64,000 bases of DNA from an uncultured SAR116 cluster alpha proteobacterium. GTDB lineage: Bacteria > Pseudomonadota > Alphaproteobacteria > Puniceispirillales > GCA-002684695. Made by a program: the position numbers and the translations under genes. Positions 1-64,000 of this stretch are shown piece after piece. The stretch is taken from positions 5,092 to 69,091 of the forward strand of contig CABYVI010000003.1 of NCBI GenBank assembly GCA_902522415.1. Direction: 5' to 3'. How positions within the stretch are numbered: position 1 is the first letter of the stretch; each line of letters opens with the position of its first letter. The notes beneath the pieces were generated by a model, which was given only the letters and a program-made list of their open reading frames with translations, did no database searches and had not been told where the DNA came from.

Positions 1-714
1 AAGGGAATATCAAGGTTAGGGCTTTCAGACGTTCCATTGGGTGTTGGAAGTGTGCCAAAGATTTTTAACTTAGTTCAGGCTACAGACGCTGCTGGAAACG
101 ACTTATTTGTTGATGCTAACGGAAATGTTACTACAACACCCCCAGCAAACCAAGTTGATGGATTTTTTCCATTATACATTGATGAGGGTGAACTTACATT
201 TGATAAAACTGGTAAATTACTAAGTCCCAAAAATAAAGTTCACTACGAAAAGCAGGAAGAAGGTTTCTCTATTGATTTGAATATTGACTTTGCTTCTTCA
301 ACTCAGTTTGCTCAACCATTTTCGGTTCTTTCAGTTGAGCAGGATGGTTTTACATCTGGTCGTCTTGATGGTTTGGAAATTGACGCGTCAGGTACTGTCA
401 GAGCTAACTATACAAATGGACAAAACGATCCATTAGGTAAAATGGTACTTGCAAACTTTAACAACCAGAACGGTTTGAAGCAGATTGGTAACGCGACATA
501 TGTTGAAACAGCGGTATCTGGTTCTGCACAGGTTGGTGAAGCGGGCTCTGAGGGTTTCGGTACAATTCTTTCTGGTTCTCTTGAAAGATCAAATGTTGAT
601 ATTACGGAAGAGCTTGTTAATTTGATTACAGCTCAAAGAAACTTCCAGGCTTCTGCAAAAGCCATTGAGACTACAACAACCCTAACCCAGACAATCATTA
701 ATATTAGAATGTAA
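1..714 (+). CDS. flgE: Flagellar hook protein FlgE, C-terminal part (gene starts upstream of the window; frame open from nt 1)
   Basis: C-terminal axial-protein region SLERSNVDITEELVNLITAQRNFQASAKAIETT; sits directly upstream of flgF-flgG. Confidence 0.85.
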   Translation, partial: KGISRLGLSDVPLGVGSVPKIFNLVQATDAAGNDLFVDANGNVTTTPPANQVDGFFPLYIDEGELTFDKTGKLLSPKNKVHYEKQEEGFSIDLNIDFASSTQFAQPFSVLSVEQDGFTSGRLDGLEIDASGTVRANYTNGQNDPLGKMVLANFNNQNGLKQIGNATYVETAVSGSAQVGEAGSEGFGTILSGSLERSNVDITEELVNLITAQRNFQASAKAIETTTTLTQTIINIRM

Positions 715-738
715 TTATAAATTAAGCGGTTTTAAGTT

Positions 739-1491
739 ATGGATAAAATGATACACACAGCATTGAATTCAATGCATATGATAACACAAAACCAATCTAT
801 GAATGCTCAGAATTTATCTAATCTTAATGTTCCAGGTTATAGAAGAGACTTAGGTGTTGAATTTGAAACAGCTTATTTGGAAACTAAAGACGGTATAGAT
901 GCAAAGGCTTTTGCAACTAGAACAAATGTAGGAGTTTTTTCATCGAAACCTGGTCACATTAATCCTACAGGTCAGGATCTTGATGTTGCTGTTCATGGTG
1001 CAGGTTTTTTCTTTGTCCAGGCAAAGGATGCCAATGGACTTAGCAGACGAGGTGACTTTAATGTAAATGCATCTGGTTTACTGGTAAATGGAGCAAATGA
1101 ATTAGTTTTGTCAGATGGACTTGAGCCAATAGAGATACCTCCTTACAAAAATATTTCAGTATCTGAAAACGGTTCAATAGTTGTTGAACCCCTTGGGGCA
1201 GAACCAGGAACCACTCAGATTGTTGGAACTATTGGTACAACTCAAGCTTCAGGGGAAGAAATTTTCAAAGATAAAGATGGCTTGTTAAAAACAATTAATG
1301 GCGGCCTTCCTGAACCTGATCAAAAAGCTATTCTCATGCAAAAGCACCTTGAAGGCAGCAATATTAACGCAGTTGAGGAAATGATAGTTTCTCTTGACCA
1401 GCAGAGGCAATTTGAATTAAACGTTAAATTAATAAAGATTGCTAAAGACATTGATGAGGCTGCAACAAACCTCATGAGAATGCCTAATTAA
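739..1491 (+). CDS. flgF: Flagellar proximal rod protein FlgF
   Basis: 250 aa; N-terminal NLSNLNVPGYRR and C-terminal QQRQFELNVKLIK rod-family motifs; position before flgG. Confidence 0.85.
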   Translation: MDKMIHTALNSMHMITQNQSMNAQNLSNLNVPGYRRDLGVEFETAYLETKDGIDAKAFATRTNVGVFSSKPGHINPTGQDLDVAVHGAGFFFVQAKDANGLSRRGDFNVNASGLLVNGANELVLSDGLEPIEIPPYKNISVSENGSIVVEPLGAEPGTTQIVGTIGTTQASGEEIFKDKDGLLKTINGGLPEPDQKAILMQKHLEGSNINAVEEMIVSLDQQRQFELNVKLIKIAKDIDEAATNLMRMPN

Positions 1492-1534
1492 CTTTCAAAA
1501 TTAATATTACATGTAATGAGCCAAATAATATTTT

Positions 1535-1550
1535 TGGCACAAGCATTGCT
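1535..1550 (+). promoter_or_regulatory. Sigma-54 (-24/-12) promoter upstream of flgG
   Basis: TGGCAC-AAGCA-TTGCT, exact consensus spacing, about 40 nt before the flgG ATG. Confidence 0.7.
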
Positions 1551-1588
1551 TATTTATCTCTGTATAATTTTATTAAACGGAGAAATTT

Positions 1589-2377
1589 ATGTCCACAAAT
1601 GCAATGCACGTAGCAAAAACAGGTTTGAATGCGCAACAAGTTAGGATGCAAGTAATTGCTAACAACTTATCAAATGTCAACACTACGGGTTTTAAAAGAG
1701 ATAGAGCTAATTTTGAAACACTTCTATATCAAGTAATTAGAAATAGTGGTGATCAAACATCTGCTGAAACAAATCTAAACTCCGCATTTGCAGTAGGAAC
1801 TGGAACAAGAATAGTCAATTCTGACAAGCTTTTTAGTCAAGGAAATATTGTTAGTACTGACAACGCATTAGATATCTCTATTGATGGGGGTGGTTTCTTT
1901 CAAGTTTTAATGCCTGATGGAAGAATTGGCTACACAAGAAATGGTGCATTTTCGAGAAATGCTGAAGGCTTATTAACTACTTCAAGTGGTTATCTTGTTC
2001 AACCTGAAATTCAAATTCCATTGGAAGCAACGCAAGTAAATATTTCTGCTGATGGAATAGTAAGTGTACAAGTACCAGGTGCTGTAGAGGCAGAGGAAAT
2101 TGGGCAAATGCAAATTGCTGACTTTCCAAATAGAAGAGGATTGCAACCTATAGGGGAGTCATTTTTAGTTGAAACTCCTGCCAGTGGTGAAGCTGTTATA
2201 TCAGAGCCTTTTGTCGGTGGAATGGGCAAATTAGTCCAAGGTGCTCTTGAGAGCTCAAATGTCAATGTTGTTCAAGAATTAGTTGATATGATTGAAACTC
2301 AAAGAGCATATGAAGTAAACTCTAAAGCAATTTCAGGTGTTGACGATATGCTTAGATTCATAAACCAAAATCTTTAA
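1589..2377 (+). CDS. flgG: Flagellar distal rod protein FlgG
   Basis: 262 aa; NNLSNVNTTGFKR ... ALESSNVNVVQELVDMIETQRAYEVNSKAI, near-canonical FlgG. Confidence 0.95.
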   Translation: MSTNAMHVAKTGLNAQQVRMQVIANNLSNVNTTGFKRDRANFETLLYQVIRNSGDQTSAETNLNSAFAVGTGTRIVNSDKLFSQGNIVSTDNALDISIDGGGFFQVLMPDGRIGYTRNGAFSRNAEGLLTTSSGYLVQPEIQIPLEATQVNISADGIVSVQVPGAVEAEEIGQMQIADFPNRRGLQPIGESFLVETPASGEAVISEPFVGGMGKLVQGALESSNVNVVQELVDMIETQRAYEVNSKAISGVDDMLRFINQNL

Positions 2378-2379
2378 TA

Positions 2380-3069
2380 ATGAATAAGGTGGCACGTATG
2401 ACCCGTTCACTATTTAAATCTTTACTTTGTATTTTCTTGCTTTCGGGATGTGTTAATACATACATTGAGGAAAAGGCATCACTAGAATTTGAGCCAATAT
2501 ACCCAGCTCAAGAATTTGATAAACCCAATAGAAATGCGAATGGTAGCATTTATGCTCAAGCAGGTGGCGGGTTATTTGCAACAGACAGAAGAGCGCAAAA
2601 TGTTGGTGATATACTTACTGTTAATTTAAGTGAGCAATTCAGCGCAAAAAAAGCTCAAAGTGCTACATCTGGAAAGACAGATGGATTTGAAGTAACTGTT
2701 CCACTTGGTCTTCAGAATAACTTAGGAACTACTGCAGACTTAACTGCTGGAACAAAACAGTCTTTTTCTGGTTCAGGAGGAGCGACACAAAGTAATTCAT
2801 TAACAGGAAAGATCAGCGTAACTGTAATTAGATTACTTGATAACGGAAATTTAGAAATAATGGGCCAAAAGAAGTTAACTCTTAATAATGGAAATGAATA
2901 CATCAGATTGAGTGGTGTTATCCGACCAGAGGATATTTCAGCGTCTAATGAAGTTAGCTCAAACAGAATTGCCCATGCATCTATAACTTATACTGGAACT
3001 GGTGATGTTCATGATACTAACCAACCTGGATGGCTAGGAAAAGCTTTAAGGGTGGTGTCCCCATTTTAG
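2380..3069 (+). CDS. flgH: Flagellar L-ring lipoprotein FlgH (alternative start ATG 2398 has the better RBS, AAGGTGG)
   Basis: Lipobox LLSGC; TGKISVTVIRLLDNGNLEIMGQKKLTLNNGNEYIRLSGVIRPEDI is typical of FlgH. Confidence 0.9.
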   Translation: MNKVARMTRSLFKSLLCIFLLSGCVNTYIEEKASLEFEPIYPAQEFDKPNRNANGSIYAQAGGGLFATDRRAQNVGDILTVNLSEQFSAKKAQSATSGKTDGFEVTVPLGLQNNLGTTADLTAGTKQSFSGSGGATQSNSLTGKISVTVIRLLDNGNLEIMGQKKLTLNNGNEYIRLSGVIRPEDISASNEVSSNRIAHASITYTGTGDVHDTNQPGWLGKALRVVSPF

Positions 3070-3078
3070 GAGATTTAA

Positions 3079-4209
3079 ATGACAAAGTTTAAAGTTTTTA
3101 TATTAGTATTTTCTTTTCTTCTTACAGGATTAAACTCGAGTTTACTTGCTGACAGATTAAAAGATTTAACATCTGTTGCTGGCATCAGGTCTAATCAACT
3201 TATTGGATACGGGTTAGTAGTTGGACTAGCAGGAACTGGTGACGGAAATACAAAGTTAATACAACAGTCCATGAAGTCAATGGTGTCACAACTTGGTCTT
3301 TCTACAGATTCTGGTTCACTAAATGGTAAAAATGCTGCATCAGTTATGATTACAGCTGAACTTCCTCCATTTATAAAACCAGGCCAGAATATTGATATTA
3401 CTGTTTCAACACTCGGAGCTGCTAAATCCTTAAGGGGCGGCACTTTACTCATGACACCATTAAAAGGTGCAGACGGTGAAACTTACGCTATTGCTCAAGG
3501 AAATCTTGTAGTTGGTGGTTTTGGCGTTGAGGGAGGTGATGGATCATCTTTAATTGTCAACATTCCTACTGTTGGAAGAATACCTAGAGGCGCTACTGTT
3601 GAAAAATTTGTAGAAATGCCATTTTTAGAAAAACCTTTTTTGATATTGAACCTTCATCAAGGTGATTTCAGTACAGCAACTAAAGTTTCAGAAGCCATTA
3701 ATGAAATCTTTGGTCCTGAAGTATCAGTTCCACTTGACTCAACATCAGTCAGAGTAAGAGCTCCTATGGAACCTTCACAAAAAGTTGCCTTTATGAGCCT
3801 CCTTGAAAACATAGAAATGGAACCAGCAAGACCGTCAGCTAAAGTAGTAGTCAATGCAAGATCTGGAACTATAGTCATTGGCGGTGATGTCAGAGTAACA
3901 CCTGCGGCCGTCACACACGGTAGTTTGACGGTTAAAGTAAAAGAAGATGTAAACGTAACAGCTGGAACACAAATTATGGGAGCTTTAGGTAACCAAATAG
4001 GCGGAGGTGGAGAGGCTGTCCAAAATCCAGATACTGAAATGGAAGTGACTGAGACTACTGCACAAGCATTTATTTTTGATCCTGGTGTCAAATTATCTTC
4101 AATAGTTGATGCAATGAATGCTGTAGGTGCAAGCTCAGCAGACCTTGTTGCTATACTTGAAGCTTTAAGAGAAGCAGGCGCCCTGAGGGCAGAATTAGTT
4201 ATTATTTAG
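3079..4209 (+). CDS. flgI: Flagellar P-ring protein FlgI
   Basis: Signal peptide; [13 protein letters not shown] and C-terminal [22 protein letters not shown]. Confidence 0.95.
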
Positions 4210-4220
4210 GTTGAAATTAT

Positions 4221-4541
4221 ATGGAAAATTTTATCACACCAGGCTTAGATCCAAAAACTTCTTTTGAAATAAGTTCGAATAAGACTAAAAAATTAAATGC
4301 AGACACTACAAGCTTAAATGAAGCAGCAGAGAGATTTGAGGCTTTATTTTTATCTCAAATGCTCAAATCAGCGAGAGCTGCAAAATTATCAGAAGATATA
4401 ATGGGCAACAATGCAACAGATACTTACTACGCAATGATGGATAATGAATTGGCAGAAAAATTATCAAAGGCAGGTAATTTTGGGATTGCAGAAGCTCTTA
4501 TCAGACAATTTGGTGGAAATGTAGAGGACAAAGATAAGTAA
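4221..4541 (+). CDS. flgJ: FlgJ-like rod-binding protein (rod-binding domain only, no muramidase domain)
   Basis: 106 aa; AAERFEALFLSQMLKSAR rod-binding motif; lies between flgI and flgK; stop overlaps the flgK ATG (TAATG). Confidence 0.7.
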   Translation: MENFITPGLDPKTSFEISSNKTKKLNADTTSLNEAAERFEALFLSQMLKSARAAKLSEDIMGNNATDTYYAMMDNELAEKLSKAGNFGIAEALIRQFGGNVEDKDK

Positions 4542-7500
4542 TGTCTAGTTTATTTGACATTGGTAAAAGTGCTGTTCAGTCATACCGTCAGGCATTGGCA
4601 GTAACTGGACAAAACATAGCTAATGTTAACACAGATGGATATAAAAGAAGAGAAGCTGACCTCAAAGAGGTTGGAGCTAGTAGTGGCAGTGTTACTTCAA
4701 CTGGTAATTCAGCAGGCCTTGGTGTTCGTGTAGAAAATATAAGAAGGTCATTTGATCAATTTTTATTAGATCGCTCAAGAAGTTCAATTGCAAATTATGA
4801 AAAACTAAAGTCTTACACAGATCAAATGAAGCAACTCGAAGATATTTTGCTCCCAGGTGACGCTGATATCGGTAGTTATATTGGTAGATTTTTTGGTGCT
4901 TTACAGGACATAGCTGCTAATCCTGGCGATCTTGCTCCTAGAACTGTTGCTCTTGAAGAGGGGAAAAGTCTGGCTGGTGCTTTTAGAAATCTATCTTTTC
5001 AACTAGAAGAAATGCAAAAAAATGGAAAATCTCAAGCTGATGATACTTGTTCGGCAATTAATATTGTTGTAACTCAATTAGTTGACGTAAATGAAAGGCT
5101 ACTATCTTCAAGTCTGGGAAGTTCTCCAAACTCAACTCTAGACTTAAGAGACAGGCTTCTTGAAGAATTATCAAAATTAACCGATATATCAGTTTCATAT
5201 AACGAGAGAAAAGACGTAACTGTAACAATTGGTAAAACAGGTGCAGGGCCAAAATTATTATCTGGGAAAATTGCAACAAAAATTGGAGTAGCAGATACGG
5301 GCGGTGTTATACAGGTTTTAATGGGTGCCGGAACATCAAACACTCCTACAAATCAAGTAACAGGTGGCGTTCTTGGAGGAGTTATAGACTCTTATGCCTT
5401 GATTGGTGATACCAATAGAGATATTGATAATCTTGCAGTTTTAATTTCTGAAACATTAAATGATCAGCATAAACAGGGTATTACTCTTGATGGAAAAGAG
5501 GGTGAAAATATTTTTGTAACCTCTGGTATGACTGTCAGTCCAGGTAGAGCAAACAGATCTTCTGTATCAGCAGAAATTGTTATAAGTGATATTGAAAAGC
5601 TTCCAAAGGGCCAACTTACAGCAAAATTTAATGAAGTTCAGAATAGATGGACACTATCTGGTTCATCTTTAGAAAACAATATTTTTGGAACGAGTGAAAT
5701 TAAAGGACCAGGTTTCTCATTAAATATTTTAGGCAAACCAACAGATGGAGACGAATTATCAACCACTCCACTTACTGGTGCAGCTTCAGGTATGCAATTT
5801 ATGTTGAGAAGGGCACAAGATTTTGCAGCTGCTTCAAAAACATTGGTTAGTGCAACAGTTTCAAATAAAGGAACTGCAGATATTACAGCAAGTACAGGAA
5901 AAATAAAAACGTCCGATAATCCTCCATTATTGAATAATGTATTTACAAATTCTAATTCTCCCCTAACAGCAACAAATTTTCTAAGTGATGGAGCTGTTTC
6001 TGCAATACCTACTGGATCACAAGAGGCGGATATTCTTAGTTTCAAAACTCAATCACAAATGAGTTTTCAATTAACTGAGGCCGAAATACCAACAACTACT
6101 TCACTGACACTCGAAGTAAATAGTGTTCCTCATGTATTTGACCTTACTTATTCAAGTGTATACCCGAAAGCAGTTGCATCAGAAAAATGGAAATCTTGCG
6201 GTGAAATTGCAACAGCTTTAAACAGAGGTATAATTAAAAATTCTAATTCACAAACACTTTCTGATTTAGGCCTTTTTGCCTCAGGATCTGGAGGAAGCAT
6301 AACGTTTGCATCATCTGAAAACGACTTCTCAGGCCAGTCAACTATTAGTTCAGGTGGCGGTACAATTTTAGGAATAAGCAAAGCATCAGCACTTCCATCA
6401 AATGTTCAGGTTTTTACAAGAGAGGGAAGGCATCTAGCTGGGACACCCCTTACGAAAGAAGATATTGCAAAACTTGTTACCATTGACAATGGCTTTAATG
6501 AGGGAGCAAGTTACAGAGCAGATTACATAAATTTAAGTGGTGATAAAGCATACAGAGGCTTGTCTTTAGAAAGAAAGACTGCAACAGGTGACCATGTAAT
6601 TACCTTGGGGTCTAACAGTAATTCGGTTACTGCAAATACATCAGGAATTGGTTCATCAATTGGTGCAACAATTACGACAGGAACAAATCACGGTTTCTCT
6701 ACTGGAGACACTGTTCAGTACCTCGCTAATAGTACTGCCCTAACTGGATTAACTGATAAAGCAGTATATAAAGTAGCATCTATTAATGGTACAAATCAAT
6801 TTACTCTCACAAAAACTGATGGAACAACACTTACTTACGGAGGTAGTAACGGCCATGCTAATGATAGTTTTAAACTTTTTAACGTTAATTCATCAGGTAT
6901 AATTCCATCTAAAACTATTTTCCCATCAAGTGCTGTATCTGCTTATAATGCAAGTATATCAATGTTTGGCGGTGAGAGCGGAAATATTGATATTCCAGCA
7001 GGTTCATCTGCAGGATTTTCTGCAAATAAAATAAATACTGACCTTGCAAATCTTGGCGTCCAAGCAGAAGCCATTACTAGGGTTGAATTGTCAATGGCAG
7101 AAATTGGTTCTCTGTCCTATGGTCAAACAAGAGTCAACCAGGGTTCTGGATCACCAGCTATAAGCTTATCATCTACTTCCACAAATGGTGCAGCAACTGG
7201 TGAAACAGAGTTTAAAGTTGGCGATATTATAAAATATGAAGCTGTTGATGACCATGCAACAAATGGTGGGCCTTTACAGGGATTAACTGAGTTTGCTGAA
7301 TATATGGTTGCAAGTGTTTCCTCTAACAGTATAACATTAAAAAATACAGATGGAACTTCATTAACCTATGGAAACACAGGCGGGGCAACAGGGGTTGCAT
7401 CTCATTTCGATAGTTTTACCTTGGTTAGAAGAACAGGCCAAGTAACATTAGACTTTGAGTCCAAGAACCAGGATGCAATCAATATTTCAGCTACAATTTC

Positions 7501-10500
7501 ATCTGATGATATGACCGATCTAGCAAAGAAAATTAATGAGCACTCTGCAAATACTGGAGTGACAGCATTTTTATCAGTTGATAAGAAAAAAGTGGTTCTT
7601 GAGAGTAAAGACGGTGACGATATAATGATGACAAATTTTTCATCATCAAGTCCACCACTTAATTTAAAATCACTAGGAGAAAACTTTGAAACTCTTGGTA
7701 ATGAGGTAAAATTAGATAATACTAACTTTGATGCAGCAAGATTTACTGGCTATGTTAAATTGAATGCTGGAGGATCATTTTCTTTAACAACAAACGCTGG
7801 TTCAAATAACTCAACAGTCTCTAGTACAACTGATATTTTTGAAAATAGCTTTATAGAAAAAAGCATGACACCAACTGGCGAGCAAATGACTCTAAAATTT
7901 GATGCATTTGAGGGTGCTGATGGAAATGGATCTTCAGTTGACGGTTCTATGGCTCTTGCTGCAGGTGGCGAGTATAAATTGACAATTCCTAATACTGGTT
8001 CAGGGACCTCATTCTCATCTACAGTCAAAACTAAAGATTTAGAAAGTATCACATCAAATACTGTCGCTGCAGAAATAGCAAAAAAATTACGCTCTGATAC
8101 ACTCATAGCTTCGGTATCAGGTAAAAGTTCAGTAAATGAATTACCTGAAGCAGGAGACAAGTTAGTTGTAAAATTTGCAGAGCAAAATTATACACTTACA
8201 ATGCTTGATAATGGACGTGATGCAGTGCCTGCAACTGCTACGTTAAGTGTAAGCAACGCAGATACAGTTGCAGCTGCAGGAAACCGAATTCATCTAATTT
8301 TATCAGCCGGCATGGAACCAGAAATTGATTTGGATTACACTGTTCAGGCAGGTCAAACTAATATTTCAAGTATAGTTTCAGGACTTAACACTGCTCTAAA
8401 TACTGCAGGAGCTTCTGATAAATACTCATTTTCATTCAGAGGAACCAATTTAATTTTATCTAGAAAGGATGGAGTTAATTTTCAATCATACAAGGGTGCA
8501 AATCAAACAACAAATATACTATTTTTTGATGGTGTTGATATTAGAACTGGAGCTGGTAGAGAGACTATTAATGGCGCAACAACAAATAAAACGCTAATCA
8601 CAACAGATGGGAAACTTTCTGTTGAGAGAGAAATTGAAATATCTGGTGGTGAAAAGAATAGGCTTAATGCTTATTTTGATGAAAATAAAAAGTTACAAAT
8701 TTTTGCTGGTGGGAGTCTTTCTGGACAGCAAATAATAATTCCTGATGATAACTCTGTTTCAGGTAATAGTAGTGCTGCCACTAGATTTGGAATAGATCGA
8801 GCAATAGGAACATTAACAGGAAATGAGATTGCAGTCCCTGCAACAACTTCGACTACGAATGTTAAAGTAGGTGATATTGATTATACTTTAACCATTAATC
8901 CAAATAATGGTGGTAAAGTAACTGCAGAATTAAAAGATGGAAATAATATTGTTCCAACTAACATATTACTCGATGCAACTGTAAACTGGATGAGCAATAT
9001 TATTACTTCAGATACAACGAGTATTGCATCTTCAGCTGGTGCAGTTATCACTTCTGATAGTGATCACGAATTTAAGGTTGGAGACAAAGTAAAATACTTT
9101 AAAGGAGGCACTGCACTTACTGGGTTAACACATAATACTGAATATACAGTTGCATCCATTGTAAAAAAATCTAGCTCTCAAGCTAATACGGTTGGCCTCA
9201 CGCGAGCTGCTAGTTCCACAATAACAACTGCTAATGCTCACGAGTTTAAGGTTGGAGACTTTGTAAAATACGTAAAAGGCGGGACGAATAACCTTCAAAG
9301 TCTGACTGATGGGGAGGTTTATAAAATAAAAGAGGTTGTTGGCACCAATCAATTTAAACTTCAAACAGCTGGTGGCAGTGACTTCACTTACGGTGGAACT
9401 GGTGGTAGTTCAGCAGATGCATTCATCCGATTTGACGGCTTTTCGTTAAAAAGTGCAGCAGGTGCAACCATTACTTACGGTGGTGGAAACGGCCACGCAG
9501 CTGATCAGTTTGTAAAATCAGAAAATATTAGAACCGCTGATACAACAGGGCAAACGAACAATACATCTGCAACAATAACAGTTGGTGAGGGTCACGGATT
9601 TAAAGTAGGAGATTCTGTGACTTATATTCCAGCGGGAACAAGCGTTCAAGGATTAGGGGCAAATATCAACTATAGAGTAAAAGCTCTTATTGGCTCAACT
9701 GGAATTTCGCTACAGACAACAGCAGGCGCTGATTTTGCTTACTTGGGAACAGATGGAAGTGCAAATGATGTTTTTGTAAAGGCTAACGGAAGAATATCAA
9801 TAAAGACCAATCCATATAGTAATAAGGAATATAAATTTGATCATACTGCTAACGCTGAGGCTCTAGGTATTAAAGTATCGGACTACAGAGTTAATGTTGA
9901 CAATGATAAATTAGTAATTGCATCCACTGAAGGAAAAGTTGTTTCTGCTGATACAACAGGAAGCAACACAAGCGTTAAAAGCTTAATTGGAAGCAATATT
10001 AATATTAAAAATGTTGGCAATGAGGATTTAATAATGATTGTCAATGGCGGTGGCGCAAGAAGTGTCGCAACAAGGTCTGACCCCCCTGCCCCAAATTATG
10101 AAGCAAAACCTTCAAACATTGACATCAAAGTTGCAAACGCTGAGGGTAGTGTTATCGAATTCCTTGATGCAACCACGGGTCATTCAATCGCTACAAGAAC
10201 ATTAGACACTGTAGGTAGAGCTGAAGCTGCTGGTTATAAAGTTGTTGTCAAAGGTAAAGGCCAGCTCGATGACAGTTTTAAAATATCAGACAATGCTGGT
10301 GGAACAGGTGACGCAAGAAACTTAGATGCCATGATAATGCTTCAAACTGAAGATGCAAATGGTCCTAATTCAGGTGGGTTCAGAGAAGTTTTTGACAATA
10401 TTGTCACAGGTGTAGGAGCATCAGTATTATCAGGCGGTCTATCTTTAGAGGCAGCTGAAGCAACAAAAGAAGCGGCAATTGCATCAGAACTAGAATTTTC

Positions 10501-10621
10501 TGGTGTGAGTTTGGACACTGAAGCTGCACAGCTTCTGGAGCAACAACAAGCATTTCAAGCTTCTGCAAGAATTCTATCAACTGCTAAACAACTATTTCAA
10601 ACATTACTAGACGTAGTGTAG
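4541..10621 (+). CDS. flgK: Giant hook-filament junction protein FlgK (HAP1), 2026 aa
   Basis: N-terminus SSLFDIGKSAVQSYRQALAVTGQNIANVNTDGYKRR and C-terminus EAAQLLEQQQAFQASARILSTAKQLFQTLLDV are FlgK-type. The ~1500-aa central region contains flagellin-IN-like motifs and five HGF-x-x-GD modules. Confidence 0.85.
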   Translation: MSSLFDIGKSAVQSYRQALAVTGQNIANVNTDGYKRREADLKEVGASSGSVTSTGNSAGLGVRVENIRRSFDQFLLDRSRSSIANYEKLKSYTDQMKQLEDILLPGDADIGSYIGRFFGALQDIAANPGDLAPRTVALEEGKSLAGAFRNLSFQLEEMQKNGKSQADDTCSAINIVVTQLVDVNERLLSSSLGSSPNSTLDLRDRLLEELSKLTDISVSYNERKDVTVTIGKTGAGPKLLSGKIATKIGVADTGGVIQVLMGAGTSNTPTNQVTGGVLGGVIDSYALIGDTNRDIDNLAVLISETLNDQHKQGITLDGKEGENIFVTSGMTVSPGRANRSSVSAEIVISDIEKLPKGQLTAKFNEVQNRWTLSGSSLENNIFGTSEIKGPGFSLNILGKPTDGDELSTTPLTGAASGMQFMLRRAQDFAAASKTLVSATVSNKGTADITASTGKIKTSDNPPLLNNVFTNSNSPLTATNFLSDGAVSAIPTGSQEADILSFKTQSQMSFQLTEAEIPTTTSLTLEVNSVPHVFDLTYSSVYPKAVASEKWKSCGEIATALNRGIIKNSNSQTLSDLGLFASGSGGSITFASSENDFSGQSTISSGGGTILGISKASALPSNVQVFTREGRHLAGTPLTKEDIAKLVTIDNGFNEGASYRADYINLSGDKAYRGLSLERKTATGDHVITLGSNSNSVTANTSGIGSSIGATITTGTNHGFSTGDTVQYLANSTALTGLTDKAVYKVASINGTNQFTLTKTDGTTLTYGGSNGHANDSFKLFNVNSSGIIPSKTIFPSSAVSAYNASISMFGGESGNIDIPAGSSAGFSANKINTDLANLGVQAEAITRVELSMAEIGSLSYGQTRVNQGSGSPAISLSSTSTNGAATGETEFKVGDIIKYEAVDDHATNGGPLQGLTEFAEYMVASVSSNSITLKNTDGTSLTYGNTGGATGVASHFDSFTLVRRTGQVTLDFESKNQDAINISATISSDDMTDLAKKINEHSANTGVTAFLSVDKKKVVLESKDGDDIMMTNFSSSSPPLNLKSLGENFETLGNEVKLDNTNFDAARFTGYVKLNAGGSFSLTTNAGSNNSTVSSTTDIFENSFIEKSMTPTGEQMTLKFDAFEGADGNGSSVDGSMALAAGGEYKLTIPNTGSGTSFSSTVKTKDLESITSNTVAAEIAKKLRSDTLIASVSGKSSVNELPEAGDKLVVKFAEQNYTLTMLDNGRDAVPATATLSVSNADTVAAAGNRIHLILSAGMEPEIDLDYTVQAGQTNISSIVSGLNTALNTAGASDKYSFSFRGTNLILSRKDGVNFQSYKGANQTTNILFFDGVDIRTGAGRETINGATTNKTLITTDGKLSVEREIEISGGEKNRLNAYFDENKKLQIFAGGSLSGQQIIIPDDNSVSGNSSAATRFGIDRAIGTLTGNEIAVPATTSTTNVKVGDIDYTLTINPNNGGKVTAELKDGNNIVPTNILLDATVNWMSNIITSDTTSIASSAGAVITSDSDHEFKVGDKVKYFKGGTALTGLTHNTEYTVASIVKKSSSQANTVGLTRAASSTITTANAHEFKVGDFVKYVKGGTNNLQSLTDGEVYKIKEVVGTNQFKLQTAGGSDFTYGGTGGSSADAFIRFDGFSLKSAAGATITYGGGNGHAADQFVKSENIRTADTTGQTNNTSATITVGEGHGFKVGDSVTYIPAGTSVQGLGANINYRVKALIGSTGISLQTTAGADFAYLGTDGSANDVFVKANGRISIKTNPYSNKEYKFDHTANAEALGIKVSDYRVNVDNDKLVIASTEGKVVSADTTGSNTSVKSLIGSNINIKNVGNEDLIMIVNGGGARSVATRSDPPAPNYEAKPSNIDIKVANAEGSVIEFLDATTGHSIATRTLDTVGRAEAAGYKVVVKGKGQLDDSFKISDNAGGTGDARNLDAMIMLQTEDANGPNSGGFREVFDNIVTGVGASVLSGGLSLEAAEATKEAAIASELEFSGVSLDTEAAQLLEQQQAFQASARILSTAKQLFQTLLDVV

Positions 10622-10630
10622 GAGGAATAA

Positions 10631-11917
10631 ATGCAAGTAAGTACAAAATTATTCAATCAACAATCAGTTAATCAGTTCGGAAAACTGACCAGTGAAATTC
10701 AAGATCTTCAGGCAAAGGTTTCAACTGGGAAAAGTATTTTAAAATCTTCAGATGATCCAGTTGCAGCAGTTGAGTTATCTGCAGCCAAAGAGCAAAAAAA
10801 TATTTTGGAAAGGTTCAGAAGGAATATTGACTCTGCTCAAAGAAGATTAGATTTATCCGATGGTTCTATGCAGCAAGCAATCAACGTTATGACAAGAATT
10901 TCAGAATTAGCTATTCAAGCTGCCAACGACACAAATGGCGTTCCTGAGAGAATTGCCATTAGAACTGAAGTAGAGCAACTCGCAAATGTAATGCTTGAAA
11001 TAGCAAATACTAGAGATGCTCAAGGACAAAGTTTATTTGCTGGATACCACACTAATACTCAAGCTTTCATCAAAAACGTTGACGGAACATTCACTTATAA
11101 TGGAGATCGAGGGAAACACACTCTTCAGATTTCTGAATCAATGAACGTTGCAACAAGTATTGATGGAGGCACAGCTTTTGAAACAGTAGACACAGGTTCT
11201 GGCAGAAAAAGTGTTTTTGATATTATTACAAATATTGTAAACACAATTAACAATGCAGATGCTTTATCTAGCCAAGGATCTGCACGTGCGATGGCGTCAA
11301 TAGATTTCAAAGTACCCAGAGATCCTCAAAATTGGTCTTTTGTTTTAACAGGTGGATTAGGATCTTCAACTGTAGACATAACAGTTTCTGATGGAAACTA
11401 CGATGATACAGTTACTAAAATTAATGCGCTTACTTCAGTAACTGGCGTAAAAGCAAGTTTAGACAATGACACAGGCAGAATAACTTTAACGGATAGCCAA
11501 AGTCGAACTATAAAAATTTCTAATATTGAAATTGAGGGAACTGATTTTGCGACTGGAGAGATAAATAGTTATATTGATTTTAATACTCTTGAGGGATCTG
11601 GCGCAGAAGTTGGTTCTTCTCGAAGGTTGACTGATACAAATCAATTAATATCAAGTTCAGTTGAGGATGTAAAAAAGGCAACAGATCATCTGAGTTTACA
11701 AAGATCATTTTTGGGCGCTCAGCTTAATAAAGCTGAACTTCAAAAAGATTCTATTGACCAAAGGATCATGGCAACATCTGAAAGAGTTTCTGATCTTGGA
11801 GACGCAGACTTAGCTGCAATCGTTACTCAAATTCAGAGTTTGTTGATTAACAGAGATGCTGCTCAACAAGCATATGCAAAAATAAGTCAAAACAGCCTGT
11901 TTGATTTCCTAAAATAG
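10631..11917 (+). CDS. flgL: Hook-filament junction protein FlgL (HAP3)
   Basis: 428 aa; flagellin-like N-terminus (SSDDPVAAVE...RISELAIQAANDT) and C-terminal helix; follows flgK. Confidence 0.8.
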   Translation: MQVSTKLFNQQSVNQFGKLTSEIQDLQAKVSTGKSILKSSDDPVAAVELSAAKEQKNILERFRRNIDSAQRRLDLSDGSMQQAINVMTRISELAIQAANDTNGVPERIAIRTEVEQLANVMLEIANTRDAQGQSLFAGYHTNTQAFIKNVDGTFTYNGDRGKHTLQISESMNVATSIDGGTAFETVDTGSGRKSVFDIITNIVNTINNADALSSQGSARAMASIDFKVPRDPQNWSFVLTGGLGSSTVDITVSDGNYDDTVTKINALTSVTGVKASLDNDTGRITLTDSQSRTIKISNIEIEGTDFATGEINSYIDFNTLEGSGAEVGSSRRLTDTNQLISSSVEDVKKATDHLSLQRSFLGAQLNKAELQKDSIDQRIMATSERVSDLGDADLAAIVTQIQSLLINRDAAQQAYAKISQNSLFDFLK

Positions 11918-11934
11918 TAAAATTAAAAAAGTGT

Positions 11935-11960
11935 TAAACATTTTTTTATATTGACGTTTA
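11935..11960 (+). promoter_or_regulatory. Sigma-28-like promoter of flagellin 1 (TAAA-N14-GACGTTTA)
   Basis: TAAACATTTTT...GACGTTTA. The same TAAACATTTTT box and the same 14-nt spacing occur at 14335-14360 before flagellin 2. Resembles TAAA-N15-GCCGATAA. Confidence 0.45.
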
Positions 11961-11967
11961 TAAATAA

Positions 11968-12024
11968 TGAAGTGGTCAGCGCCCTTCAAAAAATTAATAT
12001 TATTTAGTCAATGAAGGGATAGTT
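11968..12024 (+). promoter_or_regulatory. Flagellin 1 leader: hairpin with GGTCAGCG loop plus alternative RBS-sequestering pairing
   Basis: TGAAG-TGGTCAGCGCC-CTTCA hairpin. CCCTTCA can instead pair with the RBS repeat TGAAGGG at 12012-12018. Confidence 0.5.
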
Positions 12025-13527
12025 ATGACTTCCATCAATAGTGACCAAATGTCTGCAATGGTTCTCGCGAGCCTTAATAAGTCTAATGCAACTATGCAAG
12101 AATCTATGCAAAGGTTATCTACAGGTAAAAGAATTAACCATGCAGGTGACGATGCTGCTGGTCTGTCTATCTCAGCAAAACTCAGAGCGCAGGTTGATAG
12201 TTTAAATGCAGCAATTAAAAATTCATCAGATGCATTGGCAATGGTGAGTACGATTGAAGGTGCACTCGTTGAAACTACGACTATACTCCAAAGAATGAGA
12301 CAATTATCTGTTCAGTCTTCCTCTGATACCAACACAGGAAATGACAGAACTTATCTTCAAGACGAAGTAAATCAATTAATTACTGAAATTAATAGAATTT
12401 CTACTAATACAGAATTTAACTCAACAAAACTTTTAGACGGAACTTTTACTGATAAAAATATTCAAATAGGAACAGCATCTAATCAAGTTTTAAGACTAGG
12501 TGTAAGTGCTACAGATTCTACAAAATTAGGAGCATATCAACTAGATAGTGTGGATGAGAGTATTGCTCCAGAAGATACTCATGCATCTGCTAAAACTGTT
12601 TTAAATGCTTTGTATGATGCCACAGCAGATTACGTTGTTAAAGGTACTTTTGGCACGTTTACAGCTTCAGTTGATGCTGGAGCTGATGCAAGAGATGTTG
12701 CTTCATCTTTTAATTTAATAGGAGGGAATACAGGCGTTAACGCGACAGCACTTACTCGTGCGAAAATGACCGTTTCTGCAGCAGCAACATTCAGTTTTAC
12801 ATTTGAGGGTAAAAGTACAACAACTTCTCAAATAACAGCTACTGTAACTTCTGCGACTGACTTGACTGCAATAAAAGATGCTATTAATGCAGTATCGGGT
12901 TCTACAGGTATTTCAGCTGCTTTGACATCTGATAAATCTGGGGTAGAAATTACACAAGCAGAGGGATACGATATTATTATCGGTGATGTATCAACTGGTT
13001 CAACTGACGCTAACTTACTAGTTACGGCCATGGATATGGATGGAAACCTTGATACAGGAAATACGAGAACATTAGATGGTGACGGAACAACTGGTGACTC
13101 AACAGCGATTGTTGGTACAGTTCGCCTTTCAAGTCAAAACGCTTATACGGTTTCGCCAGGTCATGCGAATAATCACTTTTCTGCTGCTACTACAGAATTG
13201 ACTGCATCACATAGTACAATTTCAGCAGTTTCTCTTACAACAAAGGAAGGTGCGACAAAAGCTATGTCAGTTATTGATGGTGCTTTGTTAATGATATCAG
13301 GTATTAGATCAAATATGGGTTCAGCTAACAATAGACTACAATCTACTATCGATAATCTAAGTAATATTGCAGTGAACGCTCAAAAATCACTTTCAACAAT
13401 AGAAGATGCTAACTTTGCTGAAGAAACTGCAAAACTTACAAAAGCACAAATACTTGCGAAAGCAGCTACATCTATGCTTGCTCAAGCGAATAAAGCAAAA
13501 GAAACAATGCTTGCATTGCTGCAATAA
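12025..13527 (+). CDS. fliC: Flagellin (500 aa)
   Basis: RLSTGKRINHAGDDAAGLSIS N-terminus, NRLQSTIDNL...AQANKAKETMLALLQ C-terminus; central flagellin-IN-like motif DLTAIKDAINAVSGSTGISAAL. Confidence 0.95.
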   Translation: MTSINSDQMSAMVLASLNKSNATMQESMQRLSTGKRINHAGDDAAGLSISAKLRAQVDSLNAAIKNSSDALAMVSTIEGALVETTTILQRMRQLSVQSSSDTNTGNDRTYLQDEVNQLITEINRISTNTEFNSTKLLDGTFTDKNIQIGTASNQVLRLGVSATDSTKLGAYQLDSVDESIAPEDTHASAKTVLNALYDATADYVVKGTFGTFTASVDAGADARDVASSFNLIGGNTGVNATALTRAKMTVSAAATFSFTFEGKSTTTSQITATVTSATDLTAIKDAINAVSGSTGISAALTSDKSGVEITQAEGYDIIIGDVSTGSTDANLLVTAMDMDGNLDTGNTRTLDGDGTTGDSTAIVGTVRLSSQNAYTVSPGHANNHFSAATTELTASHSTISAVSLTTKEGATKAMSVIDGALLMISGIRSNMGSANNRLQSTIDNLSNIAVNAQKSLSTIEDANFAEETAKLTKAQILAKAATSMLAQANKAKETMLALLQ

Positions 13528-13557
13528 AAATTTAATTGTTCATATAAGAATTTTTAT

Positions 13558-14100
13558 TTATTTATCAGATGGCTTCAAAGATATAGCATCAAAAATTGTA
13601 AATTCTTCAGTAGCCAGATCTCTTAAAAAATCAATATCTTTCTCGTCGTCAATTTTCCATCCACTGGGTGACGGTTTGCTTAAATCAGATCTCAGTGAAT
13701 ACATATAAGACTTAAACATTTTTATAATGCCTCTTTCTTCGTAATTACGATCTCTTTCTCCATCAAAAATTGATCCAAGAAGCGGTTTGCGATTTCTGAT
13801 TTTACCATTATCAAAGTTAATCGTATTATATATGAAACCGTCTAGGTACTTAGTTGCATCTGAACCCGCCTCTACTTCTGCTAATATCCTAATTATATCT
13901 TCTGCAATTGATGAGATCTCAATTGGATTGACTTCGTCATATTTTTCTAAAAGAGCTTTAGAATATCTTCTTGCCACTAAGTCGATGGGTATATCCTTGA
14001 CAAGAAAATCTCTAGCTGTAAGACCAATACAAGCTGCGTAAACCCATTGAGGGCAATATACAGCCATTTTACCTCCACTAGATAATAAGTTTGATAACAT
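13558..14100 (-). CDS. Hypothetical protein (180 aa) on the opposite strand inside the flagellin array
   Basis: Intact ORF, convergent with flagellin 1; no recognisable motif. Confidence 0.4.
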   Translation of the reverse strand: MLSNLLSSGGKMAVYCPQWVYAACIGLTARDFLVKDIPIDLVARRYSKALLEKYDEVNPIEISSIAEDIIRILAEVEAGSDATKYLDGFIYNTINFDNGKIRNRKPLLGSIFDGERDRNYEERGIIKMFKSYMYSLRSDLSKPSPSGWKIDDEKDIDFLRDLATEEFTIFDAISLKPSDK

Positions 14101-14334
14101 AATAATACACTTCGTTTAAAAATTATAGAACAAAGTAACTATTGCAAATTATATGCCCAAACAGTCACTTTTTCTAAATAAAGCTGAAAAGAAAAAAACA
14201 TTTAACTCTACATTATTATTTAGGCAATTTTAAACAAAATTTTTGTGAAAAAACCCATAATAAACGACACAAAAAAAATTTGTTTAGAAATAAAAAAAAA
14301 TAATAAAATCAATAACTTTTTACTAAAAATAAAC

Positions 14335-14360
14335 TAAACATTTTTACTATATGCCGTTCA
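14335..14360 (+). promoter_or_regulatory. Sigma-28-like promoter of flagellin 2 (TAAA-N14-GCCGTTCA)
   Basis: TAAACATTTTT...GCCGTTCA, same architecture as 11935-11960. Confidence 0.5.
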
Positions 14361-14370
14361 TTTACTTGTA

Positions 14371-14434
14371 CGGAGGTGGTCAGCGAAAACCTTCTCCGCG
14401 TTTAAATTTAATTAACTCGGAAAGGAGACAAAAA
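14371..14434 (+). promoter_or_regulatory. Flagellin 2 leader: hairpin with GGTCAGCGAAAA loop and anti-SD arm
   Basis: CGGAGGT-GGTCAGCGAAAA-CCTTCTCCG. The 3' arm CCTTCTCCG is also complementary to the RBS region CGGAAAGGAG at 14418-14427. Confidence 0.5.
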
Positions 14435-15952
14435 ATGGTCTCAGTGAATACTAATATTGCGTCAGTTGACGCTAGAAACACATTAATGGGTAATAATGTA
14501 ACGATGGAAAAAGCATTCGAAAGACTTTCAAGTGGAAAGAGAATTAACAGCTCAAGTGATGATGCTGCGGGTCTTCAAATTGCAAATAGCCTAACATCTC
14601 AAATTAATGGTCTAAAAATGGCAGCAAAAAATGCTGGTGATGGTATTTCATTAGTAAATACAGTTGATGGAGCTTTAAGCGAAGCAACTGACATTTTACA
14701 AAGAATGCGTGAACTTGCTGTTCAATCTTCTTCAGATACAAATGCTGGACAAGATAGAGTTTTTATCCAAGAAGAAATAAACGCACTTAATACAGAACTT
14801 AATAGAATTTCATCTACCACTCAATTTAATGGGGTGAACGTTCTTGATGGCACATTCGGTGATGTATCACTTCAGGTAGGTTATGATCCAAGCCAAACTG
14901 TTAATATGAGTGTTACTTCTTCAGACTCTGCAACATTAGGTGCATACCAGGATACATCAACAGTCGAAACATTGGCCGTAGTTGATACATATGCATTAGC
15001 AACCGCAGGTTTAACGACAACTATTGCTGACGCAGGTGATTACACAGTTTCAGGTTTTTTTGGTTCTGATACAGCATATATCGCAGCTGAGGCAGGGGCA
15101 AGAGACACAGCTGCAGCTTTCAACTTAATTGCAGGTAATACTGGCATTACAGCAACTGCAGAAACCAGAGCAAGACTTACTGTAAGTGCTGCCGCAACAT
15201 TAACTTTTGACCTTTATGGCAAAAGTTCAACTAAGTCTTCAGTGACAGCAGTTATTTCTGACACATCTGATTTATCAAACTTGAAGGATGCCATTAACGC
15301 AGTCAGTGGATCCACTGGGATTTCCGCAACTCTTACATCTGATAAAGCAGGCGTCAATATAGTTAATCCAGAGGGTTATACGATATTTTTTGCTGATGTG
15401 ACAGCTGCTGGCGGTACTGATGCAGATCTACAGGTTGCAAATTTAACTGTCGACGCTGCTGGTGCTGAAACAACAGCTAACCAAGTTGCAATGAAAGGTG
15501 ATGCAGCTACTGATGATAGTACATATGTATTAGGTCAAGTTACATTGTCTTCAGATAAAGCATTTGCTTTAAGTTCTGGAAATGCTGCAAACCATTTTGC
15601 AACAGATACTTCAGTTCAAACTAGTGCGTTGAGCCAACTAGGCGATATTAACCTTAAAAATATCCATGGTGCTCAAAAAGCTTTAGCGATAATTGATAAA
15701 GCCATTAATATGATCGATACAACACGTTCAACAATGGGTGCTTTAAATAATCGTCTTGAAAGTACTATTAACAATCTGAATAATATTCAGGTAAAAACGG
15801 AAGCGTCTCTTTCCAGAGTAATGGATGCTGATTATGCAGAAGAGACAACTTCCTTATCTAAATCTCAAGTCTTAACTCAGGCAGCTACTGCTATGCTAGC
15901 GCAAGCAAACCAAGCTCCTCAAGGAGTATTAAGATTACTTCAGGCAGGATAA
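14435..15952 (+). CDS. fliC: Flagellin (505 aa; true start MVSVNTN, not the ORF-track ATG at 14351)
   Basis: AAAGGAGA RBS 7 nt before ATG 14435; RLSSGKRINSSSDDAAGLQIA ... AQANQAPQGVLRLLQ. Confidence 0.93.
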   Translation: MVSVNTNIASVDARNTLMGNNVTMEKAFERLSSGKRINSSSDDAAGLQIANSLTSQINGLKMAAKNAGDGISLVNTVDGALSEATDILQRMRELAVQSSSDTNAGQDRVFIQEEINALNTELNRISSTTQFNGVNVLDGTFGDVSLQVGYDPSQTVNMSVTSSDSATLGAYQDTSTVETLAVVDTYALATAGLTTTIADAGDYTVSGFFGSDTAYIAAEAGARDTAAAFNLIAGNTGITATAETRARLTVSAAATLTFDLYGKSSTKSSVTAVISDTSDLSNLKDAINAVSGSTGISATLTSDKAGVNIVNPEGYTIFFADVTAAGGTDADLQVANLTVDAAGAETTANQVAMKGDAATDDSTYVLGQVTLSSDKAFALSSGNAANHFATDTSVQTSALSQLGDINLKNIHGAQKALAIIDKAINMIDTTRSTMGALNNRLESTINNLNNIQVKTEASLSRVMDADYAEETTSLSKSQVLTQAATAMLAQANQAPQGVLRLLQAG

Positions 15953-16004
15953 AGGCCGCCATTGGATTTGAGAAACTAATGGTAGTTTAGTCTACCTACT
16001 ACGG

Positions 16005-16048
16005 AGCCCCAATTTAGAAATGACCGTCTAAGTTGGGGCTAAAAAAAA
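16005..16048 (+). other. 14-bp hairpin (loop AATGACCG) followed by an A8 run, in the flagellin 2/3 intergenic region
   Basis: AGCCCCAATTTAGA-AATGACCG-TCTAAGTTGGGGCT, one G.U pair; no U-run, so not a canonical terminator. Confidence 0.5.
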
Positions 16049-16084
16049 CTCAAGATGAAAGTCTTGAACAACAAGGAGATAAAT

Positions 16085-17587
16085 ATGACCTCAATAAATA
16101 GTGACTTCATGTCGCAATTGGCTTTAAGAAGCCTCGGACAATCGTCCAATACAATGACCCAAGCAATGGAGCGTTTATCAACAGGAAAAAGAATTAATTC
16201 TGCTGCTGATGATGCTGCTGGACTTGGTATTGCTACTAAGCTAAGAGCACAAGTAAATAGTTTAGAGGCTGCTGGAAGGAATGCTTCTGACGCTTTAGCA
16301 CTTATCGGTACAATTGATGGTGCATTAGAAGAGTCAGGTGAAATTCTTCAAAGAATGCGTGAATTGGCAGTTCAATCTGCATCAGATACAAATACTGGTA
16401 CAGATAGAACTTTCATTCAAGATGAAATAAATCAACTCTCTCAAGAGTTAAACAGAATTTCTACAGCAACTGAGTTTAACAATGTGAAATTGCTTGACGG
16501 TACATACACTGATAAAGCAATTCAAATTGGTACAGGTGCAAACCAAGTATTCAGATTGGGAGTTTCTGCGACAGATGCTTCAACACTAGGTGCGTATCAA
16601 TTATCTTCAACAACAGAATCTATGGATCCAGCTGCTGAAGATACTCACGCATCTGCAATTACAGCATTTGCAGCATTATTTCATGCAGACGCAGATTATA
16701 CAGTTAAGGGTAGCTTTGGAACTGCAACTGCTTCTGTAGCTGCTGGTGCTGATGCTCGTGATGTGGCTAGAACATTCAATTTGCTCTCAGGTACAACAGG
16801 TATTAATGCAACTGTCACAACCAAAGCACAGCTTAAAGTTACTGCTGCCGAGACTTTTAGTTTTACACTTCAGGGTAAAAGTTCAGATAAATCTACAGTT
16901 AATGCAACTATAACTAGTATAAGTGATTTGACAGCTTTGAAAGACGCTGTAAATGCTGTTTCAGGACAAACTGGAATTGTTGCTTCATTAACTGAAGACT
17001 TATCAGGAGTTAATCTTACACAAGAAGAAGGTTACAATATTGTTGTAGGTGACGCGACTGCAGCTTCTGGAGCGATGACAGTCCAAGAAATGAAATCAGA
17101 TGGAACTGTAACAGGTTCAGCAAGAACATTAGACGCAGATGCAACAGCTGCAGACTCTACAGCAGTTGTAGGGCAAGTCACTTTGTCTAGCCATAAGGCC
17201 TTCACTGTAACTTCTGGAAATGCTGCTAACCATTTTGCTACTGATACAGCCGCACAAAACTCAAGTTTATCTACAGTAGGCAGCCTTAGCCTTAAAACTC
17301 AAGCTGGTGCAACATCTGCTATTGCAGTTCTTGACGGAGCAATGGCTCAAATTTCTGAAATCCGAGCAGAAATGGGTGCAGCTGAAAACAGACTAGAGTC
17401 TACAGTTGATAACATCAGTAACGTTGCTGTAAATGTTCAAAGATCTCTATCTTCAGTTGAAGATGCGAATTTTGCTGCTGAGACATCCCAGTTAACTAAG
17501 TCTCAGATACTTCAGCAAGCAGCTACTTCAATGCTTGCACAAGCAAATAAAGCAAAGCAAACAATGCTTGTACTACTTCAAGGTTAA
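16085..17587 (+). CDS. fliC: Flagellin (500 aa; start MTSINSD)
   Basis: AAGGAGA RBS before ATG 16085; close paralogue of flagellin 1 throughout, including the central domain. Confidence 0.93.
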   Translation: MTSINSDFMSQLALRSLGQSSNTMTQAMERLSTGKRINSAADDAAGLGIATKLRAQVNSLEAAGRNASDALALIGTIDGALEESGEILQRMRELAVQSASDTNTGTDRTFIQDEINQLSQELNRISTATEFNNVKLLDGTYTDKAIQIGTGANQVFRLGVSATDASTLGAYQLSSTTESMDPAAEDTHASAITAFAALFHADADYTVKGSFGTATASVAAGADARDVARTFNLLSGTTGINATVTTKAQLKVTAAETFSFTLQGKSSDKSTVNATITSISDLTALKDAVNAVSGQTGIVASLTEDLSGVNLTQEEGYNIVVGDATAASGAMTVQEMKSDGTVTGSARTLDADATAADSTAVVGQVTLSSHKAFTVTSGNAANHFATDTAAQNSSLSTVGSLSLKTQAGATSAIAVLDGAMAQISEIRAEMGAAENRLESTVDNISNVAVNVQRSLSSVEDANFAAETSQLTKSQILQQAATSMLAQANKAKQTMLVLLQG

Positions 17588-17607
17588 TAATTTCAACTTT
17601 GTTTTTA

Positions 17608-17639
17608 GGGGAAGGGTTCCGCCCTTTCCCTTTTTTTTT
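17608..17639 (+). terminator. Intrinsic terminator after flagellin 3
   Basis: GGGGAAGGG-TTCCG-CCCTTTCCC followed by T9. Confidence 0.8.
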
Positions 17640-17658
17640 AAAATAATTATCTAAATTT

Positions 17659-17674
17659 TGGCATGGTATTTGCT
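17659..17674 (+). promoter_or_regulatory. Sigma-54 promoter of the 802-aa flagellin
   Basis: TGGCAT-GGTAT-TTGCT, 40 nt upstream of ATG 17714. Confidence 0.7.
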
Positions 17675-17713
17675 CATTGGACGTTGACCTCAAAATAAAA
17701 TAAAGGTGCAACA

Positions 17714-20122
17714 ATGAGTATTTTAACAAATTTAGCGGCTTTAAAATCGCTGTATCACATAAATCAGAATGAAGGTGAATTCTCTACTTCAGTAGAAAGA
17801 GTGTCTTCTGGTAAAAGAGTAAATAACGCAGGCGATGATGCTGCAGGCGCATCAATCATCAATAGAATGACATCTCAGGTACAGGGTATGAGCGTTGCAA
17901 TAAGAAATGCTGGAGATGCTATTTCTATGGCTCAAGTAGCTGAAGGCGCACTCGATGAAACAACAGAAATTTTACACAGACTGAGAGAAATAGCTGTTCA
18001 GTCTGCTAATGGAACTTACAGCGGCGCGAATAGAGTTGCACTAAACGCCGAAGTTGTTGCATTAAAAACAGAGTTATTAAGAATCGCTGAATCTACAAAA
18101 TTTAATGATGTAAAATTATTAAATGGGCAATTTCAAGATACTACATTTGCTATTGGTTATGATGAAAGTCCCGGTCATACACACTCATTAAGTATTGAGT
18201 CTGTAAAGCCAGATGACCTTGGTATGTGGACAATTACAACCGAACAGGAAAATACTGCCACTCTTAAAACAAGTGGAATGGGAAATTATGGAGAAGCTGC
18301 AAATATAGACACTGCAGCTGATCATTTATTTGAAACAGGTGATATTATTACTTATGAACAGGGACCAGCTGCTACAAGTATTCCAGTTCCAGGTCTAGTA
18401 GACGGGAAAAGTTATAAAGTGACAGTTGTTGACTCTGATTCATTTACTCTTACACATCTTGATGGATCAAAGGTTAAATATGGCGCAATCTCAAATTTTG
18501 GCACACCATCAAATGCTAAATTTCATTTACAAAGTATCTCTAATGCACCAACAGTAGGCTTGTCCAAAGGTTCTTACGCAGCCACTGGGGGAACTGATCA
18601 ATCAGCACCAGCATCAGAGGTTTTAAAAACAGAAGATGTTATGGTCCACGGACATGTTGGTTCATCTGAAGTACAGTTAAGAACTGGAATGACAGCTCTT
18701 GAAATTGCTAATGCAGTATCAAATATGGATTCACTTACCGGTGTTCGTGCTTCAGCAGTAACAAATGCTCGAATAACAGTATCACCAAGCGATAATACTG
18801 ATGATAAGCATGTGATTGCATTTGATTTGCAGGGTATGAATACAACTACACCAGTAAAAATTTCAGCAACCATAGGATTTGGTACAGGTGACGAAGTTCA
18901 TTCAGCAGACCTCTCTGATCTAAGAGATAAAATTAATGGTTTCACAGGCACAACAGGAATTTATGCAAAACTTTCATCAGACAAAAGCTATATTGATATA
19001 AAATCACCAGATGGATATGATGTTGTAATTGACAATGTGGATATGCCAACTGACACCGGCACAACGTTAACCCAAGCACTTGTTAACGCGAGTGGAGCAA
19101 ATACGAGTGATACAATTACCTCAGCATTAGCTCATGGATTTCAAGTAGGTGACATGATTAAGCTAACGGATGTCCATGGTGAAACAGGACTTGTTGGAAT
19201 AGATATGGAAACAACCTATTTTGTCAAAACTGCTCCAACATCTACAACCTTTACTTTAGCAACAGGTTCGCCAGATGGAACAACTGTTGATATTACAACA
19301 ACCAACAACGGTCATTTAGAATTTACTAAATTAGAAAAAACACTTAACCTTCAGACACTTGACAGAGACCTTAATGTAAAAGGTGGCAAAGTAAAGTTAA
19401 TGGATAAAGACATTGAATTACAAGGCTCTGGAGTTGGTGCTGTTATGACATCAGTAGCGTCAAGTGCATCAAATGCAAATATTACCTGCAGCAATGACCA
19501 TAGGTTGCAAGTTGGAGATGTTGTAAAATATACTGTAGGAAGTGTAGTTATTGCTGGATTGACAGATGGTGAATTCTACAAAGTTAAGGCTACATCATCT
19601 GATACAGTTTTTACATTAGAGAATTTAGATGGAACCGATCCTACTTATGGTGGCTCTGGAACTGGTGGCACATTTACTAAAGTAGTATCAAATGAAAATT
19701 CATTGCGACTAACAGGTGAAGTTCAATTTGAATCTGCTTATACATTTACTGTTGTTCCAGCAGTTCAGGACTCTTTATTCAGAGCAGCACCACCTGCAGC
19801 AAACTTAAATAAAGTTTCAGATCTTGATGTTTTAACAGTTGAAAAGTCACATAAATTTCTTACAGCTCTTGATGGAGCTATTAAAAGAATTGACGCAGAA
19901 CGTGGTGACCTTGGTGCGACAATGAATAGAATGCAACATACAATTGATAATTTATCAAATGTAATTGTTGGGACTAAATCAGCACGTGGCAGAATTGAAG
20001 ATGCAGACATGGCTGCAGAAACTGCTAATCTAGCAAAAAATCAAATTCTCCAGCAAGCAGCAACCGCAATGCTTGGTCAAGCAAACCAATCAATGCAAAC
20101 AATTCTTACACTTCTAAGATAA
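17714..20122 (+). CDS. fliC: Large flagellin (802 aa) with three HGF-x-x-GD-type modules in the variable region
   Basis: RVSSGKRVNNAGDDAAGASII N-terminus, DLGATMNRMQHTIDNL...GQANQSMQTILTLLR C-terminus; flagellin-IN-like motifs; modules at about 18300-18532, 19108-19330 and 19465-19686. Confidence 0.9.
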   Translation: MSILTNLAALKSLYHINQNEGEFSTSVERVSSGKRVNNAGDDAAGASIINRMTSQVQGMSVAIRNAGDAISMAQVAEGALDETTEILHRLREIAVQSANGTYSGANRVALNAEVVALKTELLRIAESTKFNDVKLLNGQFQDTTFAIGYDESPGHTHSLSIESVKPDDLGMWTITTEQENTATLKTSGMGNYGEAANIDTAADHLFETGDIITYEQGPAATSIPVPGLVDGKSYKVTVVDSDSFTLTHLDGSKVKYGAISNFGTPSNAKFHLQSISNAPTVGLSKGSYAATGGTDQSAPASEVLKTEDVMVHGHVGSSEVQLRTGMTALEIANAVSNMDSLTGVRASAVTNARITVSPSDNTDDKHVIAFDLQGMNTTTPVKISATIGFGTGDEVHSADLSDLRDKINGFTGTTGIYAKLSSDKSYIDIKSPDGYDVVIDNVDMPTDTGTTLTQALVNASGANTSDTITSALAHGFQVGDMIKLTDVHGETGLVGIDMETTYFVKTAPTSTTFTLATGSPDGTTVDITTTNNGHLEFTKLEKTLNLQTLDRDLNVKGGKVKLMDKDIELQGSGVGAVMTSVASSASNANITCSNDHRLQVGDVVKYTVGSVVIAGLTDGEFYKVKATSSDTVFTLENLDGTDPTYGGSGTGGTFTKVVSNENSLRLTGEVQFESAYTFTVVPAVQDSLFRAAPPAANLNKVSDLDVLTVEKSHKFLTALDGAIKRIDAERGDLGATMNRMQHTIDNLSNVIVGTKSARGRIEDADMAAETANLAKNQILQQAATAMLGQANQSMQTILTLLR

Positions 20123-20184
20123 CAAGTAATTTTAATTTTAGTTCAGAGCCTTTTTGAGGTTTGAATAGTATAAAGGCTAAGTGA

Positions 20185-21624
20185 ATGGAAAATAATTTTG
20201 TTGTTAATAAATTAAAAAATGACAATAACTTAATTTCTTTTCACAATCAGGCCGATATATACAATAACAAAGGTCTTGACTTTTTTCAAAATAATGATTT
20301 TGGGAATGCACTAATCTGCTTTTTCCAAGCTTTGACCCATGATAAGAATTATGCTCATGCATATTCCAATATAGGTAATATTCTCATTCAAAAAGGTGAA
20401 TTTGAAGAAGCTATTAGTATGTATCAAAAAGCAATAAATATTGATAATCAGAATAGCTTATATCATTTCAATCTCGGAATAGCTTATTCAAATGTTAATA
20501 ATAATAAAGCATCTGCTAAAGAATATAAAAGAAGCTTAAAATTAGATCCAGGTAACTTAAAAGCTTATAAATTTCTCGGAAATTGTTACATCAAATTAAA
20601 AGATTTCAAAAAAGCTATCGATACCTACCGAAAATGGTCAGAATTAGATCCCCAAAACCCAGAACCAAATTTTATTCTCGGGCAAATACATGTGAGAAAT
20701 GGACGCTTTAATTTAGGATGGAAATTATACGAATACGGATTGAAGAATAATATAAGAAAACCTTTAAGTGGCTTTTATCACGAAAAAAAGGAAATATGGG
20801 ATGGAAAACCATTTAACGGGTCACTTCTCGTTTACGGTGAACAAGGTCTTGGAGATCAAATAAACTTTGGAACTTTACTTTTTGAACTCCTAAAAATTCA
20901 AAAGAACGTTTGTGTAAAAGTAAATAAAAAATTAGTTGATTTATTTACTTGTACTTTTCCAACAATGAGAGTTTTCAGCGAGGAAGAAGAAATTCCGCAA
21001 AATGTTTACGATAAATATATTGCTCTTGGAAGCCTAAATAAATTCTTAAAAAAACATACAAATGATTATCTTAATTCAAAATTTTATCCATTAAAAGTAC
21101 ATGGCAATAGATACCTCGAGATTAATAATTTTTTTTCTAAACTAAATGGTTTTAATATAGGAATATCCTGGCACTCTTTTTCTAGTAAAACAGGCAAAGA
21201 CAGATGCTTGAAAACACATGAATTAGCTAAAATTGTTAGTGTTCAAAATATTAATTTTTTCAATATCCAGTATGGAAATGTACATAATCAGGTCAAAGAA
21301 GTTAATTTTACTTCAGGTAAAGAGATTTTGAGAGTGCCTTTCGTTGATTTGACTAATGATATTTCATCAGTAGCTGACATTATTAATAATTGTGACTTAA
21401 TAATTTCTGTAGACAATACAACAGCACATTTAGCTGCTGCTTTAGGTAAACCTGTTTGGTTATTATTGCCTTTTAATGCTGACTTTAGATGGATGGAAGA
21501 TATTACAACATCTCTCTGGTATAAAAATGTCACTTTAATTAGACAACAAAAAGAGCATGATTGGTCTAATGAAATTGAAATAATTTACAACTCACTAAAT
21601 AGCTCAAATATAGACAAAAAATAA
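20185..21624 (+). CDS. TPR-repeat protein fused to a GT9-like (heptosyltransferase-fold) glycosyltransferase domain; FlmG-like architecture, candidate flagellin glycosyltransferase
   Basis: N-terminal TPRs. C-terminus has EQGLGDQINF, GISWHS, DLIISVDNTTAHLAAALGKPVWLLLP, FRWMED..SLWY. Location next to the flagellins. Confidence 0.7.
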   Translation: MENNFVVNKLKNDNNLISFHNQADIYNNKGLDFFQNNDFGNALICFFQALTHDKNYAHAYSNIGNILIQKGEFEEAISMYQKAINIDNQNSLYHFNLGIAYSNVNNNKASAKEYKRSLKLDPGNLKAYKFLGNCYIKLKDFKKAIDTYRKWSELDPQNPEPNFILGQIHVRNGRFNLGWKLYEYGLKNNIRKPLSGFYHEKKEIWDGKPFNGSLLVYGEQGLGDQINFGTLLFELLKIQKNVCVKVNKKLVDLFTCTFPTMRVFSEEEEIPQNVYDKYIALGSLNKFLKKHTNDYLNSKFYPLKVHGNRYLEINNFFSKLNGFNIGISWHSFSSKTGKDRCLKTHELAKIVSVQNINFFNIQYGNVHNQVKEVNFTSGKEILRVPFVDLTNDISSVADIINNCDLIISVDNTTAHLAAALGKPVWLLLPFNADFRWMEDITTSLWYKNVTLIRQQKEHDWSNEIEIIYNSLNSSNIDKK

Positions 21625-21640
21625 TTTTCAGAAGGTTTAA

Positions 21641-23833
21641 ATGCACGATATTATTCTATCTCTTGATCAATTAATGACCAGTTCCATTCAAGCAAATAAA
21701 TATGGAAATAAAACTCAAGCATTAAAATATTTTAAAAAATTTGAGGATAAAAAAAATGAAGCCATAGAATTGGCTAAACAGGCTGCTAAAGATGGTAATG
21801 TCAAATTAGTTGATGAAATACTTGGATGCTTAAACAAGTTAAAAAATTATTACAAAACTAATTTACCTGTTGAAACAAAAGAAGAAAATAAACATAGATT
21901 AGAAGAAATATTTGCAATCTATAATCAAGGAAATTTTGAAAAAACCATTTCAATTATTAAGAGCCAACTAGAAAAAAATAATCAAAATCCCAATTTATAT
22001 AACTTATTAGCTTTAAGTTTTTTTAATATCGGAAAGTTAGATCACTCAATTAAATCTTTCCATGAAGGATTAAATAGTTTTCCAAATAATTTTCATTTAA
22101 ATAATAATATTAGTGTTGTTTATAAAGAAATAAAAGATTTTGATAAAGCTTTACTCTATGGTTTAAGAGCTTTTAAGATTGATCCCAATTCTGATGAAGC
22201 ATCTACCAATTTAGGTAATATTTTCTTCGAAACTGAGAACTACGATAAATCTTTATTGTACTTTAAAAAGTCAATTTCACTTAACCCACATAATTCAACC
22301 ACAATTTACAACTTCGCAGTCTGCAACTTAAAATTAAATAATTACAAACTTGCTGATGAAGCTATTAATCTAGCTTTAAGACATCAACCAGATAATCATG
22401 AATTTTTGAATGTTAAAGGACAAATTTTAAGAGAAATGGGAAGACATGATGCATCTGAAGAGTTTTTTTACAAGGCTTTGGATTTAAATTCTAACTCAGT
22501 TTTGACCTTGAATAATTTAGGAATTTTATTACAAGACAAAGTCAAATATAAAGAATCATTAGTTATATTCAAAAAAGCATTAAGTATAGAACCTAATAAT
22601 ATTAATTTTCTATGTAATATTGCCAATTCTTATTTACACCTTGGAAGTAATAAAAAAGCAATTGAATACCTTGATAAATGTTTAATAGTTAACCCAAATT
22701 TTGATAAGGCTTTTTCATTAAAAGGGATAATTTATGCTCATTTAGGACAGAAAGAAAAGTCAGTAAAGAGTTTTAAAAATGCAATTAAAATTAATAACTT
22801 TAACGCCGATGCATATAGGCAATTATCAAGACTTCAAAATTTTAAGACAGGTGACCCTCTCATAAAACAAATGGAACAAGTTTATGATAATAAGTTTTTA
22901 ATACCAGAAGAGAGAGCAATAATGTCTTTTGCATTAGGAAAAGGTTATGAGGATCTTAAAGAATATTCAAAAAGTTTTAATTTTTATAAAAATGGTAATG
23001 ATTTTTATAAAAACAAATACAGACCTCAAATCATACCAGAAGAAGTTTTTTTTAAAAATTTAGCTAAAACAAGTATTAATATTGATACGAATAAAAAGTT
23101 ACTAAAATATAATTTAAAACCTATTTTTGTTTTAGGCTTACCAAGATCTGGAACATCTCTTATTGAACAGATACTATCATCTCATTCTAAAGTAGAAGGG
23201 ATGGGAGAATTAAATTCACTTAGTAAATTTATTGAAAGTAATCTAATTACATATAAAGAAGGGTTTTCTCCAATTATTAAAAAATTTAATAAGGAAGAAC
23301 AAATAAATTTATCCAATTTTTATATGGATTCAGTTAAAACTATTGATAGCAGCGCAAAATATTTTGTTGATAAAATGCCACATAATTTTAGATGGATAAG
23401 TTATATTTTAAATTCTTACTTTTCAGCAAAAGTAATTCTGGTTGAAAGAAATCCCATGGACAATTGTTTTTCCTTATTCAAAATGCTATTTTCTTCAAGA
23501 CAACAACATTCATATTCATTTGATCTTGAAGTACTAGGAAAATATTATTTGATATATAAGGACTTAGTTAACCATTGGAAAGAAATGTATAAAAATAATA
23601 TCTATACTTGCAAATATGAAAAACTTATTTCAGATCCAGAGACTGAAATAAAAAAATTATTAGATTTCTGTAACATTAAATGGGAAGATAAAATAATGAG
23701 ATTTTATGAGACAAAAAGGTCAGTTAATACTGCTAGTCATACTCAAGTAAGACAAAAATTGTATTCTAGCTCTATTGGTTCATGGAAAAACTATGAAAAT
23801 GAATTACAGCCTCTGAAGAAAATTATTAACTAA
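21641..23833 (+). CDS. TPR-repeat protein fused to a C-terminal sulfotransferase domain
   Basis: About 10 TPRs, then a PAPS-binding 5'-PSB-like motif GLPRSGTSLIEQILSSH and a sulfotransferase-type C-terminus (VERNPMDNCFS ... YEKLISDPETEIKKLLDFC). Confidence 0.7.
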   Translation: MHDIILSLDQLMTSSIQANKYGNKTQALKYFKKFEDKKNEAIELAKQAAKDGNVKLVDEILGCLNKLKNYYKTNLPVETKEENKHRLEEIFAIYNQGNFEKTISIIKSQLEKNNQNPNLYNLLALSFFNIGKLDHSIKSFHEGLNSFPNNFHLNNNISVVYKEIKDFDKALLYGLRAFKIDPNSDEASTNLGNIFFETENYDKSLLYFKKSISLNPHNSTTIYNFAVCNLKLNNYKLADEAINLALRHQPDNHEFLNVKGQILREMGRHDASEEFFYKALDLNSNSVLTLNNLGILLQDKVKYKESLVIFKKALSIEPNNINFLCNIANSYLHLGSNKKAIEYLDKCLIVNPNFDKAFSLKGIIYAHLGQKEKSVKSFKNAIKINNFNADAYRQLSRLQNFKTGDPLIKQMEQVYDNKFLIPEERAIMSFALGKGYEDLKEYSKSFNFYKNGNDFYKNKYRPQIIPEEVFFKNLAKTSINIDTNKKLLKYNLKPIFVLGLPRSGTSLIEQILSSHSKVEGMGELNSLSKFIESNLITYKEGFSPIIKKFNKEEQINLSNFYMDSVKTIDSSAKYFVDKMPHNFRWISYILNSYFSAKVILVERNPMDNCFSLFKMLFSSRQQHSYSFDLEVLGKYYLIYKDLVNHWKEMYKNNIYTCKYEKLISDPETEIKKLLDFCNIKWEDKIMRFYETKRSVNTASHTQVRQKLYSSSIGSWKNYENELQPLKKIIN

Positions 23834-23834
23834 A

Positions 23835-25391
23835 TCAAAAAAGTTTATTTTTACAAATTTCAATTAATTTCAAAATTTCCTTGTCCCATGACATTGTCTT
23901 TCTTAAAATATAGGTTTTTGGATACCAAAGACTATTAGTACTATTATCAAACCATCTCCAGTCACTTACTTCAGGGATTAGTGCCACAGTATCTTTTTTA
24001 AGTAAGCTTGATAAATGAAGTGTTGAATTATCTATTGAGATAACCATATCGCAAGCTAAAATTTTTTCAGCTAGTCCTTCAATATTATTTTTATTATCAG
24101 TGTTATCTTCAACAAAAAGACATTTTTTAATTTTTTTAGAAACGCGATCAATTTCCGTTTTAAAATCGCCATATTGAAGGTTAATAAAATTTGCATCTAA
24201 ATTTGTAAAGAGGGGGGCAAATTGTTTTAATTTAATATTTCTCTTTGGTCCAAGCTGTTTATTATTAGTATGCCAAGAAATGCCAATAGTGACTTTATTA
24301 TTATTAATTAATAATTTTAATTTATTTCTCTTACTTTTGTTCTCGGTAAAATTAAAATTAGTTGCTCTAGCAAAATCACTTTCTCTTTTTAGAAAATATT
24401 TACAAAGAGATCCAATAGGAAGATAAGATTCGTATTTTTTTTCTATTGCCTCATCAAATGTTGTTATAAATTCATGTTTTATGTCAGATATACGAAATAA
24501 ATTCTTTAGTCTTTCATCCAGTAAAAGTCCTAATCTATACTTTTTTGAATCTAAATTTTTCAAAAGCGATGAAAACATTAATTCATCACCTAAACCCTGC
24601 TCACCTACAATTAAAATTGAGTTAAAATTTAAATTTGGCTCCCATTTTGGAAGTATGCTAAGAGCTTTTTTTTCTACTCTAAGTTTCCTTTCCCCAAGTT
24701 CAATACCTATTTCGTATCTGTCCCAACCAGCATCAAAACATTTTTCTTTTAAATTTATTATTCCAAGGTTATATTTTGCTTTTTTAGAAGACAACCTGCT
24801 TAATATTTTCTTGGATTTTTCTAAAAATCCTAGTTGATACAAATTTGATGCTATATTTAATTCTACATCATGTCTCTTTTCATTTAAATTTGAAATTTTA
24901 GTGTATTCTGACAAAGATTTTTCAAAATCTCCTTTTAAAAAAAAGATTTTACCAAAAAGGTCAATAACTTTATAAGAATTAGGTTCGATTTTCTTAGCTT
25001 TCTTGGCATAAATCAATGAGTTTTCAAATTCTTCATTTTCATAGAATATCTTTGATATTTCTATTATTGTTTTTACACAAAGAGGTCTAATTTTATGCGA
25101 ATGGAGATAGTGTTTCATTGCAATTTTTGGTTTTTTTGCATCTCTAAATAAATTTGCTAAATTAAAATAATTATCAAATTCATTTGGAAATAAATCACAT
25201 AAAATTTGGAAGTATTTTATAGCTTGAGAAAATTTTTTCTGTTTAGCCAATGAAACAGCAAGCAAATTACATAACCACGGATCAGTAAACCCCTTACTTA
25301 AAAGATAAGTGGCATCTTGTTCAACGTTGTAATAATTACCAGAGTTATAAGTGTTTAAAATTTTATTTTTAAAGTTTTGGCTTACAAGCAT
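23835..25391 (-). CDS. Second TPR plus GT9-like glycosyltransferase fusion, immediately downstream of fliD
   Basis: TPRs; EQGLGDELMF, GISWHT, DMVISIDNSTLHLSSLL, DWRWFDNSTNSLWYP; paralogue of 20185-21624. Confidence 0.7.
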   Translation of the reverse strand: MLVSQNFKNKILNTYNSGNYYNVEQDATYLLSKGFTDPWLCNLLAVSLAKQKKFSQAIKYFQILCDLFPNEFDNYFNLANLFRDAKKPKIAMKHYLHSHKIRPLCVKTIIEISKIFYENEEFENSLIYAKKAKKIEPNSYKVIDLFGKIFFLKGDFEKSLSEYTKISNLNEKRHDVELNIASNLYQLGFLEKSKKILSRLSSKKAKYNLGIINLKEKCFDAGWDRYEIGIELGERKLRVEKKALSILPKWEPNLNFNSILIVGEQGLGDELMFSSLLKNLDSKKYRLGLLLDERLKNLFRISDIKHEFITTFDEAIEKKYESYLPIGSLCKYFLKRESDFARATNFNFTENKSKRNKLKLLINNNKVTIGISWHTNNKQLGPKRNIKLKQFAPLFTNLDANFINLQYGDFKTEIDRVSKKIKKCLFVEDNTDNKNNIEGLAEKILACDMVISIDNSTLHLSSLLKKDTVALIPEVSDWRWFDNSTNSLWYPKTYILRKTMSWDKEILKLIEICKNKLF

Positions 25392-25393
25392 TT

Positions 25394-27631
25394 TTAGTCA
25401 CTATTCTGAGCTTCCATGAAGTTATCTAGGTATTCACCAGTAGATTTAAAGCTATTTACAACAGATTCCATTGCTCCATACTGTTCTTTATATCTATCAC
25501 GCAATTTTTCAATATCTTTATCTAATTCAATCAAGTCTTCATTGTATTCATTTAATTCTTGGTTAAGTGTGTTTGTTCTTGTAGACAATGATCCTGAGTT
25601 TGAAAGTATAGAGTTGAGATATTTTGTAATAGTTGAAACATAACTATTACCTATTGAAATATATGCATCTGAACCTGGAGCAACAACTCCAAGACTAAGT
25701 CCAAAAGCATCACCAGATAAAGTTCTAAATCCCGTTGATGTTTGCTCAATTGAAGATCCTGCAAGTGTGGCACCAGTAACATCTCCAGTCCCTGAAACAA
25801 CTGTACCGCCCTCAATTCCAAGAAAATTATTCAATCCGCTGTCAATTGAATTTATAACAATGTTACTTTCTGAACCATATTTTTTAGAAGTAATCACATA
25901 CTTTCCATTTAAGTAAGACACTGTTACACCCTCACCTTTAACAGCCAGAATGTTATCTGCATTTATTGCAGTTTCAAGTGCATTTGCTAAAGATGAAGTT
26001 GTAGAAAATGGACCGCCAGTGACGTTTATTGTATTTGATGTTACTCCATTTAATGTTATTGAAAGACTTTGGCTGCCATTTGATGGTGTATAGTTTGAAG
26101 CTGTAATATCTGTAGATGGGGAGCTACCAGTGAGTGTTGCTTGAGTTCCAATATCAAAAAAGTAATATCCAGGTTTATAATTTGAGCCTGTTAAAAATGG
26201 TGATATAAAAGATGAAGTGCTATGCAGTCTATCTGAAAAAAGTGCTGTTAAAGCTTGAGGGTCTTCTTTAAATGCTAAGTCAAACATTCTTTCATTAAGT
26301 TTAAGCCCGCCAGTTTTAGTAGTTGAAACTCCTAAATTAGCCAAATAAATAGGTTTTTCCCCGTAACCAAAAATTGGTTCAGTAGTTAATTTTCCTAACC
26401 TATCAGAGATTGCACGAATTGATGAATCACCGGCAAGAGCTCCCTTTTTTCCACCGTTCAAACCTCTTTCAGTAAGTTCACTTAGTTGACTTGCAAGATT
26501 ATTAACTTCTTCTACTAAACTCTCTAAAGCTGAGAGCACTTTATCTTTTGAAGTGGAAACTGATACAATAGCAGGAGAGGAGGTAGTATTAACTAATGAT
26601 AGGGTTGCTCCATCTATAACATCAACAATTTCATTATTGCTTCTTGAAATTGAAACACCATCAACTGTAAATGAAGCATTTTGTGCGTTTGCTGTCTCTG
26701 TGTTTGTTCTTAAAAAAGTATCATTTGAACTTCCATTACCTCCACCATATGTAATTGTATTCCCATTGCTATCATTTAAAGTAAATGACGTGGTAGATGG
26801 AACAGATGCAATTTTATACGATGTGAGAGAAGAAAGTCCATTTAAAGCTGTACCACCAGCTAAGTACTGAACAGTATCACCAACTTTTAAGCCATGTGCA
26901 GATGTTGAATTTAATACCGCTCCTGATGAACTTGATATAGCCGAAGTATTTGATGTATATGTAGTATGTTCTATAGATTTCAAACCCGAGTTTGAACCCT
27001 CAGTTATATCTATTTTAAATGCATTTGATAAACCAGTATTAGATCTTAGAACTAAAGCATAATCTGAAGTATCTTTTTTTACAATAGATGCAGTTACTCC
27101 AAGATTACCAAGATTTATTTTATCCTTAATATCAGTTAACGAATAAGCCGAGTTAGAAATACTCACTGTTTTTTGAGAATAAGACGTATCAGCTGTAAAT
27201 ACCCCATTGGACCACGTACCCTTTTGAAAAACAATATCACCATCACCAACAAGAGCACTACTTGAAGCAAAACCATCAAAAACAAGGGTCTGTGACGATG
27301 CGAGTTTAGAAACATTTATTGAGCTTGTAATCTCTTTAACAGAAGCAGGATCTGTAACGGTTAATGCAACGGAAGTACTAGTACTGGAACCCTCAAAAAC
27401 ATTTGTTCCTTCCATAGCATCAATTATTTTTGTTGATTCTGATATAGATTTTTTCAATTCAGCGATTGCAGAAATAGAAATTTCATTTTTCTCTATTTTA
27501 TCATTAATTTTTTTCTCTTTTGGAGCTCTTTCTGCTGTAATGAGGTTTTTAATTAATTCAGTCGTATTTAATCCACTTCCGACGTTTAATGCACTAAAGA
27601 CATCAGTTTCTGACATTTTGTAATTATCCAA
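25394..27631 (-). CDS. fliD: Filament cap protein FliD (HAP2), enlarged (745 aa), with one HGF-x-x-GD-type module
   Basis: N-terminus GSGLNTTELIKNLITAERAPKEKKIN, C-terminus LIELDKDIEKLRDRYKEQYGAMESVV; module SAHGLKVGDTVQYLAGGTALNGL... at about 26709-26935. Confidence 0.9.
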   Translation of the reverse strand: MDNYKMSETDVFSALNVGSGLNTTELIKNLITAERAPKEKKINDKIEKNEISISAIAELKKSISESTKIIDAMEGTNVFEGSSTSTSVALTVTDPASVKEITSSINVSKLASSQTLVFDGFASSSALVGDGDIVFQKGTWSNGVFTADTSYSQKTVSISNSAYSLTDIKDKINLGNLGVTASIVKKDTSDYALVLRSNTGLSNAFKIDITEGSNSGLKSIEHTTYTSNTSAISSSSGAVLNSTSAHGLKVGDTVQYLAGGTALNGLSSLTSYKIASVPSTTSFTLNDSNGNTITYGGGNGSSNDTFLRTNTETANAQNASFTVDGVSISRSNNEIVDVIDGATLSLVNTTSSPAIVSVSTSKDKVLSALESLVEEVNNLASQLSELTERGLNGGKKGALAGDSSIRAISDRLGKLTTEPIFGYGEKPIYLANLGVSTTKTGGLKLNERMFDLAFKEDPQALTALFSDRLHSTSSFISPFLTGSNYKPGYYFFDIGTQATLTGSSPSTDITASNYTPSNGSQSLSITLNGVTSNTINVTGGPFSTTSSLANALETAINADNILAVKGEGVTVSYLNGKYVITSKKYGSESNIVINSIDSGLNNFLGIEGGTVVSGTGDVTGATLAGSSIEQTSTGFRTLSGDAFGLSLGVVAPGSDAYISIGNSYVSTITKYLNSILSNSGSLSTRTNTLNQELNEYNEDLIELDKDIEKLRDRYKEQYGAMESVVNSFKSTGEYLDNFMEAQNSD

Positions 27632-27653
27632 ATAAATTATTTACATAATAATT

Positions 27654-27669
27654 TGCAAAAAAAATGCCA
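27654..27669 (-). promoter_or_regulatory. Sigma-54 promoter of fliD (minus strand)
   Basis: The reverse complement reads TGGCAT-TTTTT-TTGCA, about 23 nt upstream of the fliD ATG. Confidence 0.65.
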
Positions 27670-27692
27670 AAAATATCATATTTTATATGCAC

Positions 27693-27708
27693 AGGCATAG
27701 ATATTGCA
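27693..27708 (+). promoter_or_regulatory. Sigma-54-like promoter, divergent from the fliD promoter
   Basis: AGGCAT-AGATA-TTGCA (GG-N10-GC kept), 24 nt before ATG 27732. Confidence 0.55.
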
Positions 27709-27731
27709 GAAAAATTTTAAGGAGTTAAAAT

Positions 27732-28367
27732 ATGTTTAATCTATCGCCTCAATATAATTTGCTTTTAGATCAATATAGTTACATGGCAGAAAACGGATAC
27801 CATAGAACTGATGGTCAATTTGTAAAAAATGTATATTCAGATGCTGAGCCTTTGAAGTTTTCAGAGAGCATAAAGGAAATTGTTAAGTGTTTTAATTCAA
27901 AAAATGCTTTAGATTATGGTTCAGGTGGAACTAATTTAAACACTAAAATACTAAAAGAAGATATTAAGTTTATTGACTTCATAGGTCTAAAAAAAATTTA
28001 TTCTTATGAGCCTGCTAGAAAAAAAGGCAACCCTAAAAAATGTGATTTGGTTTTATGCTTTGATGTTCTTGAACATATCTTTATTAATGATATTCCGTGG
28101 GTTTTAAAAGAATTATTTGCAAATGCAAAACAATGTGTAATCATAAATGTTGCTTGCTATAAAGCTGCTGCACTTTTACCTAATGGAGAAAATGCACACA
28201 TAACAGTAAGACCTCCCCATTGGTGGTTAGGACAAATCGAGTGTATAAGCACATTGTATCCTGAAGTTTATTGGGCACTTTTTACTTCTCAAGGTCATCA
28301 GAATTTTGATTTTCTTGGTGTGCATAGAATGAAAGACAAAATAGATAGCAAAAAATTTGTCCAGTAA
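27732..28367 (+). CDS. Putative class I SAM-dependent methyltransferase (211 aa)
   Basis: Motif I-like LDYGSGGT, and CDLVLCFDVLEHI; sits in the flagellin-modification neighbourhood. Confidence 0.55.
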   Translation: MFNLSPQYNLLLDQYSYMAENGYHRTDGQFVKNVYSDAEPLKFSESIKEIVKCFNSKNALDYGSGGTNLNTKILKEDIKFIDFIGLKKIYSYEPARKKGNPKKCDLVLCFDVLEHIFINDIPWVLKELFANAKQCVIINVACYKAAALLPNGENAHITVRPPHWWLGQIECISTLYPEVYWALFTSQGHQNFDFLGVHRMKDKIDSKKFVQ

Positions 28368-28424
28368 AAAAAATATTAAAAATTCTTAAAAGTTTTATAC
28401 AAATCTCCGTTACTATATATGAGA

Positions 28425-28440
28425 CTATTTCGCTGACCTC
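28425..28440 (+). other. 16-nt sequence exactly complementary to the loop of sRNA copy 2, displayed in the hairpin GACTAT/ATAGTC
   Basis: CTATTTCGCTGACCTC is the reverse complement of GAGGTCAGCGAAATAG at 30448-30463. Confidence 0.8.
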
Positions 28441-28442
28441 AT

Positions 28443-28478
28443 AGTCCCTCCATATATTAATGGAGGGACTTTCACTTT
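28443..28478 (+). terminator. Probable intrinsic terminator of the 27732 transcript
   Basis: AGTCCCTCCA-TATATTAA-TGGAGGGACT followed by the T-rich TTCACTTT. Confidence 0.5.
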
Positions 28479-28494
28479 ATATTGTAATATGATT

Positions 28495-28510
28495 AGGCAT
28501 AAATATTGCA
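28495..28510 (+). promoter_or_regulatory. Sigma-54-like promoter upstream of the TPR gene at 28544
   Basis: AGGCAT-AAATA-TTGCA. Confidence 0.55.
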
Positions 28511-28543
28511 CATATCTATTGGTAAAACTTAGATGTGTGAAAA

Positions 28544-30163
28544 ATGTTAATAGATAGAAAACTATCAACAGCTGAAAAACTCAGAAAAATCGGAAATTTT
28601 GAACAAGCAATTATTATTTATGAAGAAATTCTCTCTAAATTCCCATTAAATAAACGTGCTCAATTAGGGAAATCTTCTTGCATAAAATATGCACCTCAAA
28701 TGGAGTTGGATTTTGTCATAAACTTATTTGATAAAAAATTATATAATGAAGCTGAGAGCGAAATTCAGAATTTGATAGTTAAATATAAAAATGATGAGAA
28801 TTTATATAATATTTATGGTGCTATCTTATCTAGACTACAAATATTTGACAAAGCAAAAGAGAAATATCAAAAAGCATTAGAATTGAACCCTAGATTCCCT
28901 GAAGCTCTCAATAATCTTGCGGAATTAATGAACCAAACTAAAGAATTTAATGAAGCAAAGCAATTATGCGAAGAGGCCATAAAACTTAATAAGAATTATG
29001 CAGAGGCTTACAATAATTTAGGTAATTCATATCTAAACCTAGGATCTTACAAGGAAGCAAATACTTTTTATGAAAAATCTTTATTCCTTAACAATCCTAA
29101 CAAATATAGCGTTTTAAATAATTTAGGATTAGTGAATGCTTTTCTAAATAATTTTAAAGTTTCCAATAAATATTTAATTCAGGCAACTAATTTGATCCCA
29201 AAAGAAATTGAAGCAGTTAATACATTAGCTTCAATAGCAATTTATCAAGATAAAGCGGATTATAGTAATATTTCTGATCATTTAATAAAAAATTTAGATT
29301 TTTATGACACAAAAAGTAAAATCTTCATTTTAACTTACTTAAGCATCCTCTTTTATATTGAAGGTGAAATAGAGAAATCAAAAAATTATAACAAGAATCT
29401 AATAAATAGATTAAATGAATTCTTAGAAAACAGAAGAATTTTTGAACCTAAGGATTTAAATTTTGTAAAGGCTTATAGTTCTTTTTTGCGTTCTTTAAAT
29501 AAAATGGCTGCCCAAGAAAGCTTAACTAATAATTTATCAAATAAAAATATAATTTATCATTTAGGTGAGAGCCATTGCCTATCCTTTGCTCATAGAAACA
29601 TTCAAATCAATGATAAAAAATTTAGAATTAAACCTTTAATAACTGTAGGAGCTAAAGCCTGGCATCTCACAGACAAAAGACATAATAAGCAAAAACCTTT
29701 TTTCATTTCGCAATTGAAAAAGGTTCCTTACAATTCAAAGGTATTTATATCTATTGGCGAAATAGATACCAGAATTAGTGAAGGTATTATTACATTCCAT
29801 CAGAAATCAAAAAAAGATTTAAATGAAATAATTAAAGAAACTGTATATGGTTATGTGAGTTTTATTGAAAGCTTTTTAGAGAGTAAACAAATAGAAAAAT
29901 TCTATTTTAGTGTTCATGCCCCTTATCAAATTCGAGAAAATAAAGACTATAACTCTGAACTTGAACTGAGAAGAATAGAAGTTATCAAGACTTTCAATAA
30001 TTATTTAGAAAAATATACTAAAGAGTTTAATTCTAAATTTATAGACACCTTTAGCTTTACATGTAATGAAAAAGGCGAGTCCAACAAGAAATATATGATT
30101 GATCCAACACATCTTTCACCAAAAGCTCTACCAATCATTGAAACAAAGATTAATAATCTTTAG
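28544..30163 (+). CDS. TPR-repeat protein with an uncharacterised ~220-aa C-terminal domain
   Basis: N-terminal TPRs similar to the neighbouring TPR enzymes. I do not recognise the C-terminal half (HLGESHCLSF...ISIGEIDTR...). Confidence 0.6.
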   Translation: MLIDRKLSTAEKLRKIGNFEQAIIIYEEILSKFPLNKRAQLGKSSCIKYAPQMELDFVINLFDKKLYNEAESEIQNLIVKYKNDENLYNIYGAILSRLQIFDKAKEKYQKALELNPRFPEALNNLAELMNQTKEFNEAKQLCEEAIKLNKNYAEAYNNLGNSYLNLGSYKEANTFYEKSLFLNNPNKYSVLNNLGLVNAFLNNFKVSNKYLIQATNLIPKEIEAVNTLASIAIYQDKADYSNISDHLIKNLDFYDTKSKIFILTYLSILFYIEGEIEKSKNYNKNLINRLNEFLENRRIFEPKDLNFVKAYSSFLRSLNKMAAQESLTNNLSNKNIIYHLGESHCLSFAHRNIQINDKKFRIKPLITVGAKAWHLTDKRHNKQKPFFISQLKKVPYNSKVFISIGEIDTRISEGIITFHQKSKKDLNEIIKETVYGYVSFIESFLESKQIEKFYFSVHAPYQIRENKDYNSELELRRIEVIKTFNNYLEKYTKEFNSKFIDTFSFTCNEKGESNKKYMIDPTHLSPKALPIIETKINNL

Positions 30164-30172
30164 TTTGTTGTT

Positions 30173-30188
30173 TGGCATAAATATTGCT
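30173..30188 (+). promoter_or_regulatory. Sigma-54 promoter of sRNA copy 1
   Basis: TGGCAT-AAATA-TTGCT. Confidence 0.65.
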
Positions 30189-30197
30189 CAATATAAA

Positions 30198-30275
30198 TGT
30201 TCCTAGAGGTCAGCGAAAATAGCTAGGAACAATCTCCGATGGCGGTCTTGTCTTTAGTGGCAAGGCCGCTTTTTT
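30198..30275 (+). ncRNA. Candidate small RNA, copy 1 (about 78 nt)
   Basis: GTTCCTAG-AGGTCAGCGAAAATAG-CTAGGAAC hairpin, CAATCTCCGATG linker, terminator GCGGTCTTG...CAAGGCCGC plus T6. Confidence 0.6.
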
Positions 30276-30413
30276 AACATTATATCTAACTAGATTAATT
30301 TTATAAAACAGTTATTAATTTGAAGTAATTGTCAATACAAACTTAAGCACCTATACGATATATCTAGGCAATTATATGATATTTTTAATACTATTTTTTC
30401 AAGTCTTAAACTT

Positions 30414-30429
30414 TGGCATGACTATTGCA
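30414..30429 (+). promoter_or_regulatory. Sigma-54 promoter of sRNA copy 2
   Basis: TGGCAT-GACTA-TTGCA. Confidence 0.65.
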
Positions 30430-30439
30430 AATCATAAGT

Positions 30440-30524
30440 AGTTCCTAGAGGTCAGCGAAATAGCTAGGAACAATCTCCGATGGCGGTCTTGTTGATTTAA
30501 CTCTTCAAGACCGCTAATTTTTTT
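30440..30524 (+). ncRNA. Candidate small RNA, copy 2 (about 85 nt)
   Basis: Same hairpin (loop AGGTCAGCGAAATAG), same linker, terminator GCGGTCTTG...CAAGACCGC plus T7. Confidence 0.6.
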
Positions 30525-30536
30525 AATTTCATACTT

Positions 30537-30552
30537 TGGCATGACTATTGCA
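30537..30552 (+). promoter_or_regulatory. Sigma-54 promoter of sRNA copy 3
   Basis: TGGCAT-GACTA-TTGCA, identical to copy 2. Confidence 0.65.
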
Positions 30553-30562
30553 AATTATTAGT

Positions 30563-30648
30563 CAGTTCCTAGAGGTCTGCGAAAATAGCTAGGAACAATC
30601 TCCGATGGCGGTCTTGTTGATTTAACTCTTCAAGACCGCTAATTTTTT
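30563..30648 (+). ncRNA. Candidate small RNA, copy 3 (about 86 nt)
   Basis: Near-identical direct repeat of copy 2; loop variant AGGTCTGCGAAAATAG; same terminator plus T6. Confidence 0.6.
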
Positions 30649-30658
30649 GAGTTTAATT

Positions 30659-31039
30659 TTATGCTAATAAATTAACTTTTTTAGTAAATCTTGGTTCTTC
30701 AACAGACCAACTTGATATTCTTGAATATTTCGTTTGCGCAACATTATGAGTATACATAGGAGATGATAAAGATTTAGCCATAAGAAATGTTTCAGATGTA
30801 ACAGCTGAAGGTGCTCCATCAGGGTGAGAAATTCTATTCATAGAATATCTTTTCAAGTCCAAATTAGTTTTAGTGACTGCGCCAGGGTTAAAAACTCCAA
30901 CAGAAGTTTGTCTTTCACTTGGCATTAAATTTGCACTAATTCCAAGAAGTTGAGTGTTAGTTTGAGACAAATTGTTTCTAACATTAACGTTTCGGCTAAT
31001 ATTTGAGTTAGAAATATTGTTCAAAATTGGATTATCCAT
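30659..31039 (-). CDS. Hypothetical S/T/N-rich protein (126 aa), cysteine-free, probably disordered
   Basis: Intact ORF divergent from fliS; its composition resembles flagellar export substrates or regulators, but I find no diagnostic motif. Confidence 0.4.
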   Translation of the reverse strand: MDNPILNNISNSNISRNVNVRNNLSQTNTQLLGISANLMPSERQTSVGVFNPGAVTKTNLDLKRYSMNRISHPDGAPSAVTSETFLMAKSLSSPMYTHNVAQTKYSRISSWSVEEPRFTKKVNLLA

Positions 31040-31099
31040 TTTAGATTCTTAGCTTAAATATAAGTAAATATCAAGTTTAAAGACGAGGTAAATGGTATC

Positions 31100-31495
31100 A
31101 TGTCATATAATGTAGCTTCTGAAGCTTATAAACAAGCAGAAAATCTTGGGTTAGCAGAAGTAACTAATCCCCATGAAGTTGTCCAGAAATTATTTAATGA
31201 ACTTATAAAATCTATGAGTTTATTTGAAGAATCATTTAAGGATAAAACCCATTCCGAAACAAGGTCATCAAGCTTTGCACGATCTTTAACGATAATTTAT
31301 TCATTACAATCTAGCTTAGACTTCGAAAAAGGTGGTGAAATTTCTACCAATTTATTTCGAATCTACGAGTATTCAAGACAACAATTAATTTCAGATTTAA
31401 AAAATGCAAAAGCTGAAGGTGTGACAAATGCTATTCACATAATTAAAGAAATTGCTGGTGCATGGGATCAAATAGCAGATGAGGTAAAAAAATGA
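31100..31495 (+). CDS. fliS: Flagellin export chaperone FliS
   Basis: 131 aa; AYKQAE..., [19 protein letters not shown] and AGAWDQI match the FliS family. Confidence 0.9.
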
Positions 31496-31782
31496 AAAAT
31501 GAATATAATATAATTCTCGACCAATTAATGGAAAAAATATCAAAAGCAGTTGCTGAAGAACAATATGCAGAGGTTATTATTTACAATGAAGAACTCTGTA
31601 CTGCGGTTATGGAAATGACTGATAGTTGCTCAGAAGAAGACAAAGAAAGCTTATATAATCTAATTTCTGACGCAAGAGACGAAATTGATGGTTTAAAAGA
31701 CCAAATTATTGCAAGACAGAATAAATTATCAGCTGATACAAATAAATCTAATAAAGCTAAGATAAATTATAACGTCGCTTAA
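31492..31782 (+). CDS. Hypothetical acidic helical protein (96 aa) in the FliT-like position
   Basis: ATGA overlap with the fliS stop; helical and acidic; call rests on position only. Confidence 0.35.
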
Positions 31783-31786
31783 AAAA

Positions 31787-32908
31787 TTAATGATTAATTG
31801 AGAGTTTTTTCATTTTCTCAATTAATGTTGTTCTGTTTAGCCTTAAGCATTCAGATGCTTTTGTGATATGACCACTATTTTTTTCAATTGCAGCTTTGAT
31901 TAAAACTTCCTCTACATCTATTAAGTGCCTTCTTATATCAATGCTGTCATAGTATAAAAACCAATCACTATAGTGAGAAGGGTCAGGTAATGGAGGACTG
32001 TTTTCATTTTCTGCATCTTCCTCAATTTCAAAAGATATATTTGAAGTTGCTTCCCACATAGCATCTTTTTCAATTTGAGGATCAGGCACTTTAAGCCTGA
32101 GAAGATTTTCTAATACATTTTTACCATTAATTTTTTTATTAGGAAATAAAACTGCAGCCCTTTCAACAACATTTCTAAGTTCTCTGATGTTTCCAGGCCA
32201 ATTATATCTTCCCAATTCTCTAAAAGCAGTATCATCAAATTCAGGAATATTATCCCCCTGTTTTCTTAATTCTGACAACATAAATTCAACAATTACAGGT
32301 ATATCAACAATCCTTTCTGCAAGACTAGGCACAATGATTGGAAAAACATTTATTCTAAAAAATAAATCTGCTCTAAATTTTCCTTCATCTACATATTTAT
32401 CAATATTCTGATGTGTGGCACAAATTAACCTTAAATCAATTTTAATTTCTTTATCACCACCCACTCTTTGGATAGTTTTGTTTTCAAGTGCCCTTAGTAA
32501 TTTACTCTGCAGTGAAAGAGGCATGTCTCCAATTTCATCTAAAAATAATGTTCCACCACTTGATTGCTCAAAGCGCCCTGCCCGCGATTTATCAGCGCCT
32601 GTGAAGGCACCTTTCTCATGTCCAAATAACTCACTTTCAAGAAGTTCTGTTGGAATTGCTGCGCAATTTACTGAAATCAATGGTCCTTTTTTTCCAGACG
32701 CTTCGTGAATACCTTTTGCAACAAGTTCTTTGCCTGACCCAGTTGGACCTAAAATTAATGCTGAACTTCCTGTTGGCGCCACTACAGACATCAGACGTTT
32801 CAACTCACTTGCAGGTGCTGAAATTCCTGAGATAAGCTTGTTTATTGATAATGGTATTAAATTTGGATCTTTATTTAGCTTTGTCATAAATTTGTCATTA
32901 CTTAACAA
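31787..32908 (-). CDS. Sigma-54 enhancer-binding protein: AAA+ domain plus C-terminal Fis-type HTH, no receiver domain (FleQ/FlrA-like)
   Basis: Walker A GPTGSGKE, ESELFGHEKGAFTGA (GAFTGA loop), GGTLFLDEIGDM, WPGNIRELRNVVER; C-terminal HITKASECLRLNRTTLIEKMKKL; only about 45 aa precede the AAA+ domain. Confidence 0.85.
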   Translation of the reverse strand: MLSNDKFMTKLNKDPNLIPLSINKLISGISAPASELKRLMSVVAPTGSSALILGPTGSGKELVAKGIHEASGKKGPLISVNCAAIPTELLESELFGHEKGAFTGADKSRAGRFEQSSGGTLFLDEIGDMPLSLQSKLLRALENKTIQRVGGDKEIKIDLRLICATHQNIDKYVDEGKFRADLFFRINVFPIIVPSLAERIVDIPVIVEFMLSELRKQGDNIPEFDDTAFRELGRYNWPGNIRELRNVVERAAVLFPNKKINGKNVLENLLRLKVPDPQIEKDAMWEATSNISFEIEEDAENENSPPLPDPSHYSDWFLYYDSIDIRRHLIDVEEVLIKAAIEKNSGHITKASECLRLNRTTLIEKMKKLSINH

Positions 32909-33010
32909 TATAAGTATATCATGTCAGAATATTGACTTATTTTGCAAATGAAAAATTTTTATTGTTATTTTTCAATGGTTTAGATGCCTACTATACTATT
33001 TTCAAAATTT

Positions 33011-33026
33011 TGGAACGCCATTTGCC
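33011..33026 (+). promoter_or_regulatory. Sigma-54 promoter of the EBP2-fliE... operon
   Basis: TGGAAC-GCCAT-TTGCC. Confidence 0.6.
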
Positions 33027-33092
33027 TTTATACATTCGCTAAGTGAATGAAGTTTCACCAAAGTATAAAAATTAGGCGGGGAGGCCTTTGAA

Positions 33093-34250
33093 ATGAAAAA
33101 TGTAGGTATCATTAAAGAGAATTTTGATCTTGCACATAAATTGACTAAATTACTTAATACAAAACAAATGAATATAGTTGAGCTTCCACTATATAATTCT
33201 GTTCAGATTAATAGCTTAGTTCTAAGTGCTGCAAAAGAGATTGAGATGGGCGGCCAGCAAGCTGTAATCGAATTTTCAAGAAATACCAAAGCTGATCAGA
33301 TAATGATAATCGAAGAAAAAGCAAAAACTTACAAAACTGAAGTGAATTTCGGTGGAAAATTAATCAAAATTAGCATCCCTGAAAAAGAAGATACTCATGA
33401 CTGGATATTGGAGATATCCGCACAAATGCTCGCTACTAAAGAGTTAGTGATGGCAAACGATATTAGAAGTAGAGAACTTTTAGCTTTAGCAAAAAAGGTT
33501 GCAACTACAAATGTTACTGTTTTTATCAATGGTCCTACAGGAACTGGTAAAGAAGTAATTTCAAATTTCATTCATAATAATAGTTCAAGATCAGAATTTC
33601 CTTTTGTGGCAGTCAACTGTGCAGCTATTCCAGAGAACATGCTTGAAGCAATTTTATTTGGACATGAAAAGGGTTCATTTACTGGAGCCTCTCAGGCCAA
33701 TAAAGGTATTTTCCGAGCTGCAGATGGAGGCACTCTTTTGTTAGATGAAATTTCTGAAATGCCACTTTCACTTCAGTCAAAGCTTTTAAGAGTACTACAG
33801 GAGAGAAAAGTAACACCAATTGGTGGATCAAAAGATGTTCAAGTAGATGTACGAGTTGTTGCGACAACTAATCGAGATATGCTTTCAGAAATAAAAAAAG
33901 GAACATTCAGAGAAGACTTATACTATAGGCTTAATGTTTTTCCTCTAAGAACTTTAGCACTTAAAGAGAGACCAGATGATATATTACCTATAAGTGCTGC
34001 ATTACTTAAAAAACATACAAGTGAAGACAAATCTCTACCACTTTTAACAGCTAAAGCATTAGATGTTTTGAAAAATCATTCATGGCCTGGGAATGTAAGA
34101 GAATTAGAGAATGTATTACAAAGAGCAATGGTAATTTGTAATGAAGATATAATAACTGAAAATGACATAATGATTGATAATTCGGCAATTAGTACAGAGA
34201 GGAACCTTGCTGATAGAATTCAATCTGGAAATATGGTTGCTACTGCATAA
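33093..34250 (+). CDS. Sigma-54 enhancer-binding protein with an N-terminal ~130-aa domain and AAA+ core but no DNA-binding HTH (FleT-like)
   Basis: GPTGTGKE, FGHEKGSFTGA, GGTLLLDEISEM, WPGNVRELENVLQR; the protein ends about 45 aa after the AAA+ core with no HTH; first gene before fliE, as fleT is in R. sphaeroides fla1. Confidence 0.8.
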   Translation: MKNVGIIKENFDLAHKLTKLLNTKQMNIVELPLYNSVQINSLVLSAAKEIEMGGQQAVIEFSRNTKADQIMIIEEKAKTYKTEVNFGGKLIKISIPEKEDTHDWILEISAQMLATKELVMANDIRSRELLALAKKVATTNVTVFINGPTGTGKEVISNFIHNNSSRSEFPFVAVNCAAIPENMLEAILFGHEKGSFTGASQANKGIFRAADGGTLLLDEISEMPLSLQSKLLRVLQERKVTPIGGSKDVQVDVRVVATTNRDMLSEIKKGTFREDLYYRLNVFPLRTLALKERPDDILPISAALLKKHTSEDKSLPLLTAKALDVLKNHSWPGNVRELENVLQRAMVICNEDIITENDIMIDNSAISTERNLADRIQSGNMVATA

Positions 34251-34260
34251 GGAGTTTAAT

Positions 34261-34575
34261 ATGACGAATATTGGAATAAAACCTTCTCAATTAACAGATA
34301 TAAGATCTGCATTACTAGAGGCTTCAAAGAGTAATACTCTAGAACCAAATGCTAATGAAAATTTTGGCAATAAAATTAAAGACGCTCTCGATAGTGTTGC
34401 CAATGCACAAGAGAGTTCAAAGGTTCTAGCCCAAAATTATGAATTAGGTAAAGAACACGATTTGACTAAAGTTATGGTTAGTCAAAATATATCCTCACTA
34501 GCATTTCAAATGACATTAAATGTCAGAAACAAAATGTTAAATGCATATAAAGATATTATGAATATGCCTGTTTAG
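34261..34575 (+). CDS. fliE: Flagellar hook-basal body protein FliE (start at ATG 34261 with GGAG RBS, not 34174)
   Basis: 104 aa; FGNKIKDALDSVANAQ...VMVSQNISSLAFQMTLNVRNKMLNAYKDIMNMPV. Confidence 0.85.
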   Translation: MTNIGIKPSQLTDIRSALLEASKSNTLEPNANENFGNKIKDALDSVANAQESSKVLAQNYELGKEHDLTKVMVSQNISSLAFQMTLNVRNKMLNAYKDIMNMPV

Positions 34576-34614
34576 TAATGTTTAATATGAATATAAATAG
34601 AATAAGAGAAAAAA

Positions 34615-36342
34615 ATGGCTGAAACTACCGCAAATGAAATTCAAAGTGATTTAACAACTACTTCAACTAGCACTGGTGTCATGGCTAGAACTGGAGGGGC
34701 AATTTCTGAATTAAGGAGAATGGCAAGCCAACCTGCGGTTCAAAGAGCTATGCCAGCCGCTGCGGCTATACTAGTTGCTTTTATAGGTTTAGTTGCTTAT
34801 TTAATATTACAACAGCCAAGCAGAACTACTTTGTATGCTTCTCTTCCTGAGTCAGAAAAATCAAAAATACTAGATGCATTAACTAATTCAGGTATTGACG
34901 CTACTATCGACCCTACTACTGGTGATGTTATGGTGCCAGTTCCTGATTATCATGAATCAAAGATGAAATTAGCTGCGCAAGGATTACCAACAAGTGTGCC
35001 AGGCGGCTATGATTCTCTTGGTGAAATTCAAATGGGAACAAGTAGAGCTGTTGAAAGTATGCGACTTAAAGAGAGCCAAGAAATTGAATTAGCCAGATCT
35101 ATTTCTGAGATAGATTACGTTACTGCATCAAGAGTTCACTTAGCAATTCCTGAAAAATCAGTTTTTGTTAGGGATACAGCACCCGTTACAGCATCTGTAT
35201 TTGTTCAACTTCTTGAAGGACGTGCACTTGGTGCTTCCCAAGTAAAAGCTATAACTCACTTAGTATCTTCATCAGTGCCTGGTTTAAATGAGGAAAATGT
35301 TACGATTGTAGATCAATATGGGAAACTTTTATCAAATCCTATTGATGATCCAGAATCAATTTTATCAAATTCTCAATTGCAGCACAGAGTTAGATTAGAA
35401 AATATTTATCGTAGTAGGGTTATTTCTATAATTACTCCAATTGTAGGTGCTGGAAATGTGTCTGCACAGATTAATCTTGAATTGGATTTTACCTTATCAG
35501 AAGAAACCGAAGAAATTGTAGATCCAGAGCAAAGTGTTTTACGTAGTGAACAAAATACATTGGATACTACAACTGACGGCAAAGCAAAAGGGATACCTGG
35601 AGCATTATCAAACACACCTCCCATGGCTGCAGAATTAAAAAATTCTCCTGCAGCTGCTACTGCTGGTCAAAGTGTTTTAAGCTCCTCCTCAAGTAACGTA
35701 AGAAACTATGAAATTAGTAGAAAAGTATTAACAAAGAAAAACCCATCCGGAGGCATTACTAAAATTCAGGCTGCCGTTTTAGTAAGAGAAACGACTAGCT
35801 TAAATGAAGATGGTGTAGAAGTATCATCTATATCCGATGCAACCAAGGAAAGAATTACTTTGTTAGTAAAAGATGTGATTGGTTTCAACGAAGATAGAGG
35901 TGACAGCTTAACTGTATCAAGCAGTCCTTTTGTTGCTACAATAGAAGGCGTAAATTTACCTTGGTATGAATTGGATTGGATACAAAAGGGTTTAACGCAA
36001 GCTATAATGGTAATTTTATTAGGCATTGTGACTTTTGGGGTATTAAGACCTCTTGTTAATAGAATTATAGTACCGATTGATGCTGGTCGTCCAGGAGAGC
36101 CTATCAGTGGGACTGATGACGATGAAGTGGACCTAGATAAAGTTACTGTTCAAGAAGGTGAGACTTTAGAAGATATTAAAGCAAAACTAAAACCAAAGAA
36201 ACAAACTATTTCAGCTGAAATGCTTGATACAGCAAATACATATGATGATAAAGTTGCTGTAATAAGAATGATAGTAAGTGATGAAGCTGGAAGAGTATCA
36301 AATGTGTTTAGAACAATGATGAAGAAAGATATAGAAATATAA
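34615..36342 (+). CDS. fliF: Flagellar MS-ring protein FliF
   Basis: 575 aa; N-terminal TM segment, LAAQGLP, ELARSI...V.SARVHLAIPE, second TM near the C-terminus. Confidence 0.95.
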   Translation: MAETTANEIQSDLTTTSTSTGVMARTGGAISELRRMASQPAVQRAMPAAAAILVAFIGLVAYLILQQPSRTTLYASLPESEKSKILDALTNSGIDATIDPTTGDVMVPVPDYHESKMKLAAQGLPTSVPGGYDSLGEIQMGTSRAVESMRLKESQEIELARSISEIDYVTASRVHLAIPEKSVFVRDTAPVTASVFVQLLEGRALGASQVKAITHLVSSSVPGLNEENVTIVDQYGKLLSNPIDDPESILSNSQLQHRVRLENIYRSRVISIITPIVGAGNVSAQINLELDFTLSEETEEIVDPEQSVLRSEQNTLDTTTDGKAKGIPGALSNTPPMAAELKNSPAAATAGQSVLSSSSSNVRNYEISRKVLTKKNPSGGITKIQAAVLVRETTSLNEDGVEVSSISDATKERITLLVKDVIGFNEDRGDSLTVSSSPFVATIEGVNLPWYELDWIQKGLTQAIMVILLGIVTFGVLRPLVNRIIVPIDAGRPGEPISGTDDDEVDLDKVTVQEGETLEDIKAKLKPKKQTISAEMLDTANTYDDKVAVIRMIVSDEAGRVSNVFRTMMKKDIEI

Positions 36343-36398
36343 TTTCAAGTTAAATTAATTAAAAATTTAGACTAATATAATTTATAACGGAGTAAAAG

Positions 36399-37436
36399 AT
36401 GGCAGAAGCAGTTGAGAACAATGAAGAACAGGATGAATATTCCAAACTTACTGGTACTCAAAAATGTGCTATACTAATGATGCTTCTTGGTGAAGAAGAA
36501 GCCTCGGAGATACTAAGAAACTTAGGCCCTAAAGAAGTACAGCATTTAGGATCAGCTATGTACTCTGTTCAAGGCCTAGATCAAGTTACTGTTAATCGTG
36601 TTCTAGATGAATTTTTATCTATCATTAAAGCTCAAACAAGCTTGGGATTAGGTGCAGGCAATTATATCAAGAATGTCTTAACTAAAGCTTTAGGTGATGA
36701 TAAAGCGCAGTCTGTATTAAGTAGAATAACTCCCGTAAGCAGTGACAGGCCTATTGAAATACTTGATTGGATGGATGCTAGATCAATAGCTGAATTAATC
36801 TCTGATGAGCACCCACAAATTATATCTTTAGTAATTTCATATTTAGAATTTGGTTTAGCGGCAGATGTTTTAGGACTTCTACCACATAATTTACAACCTG
36901 ATATTATTAAACGAATTGCAACTCTTCAAACTGTTCAACCCGATGCGTTGGCAGAGTTAGAGAGGGTTATGCAAAGAAAGTTTAAAGATAATACATCTTT
37001 AAGAGCATCACAAGTTGGAGGTGTTAAAGCCGCTGCTAAGATCATGAATTTCACCAAGCAACAGATGGAAACTAGAATAATGAAATCTCTCAATAGAGAA
37101 GATAAAAATCTTATGCAACAAATTCAAGATAGTATGTTTGTCTTTGATAATCTAATTATGGCTGACGATAAATCATTACAAACACTTCTCAGAAACGTTG
37201 ACAATGAAATGCTAATTTTATCACTTAAAGGAGCAGATGAACCTTTAAGAGAGAAGATTTTTTCATGTATGTCAACAAGGGCTGCAGCGAATATTCAAGA
37301 CGAAATGGGTGCTATGGGTCCAGTAAGACTTACTGAAGTTCAAGAAGCACAAAAGCAAATAATTTCTGTTGCAAGAAGATTATCTGATGAAGGCACAATT
37401 GTGTTGGCAGGCAGAGGTGGCGATGATTTTGTTTAA
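36399..37436 (+). CDS. fliG: Flagellar motor switch protein FliG
   Basis: 345 aa; LTGTQKCAILMMLLGEEEASEILRNL, MFVFDNL, EAQKQIISVARRL. Confidence 0.95.
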   Translation: MAEAVENNEEQDEYSKLTGTQKCAILMMLLGEEEASEILRNLGPKEVQHLGSAMYSVQGLDQVTVNRVLDEFLSIIKAQTSLGLGAGNYIKNVLTKALGDDKAQSVLSRITPVSSDRPIEILDWMDARSIAELISDEHPQIISLVISYLEFGLAADVLGLLPHNLQPDIIKRIATLQTVQPDALAELERVMQRKFKDNTSLRASQVGGVKAAAKIMNFTKQQMETRIMKSLNREDKNLMQQIQDSMFVFDNLIMADDKSLQTLLRNVDNEMLILSLKGADEPLREKIFSCMSTRAAANIQDEMGAMGPVRLTEVQEAQKQIISVARRLSDEGTIVLAGRGGDDFV

Positions 37437-37475
37437 ATCAAAAAAATGAAATATTCAGTAAAGTAATTAATTTTC

Positions 37476-38495
37476 ATGGAAAAAGCAGAAAACATCAAAA
37501 AGCTTGATACTTACGAACCTCAAGTATTAAGAAAAGCAGAAATTACAAGAATTTTGGATTCTGTAAAAAATGCGTCTTTTAATCCAAAAGAAACAAATAA
37601 CTCTCCAGAAAATACTTCATTTAAAAAGAGAACCTTATTAGATATTGCTTTAGAATCGTCTAGTTCAAAAAATTCCTCAGACGGTAATGTATCTAGTGGG
37701 GATGAAGTGAAAAGTGAAGAAAAACTTGAAGAAGATAAAACTAAATCTGACCAAAACCTTGAAACAGAAAAAAAATTGTCAAATGAAAATTATGTTAATG
37801 ACACAAGTGAAGATAATTTTAACGAGTTAAATAAACAACAATTAATAGAAGAAAATAATGCTTTATTAGAGCAAAAAATTAAAGAAGCTGAACAAATTGC
37901 TTTTGAAAAAGGGAAACAAGAAGGTTTAAAAGAAGGCCATGAAGCTGGTGTTTCTGAAGCACGAGCGCAATCTCAAGAGGGTTTAGATGGAGCGATTTCT
38001 GTTTTCAGGATTGCTGCTGAAACTATTGATAATAATAACCATGCTAATCTAGATATACTCAATGACTCTATCCAAAAAACTATTATCGAACTTACTCAAC
38101 AAAGTGTAGGTTTCATATTAGATTCATTTCCTGAAAAACTAGTAAAGAGAATTAAAGAATTTTCTAAAATCATAAATGAAAATCTTAAAAAAATCTCATT
38201 GGAGATTAACGACGAAGACTACGATATTATTAAAGAATTTATTCAAGGAGATGATTTTTTAGCTTCGATTAATTTTATTCAAAATAAAGAGTTATCCAGG
38301 GGAGATATGAAATTAAATGCTGACGGAATTAAAGTTGAAGACATAATGAGTTTTAGAGAATTAAATTTAATTGATGAGTTAAGAGGACCTGATGCTGAAA
38401 CAAATCCTGTTGAAAGTTCAGCTGATACCCCTGCCGAAGCCAGTGAAACATCTGATCCTGAAACAAATCCTGTAAAAAAGGATGAAAATGAATAA
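37476..38495 (+). CDS. fliH: Flagellar export protein FliH (long acidic, low-complexity N-terminus)
   Basis: Lies between fliG and fliI; central coiled coil AFEKGKQEGLKEGHEAGVSEA is typical of FliH; overlaps fliI by 14 nt. Confidence 0.65.
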   Translation: MEKAENIKKLDTYEPQVLRKAEITRILDSVKNASFNPKETNNSPENTSFKKRTLLDIALESSSSKNSSDGNVSSGDEVKSEEKLEEDKTKSDQNLETEKKLSNENYVNDTSEDNFNELNKQQLIEENNALLEQKIKEAEQIAFEKGKQEGLKEGHEAGVSEARAQSQEGLDGAISVFRIAAETIDNNNHANLDILNDSIQKTIIELTQQSVGFILDSFPEKLVKRIKEFSKIINENLKKISLEINDEDYDIIKEFIQGDDFLASINFIQNKELSRGDMKLNADGIKVEDIMSFRELNLIDELRGPDAETNPVESSADTPAEASETSDPETNPVKKDENE

Positions 38496-39813
38496 ATTTG
38501 TTAATAACACAATTCAGAATATTGGTCTTGTTAAGGGATTAAGAAAAAAAATTTATTCTGGAAGGGTTAGTAGATATGACGGAAATACAATAGAATGCAG
38601 TGGATTTCCAGCTACAATTGGAACACTTTGTAAAGTATTAACTGACGATGGATCAGCTGCAATTGCTGAAATTATAGGTTTTTCAAATGGCAATAATCTT
38701 GCAGCTATGCACCAACCTAATAGCAGGGTTTTAGTTGGTTCAGAAGTAGTTGCTTTTGATGATGGTTTTTCTATACCAGTAGGCCCAGGAATTCTTGGTA
38801 GAGTTGTTGATGCTTTAGGCCAACCTCTAGATGGTAATATGATCCACGAAGTAAATGAAAGTTGGCCACTAGCAGGCGAGAAAATTAACCCTCTAGAAAG
38901 AAAAGCGGTTGATAGTCCTCTTGATGTTGGAGTAAGAGTAATAAATTCCTTACTAACTGTAGGTAAAGGTCAAAGACTTGGCATTATTGCAGGTTCTGGT
39001 GTTGGAAAATCAGTTTTATTAGGCATGATAACTCGGTTCACTACCGCTGATATTGTTGTTGTAGGTTTAATAGGTGAAAGAGGAAGAGAGGTAGGTAATT
39101 TTGTCAGCTCTAATTTAACAGAAGATACAAAAAAAAGAACTGTTATGGTTGTTGAACCAGCAGACAGATCTCCATTACTTAGAATTAGAGCAGCAAATAG
39201 AGCCACAGCAATAGCTGAATACTTTCGTGATAAAGGGAAAAATGTTCTATTGATTATGGATTCTTTGACAAGAGTTGCTCATGCTAGAAGAGAAATTGGC
39301 CTCGCATTAGGAGAGCAACCAACATCTAAAGGTTACCCACCTTCTGTGATATCTTTGATACCTACTCTAATTGAAAGAACTGGTTCAGGTTCTCACGGGA
39401 AAGGAACTATAACATCTTTTTATACAATTCTCGCTGACGGAGATGACCAAAATGATCCTGTCGTTGATACTGCAAGAGCAATTTTAGATGGTCATATTAT
39501 GTTATCAAGAGACCAAGCACAATTAGGAATTTATCCGGCAGTAGATGTACCTTCCTCAGTGAGTAGAGTGATGAATGAAATTGTTGATGAAAAACATATT
39601 CAGGCTAGCATTAAGTTTAGAGAACTTGTTACTACTTATAATGAAAATAGAGATTTATTGATGATGGGGGGCTATACACAGGGTCAGGATAAAATTCTTG
39701 ATCAAGCCATTGCTCTTTGGCCAAAAATTACTGAATTCATTAAACAAAAAGAAGATAAAATTGAAAACTTTAGTGCATCATTATCTCAGCTGATGCAAGT
39801 CTTTGGAAATTAA
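38482..39813 (+). CDS. fliI: Flagellum-specific ATPase FliI
   Basis: Walker A GSGVGKS, Walker B LLIMDSLTR, F1/T3SS-ATPase signature throughout. Confidence 0.95.
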   Translation: MKMNKFVNNTIQNIGLVKGLRKKIYSGRVSRYDGNTIECSGFPATIGTLCKVLTDDGSAAIAEIIGFSNGNNLAAMHQPNSRVLVGSEVVAFDDGFSIPVGPGILGRVVDALGQPLDGNMIHEVNESWPLAGEKINPLERKAVDSPLDVGVRVINSLLTVGKGQRLGIIAGSGVGKSVLLGMITRFTTADIVVVGLIGERGREVGNFVSSNLTEDTKKRTVMVVEPADRSPLLRIRAANRATAIAEYFRDKGKNVLLIMDSLTRVAHARREIGLALGEQPTSKGYPPSVISLIPTLIERTGSGSHGKGTITSFYTILADGDDQNDPVVDTARAILDGHIMLSRDQAQLGIYPAVDVPSSVSRVMNEIVDEKHIQASIKFRELVTTYNENRDLLMMGGYTQGQDKILDQAIALWPKITEFIKQKEDKIENFSASLSQLMQVFGN

Positions 39814-39819
39814 CATTCA

Positions 39820-40233
39820 ATGAATAAAAAAAATTTATTTGATCTTCTAGCTTTAAAAGAAAAAATTTCGTCTAGCAAATATATTCAAAAACTGAGACCG
39901 CTTAATGATGAAAAGTTAAAAATAATTAACATTCTTGAACAACTCAATGATTTGAAAGAAAATAAAAATACTTCAATATCCATGTCAGCATGGGAACTTA
40001 AGTCTGCATCTAATATCCAAGAAAAAATTTTTAATCAAATCGCAATAGCTGAAACACGAATAGAGAATATAAAAATAGAAATAAATGATTTAGAAAAAAA
40101 ATTTATTGAACATGAAATTAGAAAAAAAAGAGCCTTTGATAAGTCTCTATCAATAAATAAAGAGAAAAAATTAGAGAGTGACAAAAAATTAGATGATGAA
40201 ATTCAAACATATAGTAAGAGTAAATTAATATAA
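39820..40233 (+). CDS. fliJ: Flagellar export chaperone/stalk protein FliJ
   Basis: 137 aa, all coiled coil, follows fliI. Confidence 0.55.
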   Translation: MNKKNLFDLLALKEKISSSKYIQKLRPLNDEKLKIINILEQLNDLKENKNTSISMSAWELKSASNIQEKIFNQIAIAETRIENIKIEINDLEKKFIEHEIRKKRAFDKSLSINKEKKLESDKKLDDEIQTYSKSKLI

Positions 40234-40244
40234 TTTATAATCAT

Positions 40245-40260
40245 GGCATTAATATTGCAA
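40245..40260 (+). promoter_or_regulatory. Sigma-54 promoter upstream of fliK
   Basis: TGGCAT-TAATA-TTGCA. Confidence 0.65.
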
Positions 40261-40291
40261 TCTTGGAATCATTGTACAATATGAGGTTATA

Positions 40292-41794
40292 ATGGTTGCT
40301 GTAGGTTCAAAATCTATACCTGAAAAACAAAGTATTTCTGTTGGAGTATCAAAAAACTCTGAAAATAATTTAGAAAATGAACTTTTTGGTGATATATTTG
40401 CTTCTACTTCTCTAGATACAAAAAAAAATCCTCTTTCTTCTGATAACATAGAAACAGATGATGTCGAAATAACTAAGCAAGAGCATCAAGTTAAAACAAG
40501 CTCAATAAGTAAGGAAGATTCTCAAATTAATACTAACAGTATTGTTGTTAATCAAAACATAGATGATAATACTGATTTGCCAAAATTAGATTATAATTTG
40601 AATGAAGTTTTAAGGGACAATGTTTCCAACGATAAGGAACTAAGTTCAAATTTAAATGAGATTGATTTTGAAACAGGCGTTTCAGCAGAATTGAAAATTA
40701 TCAAAGAGAATTTTCCAATAGAAAATGATATAGGTGTTTTACAGGCTGGATATCTTAGCTATAAATTAAATAGAAATGCTGATAAAGAAACTAATACTAA
40801 AACTGAGAGTTATGTCTCGGAAACAGAAAATAATTTATATAAAAATAGTTTACACTTAAATCAATTTGTCAGAAAAGAAGAGTTTAAAACCAGTGAACAA
40901 AAGCCTGAAGAAACTCATGAATATTTCAATCCAAAAATACACTCAAATAAGTCAAGTTTGAATATAAACAATTTAACTGAGGAAGCAGTTTTAGTGAAAT
41001 CAGTGAACAAAGAAAAAGATCTAAATTATGATGATCATCTAGATAATATAAAAATTAATAAAGAAGATTATTCAAAATTAAACAAAAATGATAAACTAAT
41101 TTATAAAAAGTTTGATAATTTTAGTAATGATATGCAAAATCATGTTGATACAAATACAAACAGGTTTTTTGAAACTAAATACGTTAGTTCTACAAATACC
41201 TATATTCCTCAAAATAAAAATAATATATTGAACAATCAAACTAATTTAACAAATTCATCTTTTGAGCTAAGCAACCTCAATATTTCAAGTAATTTTAGTG
41301 GTGGTAGTTCTAATCAGCAAAATGGAACACAATCCCAAAATAGTGTTAATAATTTTCAGATGTTAAATGATATAAAAGAAAATCTTGATATGTCTGATAA
41401 AAGATGGGCATCTAACTTAGTTTCTCGTCTAAACAAAGCACATTCTTCAAATATTAATGAAATTGAATTAATATTAACACCAAAAAACTTAGGAAGAATG
41501 AAAATAAAAATAAGTCTTTCTGATAAAACAGCTTTTGTAAAAATTACAACTGATAGTGCAGCTGCCTCGTCATTAATTCAAGATGAGCAAGATAAACTCA
41601 ACGAAATGCTTAAAGAGGTTGGATTAGAGTTAGAAGATTTCTCTTCAAGCCAATCATTTCACCAAACATCTGACGATGGTAAAAATCAAGCCAATAAAGA
41701 TAGCAGTGAAACATTAGTCGATCTTAAGAGAAATGATAAAAGTGAAGAAAAACAATTTTTTAAAGACAAGAGTTTGTTAAATATTAAAGTATAA
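40292..41794 (+). CDS. fliK: Hook-length control protein FliK
   Basis: 500 aa; low-complexity N-terminus and middle; C-terminal Flg_hook-type domain IELILTPKNLGRMKIKISLSDKTAFVKITTDSAAASSLI. Confidence 0.75.
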   Translation: MVAVGSKSIPEKQSISVGVSKNSENNLENELFGDIFASTSLDTKKNPLSSDNIETDDVEITKQEHQVKTSSISKEDSQINTNSIVVNQNIDDNTDLPKLDYNLNEVLRDNVSNDKELSSNLNEIDFETGVSAELKIIKENFPIENDIGVLQAGYLSYKLNRNADKETNTKTESYVSETENNLYKNSLHLNQFVRKEEFKTSEQKPEETHEYFNPKIHSNKSSLNINNLTEEAVLVKSVNKEKDLNYDDHLDNIKINKEDYSKLNKNDKLIYKKFDNFSNDMQNHVDTNTNRFFETKYVSSTNTYIPQNKNNILNNQTNLTNSSFELSNLNISSNFSGGSSNQQNGTQSQNSVNNFQMLNDIKENLDMSDKRWASNLVSRLNKAHSSNINEIELILTPKNLGRMKIKISLSDKTAFVKITTDSAAASSLIQDEQDKLNEMLKEVGLELEDFSSSQSFHQTSDDGKNQANKDSSETLVDLKRNDKSEEKQFFKDKSLLNIKV

Positions 41795-41825
41795 ATAAAT
41801 TATTAATAAAATAAGGGATTTTATT

Positions 41826-42395
41826 ATGGCTGAAGAAGAAAAAGAAGAGAAGAAAAGCAGTAAATTAATGCCAATTTTAATTGGTGCTGCAGGGGGTATA
41901 GTTTTATTATTAGCAGGTTTAGCTTTAGGATTTTTTCTATTTTCTTCTCCTGCTGCTGATCCTTCAGCTGAAGTTGATGAAATTATTGAAAAAAATACTG
42001 AAGATGATGAAGAAACTGAAGAAGATGATAATTCAACTCCTGATAAGGTTGCATTAGACACCCCTGAAAACCAAGTTTTTTTAACAACTTATTATGAATT
42101 CCCTGGTTCGTTTACTACAAACCTTATGAATTCTAGAAAATTTTTACAAATTTCAGTTGGAGTTTCTACACAATATGATGATAGAGTAATGGTTAATGTC
42201 GAAGCACACCAATTGGCCTTGAGGTCAGAAATTTTAGGCACAATGAGTGAGTTTACAGAAGAAAGTATACAGGGCAAAGCTGGTAGAGAAGCTTTAGCAA
42301 TGTCTCTTCAAGATGCAATAAATTCAAAATTAGAAATGTTAGAGAATTTTGGAGGAATTGATGAAGTTCATTTTACTTCATTTGTTTTACAATAA
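41826..42395 (+). CDS. fliL: Flagellar basal-body-associated protein FliL
   Basis: Single N-terminal TM segment; YYEFPGSFTTNL...RKFLQISVGV...LALRSEILGTM. Confidence 0.8.
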   Translation: MAEEEKEEKKSSKLMPILIGAAGGIVLLLAGLALGFFLFSSPAADPSAEVDEIIEKNTEDDEETEEDDNSTPDKVALDTPENQVFLTTYYEFPGSFTTNLMNSRKFLQISVGVSTQYDDRVMVNVEAHQLALRSEILGTMSEFTEESIQGKAGREALAMSLQDAINSKLEMLENFGGIDEVHFTSFVLQ

Positions 42396-42429
42396 TAATG
42401 ATTAAATCAATTCAAACTAAGGATCTTTA

Positions 42430-43416
42430 ATGTCTACATCCAGAAAACTATCAACAGACGAAGTCGATGCTTTAATGGAAGGACTCCAATCCGGAGTTAT
42501 TTCAACGGAAGGTAATATAAGTCCAGAAGCTGAAGTTAGACCATTTGTCTTTGGATCAGATGACCTTTCATTGCTGGGAGATTATTATGCTCTAAGATTA
42601 ATAAATGAGAGATTTGCAAGATTGGCTCGAAGTACCTTTTTGCCAATGTTAAGAATTCAACCACGAATAAGTTCTTTCCCACCTGAAGTAAAAACTTTTG
42701 ACGAATACTGTAGTAGCATTGATGGTTTCATGAGTTTAAACACAAGTAGGATTGAGGAATTGAAGGGTTTATTGCTTACCGTTTTGCACCCAAGTTTTAT
42801 TTCAGTATTAACAAACTCATATTACGGTGGTGAGATTTCTCTGTCACAAAATCAAAGAACAGAATTTACTGCTACTGAAGAAAGAGTAATTGAAATAATA
42901 TCTAGTGGTTTAAATGATGCGCTTGAGATATCATGGCGTGACCTGATGCCAATTAACCTTAGAGAACAAGGTAGAGAAGTTAACCCTCAATTTACTTCAT
43001 TTGTTGATGGAAGTGACTTAGTCATTATATGTTCTTTTGTTGTACAGTTACCAGAAATTGATGCTGCTACTTTTGATATAATTTATCCATTACAAACATT
43101 AAAACCAATTGCGTCACAACTTAGATCTAGAGTTCAATCAGATGTTATTGACGATGACTTAACATGGAGAGACAGATTGGAAAAAGCTGTATTAGATATT
43201 CCCCTTCATGTTACTGCAAGGTTAAGTGAACCAACAGTTCAAATGCCAAAATTGTTAAATATGAATGTTGGAGACACAATGCCGATTTCAGTTAGTGACG
43301 GAGTTGAACTTCTTGTAGAGGGAACAGAAATTTTTGAAGGTGATATTGGTGAGGTTGCCGGACAATCAGCAATAAACTTAACAAAAAGAATTGAACAAAT
43401 AGAAAATGAAATTTAA
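42430..43416 (+). CDS. fliM: Flagellar motor switch protein FliM
   Basis: 328 aa; N-terminal LSTDEVDALMEG (CheY-P binding-type peptide), FliM middle domain, C-terminal SpoA-like domain. Confidence 0.9.
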   Translation: MSTSRKLSTDEVDALMEGLQSGVISTEGNISPEAEVRPFVFGSDDLSLLGDYYALRLINERFARLARSTFLPMLRIQPRISSFPPEVKTFDEYCSSIDGFMSLNTSRIEELKGLLLTVLHPSFISVLTNSYYGGEISLSQNQRTEFTATEERVIEIISSGLNDALEISWRDLMPINLREQGREVNPQFTSFVDGSDLVIICSFVVQLPEIDAATFDIIYPLQTLKPIASQLRSRVQSDVIDDDLTWRDRLEKAVLDIPLHVTARLSEPTVQMPKLLNMNVGDTMPISVSDGVELLVEGTEIFEGDIGEVAGQSAINLTKRIEQIENEI

Positions 43417-43430
43417 TATGGAGTGTTACC

Positions 43431-43772
43431 ATGGCCGAAGAAAATGAAATAGTTGAAGAAAATGTAGAAGCCGCAGAGGCACAGGCTGAGCCTGAAACAA
43501 AAGAGCGTGGCAGCAGTGAAAATTTGAGAGTTCTTGAGAATATTGAAGTCAAGTTGACTGTAGAAGTTGGAAGTACTGAAATTAAAATAAGAGACTTATT
43601 AAAATTAAATGAGGGATCAGTAGTTGAATTGGATAGACTAGCTGGTGATCCTCTTGACATTCTAGCTAATGGAACAACAATTGCTAAAGGTGAGGTTGTT
43701 ATGGTTGGTGAAAGATTTGGAATTAGATTTACTGAAGTTGCAGATCCCGAGGAAAGAGTCCAAAACTTATAA
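43431..43772 (+). CDS. fliN: Flagellar motor switch protein FliN
   Basis: LENIEVKLTVEVGSTEIKIRDLLKLNEGSVVELDRLAGDPLDILANG..IAKGEVV. Confidence 0.95.
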   Translation: MAEENEIVEENVEAAEAQAEPETKERGSSENLRVLENIEVKLTVEVGSTEIKIRDLLKLNEGSVVELDRLAGDPLDILANGTTIAKGEVVMVGERFGIRFTEVADPEERVQNL

Positions 43773-43857
43773 GTCAAAAATCTGACATTTTTTTATTTTT
43801 GCTAACTTACCTTTAATAAATACCTTAAAACCTCACAAATAAAAGAATACTGACATT

Positions 43858-43873
43858 TGGCATGTTATTTGCC
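43858..43873 (+). promoter_or_regulatory. Sigma-54 promoter upstream of fliO-fliPQR-flhB
   Basis: TGGCAT-GTTAT-TTGCC in the 130-nt fliN-fliO gap. Confidence 0.6.
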
Positions 43874-43903
43874 TTTTCCAAATATATTAAATTTGGAGTA
43901 TTT

Positions 43904-44212
43904 ATGGGCATTGAAGATCCAATTTGGGGAAGAGTAATAATTGTACTTTTTTTCATTATAATTCTTTTAGGAGCTTTATATTTTTCAAAATATAGAGGAA
44001 AAGAATTTTTTTCTAAACTTTCCAACAATGAATTTCTTAAACTTGACGAAACAATTTCAATATCAAATGTTTCAAAAGTAAGTTTGATTACTGCTCACAA
44101 CCAAAAGTTTTTAATTATTCATGGTAAAGGCCAAAGTGCCTCAATAAGTCACTTATCTCTAGATAATCAATTAAAATCAAATAAAACTAATCATTCTGAG
44201 GACTATCGTTAA
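43904..44212 (+). CDS. fliO: Flagellar biosynthesis protein FliO (start placed downstream of the predicted sigma-54 transcription start)
   Basis: Single-TM small protein before fliP; GGAG RBS before ATG 43904. Confidence 0.55.
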   Translation: MGIEDPIWGRVIIVLFFIIILLGALYFSKYRGKEFFSKLSNNEFLKLDETISISNVSKVSLITAHNQKFLIIHGKGQSASISHLSLDNQLKSNKTNHSEDYR

Positions 44213-44982
44213 TGATCAAGATTTTTAAAAAAAGTTATACCATTCAGGCATTAGTTATTTTATTTTCTCTTCTGTCTATACCAGCTATTGCTCAGTCTCT
44301 CCCGGGGTTGCCGGCACTGAATATTACAGAACAAAGCAATGGGGAAACAACTTACTCATTGTCTTTACAAATATTAGCTTTGATGACTGCATTAACAGTT
44401 TTACCCTCACTCGTTTTGGGAATGACTTCATTTACAAGAATAATTATTGTTTTATCAATTTTAAGACAAGCTATGGGAACTCAACAAACTCCTCCTAATC
44501 AGGTTCTTATTGCAATTGCGTTGTTCCTAAGCTTTTTTATTATGTCGCCAACCTTAACCAAAATTTATGATGAAACAATTACACCATTTATGGCGGAACA
44601 AATGTCTGCTGAAGATGCTATTCTTAATGGGAGCTCTCAAATCAAAGAATTCATGGTTAAAAATACACGAAAAAATGACCTTTCAATGTTCTCTGACATG
44701 TCAGGCACTGGATCATATGAAGGGCCTGGAGATGTTCCTTTTTCAGTTATATTACCTGCTTTTATAACTTCAGAACTTAAGACGGCTTTCCAAATTGGAT
44801 TTTTATTATTTTTGCCATTTTTAGTGATTGATATGGTTATTGCATCTATACTTATGTCCTTAGGAATGATGATGCTCTCACCAATGTTAGTTTCATTGCC
44901 ATTTAAACTATTATTATTTGTTCTTGTTGATGGATGGGCCATGACTGTTGGCTCCCTTGCAAGTACATTTGTAGCTATATAG
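44212..44982 (+). CDS. fliP: Flagellar export apparatus protein FliP
   Basis: FTRIIIVLSILRQAMGTQQTPPNQVLIAIALFLSFFIMSP, canonical. Confidence 0.95.
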   Translation: MIKIFKKSYTIQALVILFSLLSIPAIAQSLPGLPALNITEQSNGETTYSLSLQILALMTALTVLPSLVLGMTSFTRIIIVLSILRQAMGTQQTPPNQVLIAIALFLSFFIMSPTLTKIYDETITPFMAEQMSAEDAILNGSSQIKEFMVKNTRKNDLSMFSDMSGTGSYEGPGDVPFSVILPAFITSELKTAFQIGFLLFLPFLVIDMVIASILMSLGMMMLSPMLVSLPFKLLLFVLVDGWAMTVGSLASTFVAI

Positions 44983-44989
44983 GTTATTT

Positions 44990-45256
44990 ATGACTTTTGA
45001 TGGAAATATTGACATGCTTGAAATGGCCTTTTGGCAAATCATTTTAGCATCAGCGCCTGTTTTATTAATTGCATTGGCAATTGGTTTATTTATTGGTATT
45101 TTTCAAGCAGCAACTTCAATAAATGAAATGACACTAAGTTTTGTACCTAAAGTGATTATTGTAATGCTTACGTTGTTGGTAACTGCAAACTTTGTTTTTA
45201 TTTCTTTAACAGATTACTTTCAGTTTATATTTGATCAAATTGCGGCTCTAAATTAA
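44990..45256 (+). CDS. fliQ: Flagellar export apparatus protein FliQ
   Basis: 88 aa, two TM segments, PVLLIALAIGLFIGIFQAATSINEMTLSFVPK. Confidence 0.9.
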   Translation: MTFDGNIDMLEMAFWQIILASAPVLLIALAIGLFIGIFQAATSINEMTLSFVPKVIIVMLTLLVTANFVFISLTDYFQFIFDQIAALN

Positions 45257-46083
45257 TGATAGATTTAAGTCTGCTAAATAATAATGTTAATGCATTTCCT
45301 GGATTATATTTGTCTAACATTATAAATTTACTCCCACTTTTTTTACTTGCTTCCATTAGAATTGGGGCATTTATCTTATCTGTACCTTTTTTTGGAATGA
45401 AAGGTGTGCCAACACCTCTAAGAATTGTTGTATCTTTCATACTCGGTTTAGCTGTTGTAAGTTTCGTGGGCCTTCCCTCAGAGGAATTACTGAATGATTT
45501 AAATTTTATTTTTATTGTTATGGTTGAGATTGCAGTTGGATTGACCGCAGGTCTAATTGTTACTATTTGGTTTGCTTCTGTTGCTCTTGCAGGAGAGAAA
45601 ATGGCGACTAGTGCAGGTTTAGGCTATGCAGCCCAAATAGACCCTTTAGCAGGAGGCCAGACCCCTGTTATAAGTCAGACTTTAAATTTATTTTTAATTG
45701 TACTTTTTGTGACCCTTGATGGTCACTTATTAATGTTAAGAGTGTTTTTTGAGAGTTATTCAATACTTCCTATTGGAGCAATGCCTCCCCCTTTTGTACT
45801 AATTGGTGCTGGAATAAAGGCGGCAGGATCTATGTTTATTGCTGCTTCTTTAATAATGCTTCCAGTAGTTGGAATAATTCTCATGATCAATGTTTCAGCT
45901 GGCATTATGACTCGCTCAGCTCCACAGTTAAATCTTTTTTCTTTTGTTTTTCCAGTGACCATATTAAGTGCTTTTGTAATTCTATATTTTTCAACTGGTA
46001 CTATGGCTCTAGCTTTTTCTGATTTAATTTTTTCTACAATTGAAGCTCTTGAAGACTTAATGATAGGTATAAATGATGGCTGA
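45256..46083 (+). CDS. fliR: Flagellar export apparatus protein FliR
   Basis: 275 aa polytopic protein between fliQ and flhB. Confidence 0.85.
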   Translation: MIDLSLLNNNVNAFPGLYLSNIINLLPLFLLASIRIGAFILSVPFFGMKGVPTPLRIVVSFILGLAVVSFVGLPSEELLNDLNFIFIVMVEIAVGLTAGLIVTIWFASVALAGEKMATSAGLGYAAQIDPLAGGQTPVISQTLNLFLIVLFVTLDGHLLMLRVFFESYSILPIGAMPPPFVLIGAGIKAAGSMFIAASLIMLPVVGIILMINVSAGIMTRSAPQLNLFSFVFPVTILSAFVILYFSTGTMALAFSDLIFSTIEALEDLMIGINDG

Positions 46084-47242
46084 ACAATCTGAAGATGGTC
46101 AGGAAAAAACCGAAGAACCCACTGCCAGAAAATTGGAAAAGGCAGCGGAGGAAGGTCAAGTATTATCATCAAAAGAAATGTTTGTTTTTACAGGTATTAT
46201 AGGAATGTTTGGCTTAATTTATATCCTACCCTATTTTTCACAAATATTACTTTCCTATTGGTCGATGTTTTTTGACTGGTCAGATATCGTAAATGATAAA
46301 AAATCAATTTTAGATATACTATTCTATGCTTTACGTTTCTTTACTTTAATTATTTTCTTTATTTCTATACCAATGTTTATCATAGTTCTTCTTACACAAA
46401 TATCAGTTGGTGGAATTAATTTTGCTCCTAAAGCAATCCAATTCAAAGGAAAAAAAATAAATCCGGTTGAAGGTTTTAAAAGAATGTTTTCCCAAAAAGC
46501 ATTGGCAGAATTGGTAAAAGCTATTCTGAAAGTTTTACTATTATTTGGTCTAACTGCTTTGGTAATATATGACAGATTAGATGATATGCTTCAGTTGACA
46601 GAAAGAGAGCTTTCCCAAGCAATTATAGTTATGGGTCAGTCTTTTCCTAGGTTACTATTTGTTTTGTTAATTGGTTTAGCAATAATAGCAGCAATTGATT
46701 ACTTTTGGCAGAGACATATATTTATTCAAGGCTTAAGAATGACCAAGCAGGAGATTAAAGATGAATTCAAACAGACAGAGGGGTCGCCAGAAGTTAAAGC
46801 AAAAATACGAAGAAAACAGATGGAAGCATCGGCCAATACGGCTAAGCAAGCTGCGGCTTTAGATGATGTAAAAAATGCTACAGCAGTCATTACAAACCCA
46901 ACACATTTTGCTGTTGCACTTAAATATGAAGTAGGCACCAAAGGTGCACCTACTATTTTAGCATTAGGAAAAGGACCCATGGCTAAAAATATAATAGAAA
47001 GAGCAGAAAATGCTAAAATAACCCTTTTTAGATCACCTTTGCTTGCAAGAGCCTTATTTTTTACAGGCGAAATAGGACAAGAAATAAATGATAAGCTTTA
47101 TACAGCAGTAGCAGTAGCCTTAGCATATATTTATAAAATAGATAGAGGAGAATTTGCTTCGGAACCCGAAATAAATGTTCCTCTAGATATGCAATTTAAT
47201 GAGCAAGGCGAATTACTCGAAGGATCAAAAAATGCTCAATAG
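46073..47242 (+). CDS. flhB: Flagellar export switch protein FlhB
   Basis: EKTEEPTARKLEKAAEEGQV, KQTEGSPEVKAKIRRKQ, autocleavage site NPTHFAVAL. Confidence 0.95.
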   Translation: MMAEQSEDGQEKTEEPTARKLEKAAEEGQVLSSKEMFVFTGIIGMFGLIYILPYFSQILLSYWSMFFDWSDIVNDKKSILDILFYALRFFTLIIFFISIPMFIIVLLTQISVGGINFAPKAIQFKGKKINPVEGFKRMFSQKALAELVKAILKVLLLFGLTALVIYDRLDDMLQLTERELSQAIIVMGQSFPRLLFVLLIGLAIIAAIDYFWQRHIFIQGLRMTKQEIKDEFKQTEGSPEVKAKIRRKQMEASANTAKQAAALDDVKNATAVITNPTHFAVALKYEVGTKGAPTILALGKGPMAKNIIERAENAKITLFRSPLLARALFFTGEIGQEINDKLYTAVAVALAYIYKIDRGEFASEPEINVPLDMQFNEQGELLEGSKNAQ

Positions 47243-47444
47243 AACTAGTTTAGGCCAATTGATAAGTACTGCTGTTTTTTATGGCGTAGCATTGTTAATA
47301 TTTTTAAAAGGAATGGATTTTTTAGCTAATGAACAAAAATTCCATGCTTATTTAAGTTTCTTATGCGCTTTTCTAAATTTTTTGGCTGGAATGCGATTTG
47401 CAATAGCTAGTCTATATCAAAGGATTAAAAAACTTTTGAAATGA
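47199..47444 (+). CDS. Small membrane protein (alternative start ATG 47232), coupled to flhB
   Basis: Two predicted TM segments; overlaps the flhB end; ATGA overlap with the next ORF. Confidence 0.4.
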   Translation: MSKANYSKDQKMLNRTSLGQLISTAVFYGVALLIFLKGMDFLANEQKFHAYLSFLCAFLNFLAGMRFAIASLYQRIKKLLK

Positions 47445-47668
47445 AAAAAAATTTAAAAAAAATAAATTGTAATGATTGCATCGGACTGTTTATTACTCAT
47501 GACCCAAAAAGGAGATGGGGGTGCAATTTTTTTGGATTTAAATCAAATTTTATACCTTCTATTGAGGTTAAAAAGATAACTGGCATGGAATGTGCTTATT
47601 TTAAACTTAAAGAAAGAAAAAAATTGCATAATATTGAAAAAATTAATTCAAATGGGAGACTAGCATGA
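47441..47668 (+). CDS. Small basic Cys-containing protein (75 aa)
   Basis: CNDC...C...C; ATGA overlaps on both sides. Confidence 0.4.
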   Translation: MKKNLKKINCNDCIGLFITHDPKRRWGCNFFGFKSNFIPSIEVKKITGMECAYFKLKERKKLHNIEKINSNGRLA

Positions 47669-48408
47669 GTGTAGATACTAGTGCAGTTCATGAAAGTATT
47701 AAATTAGCATTAGATGCTGCAGATGCTGCAACTGATGTTACCACTGAATATAATAGAGTTAAAAGAGATCATCGAAATCTGGAGGCATCTGTGAAACAAA
47801 TTCACCGTTATACAACTATAATTTTTTCAGTTTCAATAGGAACTGCGATATTAGCAATTTTACTTACCTCATTATTATATTTTAGGTCATTATCTGATTT
47901 ATCAGTTATGACTACAACCAGTAAAGAAGCACTTGTTGTTTTTGCAGAAAATGTCGAAAACGTTAATAGTTCTCTTTCACAATTAGAAGGTGCTCTCCAA
48001 AAACAGACTGAACTTTTAGATGTAAATAGACAGTTAATAAAGAGTATGGAAGGCCTGCAAACTATTGTGACAGATTCAAATGACCAAATGGTTGTTGAAC
48101 TAAGAGCTCTTACTCAAGAAATGAGTGAATCTACACAACAGGTATCTGAATTAGTCAGAGGTTCCTCCCAATCCCAAATTAAATCTATTAATCTTGAGAT
48201 CAAAAAACAATTGTCTGGAGCATCAAATAAAACTATTGAAGAGATCTCTCAATTAAAGTCTAAAATTAAAAATACTGATAGTGATACATTGAGAAAGCTC
48301 TCTCTTAATCAAGCAGCAATTTTATCAACTCTTCAAGCAGTATCATCACAAAATGATGATATTAAAAAAAGATTTGAAGACCAACAAGATAAAATTTCAT
48401 TTCCATAA
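47665..48408 (+). CDS. Single-pass membrane protein with a long coiled coil (247 aa)
   Basis: TM segment YTTIIFSVSIGTAILAILLTSLLYF followed by heptad-rich sequence. Confidence 0.5.
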   Translation: MSVDTSAVHESIKLALDAADAATDVTTEYNRVKRDHRNLEASVKQIHRYTTIIFSVSIGTAILAILLTSLLYFRSLSDLSVMTTTSKEALVVFAENVENVNSSLSQLEGALQKQTELLDVNRQLIKSMEGLQTIVTDSNDQMVVELRALTQEMSESTQQVSELVRGSSQSQIKSINLEIKKQLSGASNKTIEEISQLKSKIKNTDSDTLRKLSLNQAAILSTLQAVSSQNDDIKKRFEDQQDKISFP

Positions 48409-48434
48409 ACTTGAAGTTGCATTAATAAATTACT

Positions 48435-49232
48435 ATGGCAGAGGAAAATTTAAATAATAACTTAGAAGAAGACACAAATTCTAATTCTACAGCAATTGAA
48501 GAAGAAGATTTACAAAAAACTGCGTCATTTTTAAAACTTAATGAATTAAAACTAAGGTGTCGGGCACGCAATCTTAGATTAAAAGAAGATGATGTAATTG
48601 CGGCTGTTGATGGAGAACCTTTTCATGGATCTATTTTAGAACTTACAAATATTTTATCTGAAGAAGACAAAAAGACTTTATTAACTATAAGAAGAAATGG
48701 TATTTTCTTTGAAGTTATTGCTTTTGGTTCGCTTGGCTCAACTTTTAAATTTACTTCACCTGAAGAAACTATTGAAATTGAGAATGCACTAAAAACTCAT
48801 ACTTTTTATCCAATTGAAGAATATAAAATATACGAAATTCTTAGAAATCTTAGAAGAAAAGTTGATATAATTGATACAACCACTTCACCTATGTCATGGA
48901 TACTACCACCTTTTTGGCTTATTCAAAATAAACTCTGGGAAGTTCTTCTAGTAACAATATCGGTATACTTGATAACCCTTAGTGTTGCTTGGTGGATGTT
49001 TGTAATAACTTGGATCCTTTTAGCAATATATTTTAACAAAGGTCAAACTACAATTCTAAGAAGTTTTAGCATATATAGGGATAAACATTTTTGGCTTATT
49101 CTTGCAGGAATTAATGAAGAAGAGATTCAGAAAGTTTGTATAAAGCTAGATGAAAAGTGTAGTTTTGATTATCCGCTTATTCCAACAGTTGAGAATAATA
49201 CTAACTTAAAAAAAAATAAGGCGTTTGCTTGA
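48435..49232 (+). CDS. Hypothetical membrane protein (265 aa)
   Basis: Acidic N-terminus, central domain, two C-terminal TM segments. Confidence 0.45.
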   Translation: MAEENLNNNLEEDTNSNSTAIEEEDLQKTASFLKLNELKLRCRARNLRLKEDDVIAAVDGEPFHGSILELTNILSEEDKKTLLTIRRNGIFFEVIAFGSLGSTFKFTSPEETIEIENALKTHTFYPIEEYKIYEILRNLRRKVDIIDTTTSPMSWILPPFWLIQNKLWEVLLVTISVYLITLSVAWWMFVITWILLAIYFNKGQTTILRSFSIYRDKHFWLILAGINEEEIQKVCIKLDEKCSFDYPLIPTVENNTNLKKNKAFA

Positions 49233-49269
49233 TTTTACTTGAATCATATTTCGTCCCTTAATTATAATT

Positions 49270-50565
49270 TTAATATAGTTTATTTTTAATTTCATTTCCA
49301 TTGACCCAAGTTTTCGTAATCGCTCTGTCATCCCCCATTATTAAAGTTGGGAAAAAACTCTCCCAAAAGTTTTTAGCTCTTTTTTGTCTTTGTTCTATTT
49401 CTATTGTTGATGCTAAATTAATTACTATTAAATCAGCATAATATCCTTTTTTAATATTTCCGATCTTACTCTCTAAGCCTAGTGATATTGATGATCCAAC
49501 AGTAGCTAACCAAAACAGTTGAGCAGGATGGATAGAAAAGTTATTTAGCTGAGATATTTTATATGCTTCAGAAATCGTTCTTAACATAGAAAATGAGGTG
49601 CCGCCTCCTGTATCAGTTGCTAATCCAATATTAATTTTTTTACTGCTAATCTCTTTCATTTTAAAAATACCAGAACCAATAAAAGTATTAGATGTTGGGC
49701 AATGTGCTATAGATGATTGTCTTTCTTTCAACATTTCTATTTCATTGCCTTTTAGATGAATGCAATGTCCAAAGATTGAGTTTTTTTTAACTAGATTAAA
49801 TTTATCATAAATGTCCAGATAACTATCAGATTCAGGAAATAGTTTGCTTACCCATTCAATTTCTTCTTTTTGCTCTGATAAATGAGTTTGCATTAAACAA
49901 TCAGGGTATTCTGACCATAAACTTCCAAGACTATCTAGTTGTTCTGGGGTTGAGGTTGGTGCAAACCTTGGTGTAATAGCATAATATGATCTGTTACTAT
50001 TATGCCATTTTTTTATCAGCCGTTTACTGTCATCATAAGCTGAATTGACACTATCAATTAAATATTCTGGTGCGTTTCGATCCATACATGTCTTTCCAGC
50101 TATTACAGACATATTTCTCTTTTTAGCTTCCTCAAAAAATGCATCAACACTATTAATTGATGTTGTGCAAAAGCTTGCAAGGGTTGTAGTTCCATTTTTA
50201 ATGCAAAGATCAAGCGTTAGTGATGCTACTTTTCTTGCATAATTTTTATCTGTAAATTTTTTTTCTTCAGGAAAAGTATATTCATTGAGCCAATCTAAAA
50301 GTCTTTTCCCATAACTCGCTATAATAGCTGTTTGAGGGTAGTGCATATGGCAATCAACAAAACCAGATGTAATTAAATTTTTGCCATAGTTGTAAACCCT
50401 TGCATGCGGATAATTGGATTTAAGCTTTGAAAATTCACCAACATCTCTAATAAATGAACCATCTACTAGCACTCCGCCTGATTCAATTAATTTTACTGAA
50501 TCATTGATATCAACTAAGAAAGGATTATTTGCAAAACTTAATATTGTTCCCTTTAAGAGCTTCAT
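49270..50565 (-). CDS. guaD: Guanine deaminase (amidohydrolase superfamily)
   Basis: GFVDCHMHYPQTAIIASYGKRLLDWLNEYTFPEE, HLSE, GLATDTGGG. Confidence 0.85.
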   Translation of the reverse strand: MKLLKGTILSFANNPFLVDINDSVKLIESGGVLVDGSFIRDVGEFSKLKSNYPHARVYNYGKNLITSGFVDCHMHYPQTAIIASYGKRLLDWLNEYTFPEEKKFTDKNYARKVASLTLDLCIKNGTTTLASFCTTSINSVDAFFEEAKKRNMSVIAGKTCMDRNAPEYLIDSVNSAYDDSKRLIKKWHNSNRSYYAITPRFAPTSTPEQLDSLGSLWSEYPDCLMQTHLSEQKEEIEWVSKLFPESDSYLDIYDKFNLVKKNSIFGHCIHLKGNEIEMLKERQSSIAHCPTSNTFIGSGIFKMKEISSKKINIGLATDTGGGTSFSMLRTISEAYKISQLNNFSIHPAQLFWLATVGSSISLGLESKIGNIKKGYYADLIVINLASTIEIEQRQKRAKNFWESFFPTLIMGDDRAITKTWVNGNEIKNKLY

Positions 50566-50675
50566 TTTAAGAGCTTCATTTTATTAATATAGTTATTTGA
50601 ATCAATTATATAAAAGTACCAAAATAACTTTTTATATTATTTACAATAAAAAAAAAATATAATTTGAAAAAAAAT

Positions 50676-53534
50676 CTAAACTTGCTTAGTTTCAAGATTT
50701 AATGACTTCAGTTCATTTTCAAATTTTTTGTTAGATAAAACTGATTTTTTACATTCAACTGTTAGATAGGTTTCAGCAACCTCAATAAGCCTTTCAACAG
50801 TTGTTTCAATTACTTTTTGCCTAAACTCTGTTCTCATTTGCTGTGTGTAGCCATTATTATTTGAACTATAATCTGCTAGCGCTTCACTCGCAGGCGATGA
50901 TGGTTTATCTATGGAAGAGATTATGTTCAATATACCTTCCTCAAGTTTATCTTTTGTAATTGACTTGACTGCCCAATTAATTGACTCATTAAAAGCATCA
51001 AATGTTAATGCAACATTTGGATCTCTATAAGAAAAAAATTTAAACGTTTTTGTGCTCATGTCTTGCATAGCGCCAGATCCGTAGGCTCCACCCTTCTCTC
51101 TAATTGCTGTATGCAAAAAACCGTTTCGCAAAACTGCGCCTAAAACGGTTAGAACAGGAGCATCAGGGTGCTTATACCCAACACTTTTAAAAGATTGTGC
51201 ACAAAAGTTAACATCAGTTTCTGTTAACCAAGCTGAACCATTTTGAAATAAAGATATACCAGTAATATCCTCTAATTTATCATTTAAAACTTTATCGCTT
51301 TCAGAAGAAACTAATTTGAGGTCATTAGATGAAACGGTTACATCAGAGGTGGGTTTTATCACAATTTTGTTTTTTAAATTCTGGAATATACCAATAAGTT
51401 TTTGTACATCAGTATTACCATCAGGCAGTCTTAAATTTTTTAAGTTCTTTAAATATGATATTCCACCAGAAACTTCTGAAACCACTCCTAAAAAGGACAT
51501 TTGAGCATCTGCACTAGTCATTGCAAAATAATGCCCGGCATTAGTAAGGCTTTTCTCAAGGCCAGAAATATGCATTTTTGTAATTTCATTTATTCTATCT
51601 ATTTCATCTAATCTAAAATTTTCAATAGTCTCATTTATTAATTCCTTCATTTCATCGGACTTAGATTGAAGGGAATAACCACCCATTTTGATACCTAATT
51701 TAAATGAACTGTTATTTACATCTCTTAATATTGTGAAATTTGAGGTTATTTGGCCTAGAATTTCTGATTGAAGTTTTTGTATATCCTCATAATTTTTTTC
51801 TTTTATGCCTACTTCGCACATAATATCAGCAAATAAAGTTGCATACTTTAAATCATCAAACGTGGGTTTTATTATAGAATGAATAGCTTGATAGTAATCT
51901 ATGCCATTGGTTCCTGCTTTATAATAATTTTTTTTTGTTCCATTTGAAATGTAACTTTTAGATTTGGGATATGATTTAGATTTACCAACATCATTAACCG
52001 TGACTTTTGGCAGTATATTCGGGTCATCTTTTTTTGACTGCCTGATTTCTAATAATTCAGAATTTTTTCTTATATTTTCACGATCGAGTTTACTTAGCAA
52101 TTCTTGTTTATTTGAAATATAATCATTAATTTTTTTGAGTTTTTTCTTATCATGTTGGTCATCAGGTATTAATTGAAAAGTTAGTCTACTACTATTTTTA
52201 ATAAACATTTCATCTAGTTTATTTTCTAGATAATTTATCTTAGTGAGCCTTTTCTTCAATTCATTTAAAGATTTTTCAAGATCATATGATTTTATAATGT
52301 CTGCATCATGAAGAATATATGGCATGGAACCCATCAGTAATTGAAGACCATATGGGAAGCCACCACTTATTTTCTTTAATTTTATTTCCATTTGGTGCAA
52401 AGAAGCATCCACTATAGATTTAGGTATGCCCTCTTTAACCAGCTTTTTAAATACATTAATAACTAAATCTTCAACTTCTTTTTCTTTATTTTTAGCAACA
52501 CCTTCTAAGCCAGCAACAAAAAACATTTGTTTTTTATATGTATCAAAAGAAGTTAAGTCTGACGGCACTCTTCCAATTTTTGATACCTCTAATGCTTTTG
52601 CCAAAGGAGATGCAGAATTTTCTAAAAGAATGCTTTCAATTAACTTTGCTTCCATCTTATCAACTGGATCTAGAGAACTCCCTAAAAGCCAGCTTATTAT
52701 AACATGGTAATTATTTTCATCACCAGATAAAGGCTTATAGTTTTTAGATCCATATCTCGGTGTTTTAAAGTATTCACTTTCTTTAACTTCAATTTTTTCT
52801 AAAGAAGGATTAAAACTAGATAAAACACTTGATTGTATTTCATCCTGTATTGAATTTATATCTATATTCCCATATGTAAAAAAAACTGCATTTGAGGGGT
52901 GATAGTGTTTTCTATGAAATTCTAACAGATTATCATATGTTAAATTAAGTATATCTTCTGGTTCCCCCCCACTATTAAATCCATATGTATGGTTAGGGAA
53001 TAGAAATTCATTGATACCTTGATCAGCCTGACTAGAAATTGAACTCATTGCACCTTTCATTTCATTATAGACTATCCCTTTTAATTCTAGTTTTTCTGAA
53101 CCATCTTTTAATTTAGAAAGTTCAAATCTATGACCCTCTTGCATAAAGTCTAGTTGATTTAGATTTGGGAAGAAGGTTGCATCTAAATAAACAGATAAAA
53201 GATTTTTGAAGTCTTTATCATTTAGGGTTGAGAAAGGATAAGCTGTAAAATCGGATGCTGTAAAAGCATTCATAAAAGTACTTAGAGAACGCCTTGTCAT
53301 CATAAAGAAAGGATCTCTAACAGGGTATTTTTTTGATCCGCATAAAACCGTGTGCTCCAATATATGAGCTACACCAGTTGAATCTGAAGGTAGGGTTTTA
53401 AAAGCAACAACAAAACATTTTTCATTGCTATCGCAAGCTAAATGAATATGTTTGGTAGAAAATTTATCATCTACAAAACATTGAATTTCTACATCACTTA
53501 ATGGAATATATTTTTTTTCAGAAAGTTTAAACAT
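50676..53534 (-). CDS. M16C family metallopeptidase (presequence protease PreP-like), 952 aa
   Basis: Inverted zinc motif HILEH in GVAHILEHTVLCGSKKYPVRDPFFMM; length and layout match M16C. Confidence 0.85.
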   Translation of the reverse strand: MFKLSEKKYIPLSDVEIQCFVDDKFSTKHIHLACDSNEKCFVVAFKTLPSDSTGVAHILEHTVLCGSKKYPVRDPFFMMTRRSLSTFMNAFTASDFTAYPFSTLNDKDFKNLLSVYLDATFFPNLNQLDFMQEGHRFELSKLKDGSEKLELKGIVYNEMKGAMSSISSQADQGINEFLFPNHTYGFNSGGEPEDILNLTYDNLLEFHRKHYHPSNAVFFTYGNIDINSIQDEIQSSVLSSFNPSLEKIEVKESEYFKTPRYGSKNYKPLSGDENNYHVIISWLLGSSLDPVDKMEAKLIESILLENSASPLAKALEVSKIGRVPSDLTSFDTYKKQMFFVAGLEGVAKNKEKEVEDLVINVFKKLVKEGIPKSIVDASLHQMEIKLKKISGGFPYGLQLLMGSMPYILHDADIIKSYDLEKSLNELKKRLTKINYLENKLDEMFIKNSSRLTFQLIPDDQHDKKKLKKINDYISNKQELLSKLDRENIRKNSELLEIRQSKKDDPNILPKVTVNDVGKSKSYPKSKSYISNGTKKNYYKAGTNGIDYYQAIHSIIKPTFDDLKYATLFADIMCEVGIKEKNYEDIQKLQSEILGQITSNFTILRDVNNSSFKLGIKMGGYSLQSKSDEMKELINETIENFRLDEIDRINEITKMHISGLEKSLTNAGHYFAMTSADAQMSFLGVVSEVSGGISYLKNLKNLRLPDGNTDVQKLIGIFQNLKNKIVIKPTSDVTVSSNDLKLVSSESDKVLNDKLEDITGISLFQNGSAWLTETDVNFCAQSFKSVGYKHPDAPVLTVLGAVLRNGFLHTAIREKGGAYGSGAMQDMSTKTFKFFSYRDPNVALTFDAFNESINWAVKSITKDKLEEGILNIISSIDKPSSPASEALADYSSNNNGYTQQMRTEFRQKVIETTVERLIEVAETYLTVECKKSVLSNKKFENELKSLNLETKQV

Positions 53535-53674
53535 TTATCATATTAAGTATTAATAAAAACTAATATAATTACAACTTTATAAAGTACAACTATTTAGATG
53601 ATATCTTTTATATTTAAATTATAATAAATATTTGTATCAGAAATATTCTGGTTAATTTTAAGAATACAAATTAA

Positions 53675-54180
53675 ATGAAAAAATCAAATTACTTATTTTT
53701 AGTGGTAATCAATTTGATACCAAAAAATTATTCTTAGAAACATTGGTCTAACTAGCAACACTTCATCAAATTTAAAATATATTGGTAGAGTCATCGTTAC
53801 AGATGGCGACACAATTCGCAAAGTAAATCTAAAAATTAGATTGCATGGAATTGATGCTCCTGTATATAAACAAAAATGTAAAAACTCAGAAGGTCAGTTT
53901 TATGCATGTGGTATAAAGTCAACAGATTTTTTTGAAATCTGTTATTAATACAAATGATGTTTACTGTACGGGAAAGAATACAGATCGTTACGGTAGATTA
54001 ATAGCAATCTTTTTTGTTAATAATATAAATTTAAATTCTACCATTGTTAAAGATGGATGGGCTATTGCCTATAGATACCAATCAAAAGATTACATTGCCG
54101 AATAAGAAAGAGCAAAGAATAAAAGGGTAATTTGGCAAGGTGTTTTTGAAAAACCTTATATTTGGAGAAAAAATAATTAG
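53675..54180 (+). pseudogene. Decayed staphylococcal-nuclease-like (SNase/thermonuclease) gene
   Basis: Fragments in different frames: signal peptide MKKSNYLFLVV...*, then IGRVIVTDGDTIRKVNLKIRLHGIDAP...*, then TDRYGRLIAIFFVNNINLNSTIVKDGWAIAYRYQSKDYIAE*ERAKNKRVIWQGVFEKPYIWR. Confidence 0.65.
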
Positions 54181-54190
54181 TTACTAATTA

Positions 54191-55513
54191 TTATATTAAA
54201 GCACTCAGCAGTTCATTTACAACTTCCTTACCGCTCGTATCCGCTCCGTGTACTGTTCCATAATTCGTTGATGTCGCTTCACCAGCAAAATAAATTCTAT
54301 CTCCTACAGGAAGCTTTAAAACATTTCTTAAATGTGATTTACCAGGTCTTGCGCTTGAGTAAGAGCCCATCGTATATTTGTTTTTACCCCAACTAGTAGC
54401 GTGAGCTTTAATAAAATACTGATCAAAATTAGAACCAAAAATTGATCTTAGAGAATTTAGTACAAAATCAACTGAAGCATCGTGGCCCTCTTCCTCTAAA
54501 TCTTTTGCAAATTGTCCACCCACATCAAAGTATGATAGATTTGATTTATGAAGTCTTAAACTTCCAAAAAATCCTTTTGGAGGAATACTATTTTTTTCTA
54601 CTTTTGAGAAAAAATAAGTGTCCGGTTGTATCTCAAAGTTTTCGTAAAATTTTTTCTTTAATTTAAGAGTTATATGATTGTATGTGCCTAAAGTAATGCC
54701 ATCAAAAGCTTCATACTTTTCAATTGGTAGTGACGGTATGAATTTTATTTTTCCTAAACGAAGTATCTCAATTGAAACTGTTACGATACAGTATTTTGCT
54801 TTTATTGTACCTTGATTTGTTTCTAAAACAACACCTTTACCATTCCATTTAATTTCTCTAACTTCCGTATTAAGGCTTACTTGTACTTCTTTTCTTAAAT
54901 CTGCCAAAAGTGTACCGTAACCTTCTTTTACAAAACCGTCATTTTCTCCTAGATGCTCATAATTTAACTTCTCATCTATAATTGTATACTTATCGAAATC
55001 AACCCCTGCCAAACATGCCCCCAATGTTAGGTGGGCAGTTTGAAACCACTTATTATCTTTTAATTTTTTTGGTATCTGATTGATAAATGGAACGTCATCT
55101 CTGTAAGACTTTTTGTCTTTATTTAAAACAATATTTCTCTCTAAAAGTTTCTCTTTAAATTCTTTTATATTATTTATGGTTTCAACAAGATGCTTAGGTG
55201 AGACCTTTTTCTTTCCATCATAAACTAAAATATCCTCTTTTATTTTATAGATGGTGAATTTTTTATTTTTTCTTAAACCATATTGAACTATATGATTTCC
55301 TGAATAATTATGAAGCCAGTGCGCTCCAACATCAAATGGCGAGCCAAAAATATCATGGTTAGTAAAGCATCTTCCACCTATTCTATTCATTGCCTCAACA
55401 CAAAGAACAGATCTGCCTTTTTTTATTAGCTCAGAGGATGCTGATAAACCTGCAGCACCTGCGCCTATTACAACAACGTCAATTTCAGAACTTTTACTTA
55501 ATTTTGTTTTCAA
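54191..55513 (-). CDS. FAD-dependent amine oxidase family protein
   Basis: N-terminal dinucleotide fold DVVVIGAGAAGLSASSEL...VLCVEAMNRIGGR; C-terminal YFAGEATS. Confidence 0.8.
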   Translation of the reverse strand: MKTKLSKSSEIDVVVIGAGAAGLSASSELIKKGRSVLCVEAMNRIGGRCFTNHDIFGSPFDVGAHWLHNYSGNHIVQYGLRKNKKFTIYKIKEDILVYDGKKKVSPKHLVETINNIKEFKEKLLERNIVLNKDKKSYRDDVPFINQIPKKLKDNKWFQTAHLTLGACLAGVDFDKYTIIDEKLNYEHLGENDGFVKEGYGTLLADLRKEVQVSLNTEVREIKWNGKGVVLETNQGTIKAKYCIVTVSIEILRLGKIKFIPSLPIEKYEAFDGITLGTYNHITLKLKKKFYENFEIQPDTYFFSKVEKNSIPPKGFFGSLRLHKSNLSYFDVGGQFAKDLEEEGHDASVDFVLNSLRSIFGSNFDQYFIKAHATSWGKNKYTMGSYSSARPGKSHLRNVLKLPVGDRIYFAGEATSTNYGTVHGADTSGKEVVNELLSALI

Positions 55514-55618
55514 TGGTTTAATTACAATTTTATTATAAATTTTTATAGTTGATTGATATCAAATTTAGTATGACTAATATAGATAAATACTTGAAATAAT
55601 TTTCATTGGAAATTTAGT

Positions 55619-56374
55619 TTGTTTAATTTCAAATCTATTTTAGATGTCACAAAAAAAGAATGGTTAAATGGCTTGTGTATCTCTGAAAAAGAAATCCCAG
55701 ATATGGTTATCCAAGAAGGTTCATGGTGGAGGGAAGAAAGACAAAAATTAAGATTAATGCATTTAGAGAGTGTTCGTGAACTTGGATTTCCAGATATTTA
55801 CTGGGGAAAGTGGAAAGATAAAAAAATAGTTTTTTGCATGACATATGGAGCACCACGCGCTTTAGAAATATCACATATTTTTTCAAAAATTGGTTGTAAA
55901 TTGGTTGTCCAAATTGGAACATGTGGAGGTCTACAACCACATCTTTCTCCAGGAGATATTATATTACCTGATCATATCAGTTGCGAGGATGGAGTTGCTA
56001 GACACTTTTCAAAATCAAACTTTGTTAATGCAAGTCCTAAATGGATAAAGCTTGCTGAAAGTCTTCTTAAAAAACAAAATCGAAACGTCTATATAGGAAA
56101 ACATGTTACTTTCTCTTCTTTATTTGCAGAAACTAAAAAGATGTATGAAAAATGGAATAAAAATGGTTTTCTATGTGTTGAAATGGAAACAGCAACAACT
56201 GTTGCCGCTGCAACTCAAAACAATGTTGACGCTATATCTATGGTTGTGGTTTGGGATGAATTAACAGCAGGTAGAAGATTTATGGACCCAATGACAAAAA
56301 AGGCCCTAAAAGAATTAGAAATTAGTAACGAAACTATCTTTAAAGTTGCTTTATCTCTATCTGAAAAATTATAG
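55619..56374 (+). CDS. Nucleoside phosphorylase family (PNP_UDP_1) protein; TTG start
   Basis: VVQIGTCGGL, FLCVEMETATT. Confidence 0.6.
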   Translation: MFNFKSILDVTKKEWLNGLCISEKEIPDMVIQEGSWWREERQKLRLMHLESVRELGFPDIYWGKWKDKKIVFCMTYGAPRALEISHIFSKIGCKLVVQIGTCGGLQPHLSPGDIILPDHISCEDGVARHFSKSNFVNASPKWIKLAESLLKKQNRNVYIGKHVTFSSLFAETKKMYEKWNKNGFLCVEMETATTVAAATQNNVDAISMVVVWDELTAGRRFMDPMTKKALKELEISNETIFKVALSLSEKL

Positions 56375-56561
56375 ATCTAGAAACTATTACTATAAGAAAT
56401 AATAGTTAGTATTAAAATATAGCATAATTATAAATTTGATATTATTTCATTTAGATATAGTAGAAGCCTGTAATATCCGATTCTAATTTAAATGGAAATG
56501 TAGTAGACAATAAATAGTATAAAATAAAGCATAATGCATTTACTAACTAAAAATTTAAATA

Positions 56562-57443
56562 ATGAAGTCTCAAAGTAAAACAAAACAACCTTTATTGGGT
56601 ATTTTGTTTTTTATAATTGCCATTTTTCTTATATCTGTTGTCGATACTGTATGTAAATTTTATACAAAAGAACTCCATTCAATTCAGCTTGTATGGGGTT
56701 ATTTTACTGGAATTAATTTAATTTTATGGACTTTCTTTTTTTTTAAAGGAGAAAAACTTTCAAAATTAAAAGCAACTGAAAGACCATTATTACAAATTTC
56801 TCGTCCCGCTTTCTTAGTTTTTTCAATATCAAGTCTTTTTCTTGGTTTAACATATTTACCTATAGCAGAAGCAACAGCTATTGGATTTGTTGCTCCATTA
56901 TTTATTACAGTACTTTCGGTTCCAATCTTAAAAGAAAGAGTTGATATACATCGTTGGTGTGCCGTAATTATTGGTTTAGCTGGCGTTATGATAATTGTGC
57001 GTCCTGGTGGGGCTTTTTGGCAATTAGCTTCTATAATGCCTTTGCTTGGCGCATTATTTTTTGCTCTCTTTCAAATTATGACAAGATTACTGTCTGCAAC
57101 TGAAAATACCTATACAACTTTATTTTATACAGGCCTTGGGGGATTAGGATGGTCTAGTTTAATGGTACCTTTTGTTTGGACTACACCATTTAAGATACAT
57201 TTTCTTGTGTTTCTTGGTACTGGGACAATGGGTGCACTAGCGCATTTATGCATGATAAATGCCTTTGATCGTGCTGAAGCTTCTCTCATAGCTCCTTATA
57301 ATTACACCAAATTATTATGGGTTGTATTTTTAGGTTATTGGATGTTTGGTGATATCCCAAGTCTTGAAATGTGGATTGGGGCTTTTATAATAATTTCAGC
57401 AGGATTTTATGTTTTCTATAGAGAAATGAATTTAAATAATTAA
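56562..57443 (+). CDS. EamA/DMT-family transporter
   Basis: 293 aa, about 10 TM segments, duplicated EamA pattern. Confidence 0.8.
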   Translation: MKSQSKTKQPLLGILFFIIAIFLISVVDTVCKFYTKELHSIQLVWGYFTGINLILWTFFFFKGEKLSKLKATERPLLQISRPAFLVFSISSLFLGLTYLPIAEATAIGFVAPLFITVLSVPILKERVDIHRWCAVIIGLAGVMIIVRPGGAFWQLASIMPLLGALFFALFQIMTRLLSATENTYTTLFYTGLGGLGWSSLMVPFVWTTPFKIHFLVFLGTGTMGALAHLCMINAFDRAEASLIAPYNYTKLLWVVFLGYWMFGDIPSLEMWIGAFIIISAGFYVFYREMNLNN

Positions 57444-57500
57444 TAGATTGTTTCAAGATAGCATTAACTAAAAAAATAAAACTAGATTGAAGGTGAGGAT

Positions 57501-58352
57501 ATGTTTCCTAAAATTATCAATAATGAACAATTTGAGTTTTGGAATAAAGGAATAGGTCAAAAGTGGGTAAATGAAGACAGTGCAATGAATGAAAGGTTCA
57601 CCGTTTTAACAAATGAATTTTTCAAAAGAGCAAAAATTAATAAAAATGAAAACGTTCTGGATATTGGTTGTGGAGGAGGCATTACATCTTTTGAGGCATC
57701 AAAATTAGTAGGGGAAAATGGATATGTATTAGGCGCTGATATTTCTCAAATTTTACTAGATTTAGCAGAAAAGAATTATTCAAATATTCAAAATTTAGAA
57801 TTTAAATATTGCGATGTACAAAATTATAAATTTAAAAAAAATATTTTCAATAAAGTTATTTCTAGATTTGGAGTTATGTTTTTTGAAAATCCTTTTGAAG
57901 CCTTTAAAAATATTCATAATTCAATTGAGGATGAGGGTTCATTACATTTTATATGCTGGACAAATGTTATGGAAAATGAGTTTTTTACTGCTGCAGCCAA
58001 TATTATTATAAACAGTCTTAATAAAGATTTTCCAGAAGTTACTAGAGCGCCAGGTCCGTTTGCTTTCAGCGAAGAAGAGTATATAAAACAAATTTTAATT
58101 GAAACAGATTTTAGAAATATAAAAGTCGAAAAGTTTTATTCAGAGATTTCAACAAATGACCCACCAACAAAAGATGGAAACCTTCTGTTTAATATTGGTT
58201 TAGCTGGAAGATTATTATCAGAGGAAAATTTGTCAGAGGAGAAACTTTCAATTATTAAAAATGAAATAATAGAGATGTCTCAGAAAAGACAAAAGAATGG
58301 TAAGATCTCATATAAGGCATGCTTAAACTATGTGTCGGCAGATAAAAAATAA
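57501..58352 (+). CDS. Class I SAM-dependent methyltransferase
   Basis: VLDIGCGGG motif I, VISRFGVMFF. Confidence 0.8.
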   Translation: MFPKIINNEQFEFWNKGIGQKWVNEDSAMNERFTVLTNEFFKRAKINKNENVLDIGCGGGITSFEASKLVGENGYVLGADISQILLDLAEKNYSNIQNLEFKYCDVQNYKFKKNIFNKVISRFGVMFFENPFEAFKNIHNSIEDEGSLHFICWTNVMENEFFTAAANIIINSLNKDFPEVTRAPGPFAFSEEEYIKQILIETDFRNIKVEKFYSEISTNDPPTKDGNLLFNIGLAGRLLSEENLSEEKLSIIKNEIIEMSQKRQKNGKISYKACLNYVSADKK

Positions 58353-58549
58353 AAATTTTTTTTTAAATCTTCTGGCGGAGGAACCATCCGCCTCACCTCA
58401 CCGCATAACGGTTGATTTGCTTCAATTCTAGCATTTTGGGATTTTTCAGTCCACAATTTAGTCTACAATATTTAATATCTTAAGATTAACTTTAAAGAAT
58501 AAGTTGATTTTAAATTATCATTTAAAGATATTGTGTTGTAGAGTTATTT

Positions 58550-58915
58550 ATGGCTTTTTATTTTACAGTTCATTTTTTACTTGGGATGTTAGCTGGAAAC
58601 TCAGTGAACATAATAATGAAAGCAAAAACTAATGTTGCCGCTTACCCATTGTGGTTAAACAACTCCCTCTGGTCTACTCTTGGTTCAAGTATAATGGTAT
58701 TTTCAGCTATTTTGGCACTTCCAACAACTTTTTTCCAATGGGGTTTTACTTATACGATGGCAACATTAGGGGAACTGGTTGTAGGAGCATTTGTAGTCGG
58801 ATTTTTTCCTATTCCCTTTAGAATTATTCTGGTTGCAATCGGACCAATCATTTCAATTGCTATAATGGGTGCTTTATGGGGGTTGTGGTATTTATATATC
58901 CCCTTTATTTCTTAA
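58550..58915 (+). CDS. Small polytopic membrane protein (121 aa)
   Basis: Three to four hydrophobic segments; no recognisable family. Confidence 0.45.
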   Translation: MAFYFTVHFLLGMLAGNSVNIIMKAKTNVAAYPLWLNNSLWSTLGSSIMVFSAILALPTTFFQWGFTYTMATLGELVVGAFVVGFFPIPFRIILVAIGPIISIAIMGALWGLWYLYIPFIS

Positions 58916-58984
58916 TTCATGAATTAAAAAAACTAAATGATAGAATGAACTACCATTTAGTTAAGTTTAGGGAGGAAATAATGA

Positions 58985-59506
58985 TTAAATTGGGTTTACT
59001 GTTATAGAGTATTCCTTCAAAACCTTCTTGATTTGAGGAATACCTTTTTCATCAAATTGAATGGAGTTTAATCTCTTTAGATACCAGATGGATAATGCTG
59101 TGGCTTCTGCTGTGCATCGTGTTTTAACTATGCCACTGCCATCAAAGTCTTCAAAGACACATTCTTCATCACGATATTTTATCCAATCTCTCTGAACGTT
59201 TCTTATTCTCTTTTTCTGCTTGGGAAACACAGCGTATCTTTCCATCACATCTTTATAAATTCTATTGAGTTCTGAATCCATTGAAACATTAATTCTATGG
59301 GCACAGACAACTCCATCACCTGTTTTTGGAGCAACACCTCTTTTAAACATAACATTACATTCAGGGTGCTTTTCATTGGTCATGTCCATAACCATTCTGG
59401 TTATTTCACCATCTGATACTTTGGCATTTGTCTGGTAGGAAAAGAATAGTGAGAAAATTAAGAGTGCTGGGAAATAAATTGAATATTCTTTGATTTTACT
59501 GAGCAT
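58985..59506 (-). CDS. Secreted DUF1311/LprI-like (lysozyme-inhibitor-like) protein
   Basis: Signal peptide; LNRIYKDVMERY ... VQRDWIKYRDEEC pattern. Confidence 0.6.
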   Translation of the reverse strand: MLSKIKEYSIYFPALLIFSLFFSYQTNAKVSDGEITRMVMDMTNEKHPECNVMFKRGVAPKTGDGVVCAHRINVSMDSELNRIYKDVMERYAVFPKQKKRIRNVQRDWIKYRDEECVFEDFDGSGIVKTRCTAEATALSIWYLKRLNSIQFDEKGIPQIKKVLKEYSITVNPI

Positions 59507-59665
59507 GAATACCTCCTTGTTGAAACAGTGATACTCTTATAAGAAGGTATGTTGTCTTAAAGGTGATTTAATAATGACCAAAAGAAGGTTTGTTTAAAGA
59601 ATTATTCTCAATTTGAACATAATGTTATTATATTTAAAGAATGTTTGCTTTAGGAAGTTAGAGTT

Positions 59666-60208
59666 TTGAGAATGAAGAAGTATTATTTAATATTGTTTAT
59701 TGTTTTTGGCTTCGTATTAAACTCGTCATATGCCTCTGAAAAAATAACTGAAATTAACTTTAATGACGGAGCAAATTATTATGAATCCCAAGCAATAGCT
59801 AAGGGTTTAAATAAAGAAATTATTTATGCATTTCATACTTGGCTTGAAGTAAGTCATTTTAATTATGGATGCTTATCAGAAGATAATTGCAGACAAAACA
59901 TTAAGTATGAAATGAGTTTTGAAACATATTCAGCAGACTTAAATTCAGATGGAGTTGATGAAGTATTTGTATATTTGAAAGGACCGGGAATATGTGGTTC
60001 TGGAGGGTGTACTACATACATTCTTCAAAAAAAAAGTGAAGATAAATGGATGATAATTGGGGAATATTTTCCAAATTATGGAACAAGTATTTCTTCAAAA
60101 AAACATGAAGGTTTTTCAATTATTTATCATAAAGGGAAATTTGGAAAATATGAGTGTTTTTATCAAGCATGGGAAAAAAATTTATATAGCTGTTATGAAA
60201 AAAAATAA
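59666..60208 (+). CDS. Secreted Cys-containing hypothetical protein
   Basis: Signal peptide; DLNSDGVDEVFVYLKGPGICGSGGCTTYIL. Confidence 0.5.
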   Translation: MRMKKYYLILFIVFGFVLNSSYASEKITEINFNDGANYYESQAIAKGLNKEIIYAFHTWLEVSHFNYGCLSEDNCRQNIKYEMSFETYSADLNSDGVDEVFVYLKGPGICGSGGCTTYILQKKSEDKWMIIGEYFPNYGTSISSKKHEGFSIIYHKGKFGKYECFYQAWEKNLYSCYEKK

Positions 60209-60339
60209 CTTTAGCCCCAAACATCCCCACCCAAACTGGATAGATAATGCTCTTTAGATTGCTTAAATTTAATTTAATACTTACATTACAAGTATTTTTG
60301 TAAGATTTATATATTGTAAATTTAATAGTAAATTAATTA

Positions 60340-61215
60340 ATGATGGAATTATTAATAGTAATTGCTGGAATTATTGGACTTGTCTGGTTTTTTAACAGAG
60401 ACACATCAGACAAAAATATAGACTATACTCCACCCAGAAATAGATCTTCATCAAAAATATTTAAATATAAAGAGTTCTCTAAAAAGTCAAAGCCAAAAAT
60501 TAAATTTAATAACTCGAATCATAAAATAAAAACTGAAAATAGTAAAATTATTAAATGCAAAAGCTGCCAACAAAAACTTAGAGTAGGAAAAATTCCAGCT
60601 GGGAAAAGTGGGGTTGTTACTTGCCCATCTTGCAACTTTAAAAATAAGATTACAGTTAAAAAAAATAAAACAACAGAAAATATTTTAAATTTTGACGGCA
60701 TTAATGATGCTTATACTGGAATACCAATTAATCCCTCAAAACAACTATATAACTGCGGTTGCGGCGTTTTTTATCACGCTGAAAGTTATGAGGTTATTGT
60801 TCAAGAAAATTTTTCACAATGTGTTGCTTGTTCTAAAACAAATATATCAGCTTTTCATTCAAAAGAAGATGTTTCAATCAATATCTCTACTCCAAGAAAC
60901 CACAAAGCTAGTGTTATAACTCTAGTCAATTATAGAAATTATTTAAATAAGGTTGTTACATTTGAAGGAGAGGTAAAAAAGATTTTACAAAGCAGATCAG
61001 GAACAAGTTATGCCGTTATGTTTGAAAATAAAGGTTGGACAAAAGGTTTCAAACTAGTATTTTTTAGGGATGCAGTAAGCCAATATGGAGGCTCTAGATA
61101 TATTTATTCATTAGAAAGAAAAAAGTTAAAAGTTAGAGGTTTATTAATTAAACATAAAACTTTTGGATATGAGATTATAATAAATGAAAAATCAATGATC
61201 ATGAGTGTAGAATAA
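60340..61215 (+). CDS. Membrane-anchored protein with two Cys4 zinc-ribbon-like motifs and a C-terminal OB-fold-like domain; first gene of the Ubl operon
   Basis: N-terminal TM segment; CKSCQQKLRV...VTCPSCNF; CGC...CVAC; VVTFEGEVKKIL...YAVMFEN...LKVRGLL. Confidence 0.6.
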   Translation: MMELLIVIAGIIGLVWFFNRDTSDKNIDYTPPRNRSSSKIFKYKEFSKKSKPKIKFNNSNHKIKTENSKIIKCKSCQQKLRVGKIPAGKSGVVTCPSCNFKNKITVKKNKTTENILNFDGINDAYTGIPINPSKQLYNCGCGVFYHAESYEVIVQENFSQCVACSKTNISAFHSKEDVSINISTPRNHKASVITLVNYRNYLNKVVTFEGEVKKILQSRSGTSYAVMFENKGWTKGFKLVFFRDAVSQYGGSRYIYSLERKKLKVRGLLIKHKTFGYEIIINEKSMIMSVE

Positions 61216-61416
61216 ATGAAATGGAAAAACATAGATTTAAAGAATAAAAAAACAACTAAATATTCTGATGAAGTTTCAGTAGATTATCCTAAAACTAAAG
61301 AAGATTATCATAAGAGTGTAAAAAAATATCACCCCGATATAAATGACCCTTTTTTCAAAAATCGTAATACAAAAAAAATGCAAAAGTTAAATCAAAATAA
61401 AGACAAGTTAAAATAA
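61216..61416 (+). CDS. Mini J-domain-like protein (66 aa) with an HPD motif
   Basis: EDYHKSVKKYHPDIN; abuts both neighbouring genes with no gap. Confidence 0.45.
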   Translation: MKWKNIDLKNKKTTKYSDEVSVDYPKTKEDYHKSVKKYHPDINDPFFKNRNTKKMQKLNQNKDKLK

Positions 61417-62556
61417 GTGGAAAAATTCGCTCGAATATCAGCAATCAATGGATATGATAGAGATTTTATTTCTTCAATAAAAATAATTGTTATAGGCGCT
61501 GGTGCCATAGGAAATGAGATAGTAAAAAATCTTGCTCTTTTTGGTGTTAAAGAAATATTAATTTTTGATTTTGATAAAATTGAGATTCATAATCTTACAA
61601 GAAGTATTTTCTTCAGGGAAGAAGATATAGGAAGATTTAAAGCTGAAACAGTTGCTAAAAGAGCTTCAACTGTTTCTCCAGAAACAAATATAATAGCTAT
61701 TAATGAAAACTTTTGGGATTACTTAACATTTGAAATGTTATCACAATATTCAGCTGTAATATGTGCTGTGGATAATTTTGAAGCGAGAATTCGTTTAAAT
61801 ACATTATGTTCATTTTCAAAAAAACTATTTATAAATACTGGCATTGACCATACATTTGGTGCTGTTGAAGCTTTCCCCTTTGATCAAAATATTAATAACA
61901 CTGTAGCATGTTATGAATGTGGAATACCTTCTTCTGTTTATCTTAGAATGTCAGAAAGATATTCTTGTGGGTGGATTAGAAAAAAATACTTAAAAGAAAA
62001 GGTTATACCAACAACCACAATCACCTCTAGTATTACCTCTGCACATGCAATTTCAGTTTTATTTGAATATTTAAATCCAGACCTCCAAATTGAAGGTTTT
62101 GATTATTCTAAATCAGTAAAAAAACTAATCAATACAAAAACCCTTTCAGTGTCAATAACTGATATCCCCATAAAAGAACTATGTCCTTCCACATTTCATA
62201 ATACTCAAGATACAGTATTCTCAAAATCAAAAAGAAATATGAATAATCTGTTCTCTCAAAATCAAAGTTTAATTGACGCTTCTCAAAACATTAATATTGA
62301 GTTTAGTGAACCCATAATTTTATACACCAAAGAAAAGGATGGTTCTAAAAAATATTTCTTTGATAGAGCTGAAAATTACGATGAAACAATATTAATAAAA
62401 AATGGAGTTCGCTCTTTAGATGCAAAAATTATACAAAATATAAATTTCAAAACATTAATAGATGAATATAATAAATATGAAATACCTTCTAAGTTCATAC
62501 TTTGTAATTTAGATAATTATAAAAAAGCAATTATTGTGGAGATGATAAATGAGTGA
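61417..62556 (+). CDS. E1-like ubiquitin-activating enzyme (ThiF/MoeB/HesA fold); GTG start
   Basis: IIVIGAGAIGNEIVKNLALFGVKEILIFDFDKIEIHNLTRSIFF, CAVDNFEAR, CYECG. Confidence 0.85.
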   Translation: MEKFARISAINGYDRDFISSIKIIVIGAGAIGNEIVKNLALFGVKEILIFDFDKIEIHNLTRSIFFREEDIGRFKAETVAKRASTVSPETNIIAINENFWDYLTFEMLSQYSAVICAVDNFEARIRLNTLCSFSKKLFINTGIDHTFGAVEAFPFDQNINNTVACYECGIPSSVYLRMSERYSCGWIRKKYLKEKVIPTTTITSSITSAHAISVLFEYLNPDLQIEGFDYSKSVKKLINTKTLSVSITDIPIKELCPSTFHNTQDTVFSKSKRNMNNLFSQNQSLIDASQNINIEFSEPIILYTKEKDGSKKYFFDRAENYDETILIKNGVRSLDAKIIQNINFKTLIDEYNKYEIPSKFILCNLDNYKKAIIVEMINE

Positions 62557-62845
62557 TGATATTATAGAAATTGATCAAGGTGGAGATAACAATATTTCTG
62601 TTATTTTAAGAACAGCTGATCAAACAAGAAAAGCTGAAGTAGAGGTTTCAAAAGAAGACTTAATTAGTGAAATAATTGCGAGTGCAATAGAAAATTGGCA
62701 ACTAGATAAAGAAGTTGATTATTCAATTTCAAATGTTACGCAAAGCATTTCTTTAGATCCAGACCAAACCATTGGTGGAACAAATACCAGCAATGGGGAT
62801 ACTTTAGAAATTCAACCTGTATTGGTTGCTGGTTATGGGTGGTAG
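62549..62845 (+). CDS. Ubiquitin-like (beta-grasp) protein, 98 aa, C-terminus ...LVAGYGW
   Basis: Right size and position between E1 and E2; C-terminal GDTLEIQPVLVAG resembles a Ubl tail; overlaps both neighbours. Confidence 0.6.
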   Translation: MSDDIIEIDQGGDNNISVILRTADQTRKAEVEVSKEDLISEIIASAIENWQLDKEVDYSISNVTQSISLDPDQTIGGTNTSNGDTLEIQPVLVAGYGW

Positions 62846-63455
62846 AGCATCAAGAATAGAAAATGATTTAAAAAAAGTAAAAGAACTTTGCCTAAAGAGC
62901 AATGGGGCTATCAATATTATATCTCAAAATAATGAAGAAATTGAATTAGAATTTAAATATAGAACGATTGAAAATTCATCTGGGAAAATAATTAATAAAT
63001 CGATTGTTGAAATTGAGTTTGGACCTAAATACCCTTTTATTGAGCCCAAAGCATTTTTTAAATCTGAAATTTTTCATCCCAATGTTTATACTTCAGGACA
63101 AATATGTTTCGGGATAAAATGGGTTGGTTCACAAACATTAGATTTTTTGGTTGAAAGAATTGCAAATATAATAATATTTGACTCAAACATTCTTAACCTA
63201 GATTCTCCAGCTAATTCAACTGCTGTTAATTGGTATAAAAAAACAATTAGAAACAACCCAGATATTTTTCCTACTGATACATTTGTAAAACAGACACAAA
63301 CTAAAAAAAGCACTATAAAATGGAAAAATGTGAGTAACAACAATTTTGTTGTCAAAAATTGCCCGAGTTGTAATCAAGCATTAAGGTTGCCCACTGGAAA
63401 AAAACTCAAGGTAACATGTCGAAAATGTAAACAGATTTTTGAGACAAAGACATAA
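62835..63455 (+). CDS. E2-like ubiquitin-conjugating enzyme with a C-terminal zinc ribbon (the ORF track starts at TTG 62826)
   Basis: UBC active-site signature FHPNVYTSGQICFG; C-terminal CPSCNQALRL...VTCRKCKQIF. Confidence 0.8.
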   Translation: MGGRASRIENDLKKVKELCLKSNGAINIISQNNEEIELEFKYRTIENSSGKIINKSIVEIEFGPKYPFIEPKAFFKSEIFHPNVYTSGQICFGIKWVGSQTLDFLVERIANIIIFDSNILNLDSPANSTAVNWYKKTIRNNPDIFPTDTFVKQTQTKKSTIKWKNVSNNNFVVKNCPSCNQALRLPTGKKLKVTCRKCKQIFETKT

Positions 63456-63457
63456 TA

Positions 63458-64000
63458 ATGAAGTGGAATTCAGTAAAGCCGGATATTAAAATACACAGTC
63501 TTCATTCTGTTATAAATGAAATTGGCTTTATGTATGGAATCGCATTTATTAATACCAATGAAAATTACCTATTACTATGTTTTCAGAGTTGTTGGGATAA
63601 AATCATCAAACATCTCAAACCACATAAAGTGGAGATGGGTGGATTAATAATTGGCAAAATACATGAAGATCAAAGTTTAGATAAAACAATTGTTCTTTTG
63701 GAGGATATTGTTGTTTCAAATGATCACAAAAGTACATCTGTTTCTCTTGAAATGGGTGCAGGTATTTGGTCAGAAGCCAATAGCAATAAAAATAATGACC
63801 AAGCAGTTGTAGGTTGGTATCACTCTCATCCAAATCTAGGAGCATTTTTTAGTGGTACCGATGTCAAAAATCAAAAAGCTAATTTTAATTCCGCTTTTCA
63901 TTTTGGCTTAGTCATAGACCCTTTTAGAGATGAGTATGCGATATTTAGAGGCGCAGAATCAAAACCTATTAATTTATCAAACTTTTTTATTGGAGACAAT
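63458..64000 (+). CDS. JAB/JAMM (MPN+) metalloisopeptidase, 3' end beyond the window
   Basis: My own translation of an open frame running to nt 64000: ...KVEMGGLIIGK...VVGWYHSHPNLGAFFSGTDV... (E, HxH, S..D JAMM residues). Confidence 0.85.
   Translation, partial: MKWNSVKPDIKIHSLHSVINEIGFMYGIAFINTNENYLLLCFQSCWDKIIKHLKPHKVEMGGLIIGKIHEDQSLDKTIVLLEDIVVSNDHKSTSVSLEMGAGIWSEANSNKNNDQAVVGWYHSHPNLGAFFSGTDVKNQKANFNSAFHFGLVIDPFRDEYAIFRGAESKPINLSNFFIGDN

Follow-up and report, generated by a model that had tools for sequence, protein, structure and literature searches.

A loop motif shared by flagellin mRNA leaders and sigma-54 sRNAs in a SAR116 flagellar gene cluster, and its possible role in an RNA competition circuit

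Flagellin leaders in the SAR116 flagellar cluster

SAR116 is an abundant, largely uncultured marine clade, for which our literature search returned no description of regulatory RNAs. The window analysed here, a 64,000-nt stretch from an uncultured SAR116 alphaproteobacterium (assembly GCA_902522415.1, contig CABYVI010000003.1), contains a flagellar cluster of the two-activator sigma-54 and sigma-28 type. Two of its flagellin genes, fla1 and fla2, are preceded by leaders with the following features:

11935-12027, + strand: predicted fla1 promoter and leader (TAAA at 11935-11938; GACGTTTA at 11953-11960)
11968-11988, + strand: fla1 hairpin UGAAG-UGGUCAGCGCC-CUUCA, with the loop motif at 11974-11981
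12012-12018, + strand: fla1 Shine-Dalgarno (SD) sequence UGAAGGG, followed by ATG at 12025
14335-14360, + strand: fla2 sigma-28-type promoter, predicted from its match to the consensus (TAAA at 14335-14338; -10-like GCCGTTCA at 14353-14360)
14371-14398, + strand: 5'-terminal hairpin of the fla2 mRNA (from sequence, fold and nine orthologues)
14371-14379, + strand: 5' arm of the fla2 hairpin, CGGAGGUGG, CGGAG(GUGG)
14378-14385, + strand: fla2 loop motif GGUCAGCG, within the 12-mer GGTCAGCGAAAA (14378-14389)
14390-14398, + strand: 3' anti-SD arm of the fla2 hairpin, CCTTCTCCG (RNA CCUUCUCCG), read from the sequence
14418-14437, + strand: fla2 ribosome-binding region, CGGAAAGGAG at 14418-14427 (the CGGAAAGGAGAC region), and start codon ATG at 14435-14437

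The original prediction had drawn the fla2 leader as a sigma-28-like promoter followed by a hairpin and a ribosome-binding site, and our reading of 14335-14437 agrees with that drawing. The fla1 and fla2 promoters of the window share the pattern (C/T)TAA(A/C)-N-CGT(T/A), in keeping with the sigma-28 type assigned to them, and in 15 fla1 and fla2 promoters of relatives (C/T)TAA(A/C) lies about 17-20 nt upstream of CGT(T/A). Genome-wide counts with a loose sigma-28 regular expression were uninformative (16 matches versus 12.6 expected), and the promoter argument is therefore based on alignment and conservation.

For comparison of the leaders we used 9 fla2 and 6 fla1 sequences from relatives. 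An exact-protein look-up with the flagellin 2 of the window returned no record, and a scan of genome contigs with the same protein found a single close relative, the SAG AG-899-J15 (99% identical, labelled SAR116). The other matches of that scan were distant high-GC proteobacteria, in which GGTCWGCG occurs at background level and which were of no use for the leader comparison.

A family of sigma-54 sRNAs adjoining fliS

Three copies of a small RNA gene lie in tandem further downstream:

30173-30277, + strand: sRNA copy 1 with its sigma-54 promoter (TGGCAT-N5-TTGC at 30173-30187; RNA 30199-30277; 85.9 bits)
30414-30522, + strand: sRNA copy 2 with its sigma-54 promoter (RNA 30441-30522; 98 bits)
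30537-30647, + strand: sRNA copy 3 with its sigma-54 promoter (RNA 30565-30647; 92.6 bits; loop variant GGUCUGCG)

As originally proposed, these sRNAs stand behind sigma-54 promoters, each copy being preceded by TGGCA(C/T)-N5-TTGC. The family comprises 31 distinct sequences from about 25 loci, where one to three tandem copies adjoin fliS. In the consensus structure, the 5' hairpin has 8 bp and a loop of 16-17 nt, and a single-stranded linker leads from it to a terminator. A covariance model of the sRNA (R1) detected no copies in loci whose FliS is less than about 55% identical, and the family therefore appears to be confined to one low-GC SAR116 subclade. The linker contains an invariant segment, AAUCUCCGAUGG, for which duplex ranking gave no clear or conserved target. 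Rfam produced no match in the whole window at gathering thresholds, and E-value scans of 28300-30700 and 11900-17750 gave weak matches only, none of them over the sRNAs, the leaders or the complementary RNA described below.

The loop motif is shared, conserved and presented in hairpin loops

The 12-mer GGTCAGCGAAAA of the fla2 loop is identical to positions 30208-30219 of sRNA copy 1, as had been claimed. Within the window, 0.03 occurrences of the 11-mer GGTCAGCGAAA would be expected and 4 are present: one in the fla2 leader, one each in two of the three sRNA copies, and one between genes on the other strand. For the exact 8-mer GGTCAGCG the count is 5 (0.15 expected), all of the sites being intergenic: the leaders of fla1 (11974) and fla2 (14378), the minus strand at 28431, and sRNAs 1 and 2. 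In sRNA 3 it is replaced by GGTCTGCG.

Both sigma-28 flagellin mRNAs, fla1 and fla2, are predicted to begin with a hairpin that carries the core GGUCAGCG in its loop. This core is invariant in all nine orthologous fla2 leaders and in the six paralogous fla1 leaders, at flagellin identities down to about 56%. Absence of the motif from orthologous leaders was one of the outcomes that the original prediction would have taken as a refutation; the motif was present in all of those examined. The 'AAAA' part of the 12-nt identity differs between orthologues, so that the fixed part is GGUCAGCG only. GGUCAGC(G/A) is thus displayed in the loop of a 5'-terminal hairpin in the fla1 mRNA, the fla2 mRNA and the sigma-54 sRNAs, and, judging by the spacing from the -12 GC of the sRNAs or the -10 of fla1, fla2 and the complementary RNA, each motif is at most a few nucleotides away from the predicted 5' end. 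The likeness between the leader and sRNA loops is real and not due to chance.

The sRNAs had been suggested to be mimics of the leader on two grounds, of which one holds. The leaders carry the recognition sequence of the sRNA in an accessible, conserved loop (nine fla2 and six fla1 sequences), as expected of target mimics. The second ground, the hexamer TCTCCG, does recur in the 3' arm of fla2 and in the linker of each sRNA copy, but its 8 occurrences in the window do not exceed expectation (5.7), and this part of the resemblance is therefore indistinguishable from chance. Since it is also missing from the fla1 leader, TCTCCG as a meaningful shared arm was ruled out.

Structure of the leaders

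The fla2 leader folds better than its shuffles (-20 kcal/mol, z = -2.1). The hairpin drawn originally can form in two overlapping registers, and the minimum-energy stem, GGAGGU/ACCUUC, represents one of them. The CGGAG/CUCCG stem, like GGUCAGCG, is essentially invariant in the nine orthologues, the exception being one (L124) with CGGAA; stem cells are paired in 96.8% of cases, versus 51-65% when the partner is slid. No covariation was found across these orthologues, because the stem never varies, and the fla2 structure therefore draws no support from covariation. In the fla1 leader (z = -3.15; none of 200 shuffles as good), the stem shows a compensated change, from GAAG/CUUC to GGAG/CUCC. Here, alignment column 22, in the 3' arm, covaries both with column 6 in the 5' arm and with column 53 in the SD sequence; the score was reached by 3 of 500 shuffles and reflects one evolutionary event in 6 sequences.

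In both leaders the 3' arm is complementary to the SD sequence of the same mRNA, and an occupied or opened 5' hairpin would thus be expected to shift the leader between forms with a free and a sequestered ribosome-binding site. The pairing of the fla2 3' arm with the ribosome-binding site, put forward originally, can be drawn in two registers, UCCG:CGGA and UCUCC:GGAGA. The complementarity to the SD sequence is borne out, and UCUCC:GGAGA is the only register that all relatives share. Each of the nine fla2 orthologues keeps GGAGAC unchanged, and in the minimum-energy fold the GAGAC of the ribosome-binding site pairs with codons 2-3 (GUCUC).

These properties could be explained entirely in cis, the hairpin acting as a 5' stabiliser combined with a self-contained anti-SD/SD switch, and the likeness to the sRNAs reflecting common descent, as would follow if the sRNAs had, for example, arisen by duplication of a flagellin leader, without any cross-talk today. 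The position of the hairpin at the predicted 5' end, the complementarity of the 3' arm to the SD sequence in both genes, with its one covarying position in fla1, and the common order of parts in the sRNA and the fla2 leader (5' arm, motif, UCUCCG) all fit such an explanation. A stabiliser or switch, however, depends on its stem and does not require a particular 8-nt loop sequence, whereas in both leaders it is the loop core that is most strongly conserved, with variation in the neighbouring loop positions and the spacer. We consider this explanation distinctly unlikely.

A predicted sigma-28 RNA complementary to the sRNA loop

Another small RNA gene is a component missed by the original prediction:

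28387-28413, + strand: sigma-28-type promoter (TAAA at 28387-28390; 15-nt spacer; TCCGTTAC at 28406-28413)
28421-28480, + strand: predicted RNA of about 60 nt, hereafter the anti-sRNA (5' single-stranded CUAUUUCGCUGACCUC at 28425-28440; hairpin at 28443-28470; U-rich tail)

The 5' stretch of this RNA is the reverse complement of the sRNA loop (..UUU(C/U)GCUGACC..), and a terminator follows directly. Besides the window copy, 16 other distinct sequences were collected from relatives, and in 10 of 12 distinct loci TAA and CGT(T/A) precede the gene at the spacing of the flagellin promoters. In clade 2, a clean U-run comes after the hairpin on the same strand, which fixes the orientation; in the clade of the window itself, the tail is only moderately U-rich. 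We also considered that 28431 might be a fourth sRNA copy on the minus strand. This was rejected, since that strand has no conserved promoter and the + strand has both the conserved sigma-28-type promoter and the clade-2 terminator with its U-run. With a promoter and a terminator of their own, the sRNAs and the anti-sRNA are likely to be independent transcription units.

Within a locus, the complementarity between sRNA and anti-sRNA extends over 13-20 nt, as against 8-12 nt between clades; in clade 2 it comprises 14 Watson-Crick pairs, or 16 with G·U. The two partners change together: GCG in the sRNA facing CGC in the anti-sRNA becomes GCA facing UGC, a second compensated substitution replaces A-U by U-A (UAG/CUA to UUG/UAA), and the A/U runs of the two RNAs are usually of equal length. 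This covariation in trans supports base-pairing between the sRNA and the anti-sRNA, for which binding energies of -17.3, -21.6 and -12.7 kcal/mol are predicted with sRNAs 1, 2 and 3, respectively. Gene conversion between short inverted copies is a process from which sRNA/anti-sRNA covariation could also partly stem.

It had been proposed that a regulator recognising the loop is titrated by the sRNAs. Nothing indicates a protein in this role: given a sigma-28-type RNA gene that carries the reverse complement of the loop (28425-28440) and covaries with it, the recognising factor is most probably itself an RNA, and the titration could work either way.

Predicted pairing of the anti-sRNA with the flagellin leaders

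Among 50 5' regions of the window, those of fla2 and fla1 are the top two predicted partners of the anti-sRNA, at -17.1 kcal/mol (z = -8.1 versus shuffled seeds) and -12.1 kcal/mol (z = -2.9), respectively, whereas predicted binding to fla3 and fla4 was no better than to shuffles. The match between leader and anti-sRNA is 8-11 nt long in the window and consists of 7 Watson-Crick pairs and one G·U in clade 2. Two clade-2 contigs possess every component, and in these the sRNAs have GCA and the anti-sRNA UGC, while fla1 and fla2 still have GCG. Co-evolution of the leaders with the anti-sRNA was accordingly not observed, the clade-2 pairing being kept only through G·U. The clade-2 sequences are thus compatible with pairing but are no evidence for it, and they suggest that something other than pairing with the anti-sRNA may fix the leader motif. 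From the predicted duplexes we infer that leader and anti-sRNA can pair. A helix of 8-11 bp within a hairpin loop of 10-12 nt is sterically constrained, which counts against such pairing.

One factor that could fix the motif is an RNA-binding protein that recognises the GGUCAGC leader loop and controls translation or decay, with the sRNAs as decoys, in the manner of CsrB for CsrA, and the anti-sRNA masking them. Such a protein would account for the invariance of GGUCAGCG in leaders even where the sRNA and the anti-sRNA have drifted to GCA/UGC, and for the presentation of the motif in a loop in every case; there is also a precedent in Campylobacter jejuni, where the flaA mRNA is repressed by CsrA and in turn titrates it (PMC4894983). 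We nevertheless regard this reading as unlikely. It offers no candidate protein and leaves unaccounted for the 13-20-nt complement of the sRNA loop that covariation has preserved. Nor do the loops, (A)GAGGUCAGC(G/A)AAA.. and (G)UGGUCAGCG.., contain the GGA of a Csr-type decoy, and they are therefore not CsrA sites; each sRNA, moreover, has a single motif hairpin. A Pfam scan of the 56 window ORFs of at least 100 aa (CsrA itself measures about 70 aa) yielded no CsrA, FliW, FlbT, FlaF or other RNA-binding family, the flagellar cluster ORFs giving no FlbT or FlaF match, and three conserved unknowns (orf180, orf126 and orf211) matched nothing informative in Pfam or NCBIfam. Since the loop lacks GGA and the scanned ORFs include no such gene, we set aside CsrA, FlbT or another protein as the partner.

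A DNA-binding regulator could likewise hold the motif constant if GGTCAGCG, just downstream of several flagellar promoters, were its operator. The motif does lie at about +5 to +20 of six promoters, in both orientations. It is, however, always located in the loop of an RNA hairpin whose stem shows compensatory changes; the match of sRNA to anti-sRNA spans 13-20 covarying nucleotides, of which the leaders share only 8; and the leaders remained unchanged when the sRNA and the anti-sRNA changed. An operator is thus highly improbable.

Possible partners at fla4 and in the fla2-fla3 spacer

Two further elements carry sequences complementary to the motif region:

16006-16039, + strand: long hairpin in the spacer between fla2 and fla3, with (U)GACC kept in its loop (16021-16025)
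17659-17693, + strand: sigma-54 promoter of the 802-aa flagellin 4 and predicted mRNA 5' end (GACCUCAA at 17686-17693)

GACCUCAA, invariant in 6 relatives, is complementary to GAGGUC of the sRNA loop, and the fla4 5' end is the best predicted partner of that loop among the 50 5' regions (-16.3). The match extends to 10 bp in the window, where the extension is not conserved; because only 6 nt of the complementarity are, membership of fla4 in the proposed circuit is tentative. In the spacer hairpin the stems covary strongly (14 of 25 pairs compensated), and all 7 sequences have the same loop GACC; over 5-6 nt this loop is complementary to (G)UGGUC(A) of the fla1 and fla2 loops. That the hairpin belongs to the circuit is speculative.

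Alternatively, kissing interactions of the GGUC loops of fla1 and fla2 with the spacer GACC and with GACCUCAA of fla4 might themselves be what the motif serves, tying the two ends of the fla2 mRNA together or coordinating the paralogues. Such contacts would agree with an invariant GACC in the loop of a strongly covarying hairpin, an invariant GACCUCAA at the fla4 5' end, the first place of fla4 among the predicted partners of the sRNA loop, and a complementary match of 6 nt to (G)UGGUC(A), seen by inspection in both clades. Only 4-6 nt are involved, however, and the retention of six nucleotides in both clades, once GACC is given, has a chance of a few per cent by a rough estimate; the 10-bp match between the sRNA loop and fla4 lacks conservation, and the anti-sRNA binds fla3 and fla4 no better than shuffles. 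We hold kissing to be very unlikely as the explanation of the motif.

A possible RNA competition circuit

The DNA itself shows the conserved motif, the hairpins, the types of promoter and the covariation between sRNA and anti-sRNA. Our preferred reading, to which we give roughly an even chance (about 0.5), is that the fla1 and fla2 leaders, the sigma-54 sRNAs and the sigma-28 anti-sRNA make up an RNA competition circuit by which flagellin synthesis is coupled to flagellar assembly. The anti-sRNA would base-pair with the sRNA loops and also with the flagellin leader loops; being able to pair with both, it would be the object of competition between leaders and sRNAs, a form of target mimicry. 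Through the state of the 5' hairpin, the translation or stability of the late flagellin mRNAs might then depend on how much sRNA the sigma-54 tier produces relative to the anti-sRNA and flagellin mRNAs of the sigma-28 tier. The transcript ends, both 5' and 3', the effect on translation and its sign are, like the leader pairing, deduced rather than observed.

A more elaborate version, which we find possible but doubtful, is a three-tier competition that times the switch between flagellin types. At the hook/basal-body stage, the sigma-54 sRNAs would hold the sigma-28 anti-sRNA in check and, through the GAGGUC in their loop, might also target the 5' end of the fla4 mRNA, another sigma-54 product. 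Once sigma-28 became active, the anti-sRNA and the very abundant fla1 and fla2 mRNAs would appear together; leaders, sRNAs and anti-sRNA would compete via one shared loop, and late-flagellin translation would follow the sigma-54:sigma-28 ratio. The flagellin mRNAs would in that event be regulators as well as targets.

Comparison with known systems

RNA control of the flagellar hierarchy is known from few models only (E. coli and Campylobacter). In C. jejuni, the RpoN-dependent FlmE (CJnc230) and the FliA-dependent FlmR (CJnc170) have opposing roles in the balance of flagellar gene expression; FlmE acts on the flgM and Cj1387c mRNAs, and mutual pairing of FlmE and FlmR was not reported (PMC11187230). 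The SAR116 system resembles this pair in having one sRNA of the sigma-54 tier and one of the sigma-28 tier. It differs in that its two RNAs are directly complementary, that the sigma-54 sRNA is free-standing and tandemly repeated whereas FlmE is processed from flgE, and that flagellin leaders copy the sRNA loop. No sequence or Rfam relationship of FlmE or FlmR to the sRNA or the anti-sRNA was found.

The Vibrio Qrr sRNAs (sigma-54/LuxO-dependent and multicopy) are likewise near-identical genes with a sigma-54 promoter and a terminator each. Unlike these, the RNAs described here have no Rfam Qrr match, consist of a 5' hairpin, a linker and a terminator, and belong to a flagellar setting and not to quorum sensing.

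The leaders of fla1 and fla2 also resemble flagellin leaders controlled by CsrA-FliW (hag in Bacillus subtilis, flaA in C. jejuni), in which a hairpin is combined with a site located at the Shine-Dalgarno sequence. In C. jejuni, the regulator acts on the flaA mRNA and is itself titrated by it (PMC4894983). There, the regulator is a protein that binds GGA motifs, whereas here the loop is devoid of GGA and a complementary RNA is present.

Enterobacteria provide several sponges and decoys: the chbBC spacer traps ChiX, SroC sponges GcvB, and 3'ETS-leuZ is a further example. As in these systems, the same or a complementary seed would titrate a base-pairing RNA, and an mRNA segment may be the decoy. 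Unlike them (they are Hfq-based and not tied to the sigma factors of one organelle), the shared element here is a 5' hairpin loop and not a linear seed, and all partners lie in one gene cluster. UTR-derived sRNAs under the flagellar sigma factor likewise modulate flagellin levels and flagellar number, by acting on lrhA, fliC and ribosomal protein mRNAs; to our knowledge, neither a partner from an earlier tier nor leader mimicry, both of which are proposed here, has been described for them. If true, the circuit would be the first case to combine, in one gene cluster, complementarity between sRNAs of the sigma-54 and sigma-28 tiers with flagellin mRNAs that copy the recognition loop.

Genomic context of the flagellin leaders

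One polar-flagellum cluster fills the first 48 kb of the window, and its flagellin 2 is ~99% identical to that on a contig of the single-cell genome "uncultured SAR116 cluster alpha proteobacterium AG-899-J15". The cluster starts with flgE-like, flgF, flgG, flgH, flgI, flgJ, a 2026-aa FlgK and FlgL, followed by flagellins 1-4 (fla1-fla4). Downstream of fla4 lie, in order, TPR, glycosyltransferase and sulfotransferase genes (variable in number among the compared loci), fliD (minus strand), orf211, a TPR protein gene, three small non-coding units (the sRNAs), orf126, fliS, two sigma-54 activator genes and fliF through flhB.

Flagellin region and orf126
4541-10621: FlgK
12025-13527: flagellin 1, after FlgL
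13558-14100, minus: orf180, conserved gene between fla1 and fla2
14435-15952: flagellin 2
about 16086-17587: flagellin 3
17714-20122: flagellin 4, 802 aa
30659-31039, minus: orf126

TGGCA(C/T)-N5-TTGC motifs precede fla4, fliD and the three small units, and TAAA-N14/15-G(C/A)CGTT motifs precede fla1 and fla2. A further sigma-54-type motif, TTGGCATTAAATTTGCA (30920-30936, plus strand), lies ~165 nt upstream of fliS within the N-terminal coding part of the opposed orf126; TGGCA(C/T)-N5-TTGCA occupies the equivalent place in nearly all 80 FliS loci, distant high-GC relatives included, and judging from sequence the motif is probably a fliS promoter overlapping the divergent gene. The product of orf180 (177-180 aa) is kept between fla1 and fla2 in all syntenic loci, has no match in Pfam or NCBIfam, and is preceded by a sigma-28-type promoter, CTAAACAAATTTTTTTTGTGTCGTTTAT (14260-14290, minus strand); orf180 is an uncharacterised late flagellar gene. 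Two flagellar proteins are of unusual size, namely FlgK, whose length is conserved in relatives (about 2027-2030 aa), and the sigma-54-dependent 802-aa flagellin.

The spacer between fla2 and fla3 (15953-16085) is without a recognisable promoter and contains three hairpins with strong covariation (14/25 pairs compensated in 7 sequences), none of which is followed by a U-run (0/3), while AGGCCGCCAUUGG, which follows immediately on the fla2 stop codon, hardly varies (a single substitution, in 1/7 sequences). Together these features suggest that fla2 and fla3 are co-transcribed, with the spacer acting as a structured processing or stability element. The host is labelled an alphaproteobacterium (SAR116); the sigma-54/sigma-28 two-activator organisation of the cluster is typical of Vibrio and Pseudomonas, and the nearest flagellin relatives found outside the clade are gamma- and betaproteobacterial, which hints at horizontal acquisition of the flagellar system.

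A loop motif shared by flagellin leaders and sRNAs

All elements originally predicted in the fla2 leader (14335-14437) were found at the coordinates given, including the 12-nt loop identity: GGTCAGCGAAAA at 14378-14389 recurs at 30208-30219 in sRNA copy 1. Five exact copies of the 8-mer GGTCAGCG are present in the 64 kb (0.15 expected), and the 11-mer GGTCAGCGAAA is found four times (0.03 expected); all sites are intergenic. That the motif is a DNA operator carries the least weight among the alternatives considered. The original prediction is extended by the fla1 leader, which has the same 8-mer (11974-11981) in the loop of a UGAAG/CUUCA hairpin, as well as by a complementary RNA and the loci of relatives. 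The resemblance of the TCTCCG arms is real but not significant (8 observed vs 5.7 expected). In sRNA copy 3 (30574-30581), GGUCUGCG stands in place of GGUCAGCG, a change found in no other copy among 31 distinct sRNA sequences; the resulting mismatch with the complementary RNA makes for weaker predicted binding, at -12.7 instead of -21.6 kcal/mol.

Conservation of the leaders

Syntenic flagellin loci were collected from marine metagenomes and single-cell genomes by protein searches and contig look-ups. The motif proved invariant in the orthologous leaders of both genes. In nine distinct fla2 leaders, whose flagellins are 56-99% identical, ACGGAG, GGUCAGCG, CUCCG and AAGGAGAC do not change, the sole exception being one locus (L124) with CGGAA; the remaining loop positions and the spacer vary. 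Stem pairing holds in 96.8% of cells, compared with 51-65% when the partner is slid, and since the stem never varies there is no covariation among the nine leaders. The A-run after GGUCAGCG is AAAA in the window (14378-14392) and AAAAA in the single-cell genome (L001:9943-9960), despite 99% protein identity, so that the 3' part of the loop is length-variable.

Among six fla1 leaders GUGGUCAGCGCCCU is invariant, and the stem shows a change of GAAG/CUUC into GGAG/CUCC. The 3'-arm position involved covaries also with the Shine-Dalgarno (SD) region (GAAGGG to GAGAGGG), in a single evolutionary event; such double covariation would be expected of an anti-SD arm able to pair with either of two partners. 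Both hairpins start 7-10 nt past a -10-like element, which places them at the predicted mRNA 5' ends. Second in weight among the alternatives is that the hairpin is a cis-only stabiliser or switch, its similarity to the sRNAs being inherited.

The sRNA family and a predicted complementary RNA

A metagenome scan anchored on FliS yielded 80 loci, about 25 of which carry 1-3 tandem sRNA units upstream of fliS (FliS at least 64% identical in all). In each unit a sigma-54 promoter is followed by an 8-bp hairpin, GUUCCUAG/CUAGGAAC, which begins at the predicted +1 and whose loop is 16-17 nt long; next come a single-stranded linker, (A)AAUCUCCGAU, that does not vary, and finally a terminator hairpin. 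In one copy the stem differs by a compensated change (GUUCUUAG/CUAAGAAC). The loop reads AGAGGUCAGCGAAA(A)UAG in clade 1, which includes the window, and AGAGGUCAGCAAAAUUG in clade 2. No Rfam family matches the sRNAs, and a covariance model built from them gave no hit in SAR116 loci that are more distant.

Relatives retain the fifth 8-mer site (28431, minus strand), which invariably adjoins the sRNAs and lies on the other strand from their motif. It belongs to a predicted RNA, hereafter the anti-sRNA.

Predicted anti-sRNA gene in the window
28387-28413, plus: promoter
about 28421-28480, plus (the sRNA strand): predicted anti-sRNA

The promoter aligns column for column with those of fla1, fla2 and orf180, with (C/T)TAA(A/C) ~17-20 nt upstream of CGT(T/A). 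Beyond it, after about 8-11 nt, comes CUAUUU(U)CGCUGACCUC (clade 1) or ACGUAAUUUUGCUGACCU (clade 2), and directly 3' of this complementary stretch a GC-rich hairpin; the window's anti-sRNA is predicted to fold into a free 5' stretch and a terminator hairpin. In clade 2 a clean U-run follows the hairpin on the plus strand (e.g. AAAACCCCUUAUA...UAUAAGGGGUUUUUAUUUAUUU), which settles the orientation. The surroundings vary: in the window lineage orf211, with weak methyltransferase-like hits, is inserted between fliD and the sRNAs (27732-30163, compared with L036, L047 and L116), as is, in some members, a 539-aa TPR gene; in clade 2 the sRNA array directly adjoins the fliD promoter and the anti-sRNA is placed between sRNA copies.

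In its 5' stretch the anti-sRNA carries the reverse complement of the sRNA loop, and compensating changes preserve the match: GCG/CGC (sRNA/anti-sRNA) in clade 1 becomes GCA/UGC in clade 2, and UAG/CUA becomes UUG/UAA. The sRNA A-run usually equals the anti-sRNA U-run in length (5/5 in L050; 4/4 in L036, L037 and L063; 3/3 in window copy 2). Complementarity within loci spans 13-20 nt in clade 1 and 14 Watson-Crick pairs (16 with G·U) in clade 2, compared with only 8-12 nt for between-clade combinations. Predicted binding to sRNAs 1, 2 and 3 amounts to -17.3, -21.6 and -12.7 kcal/mol (shuffled seeds, ~-2.5 kcal/mol).

Predicted pairing with the leaders and competing explanations

Between the window's anti-sRNA and the flagellin loops the match is 11 nt long for fla2 and 8 nt for fla1, and of 50 5' regions compared these two leaders rank highest as its predicted partners (cofolding at -17.1 kcal/mol, z = -8.1, for fla2 and -12.1 kcal/mol, z = -2.9, for its paralogue fla1). 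What best fits the shared motif, the complementary RNA and the anti-SD arms is a competition circuit: the same loop, displayed both by sigma-54 sRNAs and by sigma-28 flagellin leaders, would be offered to a sigma-28 anti-sRNA. In the fla2 cofold prediction, binding of the anti-sRNA unfolds the 5' hairpin, and the CCUUCUCCG arm thus released pairs with CGGAAAGGAG. Translation would thereby be repressed, and the sRNAs, as sponges of the anti-sRNA, would lift the repression; this sign of the effect is tentative.

Two clade-2 contigs carry all components (ERZ908533 k127_669707, with L122 and L117; ERZ28774334 k127_29509741, with L124 and L119). In both, the leaders keep GGUCAGCG, the sRNAs and anti-sRNA have shifted to GCA/UGC, and a single G·U supplements seven Watson-Crick pairs between leader and anti-sRNA. 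Pairing with the leaders is thus permitted everywhere, with no covariation in its support. Recognition of the loop by a protein, the weightiest alternative, draws its main argument from this leader core, unshifted despite the GCA/UGC change, which is also the main weakness of the circuit model; some further constraint may keep the core strictly invariant. Third in weight is a kissing interaction between the loops and GACC elements located in the fla2-fla3 spacer and at the fla4 5' end. In several relatives (L033:13648-13655, L034:13059-13066, L122:12897-12904, L124:14291-14298) the fla3 coding sequence contains, close to its 3' end and on the plus strand, the 8-mer CGCUGACC, which is complementary to the leader loop; the window's own fla3 lacks it, and it probably reflects the coding of a conserved C-terminal peptide rather than a target site.

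Computational support for the competition circuit is good as regards the sRNA/anti-sRNA pair; for the flagellin leaders the circuit is plausible but unproven. The sRNAs had originally been proposed as leader mimics titrating an RNA-binding regulator, a reading that holds in part: the mimicry is real, and the recogniser, given the complementary anti-sRNA, is probably itself an RNA.

Comparison with known systems

Sponge and decoy RNAs are established in enterobacteria. We found no paper connecting SAR116, small RNAs and flagella in the literature searched. In E. coli there are UTR-derived sRNAs under sigma-28 control (PMC10578931), and the C. jejuni flaA mRNA both responds to CsrA and titrates it (PMC4894983). 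The nearest analogue of the proposed circuit is the C. jejuni FlmE/FlmR pair, one RpoN-dependent and one FliA-dependent sRNA with opposing effects, which act via mRNA targets and for which mutual pairing is not reported (PMC11187230). The present system brings these themes together in an arrangement and a lineage that are both new.

Follow-up and report, generated by a model that had tools for sequence, protein, structure and literature searches.

A putative sigma-54 early flagellin beside sigma-28-class flagellins in the flagellar locus of a SAR116 alphaproteobacterium

In several bacteria the flagellin genes are divided between two sigma factors. In H. pylori and Campylobacter, FlaB is the sigma-54 flagellin and FlaA the sigma-28 flagellin; in V. 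cholerae, FlaA is under sigma-54 and FlaB to FlaE are under sigma-28. The V. cholerae FlaA is the essential core flagellin, not a minor proximal one, and therefore sigma-54 control alone fixes neither the position of a flagellin nor its abundance. As a principle the dual-sigma scheme is not new, having been described in Vibrio, Shewanella, Campylobacter and Helicobacter. In Shewanella, expression of FlaA needs RpoN and FlrA but not FliA, and this flagellin builds the proximal segment of the filament; the remainder consists of the FliA-dependent FlaB (PMC6299084). H. pylori is cited in the same paper for two flagellins that are spatially arranged along the filament. Among alphaproteobacteria, R. 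sphaeroides has both fliC and fliD as sigma-28 class IV genes (PMC7277832). Enlarged flagellins have been described in Bermanella and Oleibacter (Thomson et al. 2018), where "giant" means more than 1000 aa (PMC6248924).

Here we describe a 64,000-nucleotide stretch of DNA (the window) from an uncultured SAR116 alphaproteobacterium. SAR116 is among the most abundant surface-ocean bacterial groups, and a search of the literature found no paper on SAR116 flagellar regulation. The window contains four flagellin genes (Table 1). We propose that fla4 is a sigma-54 early flagellin gene, that fla1 and fla2 (with fla3) are FliA-dependent late genes, and that Fla4 is hook-proximal. We consider this proposal, taken as a whole, moderately probable. 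Which sigma factor and activators act, when each class is expressed and where in the filament Fla4 sits are inferences.

The locus resembles that of Shewanella putrefaciens in having one FliA-independent, RpoN/activator-dependent flagellin with the other flagellins FliA-dependent (here a likeness at the sequence level alone), a promoter of its own for each class and a polar flagellar cluster of gammaproteobacterial type. In contrast, FlaA and FlaB of Shewanella are similar in size and closely related, whereas the SAR116 classes are old paralogues and fla4 is 300 aa larger. Helicobacter, Campylobacter and Vibrio likewise have one sigma-54 flagellin with one or several sigma-28 flagellins, but they belong to other phyla or classes, and within each of those lineages the paralogues resemble one another closely, so that the SAR116 split probably arose independently. 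The sequence-only reading had likened the locus to sigma-54/sigma-28 flagellin systems, a comparison that is apt for Shewanella, Helicobacter and Campylobacter (PMC6299084). The Fla1 system of Cereibacter (Rhodobacter) sphaeroides is also an alphaproteobacterial flagellar cluster of gammaproteobacterial type, with a FleQ and FleT pair, sigma-54 middle genes, a FliA/FlgM checkpoint and an oversized FlgK (PMC7277832); in SAR116, by contrast, sigma-54 promoters stand ahead of fliD and of one flagellin gene. Our results would extend the early/late flagellin scheme of the gamma- and epsilonproteobacteria to the alphaproteobacteria, in a lineage whose cluster is of the Fla1 type. With the giant flagellins of Bermanella and Oleibacter, fla4 shares a marine host and an enlarged outer region between conserved D0/D1 helices, but at 802 aa its product is below the >1000-aa limit. 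Other SAR116 flagellins reach 1000–1769 aa, and these have sigma-28-like boxes.

Table 1. Features of the flagellin locus and of related promoters and regulators, in window coordinates.
Feature	Coordinates	Strand	Basis
Sigma-54 promoter ahead of flgG	1535..1550	+	sigma-54 motif
Sigma-28-like promoter of fla1, TAAAC-N13-GACGTT, TAAACATTTTTTTATATTGACGTT	11935..11959	+	exact match
fla1, 500 aa, sigma-28-class flagellin without modules	12025..13527	+	Pfam, module HMM
Sigma-28-like promoter of fla2, TAAAC-N13-GCCGTT, TAAACATTTTTACTATATGCCGTT	14335..14359	+	exact match
fla2, 505 aa, sigma-28-class flagellin	14435..15952	+	Pfam; corrected start 14435
fla3, 500 aa, sigma-28-class lineage	16085..17587	+	corrected start 16085
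Intrinsic terminator after fla3	17607..17640	+	11-bp GC-rich stem + T9
Sigma-54 promoter of fla4, TGGCATGGTATTTGCT = TGGCAT-GGTAT-TTGCT	17659..17674	+	exact box, conserved
fla4 leader, predicted, ~29 nt	17685..17713	+	inferred from promoter geometry
fla4, sigma-54-class flagellin	17714..20122	+	Pfam, AF2, Foldseek, homologues
Beta-barrel module 1, aa 200–261	18311..18496	+	module HMM E 4.7e-25; FlgK matches
Core outer flagellin domain, aa 295–459	18596..19090	+	homologous to fla1 aa 184–335; Flagellin_IN motif PF07196
Beta-barrel module 2, aa 470–532	19121..19309	+	module HMM E 8.4e-23
Beta-barrel module 3, aa 592–650	19487..19663	+	module HMM E 2.4e-28
TPR-GT9-like gene	20185..21624	+	downstream of fla4
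TPR-sulfotransferase gene	21641..23833	+	downstream of TPR-GT9-like gene
Sigma-54 promoter of fliD, TGGCATTTTTTTTGCA	27654..27669	-	conserved in L004
Sigma-54 activator (enhancer-binding protein), HTH_8 domain, FleQ-like	31787..32908	-	domain content
Sigma-54 activator (enhancer-binding protein) without DNA-binding domain, FleT-like	33093..34250	+	domain content; no HTH, as FleT

The fla4 ORF is intact and encodes an 802-aa flagellin, as had been read from the sequence, with Flagellin_N (PF00669, E 1.5e-38, profile positions 1–137 of 139) at the N-terminus and the full Flagellin_C profile (PF00700, E 1.8e-24, 1–86 of 86) at the C-terminus. The AF2 monomer model has a pLDDT of 73.6, with the outer part at 80–90 and the D0/D1 helices low; its best Foldseek match is the P. 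aeruginosa FliC filament 8sug (E 3e-13), and 9ygu, 6x80 and 8erm also match. The three modules proposed earlier are real; the module HMM places each of them, at ~60 aa, inside the segments 18300–18532, 19108–19330 and 19465–19686. Module 2 has a weak Pfam match to E1_FCCH and Foldseek matches to the FCCH barrel of Uba1/Uba6. Module 3 is 44% identical to FlgK residues 1556–1621 (E 2e-11). The module is found in FlgK and in FliD, the distal cap, as well. The early flagellin had also been described as structurally very different from the others, but it is not wholly so: residues 295–459 share homology with the fla1 outer domain (35% identity, BLASTP E 8e-17). Homologues of fla4 include proteins of 800–819 aa at 81–94% identity and many of ~705–715 aa at ~50%. 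The shorter orthologues appear to be missing module 3, because query coverage is ~70% and their consensus holds two module motifs.

Judged from its sequence, the terminator behind fla3, which is kept in L001, L002, G018 and G022, separates fla4 from the upstream flagellin transcript and makes fla4 an independent transcription unit. The clean TGGCAT-N5-TTGCT promoter noticed for the large flagellin stands. It has the GG-N10-GC geometry (−24 GG at 17660–61 and −12 GC at 17672–73), lies 39 nt before the ATG and is conserved in the orthologues. Transcription is predicted to start at ~17685, giving a leader with GACCTCAA at its 5′ end, conserved within the genus, and a Shine-Dalgarno sequence, AAAGGTG, at 17703–17709.

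The enterobacterial sigma-28 consensus is TAAA-N15-GCCGATAA. The boxes of fla1 and fla2, TAAAC-N13-G(N)CGTT(A/T), match it at 4/4 positions of the −35 and ~6/8 of the −10 element, with a spacer of 14 versus 15. These boxes, at 11935 and 14335, had been recognized before, and they are the only two exact sigma-28-like matches in the window; the spacer, however, is N7 and not the single N of that reading. The leader sequence seen in common in flagellins 1 and 2 is GGTCAGCG, at 11974 and 14378, and it occurs five times in the window versus 0.15 expected. Neither a sigma-54 nor a sigma-28-like box lies upstream of fla3, and this gene probably shares a transcript with fla2, the two being joined by a conserved and structured spacer of 132 nt.

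Footprinting used 76 distinct flagellin genes of relatives in the order, all with sufficient sequence upstream, from four sampled families. The exact sigma-54 box TGG[CT]A[CT]-N5-TTGC is found 43–67 nt before the ATG in 30 of the 76. These are the fla4-type genes of families f1, f3 and f4, and all 30 have it, within flanks that are not conserved. About 40 other genes have the sigma-28-like box TAA(A/T/C)N-N13-GNCGT(T/A), and none of the 76 has both. In a tree of the D0/D1 segment (N-terminal 175 aa), a single branch, with moderate support (80/81), splits the promoter classes. The promoter label needs one change on this tree, 0 of 500 label shuffles did as well, and a second tree was similar. 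Between classes the D0/D1 identity is 37–41%, versus 50–63% within the sigma-28 class. The claim of two flagellin classes with different sigma-factor promoters therefore holds across the set and, as far as these alignments and trees tell, the classes are old, separate paralogue lineages. A region-by-region comparison of identity between orthologues found no clear rate difference between the classes.

The sequence-only reading had also taken large size and modules as the marks of the early flagellin, and in this it is not supported. Within the genus the sigma-54 flagellin does exceed the sigma-28 ones by 300 aa, but as an order-wide rule the equation of the sigma-54 flagellin with the large one was rejected, since in other families the sigma-28 class is larger, up to 1769 aa, versus 588–806 aa for the sigma-54 class. 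The idea that the modules define the sigma-54 class was rejected as well, because the module HMM matches fla1-, fla2- and fla3-type (non-sigma-54) flagellins of the sister species G010 and G014, and FliD; the module is absent from the sigma-54 flagellins of other families. It follows that, on sequence grounds, what defines the classes is the promoter together with the D0/D1 lineage; neither size nor the beta-barrel modules do so. The promoter consensus sequences from the footprinting are usable for annotating SAR116 genomes.

The sigma-54 flagellin lineage is kept, beside a variable sigma-28 set, in three of the four sampled families. Where found, it has one gene per sampled genome; the sigma-28 class has 1 to at least 5 copies, which vary widely in size among the sampled genomes. 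Full-length fla4 homologues of ~50% identity are, in addition, very numerous in marine metagenomes. All of this would suit an arrangement in which Fla4 is the major or essential filament flagellin, like V. cholerae FlaA, with the sigma-28 flagellins accessory or modulating; sigma-54 control would then reflect the importance of Fla4, not a proximal position. We regard such an arrangement as unlikely. The Shine-Dalgarno sequences of fla2 and fla3 (AAGGAG) are stronger than that of fla4 (AGGTG), and family f2 has flagellins yet appears, from its sequences, to lack the sigma-54 class. Moreover, FliA-independent promoters of this kind gave only short filaments in Shewanella (PMC6299084).

The motif TGGCAY-N5-TTGCW, allowing at most one mismatch, occurs 21 times in the window versus 4.96 expected, a count reached in 0 of 100 shuffles. 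Eight matches are exact. Of these, seven closely precede a flagellar gene or a small-RNA unit and are correctly oriented for it, and the eighth, at 30920, falls within an ORF of the minus strand and is 165 nt upstream of fliS. A Pfam search with relaxed thresholds assigned no function to the minus-strand ORFs 13558–14100 and 30659–31039. Genome-wide there are 11 strict matches, 8 of them in the window and 2 on the contig with fliA, where one precedes a rod/hook-type gene and the other an uncharacterised ORF. The cap gene fliD shares its promoter class with fla4, and fliK also stands behind a sigma-54 box. Since no other box was found upstream of flgK or flgL, the flgG operon may run on through flgH, flgI, flgJ, flgK and flgL. 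FliA is present in this genome (G000:C36:694–1338, 214 bits, cut-off 189.6). RpoN was found in 6 and FlgM in 5 of the 8 genomes of the genus, and neither rpoN nor flgM was found in this genome, which is 61% complete.

We suggest the following course of events. RNA polymerase with sigma-54 would transcribe fla4, a filament flagellin gene, under the action of the FleQ-like and FleT-like activators of the cluster; this control would therefore place fla4 in the middle flagellar class, alongside the rod/hook operon (flgK and flgL probably among its genes), fliK, fliD and probably fliS. FliA would transcribe fla1 and fla2 (fla3 probably being read as part of the fla2 transcript), and these late flagellins would therefore be expressed only after the hook-basal body is completed and FlgM exported. 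By the time the export gate turns to late substrates, a pool of Fla4 would already be there. This Fla4 would polymerise first, adjoining the FlgK/FlgL junction, and the sigma-28 flagellins would then form the bulk of the filament. FlaA and FlaB of Shewanella make it reasonable to suppose, by analogy, that early synthesis would lead to a hook-proximal segment. For cultured relatives the scheme predicts a filament base that differs in composition and, in this genus, also in thickness.

The two promoter classes could instead serve conditional and not temporal control, with an environmental signal acting through sigma-54 activators to give thick, Fla4-rich or thin, Fla1–3 filaments. Sigma-54 activators commonly integrate signals, fla4 may share a transcript with the TPR-glycosyltransferase and sulfotransferase genes, and the small RNAs and leader hairpins of the locus point to more regulatory layers. 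We find this reading improbable, and more so than a major role for Fla4: the same sigma-54 box stands ahead of obligatory structural genes (the flgG operon, fliK and fliD), and the sole nearby activators are the FleQ/FleT-like pair, which would drive the whole hierarchy. It is hardly credible, and after footprinting close to refuted, that the sigma-54- and sigma-28-like motifs are chance or non-functional and that the four flagellin genes use other promoters or read-through: AT-rich intergenic DNA does hold many sigma-70-like matches (39 versus 34.7 expected), but the exact sigma-54 box recurs in 30/30 orthologues of three families at a fixed distance from the ATG within diverged flanks, a strong terminator precedes the fla4 box, and the motif counts are far above those of shuffles.

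Returning to Fla4 as an early, hook-proximal flagellin, it is tempting to picture a more elaborate base. Short, thick and built of Fla4, with the phage-like beta-barrel module in three copies, this base would be a substrate of the possibly co-transcribed TPR-glycosyltransferase and TPR-sulfotransferase, and its decorated surface would pass without a break into that of the giant FlgK, which bears the module too. Beyond it the filament would be thinner and consist of the 500-aa sigma-28 flagellins, with small RNAs and leader hairpins tuning the switch. This fuller picture is speculative, and we give it a low probability.

Small RNAs and leader hairpins are present in the locus; Rfam at gathering thresholds gave nothing in the window. 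Pairing of the 5′ end of the fla4 leader (CGTTGACCTC, 17681–17690) with the GAGGTCAGCG loop of the sigma-54 small RNAs was considered and rejected as weak. It comprises 10 bp in the window, of which the 6-bp core GACCTC alone is conserved in G018 and G022, no compensating change was found in the G022 small RNAs, and the first 4–5 of the ten pairing bases fall upstream of the predicted transcription start. Downstream of fla4, the TPR-GT9-like and TPR-sulfotransferase genes may be co-transcribed with it, because neither a sigma-54 or sigma-28 box nor a canonical terminator was found in 20123–20184. The same gene order is found in L001 and G018.

The sampled flagellin genes of the order fall into two classes that differ both in promoter motif and in descent. 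A search with the Fla4 protein against 121 genomes of the order gave flagellin matches in 75; loci L005-L074 were fetched, and mapping every flagellin N-terminus in them by tblastn yielded 78 distinct flagellins, of which 76 have 100 nt or more of sequence upstream. Ahead of 30 of the 76 genes stands an exact TGG[CT]A[CT]-N5-TTGC box, starting 43-67 nt before the ATG, and these are all the fla4-type genes with enough upstream sequence, from families f1, f3, and f4. The sequence flanking the box is not conserved among the 30. The motif TAA[ACT][ACT]-N12-14-GNCG[TA][TA] is found in 38 other flagellin genes, and a looser form adds 2; many genes at first scored as boxless have the variant -35 elements CTAATC, CTAATA, or CTAACA. 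Both box types occur together in none of the 76 genes. Six have neither, namely three fla3 orthologues directly behind fla2 and three genes of G068, whose genome is 5% contaminated. The same promoter pair is present in L004, a more distant metagenomic relative (54% identity), in which TGGCACGCGATTTGCA precedes a 704-aa flagellin and TAAAC-N13-GTCGTT a 573-aa flagellin. Some flagellin promoters of f2 and f4 (L032, L060, L061, L064, L071) have a CTAATCA -35 and a conserved CTGAC after the GNCGTTA -10, which may represent a lineage-specific FliA promoter variant.

When a maximum-likelihood tree is built from the N-terminal 175 aa, one branch (support 80/81) parts 29 sigma-54 genes from 43 others, without exception; none of 500 label shuffles did equally well. 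The same sigma-54 cluster was present in a first, FlgL-rooted tree (87/88). In the window, Fla4 has 37-41% D0/D1 identity to Fla1-3, which are 50-63% identical to one another over their full length.

The window is part of contig C3 in a 1.2 Mb, 61% complete genome; the nearest named relatives of this genome are SAR116-cluster single-cell genomes (Alphaproteobacteria). The window holds a flagellar cluster with a gammaproteobacterial-type gene order: flgE', flgF, flgG, flgH, flgI, and flgJ; flgK (2026 aa) and flgL; the four flagellin genes; TPR-enzyme genes, fliD, and fliS; two sigma-54 activator genes; and fliF through flhB. The 802-aa flagellin of the sequence-only reading has complete Flagellin_N and Flagellin_C domains, and its sigma-54 box, with GG-N10-GC spacing, is where that reading put it, beyond a strong intrinsic terminator that ends the fla3 transcript.

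Locations of flagellin genes and associated features (window positions unless a contig or locus is named)
Feature	Location	Strand	Remark
fla1	12025-13527	+	
180-aa ORF	13558-14100	-	between fla1 and fla2
Box of 180-aa ORF	14262-14286	-	TAAACAAATTTTTTTTGTGTCGTTT; divergent from fla2
fla2	14435-15952	+	corrected start
fla2-fla3 spacer	15953-16084		132 nt
fla3	16085-17587	+	corrected start
Terminator	17607-17631		plus T9
fla4 sigma-54 box	17659-17674		TGGCATGGTATTTGCT
fla4 leader segment	17681-17697		holds CGTTGACCTC
fla4	17714-20122	+	802 aa
Fla4 modules	aa 200-261, 470-532, 592-650		module HMM
fliD	25394-27616	-	740 aa from ATG at 27616
fliD sigma-54 promoter	27654-27669	-	box kept in L004
Three sigma-54 small RNAs	30173-30650		loop GAGGTCAGCG
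fliA	C36:694-1338		214 bits (cut-off 189.6)
Strict sigma-54 box	C36:2626	-	
Strict sigma-54 box	C36:4415	+	
Strict sigma-54 box	C18:3128	+	ahead of 66-aa ORF
L001 ORF	7031-7606	-	191 aa; position matches 180-aa ORF

For the smaller flagellins, the proposed boxes of fla1 and fla2 are present and are the only two exact matches in the window, but the spacer had been misjudged: the arrangement is TAAACATTTTT-N7-GNCGTT, not a single N. The leader motif said to be common to both genes, GGTCAGCG, does occur in both leaders. No promoter box of its own was found for fla3, and the conserved, structured spacer behind fla2 has neither a promoter box nor a plus-strand terminator; fla3 is therefore probably carried on the fla2 transcript. 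The hairpins of this spacer (GGCCGCCATTGG...; GAGCCCCAA...TTGGGGCT, then an A-run), also found in L001 and G010, may form an RNA processing or stability element inside that transcript. The minus-strand 180-aa ORF gave no Pfam match; its sigma-28-like box is one of four strict genome-wide matches to that motif.

The sigma-54 pattern has 21 matches in the window with at most one mismatch (4.96 expected), 8 of them exact. Eleven strict matches occur genome-wide, 8 in the window and 2 on C36, the fliA-bearing contig, where one lies ahead of a rod/hook-type gene and the other ahead of an uncharacterised 266-aa ORF with a hydrophobic N-terminus. Within the window, boxes stand ahead of the flgG operon, which probably extends through flgK and flgL, and of fliK, fliD, fla4, and three small-RNA units; fliS is probably also behind one. 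Thus, the hook, junction, and cap genes and fla4 form one promoter class. RpoN was not found in the 61% complete source genome; among the eight genomes of the genus, six encode RpoN and five FlgM. An HTH_8 domain is present in one of the window's sigma-54 activators and missing from the other, a match to the FleQ/FleT pair known from the Fla1 system of Cereibacter sphaeroides (PMC7277832); in that system, however, fliC and fliD are both sigma-28 genes, whereas here fla4 and fliD carry sigma-54 boxes.

The best-supported reading is that Fla4 would be produced alongside the middle genes by sigma-54 polymerase with FleQ/FleT-like activators, and Fla1-3 by FliA once the hook is complete and FlgM exported. 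Because synthesis with the middle genes would precede that of Fla1-3, Fla4 would be exported first and adjoin the junction. Such an early/late mechanism has been demonstrated by experiment for Shewanella FlaA/FlaB (PMC6299084). Wherever the sigma-54 class is found, the sampled genomes have one such flagellin, and from one to at least five of the other class; in family f2 every sampled flagellin is of the other class. That Fla4 is instead an essential core flagellin of the V. cholerae kind seems to us unlikely, and conditional rather than temporal control of the two classes less likely still. Non-functional promoter motifs are nearly ruled out by the footprinting across the order.

Vibrio, Shewanella, Campylobacter, and Helicobacter are established cases of a sigma-54/sigma-28 flagellin split. 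The literature searched yielded no paper on the regulation of SAR116 flagellins. What is new is the scheme's presence in this abundant order of Alphaproteobacteria, in the form of two old lineages of paralogues, and the move of fliD into the sigma-54 class.

Between fla4 and the downstream TPR-GT9-like and TPR-sulfotransferase genes, an order retained within the genus, neither a promoter box of the sigma-54 or sigma-28 type nor a canonical terminator was found, and co-transcription of the three is possible. The sequence CGTTGACCTC in the fla4 leader segment is complementary to the loop of the three sigma-54 small RNAs. Conservation of the match across the genus is limited to GACCTC(AA), and no compensating change is seen in G022, whose small RNAs have the loop GAGGTCAGCAAAA; the case for pairing is weak.

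An AlphaFold2 model of Fla4, built with 44 homologues as input, has a mean pLDDT of 73.6, with 80-90 over the all-beta outer region (aa 170-690). Foldseek ranks filament flagellins first (P. aeruginosa 8sug, E 3e-13; PAO1 D2/D3 domains in 8erm), followed by the ubiquitin E1 FCCH beta-barrel, which corresponds to the modules. All three modules previously noticed were recovered, and the module HMM places five more in FlgK and a single one in FliD; the third Fla4 module is apparently absent from orthologues of about 705-715 aa, and aa 295-459 are homologous to the Fla1 outer domain (35% identity). In sister species G010 (L047, L048, L049) and G014 (L002:6-1811), fla1-, fla2-, and fla3-type flagellins of 533-603 aa each have one added module near aa 360-420, so the module moves among flagellar axial proteins within the genus. 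In flagellins of other families, the module HMM found none. Complete sigma-54 genes encode 588-806 aa across the order (an incomplete one in G043 has an open frame of 1330 aa), and other-class flagellins range from 352 to 1769 aa. Therefore, neither size nor modules define the classes, contrary to the proposal that both mark the sigma-54 flagellin. Oversized flagellins were already known (PMC6248924), and giant forms are common in this order, without a tie to the sigma-54 class. Flagellins of 1003-1769 aa lie behind sigma-28-like boxes in other SAR116 families (L050, at G004:C12:52914-58724; L055; L042; L052-L054).

Follow-up and report, generated by a model that had tools for sequence, protein, structure and literature searches.

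A TPR-sulfotransferase gene within the flagellin locus of a SAR116 alphaproteobacterium: a candidate enzyme for flagellin sulfation

Results

The window, by which we mean the whole stretch of 64,000 nucleotides from an uncultured SAR116 cluster alphaproteobacterium that was analyzed here, contains a single open reading frame of 730 amino acids (aa) for a TPR-sulfotransferase (TPR-ST). It belongs to a block of glycosyltransferase and sulfotransferase genes that is bracketed by four flagellin genes (12025-20122) and by fliD. The features of the locus are as follows.

12025-13527, 14351-15952 and 16055-17587, + strand: three more flagellin genes, candidate substrates (Pfam)
17659..17674, + strand: sigma-54 promoter-like site TGGCATGGTATTTGCT, 55 nt ahead of the start of the 802-aa flagellin (pattern scan)
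17714..20122, + strand: 802-aa flagellin gene (Pfam Flagellin_N, Flagellin_C)
20185..21624, + strand: tprGT, TPR plus GT9-like glycosyltransferase, 479 aa, FlmG-like architecture (Pfam)
21641..23833, + strand: TPR-ST gene, 730 aa, single open reading frame (Pfam)
23835..25391, - strand: second TPR plus GT9-like protein, 518 aa, paralog of 20185-21624
25394..27631, - strand: fliD, filament cap (Pfam FliD_N, FliD_C)
27669, - strand: sigma-54 promoter-like site TGGCATTTTTTTTGCA of fliD (promoter scan)
27732-28367, + strand: methyltransferase-like gene (Pfam)
28544-30163, + strand: third TPR protein (Pfam), C-terminal domain unassigned

The product of tprGT matches TPR families and, weakly, Glyco_transf_9 (E 1.8e-5) in Pfam, and the second TPR-glycosyltransferase (TPR-GT) is its paralog (BLASTP, 29% identity over 456 aligned columns, E 2e-44), so that TPR-ST lies between two GT9-like TPR proteins. 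This agrees with the original prediction, which had placed the gene between two putative flagellin glycosyltransferases and in the orientation of the first. The TPR-ST gene converges on the second TPR-GT gene, which directly follows fliD and is therefore probably part of the fliD operon. Homologs of tprGT in the relative G012 are found amid CMP-sugar cytidylyltransferase genes, again inside the flagellin locus. The window genome carries two NeuB genes, and no Maf family members were found in it or in its relatives. Beyond fliD, the methyltransferase-like gene and the third TPR protein are probable further members of a modification island. PDB sequence searches with the C-terminal domains of the neighboring TPR proteins gave nothing usable (for that of the third TPR protein, no match), and NCBIfam returned only generic TPR matches for these proteins.

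The TPR-ST gene begins with ATG and has a ribosome-binding site, GAAGG, 8 nt upstream of it. Its G+C content is 25%, compared with 0.32 for the genome, and since stop codons are frequent at this composition, an open frame of such length is far beyond chance. The encoded protein can be divided as follows.

21641..21895, + strand: extension at the N terminus, aa 1-85, modeled as three long helices over aa 2-74
21899..23068, + strand: superhelical array of about 11 TPRs, aa 87-476, modeled as paired helices
23099..23830, + strand: sulfotransferase (ST) domain, aa 487-730, protein-tyrosine sulfotransferase-like (PDB profile search, Foldseek)
23135..23161, + strand: 5'-phosphosulfate-binding loop GLPRSGTSL, aa 499-507, including R502 (motif scan)
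23207..23209, + strand: codon of E523, equivalent to the catalytic Glu99 of TPST2 (alignment of GMGEL to CGEET)
23372..23374, + strand: codon of K578, equivalent to Lys158 of TPST2 (alignment of VDKMP to CNKDP)
23447..23473, + strand: 3'-phosphate-binding stretch from R603 to S611 (VERNPMDNCFS), aligned with MVRDGRASVHS of TPST1

The AF2 model of TPR-ST has a mean pLDDT of 90.3 and places the N-terminal helices at residues 2-20, 24-50, and 54-74. A phmmer search with aa 1-85 matched only the orthologs P0002-P0007 and no other family members; the three-helix N terminus is thus clade specific. Many Pfam TPR families match the stretch ahead of the ST domain, many of the repeats contain the N-[LIFV]-[GSA] "asparagine ladder" motif when read from the translation, and in structure the superhelix comes closest to the TPR arrays of OGT and SPINDLY (for example 1w3b, TMt 0.64). 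No signal peptide or membrane segment was visible on reading the translation, and TPR-ST is accordingly predicted to be a cytoplasmic protein that combines a TPR array and a transferase domain on one chain.

The C-terminal domain had been proposed to contain the PAPS-binding motif LPRSGTSL within a sulfotransferase-like remainder, and both parts of this proposal are borne out by the loop at aa 499-507 and by a match of aa 494-683 to Pfam Sulfotransfer_3 (PF13469; E 1.3e-39, 137.2 bits against a cut-off of 27), with Sulfotransfer_1 matching the domain as well (E 7.8e-17). The loop aligns with GVPRSGTTL of TPST1, takes the form G[ML]PRSG[TS][TS] across the family, and is framed in the model by a strand (493-499) and a helix (505-513). 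A PDB profile search with the ST domain ranked TPST1/2 first (E 1.5e-20). In a full-length Foldseek search, TPR matches swamped the ranking and left the catalytic domain unranked, and the search was therefore repeated with the ST domain alone; the top 13 matches were then all TPST1/2 (TMq up to 0.78), followed by CurM, the olefin synthase ST, and Stf9. R502, E523, and K578 align with R78, E99, and K158 of TPST2, whose catalytic roles, including that of Glu99, have been described (PMC10951654), and these three residues together with R603 are invariant across 56 homologs (alignment A2). None of the PAPS-binding and catalytic residues open to checking is missing, and TPR-ST is thus predicted to be a complete, conserved PAPS-type sulfotransferase. 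Comparison with the ortholog at 95% identity gave dN/dS values of 0.15 for the whole protein and 0.085 for the ST domain, and the protein is under purifying selection.

These data bear on the idea that TPR-ST acts mainly without catalysis, chaperoning or regulating flagellin or the neighboring glycosyltransferases, its ST fold serving as a nucleotide sensor or scaffold. Chaperoning of secretion substrates is a frequent role of TPR proteins, and weak LcrH/SycD-type matches were obtained. However, a noncatalytic role would sit poorly with the invariance of the PAPS-binding and catalytic residues in the 56 homologs, with the ST domain being under the strongest constraint within the protein, and with the PAPS-synthesis and PAP-phosphatase genes that often adjoin family members, and we consider it highly improbable.

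The gene order suggests how TPR-ST might be expressed. Only 62 nt separate the 802-aa flagellin gene from tprGT, and 16 nt separate the tprGT stop from the TPR-ST start; no terminator-like sites were predicted between 20122 and 23833. The boxes found in the promoter scan were all of the sigma-54 type, and GG-N10-GC boxes resembling sigma-54 sites also precede 27732-28367 and 28544-30163. A sigma-28 promoter was considered and discarded, as the sole weak match falls inside the TPR-ST gene on the opposite strand and offers no usable site. TPR-ST therefore probably shares a transcript with the sigma-54 flagellin gene, as far as can be judged from sequence signals.

Gene order is unchanged in contigs carrying orthologs at 95% and 58% identity. 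The congener G007 lacks exactly the TPR-ST gene, its two TPR-GT genes being 7 nt apart, and the congener G004 has a second TPR-GT directly 3' of tprGT, in the TPR-ST slot. The slot after tprGT thus varies in its content of TPR-enzymes, and the TPR-ST gene is dispensable within the genus.

Most members of the TPR-ST family are nonflagellar. Among the best 80 ST-domain loci in 185,579 species genomes (3 of them from Pelagibacteraceae), none has flagellin, FliD, or FliS genes within 10 kb, and the flagellar link is therefore specific to certain lineages rather than family-wide. Genomes of this order carry several TPR-ST paralogs each. The window genome (G000, 61% complete) has at least one that is nonflagellar, at C6, which adjoins parAB and a probable glycosyltransferase gene (named from its N-terminal sequence alone) and falls into the nonflagellar sister group of the window clade in the ST-domain tree. 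On the other hand, TPR-ST lies directly between a flagellin gene and flgL in G014, G023, and G029, which belong to another family of the same order, while G008, of the same genus, lacks it. Flagellin adjacency was also seen in 5 of 80 short metagenome loci. In the ST-domain tree, the flagellin-adjacent enzymes are spread over four or more separate clades and differ in local arrangement; support for the deep nodes of this tree is weak, so the number of independent recruitments is approximate. About 5 of the 47 ST genes in 31 related genomes adjoin flagellin genes, where a rough estimate of the chance expectation is below 1.

It could be argued from this distribution that the substrate is not flagellar at all (for example, that it is a different protein, a sugar of the capsule or LPS, or a small molecule) and that the flagellin island is a permissive, fast-changing insertion site. 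The predominance of nonflagellar family members, the multiple paralogs per genome with the nearest relatives of the window clade being nonflagellar, the congeners that lack TPR-ST in an otherwise identical locus, and the low G+C content of the gene (0.25 versus 0.32) would all fit. The composition is, however, matched by the nonflagellar paralog at C6 (0.246); we had considered foreign origin on these grounds and rejected it as an argument, since composition is uninformative when that paralog has the same G+C content. Moreover, G004, the sole congener read so far 3', has a TPR-enzyme of the flagellin-modifying type after tprGT, the TPR-ST gene is closely spaced with its neighbors in what looks like a flagellin operon, and adjacency to flagellin genes recurs in at least four clades with varied arrangements. 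On balance, we regard a nonflagellar substrate as rather unlikely.

Genes for PAPS supply are often adjacent to TPR-ST genes and in one case lie between flagellin genes. The cysC, cysD, or cysQ gene adjoins TPR-ST in 12 of 80 metagenome loci, contig L135 has the order flagellin, TPR-ST, APS kinase, and G022 contains a cysD-cysNC-cysQ-TPR-ST cassette. In G009, cysD-cysNC is located between two flagellin genes; no ST gene is linked to that cluster, whose contig ends in fliD, and the ST genes of this genome are on other contigs. APS kinase was not found in the window genome at its 61% completeness and is present in six of seven congeners, including G003, which bears an ortholog.

Candidate acceptors of the sulfate are the flagellin polypeptide, its glycan, another flagellar protein, and an unrelated substrate. 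Tyrosine was rejected as a conserved flagellin target: neither counts of tyrosine nor of tyrosine in acidic context track the presence of the enzyme. Acidic-tyrosine counts in flagellin cores are alike in genomes with and without it, none occur in G029 or G014, and the G029 core has a single tyrosine, so the resemblance to TPSTs does not point to tyrosine. Ser and Thr together make up 23-34% of flagellin cores. For the window genome, an O-linked sugar added by the neighboring TPR-GTs is slightly more likely as the acceptor; a Ser/Thr side chain in the flagellin variable domain is possible, and Tyr is less likely.

A variant of the flagellin-sulfation reading is that Ser/Thr (or Tyr) of flagellin is sulfated directly, with no glycan involved. 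The nearest solved relatives in both sequence and fold are protein-tyrosine sulfotransferases, flagellin cores are rich in Ser and Thr, and TPR-ST lies beside the sole flagellin gene in the nearly complete genomes G014, G023, and G029, in which no NeuB, GT9-like TPR-GT, or Maf was found. These genomes could still encode other types of glycosyltransferases, however, and in the window TPR-ST is flanked by two FlmG-like glycosyltransferase genes in a genome with two NeuB genes. In addition, Sulfotransfer_3 takes in enzymes with nonprotein substrates, such as CurM, the olefin synthase ST, and Stf9, which come after the TPSTs in the structural ranking, and the flagellin cores show no acidic-tyrosine signal. 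Direct sulfation therefore appears unlikely to us, and the narrower proposal that flagellin-adjacent TPR-STs are recurrently recruited direct Ser/Thr O-sulfotransferases of flagellin, acting with no glycan intermediate, is a shade more doubtful still.

Discussion

Our results lead us to propose, with somewhat more confidence than doubt, that TPR-ST is a cytoplasmic, PAPS-dependent sulfotransferase that is guided by its TPR array and acts on flagellin. In this scheme, the sigma-54 promoter at 17659 would drive a joint transcript of the 802-aa flagellin, the FlmG-like TPR-GT, and TPR-ST. The OGT-like TPR superhelix, perhaps together with the three-helix N terminus, would bind newly made, unexported flagellin, a step proposed by analogy only, as TPR repeats are generic. 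The TPST-like domain would then move sulfate from PAPS to a flagellin hydroxyl by means of R502, E523, and K578, and export of the sulfated flagellin would give the filament surface a negative charge that varies between strains.

The original prediction of flagellar sulfation thus stands in part: the intact enzyme, its fusion to TPRs, and the adjacency of flagellin and PAPS genes speak for it, while the nonflagellar setting of most family members speaks against it. Its remark that sulfated bacterial flagellin is not known to be established agrees with a full-text literature search, which returned no report of such a modification. Known flagellin modifications are glycosylation and lysine methylation, and in Clostridium difficile phosphodiester-linked and sulfonated glycans. 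A sulfate ester set on a bacterial flagellum by a dedicated enzyme is not described in the literature that we searched. The presence or absence of the gene among close relatives, together with PAPS genes next to flagellin genes elsewhere, makes the idea of flagellin sulfation testable.

If the proposal is correct, sulfation would join the processes that diversify the filament surface, altering its charge, hydration, stickiness in sea water, and recognition by phages and grazers. The union of TPRs with a catalytic domain, as in FlmG, would then prove to be a general, exchangeable targeting platform, and a soluble sulfotransferase of bacterial origin that carries its own protein-targeting arm would become available to biochemists. 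Should Ser/Thr be sulfated directly, this would be the first sulfated bacterial flagellum as well as a dedicated bacterial protein Ser/Thr O-sulfotransferase, in which a TPST-like active site would have been put to a new use on aliphatic hydroxyls, with an OGT-like TPR arm to direct it.

TPR-ST shares with TPST1 and TPST2 (PDB 3AP1, 5WRI, 8W5Z; PMC10951654) the PRSGT[ST]L loop, the catalytic Arg/Glu/Lys, and the Arg/Ser that bind the 3'-phosphate. In contrast to TPR-ST with its 480-aa TPR arm, the TPSTs belong to the animal secretory pathway and target tyrosines of acidic peptides. Among bacteria, RaxST of Xanthomonas oryzae is already known as a cytoplasmic protein sulfotransferase that depends on PAPS; it sulfates a tyrosine of the small secreted peptide RaxX (PMC4646787, PMC4892823), which is reported to be processed and exported by RaxB (bioRxiv 10.1101/442517). 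No gene for a RaxX-like peptide or transporter was seen beside the TPR-ST gene. RaxST is not known to contain a TPR domain.

In Halobacterium salinarum, sulfate and two sulfotransferases are described for the archaellins, which are glycoproteins of a motility filament. In this archaeal system the glycan is N-linked and assembled on a lipid carrier, and archaella and bacterial flagella are unrelated; the abstract gives no sign of a TPR fusion in these sulfotransferases (PMC11980604, PMC6591318). The type B flagellin of C. difficile carries a sulfur-oxyanion on its peptidylamido-glycan, although the group is termed sulfonated, not sulfated, in the title and abstract of that report (PMC5207245).

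The closest parallels in design are flagellin-modifying enzymes with TPRs. FlmG of Caulobacter crescentus and Brevundimonas subvibrioides likewise has an N-terminal TPR region and a C-terminal transferase, and this cytoplasmic protein is also encoded among the flagellar genes, but it is a GT-B glycosyltransferase for pseudaminic or legionaminic acid, whereas TPR-ST is predicted to be a PAPS-type enzyme transferring sulfate; the TPR regions are alike in architecture. The TPR of FlmG binds flagellin and is needed for its modification (PMC7591256), and exchange of the catalytic domain changes the transferred group while the target is kept (bioRxiv 10.1101/2022.03.25.485807). In Maf-1 of Shewanella oneidensis, also a flagellin-modifying enzyme, the TPR again supplies flagellin binding and is needed for modification (bioRxiv 10.1101/2023.12.03.569772), although this TPR is C terminal and the catalytic domain is MAF_flag10. 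TPR-ST resembles this class in its conserved position in the flagellin cluster; with a catalytic domain that is neither GT-B nor MAF_flag10, it is not a member of the FlmG/Maf-1 class but may work in a similar way.

Results

Within the window, the gene for the TPR-sulfotransferase (TPR-ST) lies among flagellar genes arranged as follows:

12025-20122, four flagellin genes
20185-21624, + strand, TPR plus GT9-like gene (TPR-GT), 5' of TPR-ST
21641-23833, + strand, TPR-ST, a 730-aa open frame from the ATG at 21641 to the stop at 23833
23835-25391, - strand, second TPR plus GT9-like gene, a paralog of 20185-21624 (BLASTP E 2e-44)
25394-27631, - strand, fliD
TGGCATGGTATTTGCT, a sigma-54 box (clean match) 55 nt 5' of the start codon of the 802-aa flagellin

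The original prediction of a TPR-sulfotransferase with the PAPS-binding motif LPRSGTSL, located between two putative flagellin glycosyltransferase genes of which the first is co-oriented, agrees with our analysis. Pfam places a long series of TPR families N-terminal to a Sulfotransfer_3 domain (aa 494-683, E 1.3e-39), and a motif scan located GLPRSGTSL at aa 499-507 and the loop G[ML]PRSG[TS][TS] across almost all homologs. TPR-ST is thus a member of Sulfotransfer_3 and also matches Sulfotransfer_1 (E 7.8e-17). The gene (25% G+C; ribosome-binding site GAAGG, 8 nt 5' of the start) is under purifying selection, with a dN/dS against the 95% identical ortholog of 0.15 overall and 0.085 in the catalytic domain.

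Only 16 nt separate TPR-GT from TPR-ST; no sigma-54 box was found in the 62-nt gap between flagellin and TPR-GT, and no terminator-like sites are predicted within 20122-23833. The simplest reading is that flagellin, TPR-GT, and TPR-ST would share a single sigma-54 transcript. A similar sigma-54 box precedes fliD on the opposite strand, GG-N10-GC boxes lie upstream of a methyltransferase-like gene and a third TPR gene, and strong terminators are predicted 3' of flagellin 3 and of both these genes. The flagellin/TPR-GT gap also holds a 7-bp inverted repeat, AGCCTTT...AAAGGCT (20147-20178), which is not terminator-like and, because its 3' arm overlaps the probable TPR-GT ribosome-binding site, might attenuate TPR-GT translation. 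Other features of the window are as follows:

4541-10621, + strand, giant FlgK of 2026 aa (FlgK_D1 at aa 96-325, a Flagellin_IN motif mid-protein, and a terminal rod C-terminal motif)
27732-28367, + strand, 211-aa methyltransferase-like protein (weak Methyltransf_23 match)
28544-30163, + strand, 539-aa TPR protein (the third TPR gene)
30173, 30414, 30537, and 30920, + strand, four more sigma-54 boxes (TGGCAT-N5-TTGC[AT]) in a region without a long ORF on that strand
61417-64000, + strand, ThiF/E1-like (379 aa), UQ_con E2-like (209 aa), and Prok-JAB genes, the last cut by the window end

Enlargement is also seen in FliD (745 aa) and the fourth flagellin (802 aa). The 300-aa C-terminal domain of the 539-aa protein has no match in Pfam, NCBIfam, or PDB, and a homolog of this protein is situated between flagellin genes of the congener G004. 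The three genes at the window end resemble a bacterial cassette for ubiquitin-like conjugation.

An AlphaFold2 model of TPR-ST (56 homologs as input; mean pLDDT 90.3) has three parts:

aa 2-74, three long helices, confined to orthologs P0002-P0007
aa 87-476, about eleven TPRs
aa 487-730, alpha/beta catalytic domain

In many of the repeats, an Asn precedes the small residue of helix A, a pattern resembling the asparagine ladder of OGT. Searched as a whole, the model has its top structural matches in OGT and SPINDLY, enzymes in which a TPR superhelix delivers protein substrates to the catalytic domain. For the catalytic domain, a PDB profile search returned TPST1/2 first (E 1.5e-20) and the CurM sulfotransferase next, while the top 13 Foldseek matches were all TPST1/2 (TMq up to 0.78), followed by CurM, an olefin-synthase sulfotransferase, Stf9, and heparan 3-O-sulfotransferases; in sequence and in modeled fold, this domain resembles protein-tyrosine sulfotransferases. 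R502, E523, and K578 align with Arg78, Glu99, and Lys158, the catalytic residues of TPST2 (PMC10951654). R603...S611 aligns with the 3'-phosphate-binding stretch, and R502, E523, K578, and R603 are invariant across the 56-sequence alignment. Since no signal peptide or membrane segment was seen on inspection of the sequence, TPR-ST is probably a cytoplasmic protein. The cytoplasm is also where PAPS is found and where flagellin is modified before export.

The source assembly of the window (contig C3) totals 1.2 Mb and has 61% completeness. Contigs with 95% and 58% identical orthologs keep the gene order from the flagellins through the sigma-54 activators. Among seven congeners, only G003 has a TPR-ST ortholog; in G007, only 7 nt lie between the two TPR-GT genes, so that exactly the TPR-ST gene is absent, and in G004 a second TPR-GT gene directly follows the first. 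On these grounds, the flagellin locus is an island of exchangeable TPR-enzyme genes, in which TPR-ST fills a slot elsewhere taken by FlmG-like enzymes. In a further relative, G012, five TPR-GT genes between flagellin genes are accompanied by two CMP-sugar cytidylyltransferase genes and one epimerase gene, neighbors that support a putative role of the GT9-like proteins in glycosylating flagellin with nonulosonic acids. The source assembly has two NeuB genes; a paralog of TPR-ST there has the neighborhood mnmE-mnmG-rsmG-parA-parB ... holA-leuS (gene names based on N-terminal sequences alone), an order that suggests an alphaproteobacterium.

The main rival explanation is that the substrate of TPR-ST is unrelated to flagellin and the gene merely sits in a variable island. 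At least 586 relatives of the sulfotransferase domain occur in species genomes, and the 10-kb surroundings of the best 80 (three of them from Pelagibacteraceae) contain no flagellin, FliD, or FliS; most of this large family is not flagellar. In this order, a genome may have as many as about seven sulfotransferase-domain paralogs, and a few genomes have none. Despite this, the link to flagellin recurs, as seen within the order and in marine metagenomes. In G014, G023, and G029, which belong to one genus of another family of the order, a TPR-Sulfotransfer_3 gene lies directly between the sole flagellin gene and flgL; in G008, of the same genus, no flagellin-adjacent TPR-ST, sulfotransferase paralog, or APS kinase was found. 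NeuB, GT9-like TPR-GT, and Maf were not found in any of these four genomes (98-99% complete). A metagenome scan seeded with the three enzymes listed 80 loci (median length, 4 kb), in 5 of which the sulfotransferase gene adjoins flagellin genes. The window clade has a support of 1.0 in the sulfotransferase-domain tree; non-flagellar paralogs from its own genus form its sister group (support for this grouping, 0.885 in an initial tree and 0.66 in a larger one), and the remaining flagellin-adjacent enzymes fall into three further clades. Across 31 related genomes, about 5 of 47 sulfotransferase genes are flagellin adjacent, with a chance expectation below 1 by a rough estimate that ignores phylogeny. 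We consider the rival less likely, at roughly one chance in four in our judgment.

Genes for PAPS supply recur as neighbors as well: cysC, cysD, or cysQ adjoins a TPR-ST gene in 12 of the 80 listed metagenome loci, and one contig (L135) has the order flagellin, TPR-ST, APS kinase. In a further relative, G009, cysD (314 aa, PAPS_reduct family) and cysNC (633 aa, GTPase plus APS kinase) lie between two giant flagellin genes, for proteins of 981 and 1031 aa (L102, G009:C12, 9608-12459), and this pair carries the sole strong APS-kinase match of that genome. In G022, cysD, cysNC, a cysQ-like PAP phosphatase gene, and a gene for a 737-aa TPR-sulfotransferase are consecutive (L107, G022:C1, 3990-10612), a non-flagellar "sulfation cassette." APS kinase was found in six of seven congeners and not in the 61% complete source assembly.

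At L099 (4373-6097), a 575-aa chloride channel ORF (Voltage_CLC plus CBS) adjoins fliD; ORFs at L100 (15067-16794), L101 (3904-5643), L111 (6826-8541), L106 (6162-7922), and L109 (4116-5843) are like it in length and position. These five other loci come from two related families.

Discussion

Our results lead us to favor, with some reserve, the reading that TPR-ST is a TPR-guided, PAPS-dependent sulfotransferase acting on flagellin before export. FlmG and Maf-1 both bind flagellin through their TPR domains and need these domains to modify it (PMC7591256; bioRxiv 10.1101/2023.12.03.569772), and a FlmG chimera with an exchanged catalytic domain places a different sugar on the same flagellin (bioRxiv 10.1101/2022.03.25.485807). 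The proposed flagellar sulfation is supported in part, by genomic context: the position of TPR-ST in the flagellin locus and the recurrent adjacency to flagellin and PAPS genes.

The acceptor may be a glycan, as the FlmG-like genes on either side of TPR-ST and the NeuB genes of the source assembly would suggest, or the flagellin polypeptide, to which the TPST-like domain and the three enzyme-bearing genomes without recognizable flagellin glycosylation genes would point. Tyrosine is unlikely to be the conserved target; Ser and Thr make up 23-34% of the flagellin cores.

Sulfation of flagellin by TPR-ST is a concrete and testable idea that, if shown, would surprise specialists. The author of the original prediction was not aware of any established sulfated bacterial flagellin, in line with our full-text literature search, which found no report of it or of a flagellin-linked sulfotransferase. 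The nearest known cases are the N-glycan of Halobacterium archaellins, which is sulfated (PMC11980604), the sulfonated glycan of Clostridioides difficile type B flagellin (PMC5207245), and RaxST, a sulfotransferase that acts on a peptide (PMC4646787). The new element, partly supported by genomic context, would be the catalytic module of a flagellin-targeting TPR enzyme design: TPR-ST may function like members of the FlmG class, yet it stands outside that class, since it carries a sulfotransferase rather than a glycosyltransferase as its catalytic domain.
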